Assembly (NCBI RefSeq): GCF_006345805.1
Contig: NW_021836070.1
Coordinates: 1-24,231 of the forward strand
Direction of reading: 5' to 3'
DNA length: 24,231 nucleotides
Origin: Octopus sinensis
Taxonomy: Eukaryota
In this document: positions 1 to 24,231 of the stretch, piece after piece
Layout: the number at the start of each line of letters is the position of its first letter
Position numbering within the stretch: the first letter of the stretch is position 1
Notes under the pieces: model-generated
What the model saw: the letters and a program-made list of their open reading frames with translations, nothing else
Databases searched by the model: none
Told to the model about the DNA's origin: nothing
Program-made: the position numbers and the translations under genes

Positions 1-1338
1 GCTGCTAAGACATCAGAGCGCCAAAGGTTATGACCGATAAAGTATATTGGGGAGTAACATCACTGATACAGCCCAGATCAGTCATATCAGGATTGCTGAA
101 AACAGAGCATATGTTTCTGCAATATCTCTCCCATGGTTTTGGCATTGTCTTGAAGAGTACCATTTTCATCAATCAGAGGGCCAACAGTAGAACCAGTGAC
201 TCTGTGTATTTTTGCAAATGAAAAGAACACTTTGGGATTGAGTTTGATCTTCTCAATGGCCCAGGACTCTTCAGCTCTTCACTGACTATTGATGATAGAC
301 ATCATGTTGTTTTGGAGTTTATGTTTTTTAATCTCTAGCGACGAGATGGCAGTCAGGTTGGTGTGTTGCTGTTGACAGTATTTCAGCTCGTTGATTTTTT
401 TGTTAATTCATTTAATTTTCCTGATGAGATATTTTCTATTTCTAGGGATTCGTCACTTAGATTTGTTTGCAGATCTTAATGGGGTGTGGTTTGCACATAT
501 GTTCGTAATGGTGTCTACAAATGACTGCCAGGACTTTTTGATGTTAGTGGGTGTGTATGTGTGCGTGAAGGACCAATCGACTTGTGCAAGATCATTATTG
601 ATCGCTTCCCAGTTTGCATTGTGGAAATCCATAGTGTCAAATGGATGAACAGGAGGGATGACATTTGTTTTGCATTTTGGCCGGTGAAATCTCAGATCAC
701 AGAGAACCATGTCATGGTCGGAGAGTAGAGTTTCTCCACTGCAATATTGTGGGTAGTATCAGTGTGATTGCTGAAAATTAAGTCTAAGAGGTTTTTGTGA
801 CATCTCGTTGGTTCGAGCACCAGTTGGGACAGGAAGAAATCATCCATGAAGTCAAGAAGCGATTCCACTGCCTCCCTGTCAGGGGTTGAGAGAGAAGAAC
901 CTGACGGCAGACTGTTTGTAGACCAGTCAACCCCGGGAAGGTTGAAGTCTCCCATCATTAAAATGTTGTCAGGTTGACACTGCTGAATGAAACACTTTAT
1001 GTTGTTGAGGCATTCCTTGAAGCAAGGTAGGGGCGTTTGGGGTGGTCTGTAGAGCCCAACTACTGTTAAGTTGTTGGTTTGACTGAATACAGCGACTGCT
1101 TCGCAGTATCCATTGGAAAATATGTTCATAGCTTCTGTTGAGAATGAATCATGAACATAAATGGCAGTCCCACCCTTTCTTCTGCCAGCACGATCAGCAC
1201 GAATGGCTTTGAAATTTTAACTTTCACCTCGGCTTCCAAGTGGAGGTTACTAAGATGGGTTTCAGTGAGGACGAAGAAAGGGATGTGGTTTGGATGGGGC
1301 ATCGACCAGTCCTCCAGGAATTTTATCTTCCATTTTTT
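1..1338 (-). mobile_element. Degenerate non-LTR retrotransposon (CR1/L2-group LINE) ORF2 fragment: APE endonuclease plus linker towards RT
   Basis: Across frame breaks the minus strand gives APE motifs in order: [56 protein letters not shown]. Then come the linker (ANWEAINNDLAQVDW; KIKLNPKVFFSFAK; VGPLIDENGTLQDN). It is cut at its 5' side by a (TA)n tract and runs off the window start. Confidence 0.85.
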
Positions 1339-1340
1339 AG

Positions 1341-1437
1341 TATATATATATATATATATATACATAGGTATATACCTACATATATATATATAAATATAAA
1401 TATAAAATATAATATATATATATATATATACATACAA

Positions 1438-1518
<81 letters not shown>

Positions 1519-1575
1519 CATAAATACATGCATTCATACATATACACGTGTATATACCCACATACGCATATATAT
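1341..1575. repeat. (TA)n microsatellite with degenerate CATA edges
   Basis: Directly visible. Confidence 0.97.
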
Positions 1576-1896
1576 CTAAAACAAAAAAAACCCGATCATG
1601 TCCAAAGGGTAGTACTAGATAGTTTTCGGGTGTAATTAAATGTAAATTATAATGTTTATTTGTTAAAGTTAACAGCAGAAAATTTGCATGTGTATGTTTG
1701 TATCTTCCTGCGCGAATGCAAATGTGCCCTTCGCATGCGAAAAACAAACGCACCTACATCTTAAACTGTCACGTCTTTTATTAATATGTCAAGGGAAGTA
1801 ACTCTAAAAGTTGATTTTCAGTTATCTCCCTTACTGATGTAGTTAAGAGAATATAAACTTTTCTGGTTATTTTCTATTTTACACACTTAATTTTTC

Positions 1897-2090
1897 AATT
1901 ATTTGACTGCGGCCATGGTGGAGCAATGCCTTTCTTCGTGCAAATCGACCCCAGGACTTATACTTTGTAGGCCTAGTATTTAAACTATCGGTCCCTTTTT
2001 CCGAACCGCTAAGTTCGGGGAATTGTACACACCAGCACCCGTTGTCCAACGACGTTCGAGAAATAAACAGACATTACAAACACACACACA
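1897..2090. mobile_element. SINE-like interspersed repeat, copy 1, ending in a (CA)n/(TA)n tail
   Basis: Shares blocks with 3070-3240: TTTGTAGGCCTAGTATTTA, CGCTAAGTT(A)CGGGGA, ACACACCAGCACC(C/G)GTTGTC. Resembles a high-copy octopus repeat from memory (not database-checked). Confidence 0.65.
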
Positions 2091-2130
2091 CACATATACA
2101 CACACCACACACACACAACACACATATATA

Positions 2131-2162
<32 letters not shown>

Positions 2163-2328
2163 ATAATAGTTATCGCCATACTAATATGGCATTCTTATAA
2201 AATAAGAAAAAAGCTGTCCGCTTATTAGCTCCATGAGGCCATCGCCTTAAGTAGCTATTTGATACACAAACTGTATCCATATAACCTTCGAACAAGGGAG
2301 GTCAGTCGCTCCACACTACTTGACGGCA

Positions 2329-2370
2329 GCTACAGACGCGTTTCGGGGTATTGCCCCTTTTCAATGCAGC
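2329..2370 (-). ncRNA. Minimal type I hammerhead ribozyme, minus-strand copy
   Basis: Exact reverse complement of 2699-2740. Confidence 0.8.
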
Positions 2371-2698
2371 GTAGCCAGCCAGTAGGTGTCGCTTCCGACA
2401 ATCTCTGTTCGATGGTTTTATTTACCTAGTTTCGGTGGAATACATCCACTTGTTTTCAATAATAGAAATATTAAAATAACTAAGTCTCTCTAAAAGAGAA
2501 CAGCGGCAGCGTTCCCGGAATGCCATATTAGTATGGCGATAACTATTATTTTCGGAACGCTGCCGCTGTTCTCTTTTAGAGAGACTTAGTTATTTTAATA
2601 TTTCTATTATTGAAAACAAGTGGATGTATTCCACCGAAACTAGGTAAATAAAACCATCGAACAGAGATTGTCGGAAGCGACACCTACTGGCTGGCTAC

Positions 2699-2740
2699 GC
2701 TGCATTGAAAAGGGGCAATACCCCGAAACGCGTCTGTAGC
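2699..2740 (+). ncRNA. Minimal type I hammerhead ribozyme
   Basis: Stem I GCUGCA/UGUAGC (one GU pair); core UUGAAAA (U3/A8 variant of CUGANGA); stem II GGGG-CAAUA-CCCC; GAAA; palindromic stem III ACGCGU; cleavage triplet GUC (predicted cut after 2734). Confidence 0.8.
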
Positions 2741-2966
2741 TGCCGGTCAAGTAGTGTGGAGCGACTGACCTCCCTTGTTCGAAGGTTATATGGATACAGT
2801 TTTGTGTATCAAATAGCTAACTTAAGGCGATGGCCTCATGGAGCTAATAAGCGGACAGCTTTTTTCTTATTTTTATAAGAATGCCATATTAGTATGGCGA
2901 TAACTATTATTTTCCGGAACGCTGCCGCTGTTCTCTTTTAGAGAGACTTAGTTATTTTAATATTTC

Positions 2967-2972
<6 letters not shown>

Positions 2973-3049
<77 letters not shown>

Positions 3050-3068
3050 TATATATATACATATATAT
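2973..3068. repeat. (TA)n microsatellite
   Basis: Directly visible. Confidence 0.97.
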
Positions 3069-3069
3069 T

Positions 3070-3240
3070 CCATGCCGCAGCAGCGCCTTTATTCGCGAAA
3101 TTCGAACCCAATACTTATTTTTTGTAGGCCTAGTATTTATCTATTTTCTCTTATGACGAAACGCTAAGTTACGGGGACATGAACACACCAGCACCGGTTG
3201 TCAAGCGGTGTTGGAGGGATAAACAGACATACAAACGTGT
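3070..3240. mobile_element. SINE-like interspersed repeat, copy 2 (same family and orientation as 1897-2090)
   Basis: Shared sequence blocks with copy 1; followed by TA/CA/GT microsatellites. Confidence 0.65.
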
Positions 3241-3344
3241 ATATATATATAGCCCCCCACACACACACACATATATGTATATATATGTTTGTGTGAGTGT
3301 GTGTGTGTGTGTGTGTGTATGTGTGTGTGTGTGTGTGTGTGTAT
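3241..3344. repeat. Compound (TA)n-(CA)n-(GT)n microsatellite
   Basis: Directly visible. Confidence 0.9.
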
Positions 3345-3489
3345 GTTCCGCCTATCAATTCCACTCACAAGGTTTGGTGGCACGAGTCTATAGTAGAAGA
3401 CACTAGCCCAAGATAACATGCAGTGGGACTGAACCAAGAACACTGCGTTTCGTAGGGAAGCTACTTATCACACAGCCATTCCTACGCCT
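3345..3489 (-). mobile_element. tRNA-derived SINE 5' portion
   Basis: Minus strand reads GGCGTAGGAATGGCTGTGTGATAAGTAGCTT...GGTTCAGTCCCACTGCATG...CTTGGGCTAGTGTCTTCTACTATAG (A-box/B-box-like). Homologous to 3625-3730. Confidence 0.65.
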
Positions 3490-3491
3490 AT

Positions 3492-3620
<129 letters not shown>

Positions 3621-3624
3621 CTCA

Positions 3625-3730
3625 GTGGGGGGTTGCCTGCTTACCAACCACACGGTTCCTGGTGCAGTCCCACCGCGTGGCAGCTTAGACAAGTGTTTTC
3701 TTCTATCGTCCCGAGTCGACTAAATCCTTA
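3625..3730 (+). mobile_element. tRNA-derived SINE fragment, same family as 3345-3489
   Basis: GTTCCTGGTGCAGTCCCACCGCGTGGCAGCTTAGACAAGTGTTTTCTTCTAT aligns by eye to the minus-strand copy at 3345-3489. Confidence 0.6.
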
Positions 3731-3907
3731 TTTTGTTGATGAGGAAACATATGTACAACATTAATCCATTATTTAGTTGTAATTTAATTTCATAACGTTG
3801 ACTGTGGTGCTATTTCTATGTGGAATATAGTCGGCGACTTTGACCGGTGGGTCTATGTCTAGCACATAGAGCTAACATACTCAAAGTTGGCTCTCTAATA
3901 TTTACGG

Positions 3908-3954
<47 letters not shown>

Positions 3955-3957
<3 letters not shown>

Positions 3958-4258
3958 TTATGGCTGCCCCCTCATCATCGAGTATGGCCATTGCACGAAG
4001 CTTAACTGTTACTGGAGGTGTGATCGAATGTGACTTTTTAGCCCAGTCTTGTACAGAATTGGCAACTAAAACCTTTACCGGTAATAGCCGGCTGTAGTTG
4101 TAACTGGGCTTCATGTACCTTTGCATGTCGTTTAAGTCCTCCTGCCGAATTACACTCTCTTCCACATGCCCGACAGATATGATTAGTATGGTGTGTTACA
4201 CCACCCCCAGTGGCCAGGTTGTCACTCATCTGTCTCGTTTTATGACTACGAAGTCTAT
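3955..4258 (-). mobile_element. Probable 3' end of an RTE-clade LINE: C-terminal zinc-finger-like repeats and short 3' UTR running into (TA)n
   Basis: HICRACGRECNSAGGLKRHAKVH, then FSCQFCTR..[frame break]..GLKSHIRSH, then ATGGCCATACTCGATGATGAGGGGGCAGCCA and a TA tail. The clade call rests on recalled RTE C-terminal motifs. Confidence 0.55.
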
Positions 4259-4260
4259 TC

Positions 4261-4655
4261 CTGTATGTATGTATGTATGCATGCATGTATGTGCGTATAT
4301 GAGTATGTCTATAACAATAATATATGCATACATATGCATATGTATTATATATTTATATATGTATACACACATAGATACATACATACATGTATATACACAC
4401 ACATACATACATACATGCATACACACCCATACCTACATACATACATGCATACACACCCATACATACATACATACATGCATACATACCCATACATGCATGC
4501 ATACATACATACATACATACATACATACATACATACATACTCACAAACGCATACACATGTCATATGTGTGTATTGAATAAATTTGAATAATTGTGTGTAT
4601 GTGTGTGTGTGTGCATTTGCGTGTGTGTTTGTGAGTGTGTGCGCGCGCGCGCGAC
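4261..4655. repeat. (TATG)n/(CATA)n microsatellites with a ~30-bp higher-order unit, then (GT)n/(GC)n
   Basis: Directly visible; the unit ATACATGCATACACACCCATAC(C/A)TACATAC repeats about 3 times. Confidence 0.9.
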
Positions 4656-5371
4656 AGAAAGACAGACAGAGAATGAGATTGAAGCATCTACTTTCTAATC
4701 CAAAGTAATATAATTGTTTCCATATTGTGTTTATGACGTCACAATATCGTTGACGTTTTTTTTTTTTTCGTGAGATTTGGTTTGAAAACTCTTCAGTCTC
4801 TTTCAACCTTTCTCGGTGATTAGAGGCTAGGGAATGTGTGCGCCAGGGGGCATACCCAGACATCTGAAGACTAGGGTGAAGTAACAGACATCTTCAGCTT
4901 GTTTTTGATGTTTGTGAGGTTGTTTTATGCACCTTTGAGTTCTTAAGCACCCAATCTAACATGCTGGTTGGTAGCATAACATAGTGACAAGGTTTCCGGT
5001 AGCATTCCTGTACCCGGATGAACTGTTAACCAGGCCATTTCAGGAGAGAAAACCTGGGGGTTCCAACCAGAAACATATACCTCACTCGCAATACATTCAA
5101 TAATATATTTTATTATAAATAGTGAGAAAGTAAAGAATGTGACGTTAAATAATAAAGATGATGGAAACGAAATACTGCTTCCTCAAGTTATAATCATTCG
5201 TGTGTCAAGAAAATATACTTATAAACATGGTAAGTATTTAAATGAATATAAAAAATATTGTCTGTTGCTATTAAACTGTTTGAAGATCTTTTTAAGAGAT
5301 TTTTTTTTATAGTAAAGCAAAATAAATTCTTCATTAGATGTTCGATATTCTGCTTATATCACTATTTTTTG

Positions 5372-5599
5372 TTCCTTCTCGAGTCATGCCTGGCTCATGA
5401 GGGTCGGTTTCCCTCTTTCATTGGCGTATAGGTTCCCTACCTGGACAGGATACCGGTCTCTCGCATGTGAGCTGCTAGATGCAGGAGGAAAGTGTGAGAG
5501 GAAGTTGTGGCGAAAGAATCAGCGAAAGTTAACTATTTCATTACCTTCTGCCGGAGCCACGTGGTGCTTATGTGTTTTGCTCATAAACCATAAACACAC
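5372..5599 (-). mobile_element. 3' part of a tRNA-derived SINE that was split by Gypsy A1
   Basis: Ends ...CATAAACACAC immediately before the A1 LTR. The SINE head resumes at 17488 as CACACACATCCCCCGGTCTGAGATTCGAACC. CACAC is duplicated at both ends. Continuity of the two halves also relies on a recalled octopus SINE consensus. Confidence 0.65.
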
Positions 5600-5653
5600 T
5601 GTGGTGTGTGGTGAAGGAGTGTGACGGATGGGGGAGAGCGGAAGTGGGGCTTG
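5600..5653 (+). repeat. 5' LTR remnant of A1 (54 bp)
   Basis: Identical to the first 54 nt of the LTR at 22552; fused directly to mid-gag sequence. Confidence 0.9.
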
Positions 5654-5738
5654 GGGAGAATGAGATGGACTGGGCAACAGGTGGACGTGTTTGCCAATGA
5701 GCTTAGAAGACTGGCTAAATTGGCGGGTTATGAGGGAG
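5651..5738 (+). pseudogene. gag: A1 gag fragment (LGRMRWTGQQVDVFANELRRLAKLAGYEG)
   Basis: Homologous to 19175-19262 and to B gag (LGAIRWTGGQVDDFASEARRLATLAG); continues at 9994 after the B insertion. Confidence 0.85.
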
Positions 5739-6034
5739 TGTAGTGAGTGTGTGCGATTTGAATATAGAGGCACCTACCTTCTCTTCGTGGTGACGGAGAT
5801 CCTCCCGAGATGGCTGGTCCTTCCTCACAGCCCCTACCCGAACACTAACGATAGCAGCTGCTAGCCCCAAACCCTTTAGCGACTTCCTCGCACGTCTTGT
5901 CACCAGCACAACCCACGTTGGAAAGGTCAACTTCCGCCCCCTGCGCGCGCTTGACGGCTGACCCCTTCCGCTTGCCCCAGCTTCCGGTCAACGCACCCCG
6001 CTGGCTGACGTCCTGCTGCTGACGTCATCCCACA
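5739..6034 (-). repeat. 3' LTR of element B (296 bp)
   Basis: Matches 9670-9993 except in an internal short tandem-repeat block. Confidence 0.95.
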
Positions 6035-6043
6035 CGCCACCCT
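6035..6043 (-). promoter_or_regulatory. Polypurine tract of B (AGGGTGGCG abutting the LTR TG)
   Basis: Position immediately upstream of the 3' LTR. Family A equivalents: AGGGAGGCG (17217-17225) and AGGGGGGCG (22543-22551). Confidence 0.65.
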
Positions 6044-6047
6044 GATC

Positions 6048-7571
6048 TTAAAGATCACAATCTCTCCGCTCCATGTTGTAGTCTACCATCCAACCGGGAG
6101 AACGCCTTGCTCGTCGAGATCTTCTCAAGCTGGGCTCCTCACTCTCCCCCTCTCCCGAATCATCGTCCGTCGAAGCAACAATCCTGCGAAGGTCCAAGAC
6201 ATGTCGAGGTGTGCCATCTACGGATACGTTGCTTCTGGAATTGATCGCCGTCACCGTTCCTCTGCTCCATTGAGACGTACAGCGCGCCTTTGGTGGCTTG
6301 ACCCAGACTTCCTCCCCTATTTTCACGCGAACGGGTCCCTTCTCTTCCTCGTGACCCTCTGGCGCTTTGCTCGGGTGCCTCCATTCATATTTGAACACAG
6401 CTCTCTGCGGCACAGATTCCTCAGCCTGTCCGGATCGGGGAGACAAGTTGTACCAAAAAACTGCTTCAAGCGGCGAAATGTGCCCTCTTTCCGCTATGGC
6501 CTTGACTGTCCGATGGTACCTCTCCACGATCCCGTTACCGCCCGGCCTATACGCTGCTCTGAACAAGCGTCGCACGTTCCACCGATCAAGCATAACCCTC
6601 AATGCTTCCGAACGAAACGCCGCCCCGTTGTCCATCAGTAGTTCTTCCACGGGACCTCTCTCTAAAAATATCCCGTTCAGGATCTGCACGATCTCGTCAG
6701 CAATGCCCGATCTCAACTCCCTCCAAATGGCCAGCCGGCCCGGCCCACAGTCGACCATGGAGAGGTACATTCGCTGACGGTAGTGTGTCACATCCACAGC
6801 TAGCCTTTTCCAGTTCTGCTCCACGGAAAGGCTTCCCTGTTCATGCCCACACGGAGCAGGGTCGATGGACTGACACCTGTCGCAGCTCCCGACCACCTTC
6901 CGGACGCTTCTCCTGGTCACGTCAGCATCAATCTTTTTTGCCAGATACAGGGTCCTGTCCACACCCAGGTGATGCATAGCGTGCAGTTTCTTCAGTTCAG
7001 AGTCATCCAACCGACACGCCGCAGCTATCCCTTTCCGGGCCTCCTCCGGTTCTTCCAACCACGCCCTTTTCATCCTGGTCAGTACGTCCGCCTTGTTTTT
7101 CTCCGAAGGCACGAAGACCACGTTCAGCTTCAGTCCGAATTCGGCGATCAATTCACCTAGAACTCCTAGACGGCGCTTCACTAACATCTCCGCAGCACCT
7201 TTCGTCCGCACTCTCCTGTCACCGGTGATCACCGATCCTACCCAGCCAAGTACAGTGGCCGAATCCGTCCGCATTTCAATCGTGCGCAGCCCCCATTTCA
7301 AGGTCAAGTTCACCCCTTTCAGCAGCGCGTCTAATTCGGCGACATTGATGTGGTTGAAATCATCTGCTTTCCGAAGCCAGGCCGCGTCCTCCACCGCAGT
7401 GCCTTCGATTGCCAACACCACCCCTATCGCTATACTGCTAGCATCACACCAGACGGTCCCGCATTTCGTCTTGGGCACGTACCAGTTCCCCCTGACCGGG
7501 TCTTCCGCTCTTGTCCTCTCTAGAATCTCCTGCATCATCGCCACCGTCCCTTCTCCCCCTTGTCGCCCCAC
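6048..7571 (-). CDS. pol: B pol, RNase H and integrase portion
   Basis: WCDASS, INVAELDA, RTDSATV, NKADVLTR (RNase H); HAMHHLG..CDRC (HHCC); LAVD, LLMDNGAAF, GIVERYHRTVK (DDE); C-terminal RRSRRARRSPGWMVDY. Confidence 0.92.
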   Translation of the reverse strand: MGRQGGEGTVAMMQEILERTRAEDPVRGNWYVPKTKCGTVWCDASSIAIGVVLAIEGTAVEDAAWLRKADDFNHINVAELDALLKGVNLTLKWGLRTIEMRTDSATVLGWVGSVITGDRRVRTKGAAEMLVKRRLGVLGELIAEFGLKLNVVFVPSEKNKADVLTRMKRAWLEEPEEARKGIAAACRLDDSELKKLHAMHHLGVDRTLYLAKKIDADVTRRSVRKVVGSCDRCQSIDPAPCGHEQGSLSVEQNWKRLAVDVTHYRQRMYLSMVDCGPGRLAIWRELRSGIADEIVQILNGIFLERGPVEELLMDNGAAFRSEALRVMLDRWNVRRLFRAAYRPGGNGIVERYHRTVKAIAERGHISPLEAVFWYNLSPRSGQAEESVPQRAVFKYEWRHPSKAPEGHEEEKGPVRVKIGEEVWVKPPKARCTSQWSRGTVTAINSRSNVSVDGTPRHVLDLRRIVASTDDDSGEGESEEPSLRRSRRARRSPGWMVDYNMERRDCDL

Positions 7572-8248
7572 CTCTCTCCTTCTGCTCGTCTCTTGGTGTA
7601 ACTACACGCCGTGCGCAGCCATCCAGCGATCGGGTAGTGACCGACCAACTTCCCACACACCGAGAACAGCTCTCTCCTGCTGACGCTGGAACTCAGCTCT
7701 GGGATTTCATTTCCTCTCCGGAACACCAATTCACCTGATCTATCTCTTCGCAGCTTCAGCCCCAGCGCGGCTCCCCCTTCAATCGACTCCGGTGGCTTAG
7801 CAACCAGTCCGAACTTCTCCAGATGTCTCACTACCTCGTCGGCTGGCACTACAGTTTCGTCCACCAAAATGTCGTCAATGTAGGAGCTGGTGGCCTTCCT
7901 AATCTTGCCGTCTTTCCCTAGGACGGACCTAAGCACTGCCGCCATGATCTTCGGAGCGGAATTCAGCCCGAAACCCAGCCTGGTTAGACAGTACGTCCGG
8001 CCCTTGTACCGCACCAGCTGATATCGCCATAGTTTGTCGCTCACATGGAGCTGCAAGTATGCCGATCTCAAGTCGACAATCGTCGCTGCCTCAGTCGACT
8101 GTCTCCACTTACGTAATGCCTCACCACAAACGTCTGTCGCCTCACCTCCCGTGTGACACGATATGTGCTGGTTTAGCTCCCTGAAGTCCAGCACCGGTCT
8201 GACTTTTCCCTTCGTAGGCTGCACCACCGCCATCAGGTAGCACTCCAC
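7535..8248 (-). CDS. pol: B pol, reverse transcriptase portion (frame breaks near 8240 and 7560)
   Basis: VRPVLDFRELN, IVDLRSAYLQL, LGFGLNSAP, SYIDDILV. Confidence 0.92.
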   Translation of the reverse strand: MECYLMAVVQPTKGKVRPVLDFRELNQHISCHTGGEATDVCGEALRKWRQSTEAATIVDLRSAYLQLHVSDKLWRYQLVRYKGRTYCLTRLGFGLNSAPKIMAAVLRSVLGKDGKIRKATSSYIDDILVDETVVPADEVVRHLEKFGLVAKPPESIEGGAALGLKLRRDRSGELVFRRGNEIPELSSSVSRRELFSVCGKLVGHYPIAGWLRTACSYTKRRAEGERWGDKGEKGRWR

Positions 8249-8914
8249 CCGCTACCTCCTCCTTCCAAGGGACAAGGACCCCTTCCTCGATCCACCTCTC
8301 CACCTCGTCTTCAAACCCAACCCTGGCTTGGCCTTTCAGGGTATGCTGGTAACAGCTCACCCTGTTCTCCAGTGTCGGGGGCTCGTCCTTCCATTTCCAC
8401 TCTATCGTCCACCGCTGACCATCGAACGCCGTCTGGAAGTCTTTGTCCTCGATGGTGTAAGCGGCGCAGTCCCTCGTGGGGCTCTGCTCCCTCTGGCGAT
8501 CCTGACTCGCAGTGCACGACGCCCCCACGCTTCCGAACGTGACCTCATTTCCCACAACACTGACGCCACCGAGGCAGTTGATGGCGTCCATCCCCATCAC
8601 CACATCAACTCCATTTATCACGCGTTCGGCCACAATTGCCTGTAGCCTTAGCGTCGCGCCGCGCACCACTATCTCTACCTTGCTGCTGCCTCTGCAACGG
8701 ATTTCGCTGCCGTCGACCGCCCGGACACTACACACCCCGTTCCATTCCTTCGTCACCCTCGAAGTCACCAGGGTGGTCGTACAGCCCGTATCCACAAGGG
8801 CCTTGAACGTCTCCCCCTCGGCCTCCACATCAATTAATGGCAGCGTCTCCAATAGCGCCTCTACTCGTTTGAGGGGAAAGTTCGAGAGGCAGCAACTTCC
8901 CGCGGTCGTTTCCC
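8142..8914 (-). CDS. pol: B pol, aspartic protease and N-terminal RT portion
   Basis: LPLIDV..KALVDTGCTTTLV..VDVVMGMDAI; begins at the GGGAAAC slippery site. Confidence 0.9.
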
Positions 8915-9624
8915 TGGCCGCAATCACGGGCAATGTGCCCTGTCTGCCTGCATCGATAGCAAACGGGCCCCGGCTGCGTACAGTCCCGCGCCATATGCGG
9001 TCCCTGGCATCTAAAACACCGTCCTGAGAACGGCCGCTCTCGTTGCACGGTGGGCTTCTGTACCTCTTTCTCGGGACGTCGTCCGTCTTTACGCGCCTCC
9101 GTCACCGCCATCGCTATCGCCTTCCGCCCAGAGTGTCTCGTCAACGCGCGAGCATGAGTTACAAGTTCGCTCAATGGCATCTTATTGACCCCGGGCAGTT
9201 GTTGTAGGTGAATCCCTACATCGTCGGGGAACCCATTCACGAACGCCAGTCGGGCTGCTCTCTCCAGTTCTTCTCCGGCAAACCCGGCCAGAGTCGCTAG
9301 CCTTCTAGCTTCCGATGCAAAATCATCCACCTGGCCTCCCGTCCACCTGATTGCACCTAGCTTAGCGAAAGCTGTGTACTCGCATTCCGTGTATGCGTCA
9401 CACAAGCGCCGCTCTATATTCTCATCGCCGAGCCGTTCTTCGACATCCATCTCTAGGTAAAGCGACAACGCACTCCCTTCCAAATACAGCGCCATAAGAT
9501 TCGCCACGTCGCTTATGCCCTGCAGTCTCGCCACCAGCCTGATTTTCTGAATCCAGTCCACTACATCGCCTTCACCGTTAAAAGGTCTGACGACGTCACT
9601 GGCGATCCTAATTTTTGCAGACAT
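8861..9624 (-). CDS. gag: B gag with two CCHC zinc knuckles (true stop inferred at 8861-8863 after restoring one base)
   Basis: CFRCQGPHMARDC and CYRCRQTGHIARDC. Comparison with family A (GGGAAACGGACCGCGGGA) shows B lacks one G just after the slippery site. Confidence 0.88.
8874..8914 (-). promoter_or_regulatory. -1 ribosomal frameshift signal of B: G GGA AAC plus downstream stem-loop
   Basis: Heptamer 8914-8908 in gag frame; hairpin GGGAAGTT/AACTTTCCC at 8901-8874. Confidence 0.75.
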
Positions 9625-9657
9625 CGTGTTGAAAAAAAATGTGAATGTTTACGAACT

Positions 9658-9669
9658 GCCGAAATAGCT
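9658..9669 (-). promoter_or_regulatory. Primer-binding site of B, AGCTATTTCGGC, complementary to tRNA-Phe(GAA) nt 1-12
   Basis: Abuts the 5' LTR CA; the plus strand reads GCCGAAATAGCT, the conserved metazoan tRNA-Phe 5' end. Identical in family A (18859-18870). Confidence 0.8.
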
Positions 9670-9993
9670 TGTAGTGAGTGTGTGCGATTTGAATATAGAG
9701 GCACCTACCTTCTCTTCGTGGTGACGGAGATCCTCCCGAGATGGCTGGTCCTTCCTCACAGCCCCTACCCGAACACTAACGATAGCAGCTGCTAGCCCCA
9801 AACCCTTTAGCGACTTCCTCGCACGTCTTGTCACGTCTTGTCACCTCGCACGTCTTGTCACCTCGCACAACCCACGTTGGAAAGGTCAACTTCCGCCCCC
9901 TGCGCGCGCTTGACGGCTGACCCCTTCCGCTTGCCCCAGCTTCCGGTCAACGCACCCCGCTGGCTGACGTCCTGCTGCTGACGTCATCCCACA
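9670..9993 (-). repeat. 5' LTR of element B (324 bp)
   Basis: Matches 5739-6034 plus 28 bp extra in the CACGTCTTGT repeat block. Confidence 0.95.
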
Positions 9994-10404
9994 GGAGAGT
10001 CGCTAGAACGGACGATTAGGTTAGCGTTCGTGACCGGCTTTCCCGACATCATGTCGGTCAAGCTACAGAAGCTCCCGAACGTGCGTTCGATGCCGATGGC
10101 CGATATCATGTCGCGGGCACGTGTACTGGTTTCGTGCAGCAGGTTGACGTCGGTAGCAGCGACTGTAACGTCGAAAAGTGGCCCAGCTAGGAGCAGCGGA
10201 GAGGGGCTGAGGAAAGAACGTGTGCGACTGTTCATAGGACAGTGTTTCCGGTGCCAAGGTCCACACATGGTCCGTGACTGCGCGTCGCCCAAGCCTGAGG
10301 TGATTTGCTACCGGTGTCGAGAGCCAGGGCATGTAGCCAGCGAGTGTCTGCAGGGAAACGGACCGCGGGAGACTACTGCGCCGGTAGTCGTCCCTTTGGA
10401 TTAG
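9994..10404 (+). pseudogene. gag: A1 gag C-terminal half with two CCHC knuckles
   Basis: CFRCQGPHMVRDC and CYRCREPGHVASEC; stop at 10402-10404. Confidence 0.9.
10353..10394 (+). promoter_or_regulatory. -1 frameshift signal of A1: G GGA AAC, 7-nt spacer, stem-loop GGGAGACTAC/GTAGTC(G)TCCC
   Basis: The -1 frame from the heptamer (GKRTAGDYCAG...) reads into the protease (LPVVDI..ALVDTGCTTT). Confidence 0.8.
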
Positions 10405-10515
10405 TAGCAGCGCGTTTATCATCGCTACCTGTGGTCGACATTCTGGTGAAGGGGAAGATGTCGCGAGCCCTGGTGGACACGGGCTGTACAACGACCCTGA
10501 TGACTACGGAAGTGG

Positions 10516-11458
10516 CATCCACCAGAATGTCGTCGATGTATGAATTGGTGGCCCTTTTACTCTGTCCACCTTCCCCAGGATGGCCTTGAGAATTGTTGCC
10601 ATAATCTTCGGCGCCGAATTCAGCTCGAATTCCAACCTGGTCAGACAGTACGTCAGGCCCCTATACCTGACGAGCTGGTACTTCCATAATTTCTCAGCCA
10701 CATGCACCTGTAGGTATGCCGAGTTCAAATCGATAATCGTGGAGGCCCCCGTCGTCTGCCTCCACTCTCGCAAGGTGCCTCCGCAGACATCCGTGGCCTC
10801 GCCGCTTGTATGACACGAAACGTGGTCATTCAGCTCTCGGAATTCGAGCACTGGCATGACCTTACGCTTTGTGGGCTGTATCACCGCCATCAGTGGCAGG
10901 ACTCCGCTCTCTTCTTTTTCCCAAGGGATCAGTATGCCCTCCTTAATCCACCGCTCCACTTCCCCCTCGAACTCACTTCTGGCATCTCCTTTTAGAGTAT
11001 GCTGATAGCAGCCCATTTTATTCTATAACATCGGGGGCTCTCCCTTCCAGTGCCACTCCACTGTCCACCTCTTGCCATCAAAGACAGCCCGAAAATCCTG
11101 GTCTTCAATGGTGTGCGCCGCATCCTTTTCCTCACGGTTGTCGTCGGTACACGGTCTCGCCCTACACGGCTTCCCCGCTAACCCAAACGTTACGCCAGCC
11201 CCGTTGACGGTGACACCTCCCAAGCGGGTGATTGCATCCATCCCCATCACCACGTCAATCTCGTCCACCAAGTGACCAACTACAATTGCACGCAACGTCA
11301 GCTGTAGTCCCTGCACCACAATCTGCGCATCCGTACCCCTTCGCAGTACACTTCTCTTCCGTCGACTGCCCTAACACTGCTTCCTCCACCACTCCACGTG
11401 CACTTCGCAGTGCACTTCTCTTCCGTCGACTGACCTAACACTGCTTCCTCCACTCCAC
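10516..11458 (-). pseudogene. pol: Inverted copy of the A1 PR-RT segment (left arm of palindrome 1), including a 61-bp tandem duplication
   Basis: Minus-strand ORFs 11023-11319 and 10504-11016 encode PR/RT; reverse complement of ~11459-12338. Confidence 0.9.
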
Positions 11459-13479
11459 GTGGAGTGGGGAAGCAGTGTTAGGGCAGTCGACGGAAGAGAA
11501 GAACACTGCGAAGGGGTTACGGATGCGCAGATTGTGGTGGCAGGGACTACAGCTGATGTTGCGAGCGATTGTGGTTGGTCACTTGGTGGACGAGATCGCG
11601 TGGTGATGGGGATGGATGCAATCACCGTTTGGGAGGTGTCACCGTCAACGAGACTGGCGTAACGTTTGGGTTAGCGGGGAAGCCGTGTAGGGCGAGACCA
11701 CGCACCGACGACAACCGTGAGGAAAAGGATGCGGCGCAAACCATTGAAGACCAGGATTTTCGGGCTGTCTTTGATGGCGAGAGGTGGACAGTGGAGTGGC
11801 ACTGGAAGGGAGAGCCCCCCTATGTTAAAGAATAAAGTGGGCTGCTATCAGCATACTCTAAAAGGGGATGCCAGAATTGAGTTCGAGGGGGAGGTGGAGC
11901 GGTGGATTAAGGAGGGCATACTGATCCCCTGGGAAAAAGAAGAGAGCGGAGTCCTGCCACTGAAGGCGGTGATACAGCCCGCAAAGCATAAGGTCAGGCC
12001 AGCGCTCGACTTCCGAGAGCTGAATGACCACGTTTCGTGTCATACAGGCGGCGAGGCCACGGATGTCTGCGGAGACACATTGCGAGAGTGGAGGCAGACG
12101 GCGGGGGCCTCCACGATTGTCGATTTAAAGTCGGCATACCTTCAGGTGCATGTGACTGAGATACTATATACGTACCAGCTCGTCAGGTATAGGGACCGGA
12201 GGTACTGTCTGACCAGGTTGGGATTCGGGCTGAATTCAGCGCCGAAGATTATGGCAACAATTCTCAAGGCCATCCTGGGGAAGGTGGACAGAGTAAAAAG
12301 GGCCACCAATTCATACATCGACGACATTCTGGTGGATGAAACTGTGATACCAGCAACGGAGGTCATAGGCCATCTGAAGAGTTTTGGACTGATCGCCAAG
12401 CCGCCAGAGGCTATGGAGGGAGGTGCAGCACTGGGCCTCAAGCTATGGAGATACAAGGCCGGCGCCTTGGTGTTCCGGCGAGGGAATGAGGTCCCTGAAC
12501 TGGGCGCCAGCATGAGTAGACGGCAACTGTTCTCTGTGTGTGGGAAGCTGGTGGGACACTACCCGATTGCAGGCTGGCTCCGGACAGCATGTAGCTTCAT
12601 CAAGAGACGAGCCGAAGGAGTGAAGTGGAATGACGAAGTGGGGGAGAGGACAATCGAAATGATGCAGGAAGTCTTGGTCAGAGTAGGAGCAGAAGACCCA
12701 GTGAGGGGCAACTGGTATGTTCCCCAATCAAAGAGCGGTATCGTATGGTGTGACGCCAGTTGCATCGCAATAGGGTTGTCTTGGAAGTAGGAGGTGTCAC
12801 GTGGAAGATGCGGCCTGGCTCAGGAAGATGGATGACTGCAATCATATCAAGGTGGCGGAGTTGGATGCCGTGCTGAAGGGGGTGAACCTAGCCTTGAAGT
12901 GGGGGTTGCAACACCAAAGAAATCAGGACTGATTCGGCCACTGTAATTGTTGGGCGACAGCAGTCATCACCGATGAGCGGAGGGTGCGGACCAAAGGGGC
13001 TGCAGAGATGCTGGTAAAGCGTCGATTAGGATAACTGCTGCTTGAACTAACCACTGAGTTCAATCTGAAGCTGAGCGTGATCTTTGTGCCTTCCAAGAAG
13101 AACAGGGCAGACGTCCTGACCAGGGTAAAGCGAGCCTGGTTGCAGGTGCCAGAGGATACGAAGCAGGATGTAGCTGCAGTATGCCGTCTGAGCGACTCGG
13201 AGTTACGGAGACTGCACACCATGCACCACATGGGTGTGGACAGGACATTGTTCCTGGCCAGAAAATTGTGTCCGACGTAACAAGACAGAGTGTGCAGAGA
13301 GTGGTTAGCAGTTGTGACAGGTGCCAGTCCATCGACCCTGCTCCGGTCGTGCATGAAGCGGGAAGTATTCCAGTGGACCAGGACTGGAGACGACTGGCGG
13401 TGGACATAACACACTACCGGCAGGGGACACACCTCTCAATGGTTGACTGCGGACCGATGCGGTTCGCCATATGGAGGGA
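11459..13479 (+). pseudogene. pol: A1 pol, forward PR-RT-RH-partial IN, with frameshifts
   Basis: ORF 11717-12790 (NSYIDDILV, WCDAS); IN HHCC and LAVD near 13220-13410; breaks off at RFAIWR. Confidence 0.9.
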
Positions 13480-13480
13480 C

Positions 13481-14464
13481 ATGGTGGACACGGGCTGTAC
13501 AACGACCGTGATGACTACGGAAGTGGCATCCACCAGAATGTCGTCGATGTATGAATTGGTGGCCCTTTTTACTCTGTCCACCTTCCCCAGGATGGCCTTG
13601 AGAATTGTTGCCTTAATCTTCGGCGCTGAATTCAGCCCGAATCCCAACCTGGTCTGACAGTACGTCGGGCCCCTATATCTGACGAGCTGGTACTTCCATA
13701 ATTTCTCAGCCACATGCACCTGTTGGTATGCCGACTTCAAATCGACAATCGTGGAGGCCCCCGTCGTCTGCATCCACTCTCGCAAAGTGTCTCCGCAGAC
13801 ATCCGTGGCCTCGCAGCCTCTATGATACTACACGTGGTCATTCAGCTCTCGGAAGTCAAGCACTGGCCTGACCTTATGCTTTATGGGCTGTATCACCACC
13901 ATCAGTGGCAGGACTCCGCTCTCTTCTTTTTCCCAGGGGATCAGTATGCCCTCCTTAATCCACCGCTCCACTTCCCCCTCGAACTCACTTCTGGCATCTC
14001 TTTTAGAGTATGCTGATAGCAGCCCACTTTATTCTTTATCATCGGGGGCTCTCCCTTCCAGTGCCACTCCACTGTCCACCTCTTGCCATCAAAGACGGCC
14101 CGAAAATCCTGGTCTTCAATGGTGTGCGCCGCATCCTTTTCCTCACGGTTGTCGTCGGTGCACGATCTCGCCTACACGGTTTCCCCGCTCACCCAAACAT
14201 TACGCCAGCCTCGTCGACGGTGACACCTCCCAAGCGGGTGATTGCATCCATCCCCATCACCACGTCAATCTCGTCCACCAAGTGACCAACCACAATTGCT
14301 CGCAACGTCAGCTGTAGTCCCTGCACCACAATCTGCGAATCCGTAACCCCTTCGCAGTGCACTTCTCCTCCGTCGACTGCCCTAACGCTGCTTCCTCCAC
14401 TCCACGTGCACTTCGCAGTGCACTTTCTTCCGTCGACTGACCTAACACTGCTTCCTCCACTCCA
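13481..14464 (-). pseudogene. pol: Repeat of the PR start and inverted PR-RT arm (palindrome 2, left arm)
   Basis: Same junction GTGGCATCCAC|CAGAATG as at 10516 (here 13527-13533); same 61-bp duplication. Confidence 0.88.
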
Positions 14465-17225
14465 GTGGAGGGAGGAGAAGCAGTGTTAGGGCAGTCGACG
14501 GAAGAGAAGTGCACTGCGAAGGGGTTACGGATGCGCAGATTGTGGTGCAGGGACTACAGCTGACGTTGCGAGCAATTGTGGTTGGTCACTTGGTGGACGA
14601 GAATGACGTGGTGATGGGGATGGATGCAATCACCCGGTTGGGAGGTGTCACCGTCAACGAGACTGGCGTAACGTTTGTGTTAGCCGGGAAACCGTGTAGG
14701 GCGAGACCACGCACCGACGACAAACGTGAGGAAAATGATGCGGCGCACACCATTGAAGACCAGGATTTTCGGGCTGTCTTTGATGTCAAGAGGTGGACAG
14801 TGGAGTGGCACTGGAAGGGAGAGCCCCCGATGTTAAAGAATAAAGTGGGCTGCTATCAGCATACTCTAAAAGGAGATGCCAGAAGTGAGTTCGAGGGGGA
14901 GGTGGAGCGGTGGATTAAGGAGGGCATACTGATCCCTTGGGAAAAAGAAGAGAGCGGAGTCCTGCCACTGACGGCGGTGATACAGCCCACAAAGCATAAG
15001 GTCAGGCCAGTGCTTGACTTCCGAGAGCTGAATGACCACGTGTCGTGTCATACAGGCGGTGAGGCCACGGATGTCTGCGGAGACACCTTGCGAGAGTGGA
15101 GGCAGACGACGGGGGGCTCCACGATTGTCGATTTGAAGTCGACATACCAACAGGTGCATGTGGATGAGAAATTATGGAAGCTACCGCTCTCAGTATAGGG
15201 GACGGACGTACTGTCTGACCAGGTTGGGATTCGGGCTGAATTCAGCGCCGAAGATTATGGCAACATTCTCAAGGCCATCCTGGGGAAGGTGAACAAGTAA
15301 AAAGGGCCACCAATTCATACATCGACGACATTCTGGGGATGAACCGTGATACCAGCAACGGAGGTCATAGGCCACCTGAAGAGTTTTGGACTGATCGCCA
15401 AGCCGCCAGAGTCTATGGAGGGAGGTGCTGCACTGAGCCTCAAGCAATGGAGAGACAAGGCCGGCGCCTTGGTGTTCCGGCGAGGGAATGAGGTCCCTGA
15501 ACTGGGCGCCAGCATGAGTAGACGGGAACTGTTCTCTGTGTGTGGGAAGCTGATGGGACACTACCCGATTGCAGGCTGACTCCGGACAGCATGTAGCTTC
15601 ATCAAGAGACGAGCCGAAGGAGTGAAGTGGAATGATAAAGTGGGGGAGAGGACAATCGACATGATGCAGGAAGTCTTTGTCAGAGTAGGAGCAGAGGACC
15701 CAGTGAGGGGCAACTGGTATGTTCCCAAATCAAAGAGCGGTATCGTATGGTGTGACGCCAGTTGCATCGCAATAGGGTTGTCTTGGAAGTGGGAGGTGTC
15801 ACGGTGGAAGATGCGGCCTGGCTAAGGAAGATGGATGACTGCAATCATATCAACGTGGCGGAGTTGGATGCCGTGCTGAAGGGGGTGATCCTCGCCTTGA
15901 ATTGGGAGTTGTACACCATAGAAATCAGGACTGATTCGGCCACTGTATTTTGTTGGGCGACAGCAGTCATCACCGATGAGCGGAGGGTGCGGACCAAAGG
16001 GGCTGCAGAGATGCTGGTAAAGGGTCGATTAGGAATACTGCGTGAACTAACCACTGAGTTCAATCTGAAGCTGAGCGTGATCTTTGGTGCCTTCCGAGAA
16101 GAACAGGGCAGACTTCCTGACCAGGGTAAAGCGAGCCTGGTTAAGTGGCCAGAGGATGCGGAGCAGGATGTAGCTGCAGTATGCCGTCTGAGCGACTCGG
16201 AGTTACGGAGACTGCACACCATGCATCACATGGGTGTGGACAGGACATTGTTCCTGGCCAGAAAAGTTGACTCCGACGTAACAAGAGAGAGTGTGCAGAG
16301 AGTGGTTAGCAGTTGTGACAGGTGCCAGTCCATCGACCCTGCTCCGGTCGTGCATGAAGCGGGAAGTATTCCAGTGGACCAGGACTGGAGACGATTGGCG
16401 GTGGACATAACACACTACCGGCAGGGGACATACCTCTAAATGGTTGACTGCGGACGGGTCGGATGAAGGAGAATAAGTCGGGGACCGCAGAAGAAATTGT
16501 GAATGTGTTGAATGAGATATTCCTGGAACGGGTCCCGTGGATGAACTGCTTCTGGACAACGGCACTGCATTTCGCTCGGATGTGCTGAGAGAAATGCTTG
16601 ATGAGTGGAAGGTCAACCGCTTCTTCAGGGCGGCATACCGGCCAAGTGGAAACGGGGTGGTGGAAAGGCATCATCGTACCATCAAGGCCATCGCAGAGAG
16701 GGGTCACATTTCACCAGTCGAGGCCGTGTTTTGGTACAATATGTCGCCCAGATCAGGACAGGCTGAGGAGTCGGTGCCACACAGGGCAATATTCAGGTAC
16801 GAGTGGAGGCATCCCTGTACTACATCAATGCGACCCGGGGCAGAGGAAGAGCACGCCTTCGTGCAGGTCGGGGAGGAAGTCTGGGTAAAACACCCAAACG
16901 CACGGTGTAGATCGCAATGGGGAAAGGGGACAATAACCTCCGTAAATTCAAAGAATAACATCTCGGTCGATGGTATGCCACGCCACGTTTTGGACATACG
17001 GAGGATTGTCCATGCCCCAGAGGATGGGGCCAGCAGCAGTGGGCAAGACGAAAACTCAGACAGGATGACGAGGTCGGCAGCAACACTCCAAGAACAAGCC
17101 CTAGGGTCGCACTGCGATCACAGAGGGAGCGGCACCCTCCTCCCTGGTTGGCTGATTATGAAACCAGTTTCAGGTGCGAGAGTGAGTGAGGAAGCCGGTT
17201 CAGTGATCTGTAGATCAGGGAGGCG
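14465..17225 (+). pseudogene. pol: A1 pol, forward PR-RT-RH-IN to the PPT, with multiple frameshifts and stops
   Basis: ORFs 14509-15198, 15762-16439 and 16537-17241 carry PR/RT, RH/HHCC and IN core motifs (LLLDNGTAF, GVVERHHRTIK). Confidence 0.9.
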
Positions 17226-17487
17226 TGTGGTGTGGTGGTGAAGGAGTGTGACGGATGGGGCAGAGCGGAAGTGAGGCTTGCAGGGCTTGCAGGGCGCATG
17301 CGCCGGAGGAAGCGGAAGTGACAGGCAGGACGCACGTGCGGCATTGAGGAGTTGCGGCAGACAGGACGAAGGGACCAGACGAGAGAGAGTTGCTAAAAGC
17401 GATCCAAGTTCATCTCCGACGAGGTAAGACCCAATTACATTTCCATTCTCCCTTTTCTGTTGTACTCTTTTCAACGTTCACACTACA
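17226..17487 (+). repeat. 3' LTR of A1 (262 bp)
   Basis: TG...CTACA; preceded by the PPT and followed by CACAC. Confidence 0.93.
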
Positions 17488-17573
17488 CACACACATCCCC
17501 CGGTCTGAGATTCGAACCCGCGAATTCTCGACCGCGAGTCCGCTGTTCTAACCACTAGGTTATGTGCCTCCAC
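17488..17573 (-). mobile_element. tRNA-like head of the SINE split by A1
   Basis: Minus strand: A-box-like TAACCTAGTGGTTAG and B-box GGTTCGAATCT. Confidence 0.75.
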
Positions 17574-17635
17574 TATTCCGCTTATACTTACCACTATTGT
17601 TGCAATCATAAGAACACATAAAACATTGGTTGCAA

Positions 17636-18110
17636 ATGTGTGTGTGCGTGTGTGTGTGTGAGTGTGTATGTGTGTGTGTGTGTGTTTCTTGTGAGTGTGT
17701 ATGCGTGCGTGTGTGTTTGTGTTTGATGTGTGTGCGTGAGTGTGTATGTTTGTTGTGAGTGTGTGTATGTGTGCGTGAGAGTGTGTATGTTTGTTGTGAG
17801 TGTTTGTGTTTGTGTTTGATGTGTGCGCGTGAGTGTGTATGTCTGTTGTGAGTGTGTGTATGTGTGCGTGAGTACGTGTATGTTTGTTGTGAGTGTGTAA
17901 GTGTGCGTGTGTGTTGTTGATGTGTGTGCGTGAGTGTGTATGTTTGTTGTTAGGTGTGTATGTTTGTTGTGAGTGTATATGTGTGCGTGTGTGTTTGTCT
18001 TTGTGCTTGATGTGGTGTGTGTGTGTGTGTGCGTGAGTGTATGTGTGTTTGTTGTGAGTGTGTAGTGTGATGTGTGCGTGTGTATGTGTGCTTGTGTGTG
18101 TGTAGATGTG
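17636..18110. repeat. GT-rich compound microsatellite/minisatellite (units like GTGTGCGTGAGTGTGTATGTTTGTTGTGAGT)
   Basis: Directly visible; duplicated at 22971-23435. Confidence 0.9.
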
Positions 18111-18309
18111 TGTATCTATTGGTCTCCTTCAGTCATTCTCTATCTCTCTTCTGTCTTCATCATCCCGCCAGACACGCATTTTGAGTCAATCTACGAACGT
18201 GTGTTTGATTGCTGTGTGTGTCAGGTGTGTGTGTGTGTATGCATGCGCGCTCGCAGGCGCGTTTTTTTTTGCGTCTGCTTCTGTGCATGTGCGTAGACTA
18301 CCAGATGAT

Positions 18310-18537
18310 GTGCGTGGCAGAAACGTTATCACGCCGCCGCGCGAAATGCATATCCGTATTTCGTCTGCCGTTACGTTCTGAGTTTAAATTCCACCGAGGT
18401 CGACTTTGCCTTTCATCCTTTCGGGGTCGATAAATTAAGTACCAGTTACGCACTGGGGTCGATATAATCGACTTAATCCGTGTGTCTGTCCTTGTTTGTC
18501 CCCTCTGTGTTTAGCCCCTTATGGCTAGTAAAGAAAT
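18310..18537 (+). mobile_element. SINE-like repeat
   Basis: GGCAGAAACGTTA..GCGAAATGC..TTCTGAGTTTAAATTCCACCGAGGTCGACTTTGCCTTTCATCCTTTCGGGGTCGATAAATTAAGTACC..AGTAAAGAAAT. Recalled as a high-copy octopus SINE; truncated duplicate at 23633-23775. Confidence 0.65.
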
Positions 18538-18579
18538 GCATATATGTATTATGTAAGCACGTATGTATATGCTTGTATA

Positions 18580-18858
18580 TGTGGTGTGATGGTGAAGGAG
18601 TGTGACGGAATGGGGGGGGGAGCAGAAGTCTGGCTTGCATGTCCTGCAGGGCGCATGCGCGGGCGGAAGCGGAAGTGACAGACAACGCACGTGCGGCATT
18701 GACCAGTTGCGCCAGACACGATGAAGACACCGAGAAGACACGACGCGAGCGAGTTGGCTAAAGGCGATCCGAGTTCATCTCCGGCCAGGTAAGACCCAAT
18801 TACATTTCCATTCACATTTCATTCCTTTCCTTGTTCTGTTGTACTCTTTCATACTACA
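18580..18858 (+). repeat. 5' LTR of A2 (279 bp; diverged family A subtype)
   Basis: TGTGGTGTGATGG...CTACA; homologous to but clearly different from 17226-17487 and 22552-22821. Confidence 0.9.
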
Positions 18859-18870
18859 AGCTATTTCGGC
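18859..18870 (+). promoter_or_regulatory. Primer-binding site of family A, AGCTATTTCGGC
   Basis: Abuts the LTR CA; identical to the B PBS; complement of tRNA-Phe nt 1-12. Confidence 0.8.
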
Positions 18871-18925
18871 AAATAATCACTCGGTTTCGTAAAAAATAAA
18901 AATAGAAAATTATGCATGCAGTGCT

Positions 18926-19675
18926 ATGGTTTCACGCGAGCCTATAACACCGTTTTGCGGCGACACCGATGTGGTCGCTTGGTTGAAGAGGGTAAGTTGG
19001 GGCGAAGCTCCACGGTATAGCTGACCTGGCTAGTTTTATGCCGTTGTATTTGGATGGCCCGGCCTTGGCGTTATATTTAGAGATGGAGGAGACGGACCAA
19101 CTCAGCGCAGATAAAGTGGAGATCCGACTTATGGAGGCCTTCGCGGAAGGAATGTTTGAAGCGTACGGTCTCGGCTGGGTAGAATGAGATGGACCGGACA
19201 ACAGGTGGACGTGTTCGCCGGTGAGCTTAGAAGGTTGGCTAAACTGGCGGTATATGAGGGAGAGTCGCTAGAACGGACGGTTAGGTTAGCGTTCGTGACC
19301 CGGCTTTCCCGACATCATGTCGGTCGAGCTACAGAAGCTTCCGAAAATGCGTTCGATGCCGATGGTCGATATCATATCGCGGGCACGTGTACTGGTTTCG
19401 TGCATCAGGTTGACGTCGGTAGCAGCGACTGTAACGTCGAAAAGTGGCCCAGCTAGGAGCAACGGAGAGGGGCTGAGGAAAGAACGAACGGTGCGATCGT
19501 TCAAAGGACAGTGTTTCCGGTGCCAAGGCCCACACATGGTCCGCGACTGCGCGTCGCCAAGCTTGAGGTGATTTGCTACCGGTGTGTCGAGAGCCAGGGC
19601 ATGTAGCCAGCAAGTGTCTGCGGGGAAACGGACCGCGGGAGACTACTGCGCCGGGTTAGTTGTCCTTTGGATTAG
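18926..19675 (+). pseudogene. gag: A2 gag, frameshifted
   Basis: MVSREPITPFCGDTDVVAWLKRV..LASFMPLYLDGPALALYLEM..CFRCQGPHMVRDC aligns with B gag; slippery GGGAAAC at 19623-19629. Confidence 0.85.
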
Positions 19676-22515
19676 TAGCGGCGCGTTTATCATCGTTCCC
19701 TGTGGTCGACATTCTGGTGAAGGGGAAGATGTCGCGAGCCCTGGTGGACACGGGCTGTACGACGACCCTGATGACCACAGATGTGGGAGACGTGGAGTGG
19801 AGGAAGCAGTGTTAGGGCAGTGACGGAGAGAAGTTCACTGCGAAGGGGATACGGATGCGCAGATTGTGGTGCAGGGACTAGAGCTGACGTTGCGAGCGAT
19901 TGTGGTTGGTCACTTGGTGGACGAGATCGACGTGGTGATGGGGATGGATGCAATCACCCGTTTGGGAGGTGTCACCGTCAACGAGGCTGGCGTAACGTTT
20001 GGGTTAGCGGGGAAACCGTGTAGGGCGAGACCACGCACCGACGACAACCGTGAGGAAAATGATGCGGCGCACACCATTGAAGACCAGGATTTTCGGACTG
20101 TCTTTGATGGCGAGAGGTGGACAGTGGAGTGGCACTTGAAGGGAGAGCCCCCGATGTTAAAGAATAAAGTGGGCTGCTATCAGCATACTCTAAAAGGAGA
20201 TGCCAGAATTGAGTTCGAAGGGGAGGTGGAGCGGTGGATTAAGGAGGGCATACTGATCCCTTGGGAAAAAGAAGAGAGCGGAGTCCTGCCACTGTTGGCG
20301 GTGATACAGCCCACAAAGCATAAGGTCAGGCCAGTGCTCTACTTCCCGAGAGCTGAATGACCACGTGTCGTGTCATACAGGCGGCGAGGCCACGGATGTC
20401 TGCGAAGACACCTTGCGAGAGTGGAGGCAGACGACGGGGGCCTCCCGATTGTCGATTTGAAGTCGGCATACCAACAGGTGCATGTGGCTGAGAACTATGG
20501 AAGTACCAGCTCGTCAGGTATAGGGGCCGGACGTACTGTACTGTCTGACCAGGTTGGGATTCGGGCTGAATTCAGCGCCGAAGATTATGGCAACAATTCT
20601 CAAGGCCATCCTGGGGAGGTGGACAGAATAAAAAGGGCCACCAATCATACATCGACGACATTCTGGTGGATGAAACCGTGATACCAGCAACGGAGGTCAT
20701 AGGCCACCTGAAGAGTTTTGGACTGATCGCCAAGCCGCCAGAGGCTATGGAGGGAGGTGCTGCACTGGGCCTCAAGCTATGGAGAGACAAGGCCGGCTCC
20801 TTGGTGTTCCGCGAGGGAATGAGGTCCCTGAACTGGGCCCAGCATGAGTAGAAGGCAACTGTTCTCTGTGTGTGGGAAGCTGGTGGGACACTACCCGATT
20901 GCAGGCTAGCTCCGACAGCATGCTAGCTTCATCAAGACGAGCCGAAGGAGTGAAGTGAATGATGAAGTGGGGGAGAGGACAATCGAAATGATGCAGGAAG
21001 TCTTGGCCAGAGTAGGAGCAGAAGACCCGTGAGGGGCAACTGGTATGTTCCCCAATCAAAGAGCGGTATCGTATGGTGTGACGCCAGTAGCATCGCAATA
21101 GGTTGTCTTGGAAGTGGGAGGTGTCACGTGGAAGATGCGGCCTGGCTCAGGAAGATGGATGACTGCAATCATATCAACGTGGCGGAGTTGGATGCCGTGC
21201 TGAAGGGGTGAACCTAGCCTTGAAGTGGGGTTTGCACACCATAGAAATCAGGACTGATTCGGCCACTGTACTTGGTTGGGCGACAGCGTCATCACCGATG
21301 AGTGGAGGGTGCGGACCAAAGGGGCTGCAGAGATGCTGGTAAAGCGTCGATTAGGAATACTGCGTGAACTAACCACTGAGTTCAATCTGAAGCTGAGCGT
21401 GATCTTTGTGCCTTCCGAGAAGAACAGGGCAGACGTCCTGACCAGGGTAAAGCGAGCCTGGTTGCCGGTGCCAGAGGATGCGAAGCAGGCTGTAGCTGCT
21501 GTATGCCGTCTGAGCGACTCGGAGTTACGGATACTACACACCATGCATCACATGGGTGTGGACAGGACATTGTTCCTGGCCAGAAAAGTTGACTCCGACG
21601 TAACAAGACAGAGCGTGCAGAGAGTGGTTAGGAGTTGTGACAGGTGCCAGTCCATCGACCCTGCTCCGGTCGTGCATGAAGCGGGAAGTATTCCAGTGGA
21701 CCAGGACTGGAGACGACTGGCGGTGGACATAACACACTACCGGCAGGGGACATACCTCTCAATGATTGACTGCAGACCGGGGCGGGTGAAGGGAGATGAA
21801 GTCGGGGACCGCAGAAGAAATTGTGAAAGTGTTGAATGAGATATTCCTGGAACGAGGCCCCGTGGATGAACTGCTTCTGGACAACGGCACTGCATTTCGC
21901 TCGGATGTGCTGAGAGAAATGCTTGATGAGTGGAAGGTCAACCGCTTCTTCAGGGCGGCATACCGGCCAAGTGGAAACGGGGTGGTGGAAAGGCATCATC
22001 GTACCATCAAGGCCATGGCAGAGAGGGGTCACATTTCACCAGTCGAGGCCGTGTTTTGGTACAATATGTCGCCCAGATCAGGACAGGCTGAGGAGTCGGT
22101 CCCACACAGGGCAATATCCAGGTACGAGTGGAGGCATCCCTGTACTACATCAATGCGACCCGGGGCAGAGGAAGAGCACACCTTCGTGCAGGTCGGGGAG
22201 GAAGTCTGGGTAAAACACCCAAACGCACGGTGTAGATCGCAATGGGGAAAGGTGACAATAACCTCCGTAAATTCAAAGAATAACATCTCGGTCGATGGTA
22301 TGCCACGCCACGTTTTGGACATACGGAGGATTGTCCATGCCCCAGAGGATGGGGCCAGCAGCAGTGGGCAAGACGAAAACAACAGACAGGATGACGCTGT
22401 CGGCAGCAACACGCCAAGAACAAGCCCTAGGGTCGCACTGCGATCACAGAGGGAGCGGCACCCTCCTCCCTGGTTGGCTGATTATGACACCAGTTTCAGG
22501 TGCGGGAGTGAGTGA
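19623..22515 (+). pseudogene. pol: pol (PR-RT-RH-IN) of the chimeric A copy, many frameshifts, no internal inversion
   Basis: ORF pieces 19866-20360, 20666-20851, 21276-21839 and 21796-22515 (ending RSQRERHPPPWLADY). Confidence 0.9.
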
Positions 22516-22551
22516 GGAAGCCGGTTCAGTGATCTGTAGATCAGGGGGGCG

Positions 22552-22821
22552 TGTGGTGTGTGGTGAAGGAGTGTGACGGATGGGGGAGAGCGGAAGTGGG
22601 GCTTGCAGGGCTTGCAGGGCTTGCAGGGCGCATGCGCCGGAGGAAGCGGAAGTGACAGGCAGAACGCACGTGCAGCATTGAGGAGTTGCGGAAGACAGGA
22701 CGAAGGGACCAGACGAGCGAGTTGGCTAAAAGCGATCCAAGTTCATCTCCGACGAGGTAAGACCCAATTACATTTCCATTCTCCCTTTTTCTGTTGTACT
22801 CTTTTCACCGTTCACACTACA
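22552..22821 (+). repeat. A1-type 3' LTR, second copy (270 bp)
   Basis: Near-identical to 17226-17487, with one extra GGCTTGCAG unit; followed by CACAC. Confidence 0.93.
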
Positions 22822-23775
22822 CACACACATCCCCCGGTCTGAGATTCGAACCCGCGAATTCTCGACCGCGAGTCCGCTGTTCTAACCACTAGGTTATGTG
22901 CCTCCACTATTCCGCTTATACTTACCACTATTGTTGCAATCATAAGAACACATAAAACATCGGTTGCAAATGTGTGTGCGTGTGTGTGTGTGAGTGTGTA
23001 TGTGTGTGTGTGTGTGTTTCTTGTGAGTGTGTATGCGTGCGTGTGTGTTTGTGTTTGATGTGTGTGCGTGAGTGTGTATGTCTGTTGTAAGTGTGTGTAT
23101 GTGTGCGTGAGTACGTGTATGTTTGTTGTGAGTGTTTGTGTTTGTGTTTGATGTGTGTGCGTGAGTGTGTATGTCTGTTGTGAGTGTGTGTATGTGTGCG
23201 TGAGTACGTGTATGTTTGTTGTGAGTGTGTAAGTGTGCGTGTGTGTTTGTTTGATGTGTGTGCGTGAGTGTGTATGTTTGTTGTTAGTGTGTGTATGTTT
23301 GTTGTGAGTGTATATGTGTGCGTGTGTGTTTGTGTTTGTGCTTGATGTGTGTGTGTGTATGTGTGCGTGAGTGTATGTGTGTTTGTTGTGAGTGTGTATG
23401 TGTGCGTGTGTGTGTGTGCATGTGTGTGTGTAGATGTGTGTATCTATTGGTCTCCTTCAGTCATTCTCTATCTCTCTGTCTTCATCATCCCGCCAGACAC
23501 GCATTTTGAGTCAATCTACGAACGTGTGTTTGATTGCTGTGTGTGTCAGTGTGTGTGTGTGTATGCATGCGCGCTCGGAGGCGCGTTTTTTTGCGTCTGC
23601 TTCTGTGCATGTGCGTAGACTACCAAGATGATGTGCGTGGCAGAAACGTTAGCACGCCGCGCGAAATGCATATCCGTATTTCGTCTGCCGTTACGTTCTG
23701 AGTTTAAATTCCACCGAGGTCGACTTTTCCTTTCATTCTTTCGGGGTCGATAAATTAAGTACTAGTTACGCACTG
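22822..23775. repeat. Segmental duplicate of the A1 3' flank (17488-~18455): SINE head, GT satellite, unique spacer, truncated SINE
   Basis: Same order and near-identical sequence, e.g. TATTCCGCTTATACTTACCACTATTGTTGCAATCATAAGAACAC and GTGTATCTATTGGTCTCCTTCAGTCATTCTC. Confidence 0.92.
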
Positions 23776-24231
23776 CTTCCTCCACTCCACGTGGAGTGGA
23801 GGACGCAGTGTTAGGGCAGTCGACGGAAGAGAAGTGCACTGCGAAGTGCACGTGGAGTGGAGGAAGCAGTGTTAGGGCAGTCGACGGAAGAGAAGAGCAC
23901 TGCGAAGGGGTTACGGATGCACAGATTGTGGTGCAGGGACTACAGCTGACGTTGCGAGCAATTGTGGTTGGTCACTTGGTGAATGACCACGTGTCGTGTC
24001 ATACAGGCGGCGAGGCCACGGATGTCTGCGGAGACACCTTGCGAGAGTGGAAGCAGACGGCGGGGGCCTCCACGATTGTCGATTTAAAGTCGGCATACCT
24101 TCAGGTGCATGTGGCTCAGAAATTATGGAAGTACCAGCTCGTCAGGTATAGGGGCCGGACGTACTGTCTGACCAGGTTGGGATTCGGGCTGAATTCAGCG
24201 CCGAGGATTATGGCAACAATTCTCAAGGCCA
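23771..24231 (+). pseudogene. pol: Third fold-back centre followed by a family A PR-RT fragment with a 61-bp duplication and a ~435-bp deletion; runs off the window
   Basis: CTTCCTCCACTCCAC|GTGGAGTGGAGG centre at 23790/23791; GTCACTTGGT|GAATGACCAC deletion junction at 23980. Confidence 0.85.

What the first reader, a model, noticed from the sequence alone, without database searches (positions are those of the whole stretch)
9657..9670. Non-canonical PBS complementary to the 5' end of tRNA-Phe
Seen: directly after the 5' LTR CA, element B reads AGCTATTTCGGC(A), with no TGG. Established: LTR PBSs normally start with TGG to pair with the tRNA 3' CCA; metazoan tRNA-Phe(GAA) begins GCCGAAAUAGCUCAG, so the PBS is a 12/12 complement of nt 1-12. 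Known exceptions are copia/Ty5 (tRNA-iMet fragment cut in the anticodon arm) and Tf1/sushi (self-priming by the first ~11 nt of the element's own RNA after RNase H cleavage). I find no GCCGAAATAGCT inside either LTR, arguing against self-priming. Inference: priming by a 12-nt 5' tRNA-Phe fragment, possibly produced by the element's own RNase H after the PBS invades the acceptor stem, i.e. a trans version of Tf1 priming. I know of no described case; a literature search is needed.
Basis: partly seen in the sequence, partly recalled or inferred. Interest (0 to 1): 0.9.

Follow-up and report, generated by a model that had tools for sequence, protein, structure and literature searches.

The report
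Retrotransposon primer site matching tRNA 5' end
A widespread family of very small retrovirus-like jumping genes in octopus, sea slug, barnacle, Hydra and other animals carries, where the primer for DNA copying should bind, a 12-letter site that pairs with the first 12 letters of a transfer RNA rather than with its tail, which points to a way of starting reverse transcription that I could not find described.

Summary
Element B lies on the minus strand (5' LTR 9993..9670, 3' LTR 6034..5739). Its LTR ends ...ACTACA and is followed at once by AGCTATTTCGGC (9669..9658), with no TGG.

This 12-mer is the exact complement of nt 1-12 of human tRNA-Phe(GAA), whose sequence I took from a paper rather than from memory.

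It is not a quirk of one dead copy:
- A second element in the window, about 72% identical in pol and with an unalignable LTR, has the same 12-mer at the same place (18859-18870).
- So do relatives in Octopus sinensis, Argonauta, Aplysia, Amphibalanus and Hydra (identical LTRs, open gag and pol), and many metagenome contigs.
- Among 41 distinct sites there are 11 variants. They differ almost only at positions pairing with tRNA nt 4-7.
- Two variants are 12/12 complements of human tRNA-Lys(UUU) and tRNA-Lys(CUU) 5' ends.
- Position 13 is free.
- No element holds a complement of its own site, so Tf1-type self-priming is out.
- A canonical TGG site is absent.

Best reading: a 12-nt 5'-terminal tRNA fragment ending at U12 primes minus-strand synthesis. 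Which nuclease cuts is only inferred; the element's RNase H is my favoured candidate. I found no prior description, but the literature I could search is incomplete.

The parts
9670..9993 (-). Element B, 5' LTR (TGTGGG...ACTACA)
   Evidence: 91% identical to 5739-6034; ends read; outer boundary confirmed by the empty-site comparison.
9658..9669 (-). Element B, 12-nt primer binding site AGCTATTTCGGC, the complement of tRNA-Phe(GAA) nt 1-12
   Evidence: tRNA sequence from PMC11706605. Family-wide conservation.
8830..9624 (-). Element B gag (264 aa, one open frame, CCHC zinc knuckles). Its ATG lies 33 nt after the 12-mer.
6048..8933 (-). Element B pol (protease, RT, DUF7047/connection, RNase H, integrase). 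Broken: two frame breaks, no large deletion.
   Evidence: Pfam hits. Three similarity pieces in two frames against the single 946-aa Hydra pol.
6035..6058 (-). Element B hairpin TGATC-loop-GATCA, with the pol stop codon in the loop, followed by a G-rich polypurine tract that abuts the 3' LTR
   Evidence: The same arrangement is present in relatives whatever their PBS type.
5739..6034 (-). Element B, 3' LTR
9994..9997 (.). Target-site duplication of B (GGAG on the plus strand); second copy at 5735-5738
   Evidence: 4-bp overlap of the two flanks on the paralogous sequence.
5735..5738 (.). Target-site duplication of B, second copy
18580..18858 (+). A-type element (copy A2), 5' LTR (TGTGGTG...ATACTACA). 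Only about 81% identical to the 3' LTR and without a matching duplication, so this copy is rearranged.
18859..18870 (+). A-type element, the same 12-nt primer binding site AGCTATTTCGGC directly after the LTR
22552..22821 (+). A-type element (copy A2), 3' LTR, preceded by hairpin plus polypurine tract at 22530-22551

Best explanation
The 12-mer is the minus-strand primer binding site of a family of compact (about 4.0-4.6 kb) gag-pol LTR retrotransposons.

Step 1 (shown by comparison): the site pairs with nucleotides 1-12 of a host tRNA, that is the 5' strand of the acceptor stem, U8, A9 and the first three bases of the D stem. The tRNA is tRNA-Phe(GAA) for the octopus elements and most animal relatives.

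Step 2 (follows from LTR-element logic): the base next to U5 must pair with the 3'-terminal base of the primer. The primer therefore ends at U12 and has to be made by a cut between tRNA nt 12 and 13. Plus-strand strong-stop DNA then copies the primer until it runs off at tRNA nt 1. That run-off fixes the site at 12 nt and leaves position 13 free.

Step 3 (inferred): the cut is made by the element's own RNase H on the site:tRNA RNA duplex, as the Tf1 enzyme does on its self-primer. This would make it a Tf1-like mechanism acting in trans on a tRNA.

The two copies in the window are dead fossils. The mechanism is read from the family as a whole.
For: Position:
- The 12-mer directly follows the LTR end in B and in the diverged A-type element.
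- It does the same in Hydra, Aplysia, Oratosquilla, Argonauta, Amphibalanus and Octopus sinensis copies whose LTR ends are fixed by LTR pairs and 5-bp duplications.
- 34 of 35 distinct gag starts with upstream sequence have the motif within 70 nt. The 35th (L020) has it further upstream.
- The gag ATG follows 0-43 nt later, so there is no room for another site.
- Only 2 of 41 elements have any TGG in that interval.

Match to tRNAs:
- Phe type, 16 sites, is 12/12 to human tRNA-Phe(GAA).
- AGCTATCCGGGC is 12/12 to human tRNA-Lys3.
- AGCTAGCCGGGC is 12/12 to human tRNA-Lys(CUU).
- The 16-mer GCCGYGATAGCTCAGT, which covers the two next commonest variants, starts a called tRNA in 24 of 34 viral-contig loci.
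- The Oratosquilla variant, shared by three elements, starts 11 called tRNAs, all Phe(GAA).

Shape of conservation:
- Variation sits at site positions 6-9, which pair with tRNA nt 4-7. In the fuzzy search, which was not tied to a fixed motif, the post-LTR hits likewise differ only at these positions.
- Position 13 is A 22, C 10, T 5, G 4.

Other points:
- No cis primer: no element has a complement of its own 12-mer at up to 1 mismatch, and counts lie below the shuffled control.
- The family is alive: the Hydra copy has 100% identical LTRs and open gag and pol.
- An RNase H domain is present (Pfam RVT_3/RNase_H). The Hydra pol model aligns over about 670 columns with HIV-1 RT p66 and foamy virus PR-RT.
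- Precedent for RNase H cutting an RNA duplex to make a primer: Levin 1996, cited in PMC4600332.
Against: - No host tRNA was read, so the match rests on human tRNA sequences and on phage or bacterial tRNAs for the variants.
- Several variants (GCCGCGAUAGCU, GCCGUGAUAGCU and others) are not tied to any eukaryotic tRNA.
- No primer, cDNA or small-RNA data were examined, so a 12-nt fragment has not been seen.
- Nothing in the sequences says which nuclease cuts.
- Outside nt 1-12 there is no extra complementarity to tRNA-Phe that might position an enzyme.
- Part of the column conservation is imposed by the pattern I used to collect sites (positions 1-5 and 10-12).
- A 12-bp duplex requires unwinding both the acceptor and D stems.
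Confidence: 0.7

Rival explanations
1. Same pairing, different nuclease. The primer is a ready-made host 5' tRNA fragment, or a tRNA cut by a host nuclease. It is packaged and annealed, and the element's RNase H plays no part in making it.
For: Everything that supports pairing with tRNA nt 1-12 fits this equally well. Short 5' tRNA fragments are known cell products according to reviews met. No sequence feature ties the cut to RNase H.
Against: From my own knowledge, the described 5' fragments are 14 nt or longer and many nucleases leave ends that cannot prime. An exact end at U12 inside the D stem is not a known host cleavage site. Tf1 gives a direct precedent for the element-encoded route.
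Confidence: 0.2
2. Tf1/sushi-type self-priming. The site pairs with the first bases of the element's own transcript, which folds back and is cut.
For: There is no TGG. The site length (12 nt) is close to the Tf1 site length (about 11 nt, from my own knowledge). Self-priming is reported from fungi to vertebrates (PMC4600332).
Against: No complement of the 12-mer lies in either LTR or anywhere else in the window at up to 2 mismatches. In 41 elements there is none at up to 1 mismatch, and counts fall below the shuffled control. The site is identical in elements whose LTRs cannot be aligned. Variants equal tRNA 5' ends.
Confidence: 0.03
3. The 12-mer is not a primer site. It would be another conserved signal at the start of the RNA, such as a packaging or translation signal or a mimic of the tRNA 3' acceptor strand (its last 8 bases equal tRNA-Phe nt 66-73), and priming happens elsewhere or by another route.
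For: TTTCGGCA in B, A and Hydra is identical to the 3' acceptor strand plus discriminator base of tRNA-Phe. The site sits only 0-43 nt before the gag ATG.
Against: The identity to the 3' strand is a necessary consequence of complementarity to the 5' strand. The discriminator position (13) is not conserved. The block starts exactly at the LTR end and includes tRNA nt 8-12, which have no counterpart in the 3' strand. No other candidate site exists between the LTR and gag. An LTR element needs a primer site at exactly this place.
Confidence: 0.04
4. Chance resemblance, or pairing with the 3' end of some non-tRNA RNA.
For: None beyond the fact that the host RNA pool was not examined.
Against: Shuffles give 0 expected exact matches in the window. 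There are three independent 12/12 matches anchored at nt 1 of three tRNAs. The invariant UAGCU and GCC blocks with a variable acceptor-stem core are the pattern of tRNA 5' ends.
Confidence: 0.02

Closest known systems
Tf1 / Tf2 / Tj1 / sushi-group self-priming (Levin 1995, 1996, cited in PMC4600332)
   Same: There is no TGG. The site is short, about 11-12 nt, and pairs with the very 5'-terminal bases of an RNA. The primer must be released by an endonucleolytic cut at the end of an RNA:RNA duplex. Plus-strand strong stop can run off at the RNA 5' end.
   Different: In Tf1 the partner is the element's own transcript, in cis. Here no such complement exists and the partner is a host tRNA, in trans. 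Pol is not of the chromovirus type: there was no chromodomain hit, and the RNase H is of the RVT_3/RNase_H kind.
Half-tRNA priming of copia, 1731, Ty5, Tca2 and fungal Copia FunCo1. The site is complementary to an internal tRNA region (PMC5445492 for FunCo1; the others from my own knowledge).
   Same: A 5'-derived tRNA fragment primes rather than the CCA end, and the tRNA must be cleaved.
   Different: Those sites pair with the anticodon-arm region of a fragment of about 39 nt, mostly from initiator tRNA-Met. Here the pairing covers nt 1-12 up to the 5' terminus, the cut would lie in the D stem, and the tRNAs are Phe or Lys types. The elements are not Copia.
Canonical retroviral / Ty3 / BEL-Pao primer site (18 nt, TGG..., complementary to the tRNA 3' end)
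   Same: The position directly after U5 is the same, the partner is a host tRNA, and the tRNA used differs between lineages.
   Different: The opposite end of the tRNA is used. The site is 12 nt, not 18. There is no CCA pairing: TGG is present in 2 of 41 elements. The stop of plus-strand strong-stop synthesis would be the RNA end, not a modified base.
Retrovirus-like lineages with RT-connection-RNase H pol (Retroviridae, lokiretroviruses, Odin retrotransposons; PMC9040795)
   Same: Gene order is gag, PR-RT-connection-RNase H-IN, without env as in Odin. The integrase profile hits betaretroviral, lentiviral and foamy integrases best. The pol model aligns along HIV-1 p66 and foamy PR-RT.
   Different: The elements are much smaller, about 4 kb. 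Their host range is far wider than that reported for Odin, which is eight sea anemones. No phylogeny was made, so the relationship is open. The Odin paper says nothing on primer sites.

Membership tests
LTR retrotransposon (gag-pol, integrase-bearing) | Two direct LTRs with TG...CA ends, flanked by a short target duplication | tested here: met
   B has LTRs 9993..9670 and 6034..5739, 91% identical, TGTGGG...ACTACA, with a 4-bp duplication and an empty-site match. Relatives have 5-bp duplications.
LTR retrotransposon (gag-pol, integrase-bearing) | gag with zinc knuckle; pol with protease, RT, RNase H and DDE integrase; polypurine tract before the 3' LTR | tested here: met
   Pfam zf-CCHC, gag-asp_proteas, RVT_1, RVT_3, Integrase_H2C2 and rve. 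G-run before the 3' LTR.
Canonical tRNA 3'-end primed elements | Site starting TGG, complementary to the 3' CCA end of a tRNA | tested here: not met
   There is no TGG after the LTR in B or A. TGG lies between the LTR and the gag ATG in only 2 of 41 elements. The canonical tRNA-Phe site is absent from the window.
Tf1/sushi self-primed elements | Site complementary to the first bases of the element's own transcript, inside the 5' LTR | tested here: not met
   No complement in the window at up to 2 mismatches. None at up to 1 mismatch in 41 elements, which is below the shuffled control.
Tf1/sushi self-primed elements | Primer released by the RNase H domain cutting an RNA duplex | not testable with these tools
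   This is a biochemical property. Only the presence of an RNase H domain is shown.
Half-tRNA (copia/Ty5-type) primed elements | Site complementary to an internal (anticodon-arm) region of a tRNA | tested here: not met
   The complementarity is to nt 1-12 and ends at the tRNA 5' terminus. There is no further match to nt 13-76.
BEL/Pao | Pao-type protease/RT signature (Pfam Peptidase_A17, DUF1758/1759) | tested here: not met
   None of these families was hit by the four B proteins or listed for 120 homologues.
Dual-RNase-H retrovirus-like lineages (Retroviridae, loki, Odin) | RT followed by a connection/tether domain and a separate RNase H | tested here: met
   DUF7047 lies between RVT_1 and RVT_3/RNase_H. 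The model aligns over about 670 columns with HIV-1 p66 and foamy PR-RT.
Dual-RNase-H retrovirus-like lineages (Retroviridae, loki, Odin) | Phylogenetic placement with those lineages on RT, RNase H and IN trees | not tested
   No reference sequences were available to the tools. Only profile and fold rankings were obtained.
tRNA 5'-end primed elements (the class proposed here) | A host tRNA whose nt 1-12 complement the local site | tested here: inconclusive
   Met against human tRNA-Phe, tRNA-Lys3 and tRNA-Lys(CUU) and against phage and bacterial tRNAs. The hosts' own tRNAs could not be read.

The most novel reading that the evidence does not exclude
A whole, still active lineage of retrovirus-like elements, spread across cnidarians, molluscs, crustaceans and uncultured eukaryotes, starts reverse transcription from the first 12 nucleotides of a host tRNA. 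The element's own RNase H cuts this fragment out after the genomic RNA invades the acceptor and D stems. That would be a third way of using tRNA as primer. It would also be a mechanistic bridge between tRNA priming and Tf1 self-priming, with primer switching among tRNAs that share the GCC....UAGCU 5' end.
Probability: 0.4. Interest if true: 0.85.

Novelty: new variant of a known kind. Interest (0 to 1): 0.75.

Why it matters
Primer choice is one of the few fixed points of retroelement replication. Textbooks list three options:
- the tRNA 3' end
- an internal cut in initiator tRNA
- self-priming

A lineage that uses the tRNA 5' terminus would add a fourth. It would have several consequences:
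- It would show that the Tf1 trick of cutting an RNA duplex to free an 11-12-nt primer can act on a cellular RNA.
- It would explain why standard annotation tools, which look for TGG and tRNA 3' ends, report these elements as lacking a primer site.
- Host small RNAs from tRNA 3' ends target canonical primer sites (reviewed in PMC7472051). These elements would escape that control, while 5' tRNA fragments would become relevant to them.
- The strict 12-mer is a handy signature for finding the family in genomes and metagenomes.

Tried and rejected
- **Self-priming.** I searched for the complement of each element's own 12-mer and found none.
- **Bipartite tRNA binding as in Ty1/Ty3.** I looked for extra complementarity to tRNA-Phe nt 13-76 within 150 nt either side of the site. 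It was no greater in Phe-type than in other-type elements.
- **Pairing of the conserved hairpin before the polypurine tract with the AGAUCU of the tRNA-Phe anticodon arm.** Rejected, because the hairpin is the same in elements with other site types.
- **A canonical tRNA-Phe site elsewhere.** Absent.
- **tRNA genes in the window or in host loci that could give the host tRNA-Phe.** None in the window. Only a tRNA-Val turned up, next to one Oratosquilla element.
- **The tRNA-like stretch after the A-type 3' LTR.** It is not a callable tRNA.
- **Relatives in IMG/VR.** None.
- **Odin retrotransposons as the family.** Their paper gives no primer-site data and reports a much narrower host range.
- **BEL/Pao.** No signature domains.
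- **Literature.** Ten searches, using words and also tRNA 5'-end 15-mers as search strings, found no description of such a site. The original Tf1 papers are not held.
- **Look-ups that failed.** Two protein look-ups returned nothing.

Full report
**1. What is in the window**

A self-comparison shows direct repeats 5739-6034 and 9670-9993, 91% identical. Between them on the minus strand lie a gag frame with CCHC knuckles and pol pieces with protease, RT, DUF7047, RNase H (RVT_3) and integrase domains. Read on the minus strand, both repeats run TGTGGGATGACG...CACTCACTACA.

The element is flanked by CTCC on both sides. Its two flanks also match a paralogous uninterrupted sequence at 19173-19262 and 19259-19665 with a 4-bp overlap. 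Element B is therefore a clean insertion, into the gag of another element, and its LTR ends are known to the base.

The 5' LTR ends at 9670. The next bases are AGCTATTTCGGC (9669..9658), then A, then 32 more bases to the gag ATG. There is no TGG.

B is a fossil. Its LTRs are 9% diverged. Its pol matches the single 946-aa Hydra pol in three pieces, which means two frame breaks. Its gag is open.

**2. More than chance**

The exact 12-mer occurs twice in the window, and no dinucleotide shuffle produced even one match.

The second copy (18859-18870, plus strand) directly follows the LTR end ...CATACTACA of a different element, the A type. That element's pol is only about 72% identical to B at the DNA level, and its LTR does not align with B's.

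**3. The tRNA**

I did not rely on memory. PMC11706605 prints human tRNA-Phe(GAA) behind a T7 promoter, and PMC10505166 gives a forward primer for it. Nucleotides 1-12 are GCCGAAATAGCT, the exact reverse complement of the site.

The last eight bases of the site plus the following A equal the tRNA's 3' acceptor strand and discriminator. That is simply the other face of the same complementarity.

**4. The family**

The RNase H-integrase frame of B finds hundreds of relatives. The closest are in Octopus sinensis (80-90% identity), so the window is probably from an octopus. Others are in Argonauta, Aplysia, Oratosquilla, Petrolisthes, Portunus, Penaeus, Trinorchestia, Amphibalanus, Nymphon and Hydra. 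Many are on metagenome contigs of about 4 kb.

I fetched DNA for eleven genomic places and 80 metagenome loci.

Where two LTRs are present, the sequence after the 5' LTR is:

| Host (locus) | LTR end, 12-mer | Notes |
|---|---|---|
| Hydra | ...TATTACA, AGCTATTTCGGC | LTRs 100% identical, element 3967 bp, gag 254 aa and pol 946 aa open |
| Aplysia | ...ACTACA, AGCTATTTCGGC | |
| Amphibalanus | ...GCTACA, AGCTATTTCGGC | |
| Argonauta | ...TCAAG, AGCTATTTCGGC | LTRs 100% identical |
| Octopus sinensis | ...ACCACA, AGCTATTTCGGC | |
| Oratosquilla, three elements | ...ATCACA, AGCTATCTAGGC | variant 12-mer |

Target duplications are 5 bp in these relatives.

**5. All sites together**

I collected 41 distinct sites. 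There are eleven 12-mers:
- the Phe type, 16 sites
- AGCTATCGCGGC, 9
- AGCTATCACGGC, 6
- AGCTACCTCGGC, 2
- AGCTATCCGGGC, 2
- six types seen once each

The gag ATG follows 0-43 nt later, and in half of the elements within 4 nt.

In a count not tied to the motif, 34 of 35 distinct gag starts with upstream sequence have it within 70 nt. The remaining one, L020, has it further up, separated by a tRNA-like insert.

Differences between types sit at site positions 6-9, which pair with tRNA nt 4-7. Position 13 is A 22, C 10, T 5, G 4.

One caveat applies. Positions 1-5 and 10-12 were partly fixed by the pattern used to collect the sites. The fuzzy search, which only required 9 of 12 matches to the Phe type, shows the same picture.

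**6. Variants are tRNA 5' ends too**

- AGCTATCCGGGC is the 12/12 complement of human tRNA-Lys3 (PMC8715211).
- AGCTAGCCGGGC is the 12/12 complement of human tRNA-Lys(CUU) (PMC12140204).
- For the two next commonest types, the 16-mer GCCGYGATAGCTCAGT is the start of an ARAGORN-called tRNA in 24 of 34 IMG/VR loci. These are mostly Thr, with four Phe.
- For the Oratosquilla type, the 15-mer starts 11 called tRNAs, all Phe(GAA).

Those last two sets are phage or bacterial tRNAs. They show only that such 5' ends exist, not which host tRNA is used.

**7. What it is not**

- **Self-priming.** No complement lies in the window at up to 2 mismatches. In 41 elements there is none at up to 1 mismatch, and the counts at 2 and 3 mismatches are below those for shuffled 12-mers.
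- **Canonical priming.** TGG lies between the LTR and gag in only 2 of 41 elements, and the canonical tRNA-Phe site is absent from the window.
- **Bipartite binding.** There is no extra complementarity to tRNA-Phe nt 13-76.

**8. How it most likely works**

In every LTR element the U5/site boundary marks the first base added to the primer. The primer's last base therefore pairs with the first base of the site, which makes it U12.

The other end of the conserved block coincides with tRNA nt 1. That is what one expects if plus-strand strong-stop DNA copies the primer and runs off its 5' end. It explains the length of 12 and the free position 13.

From my own knowledge of tRNA-Phe modifications, nt 1-12 carry no base that blocks reverse transcriptase.

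A tRNA must therefore be cut between nt 12 and 13, leaving a 3'-OH. The one documented enzyme that makes such a primer is the RNase H of Tf1 (Levin 1996, cited in PMC4600332). From my own knowledge, it cuts an RNA duplex formed by the site and the first 11 bases of an RNA.

The elements here encode an RNase H of the RNase HI/retroviral kind behind a connection domain. The Hydra pol model (mean pLDDT 72) aligns over about 670 columns with HIV-1 p66 and foamy virus PR-RT.

I put the pairing at about 0.85, the 12-nt fragment as primer at about 0.75, and the element's RNase H as the cutter at about 0.4. A host-made fragment is the main rival.

**9. What kind of element**

It is not BEL/Pao, since none of the signature families was hit. 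It is not Tf1-like either, with no chromodomain hit and a different RNase H.

Profile searches rank betaretroviral, lentiviral, deltaretroviral and foamy integrases first, and among RTs foamy and HIV-2. The architecture gag / PR-RT-connection-RNase H-IN without env recalls the Odin retrotransposons (PMC9040795). Those are reported from eight sea anemones only, and I made no tree.

**10. Novelty**

Ten searches of the held literature found no element with a site complementary to a tRNA 5' terminus.

Papers that review non-canonical cases list internal tRNA regions, Tf1 self-priming, a hairpin site and a polypyrimidine site (PMC5445492, PMC5006619).

The library lacks most subscription-journal papers, so an older description cannot be excluded.

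I rate this a new variant of a known kind (tRNA-fragment priming), of high interest to retroelement specialists. It is easy to test with existing host genomes and sequencing data.

Noticed in passing
window 6035-6058 (-), 17204-17225 (+), 22530-22551 (+); L001 about 6626-6648 and other loci: A conserved hairpin TGATC-loop-GATCA holds the pol stop codon in its loop. It is followed at once by a G-run polypurine tract and the 3' LTR. It is present whatever the primer-site type, so it may help define the plus-strand primer.
   Followed up: partly
window 5600-5738 and 9994-10515: Element B is nested in the gag of an A-type element. That host copy has itself lost the stretch between the start of its LTR and gag, including its own primer site.
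   Followed up: partly
window 17487-17570 and 22822-22905: A tRNA-like remnant, with a T-arm-like GGTTCGAATC on the minus strand, lies directly after the A-type 3' LTRs. It is not called as a tRNA by ARAGORN or Rfam and may be a tRNA-derived SINE.
   Followed up: partly
L003 2095-2167 (-): A tRNA-Val(CAC) gene lies about 200 bp upstream of one Oratosquilla element. The other host loci scanned showed no tRNA gene, so there is no sign of general tRNA-gene targeting.
   Followed up: partly
L020 1833-1950: One metagenome element has a tRNA-like stretch ending in a T-run inserted between the 12-mer and the gag ATG.
   Followed up: no
position 13 of the 41 sites (window 9657 and 18871): The base after the 12-mer is A in 22 of 41 elements. 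This mild bias might reflect a non-templated A added when plus-strand strong-stop DNA runs off the primer end, which is speculation.
   Followed up: no
window 9994-24231: The right half of the window is a patchwork of A-type sequence. It has direct repeats spaced about 3.0 kb and 5.3 kb apart at 93-96% identity, an inverted duplication of about 880 bp (10516-11389 against 11457-12338), and long impure (TG)n arrays (17635-18108, 22965-23440).
   Followed up: no
L007, L015, L017, L024, L025, L027, L033, L042, L057, L060 and others: Many metagenome contigs of 3.8-4.7 kb have identical ends. They are circularly permuted assemblies of one LTR plus the body, which suggests high copy number or circular or tandem forms in the samples.
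   Followed up: no
L119 2625-7031: The Argonauta element has 100% identical LTRs and a TCAGT duplication, but its LTRs end ...TCAAG instead of the usual ...ACA. The 12-mer still follows at once.
   Followed up: partly
window 2414-2655: A long near-perfect palindrome scores below threshold against a plant microRNA family on both strands. It is most likely a hairpin-forming repeat (MITE-like) and not a microRNA.
   Followed up: no
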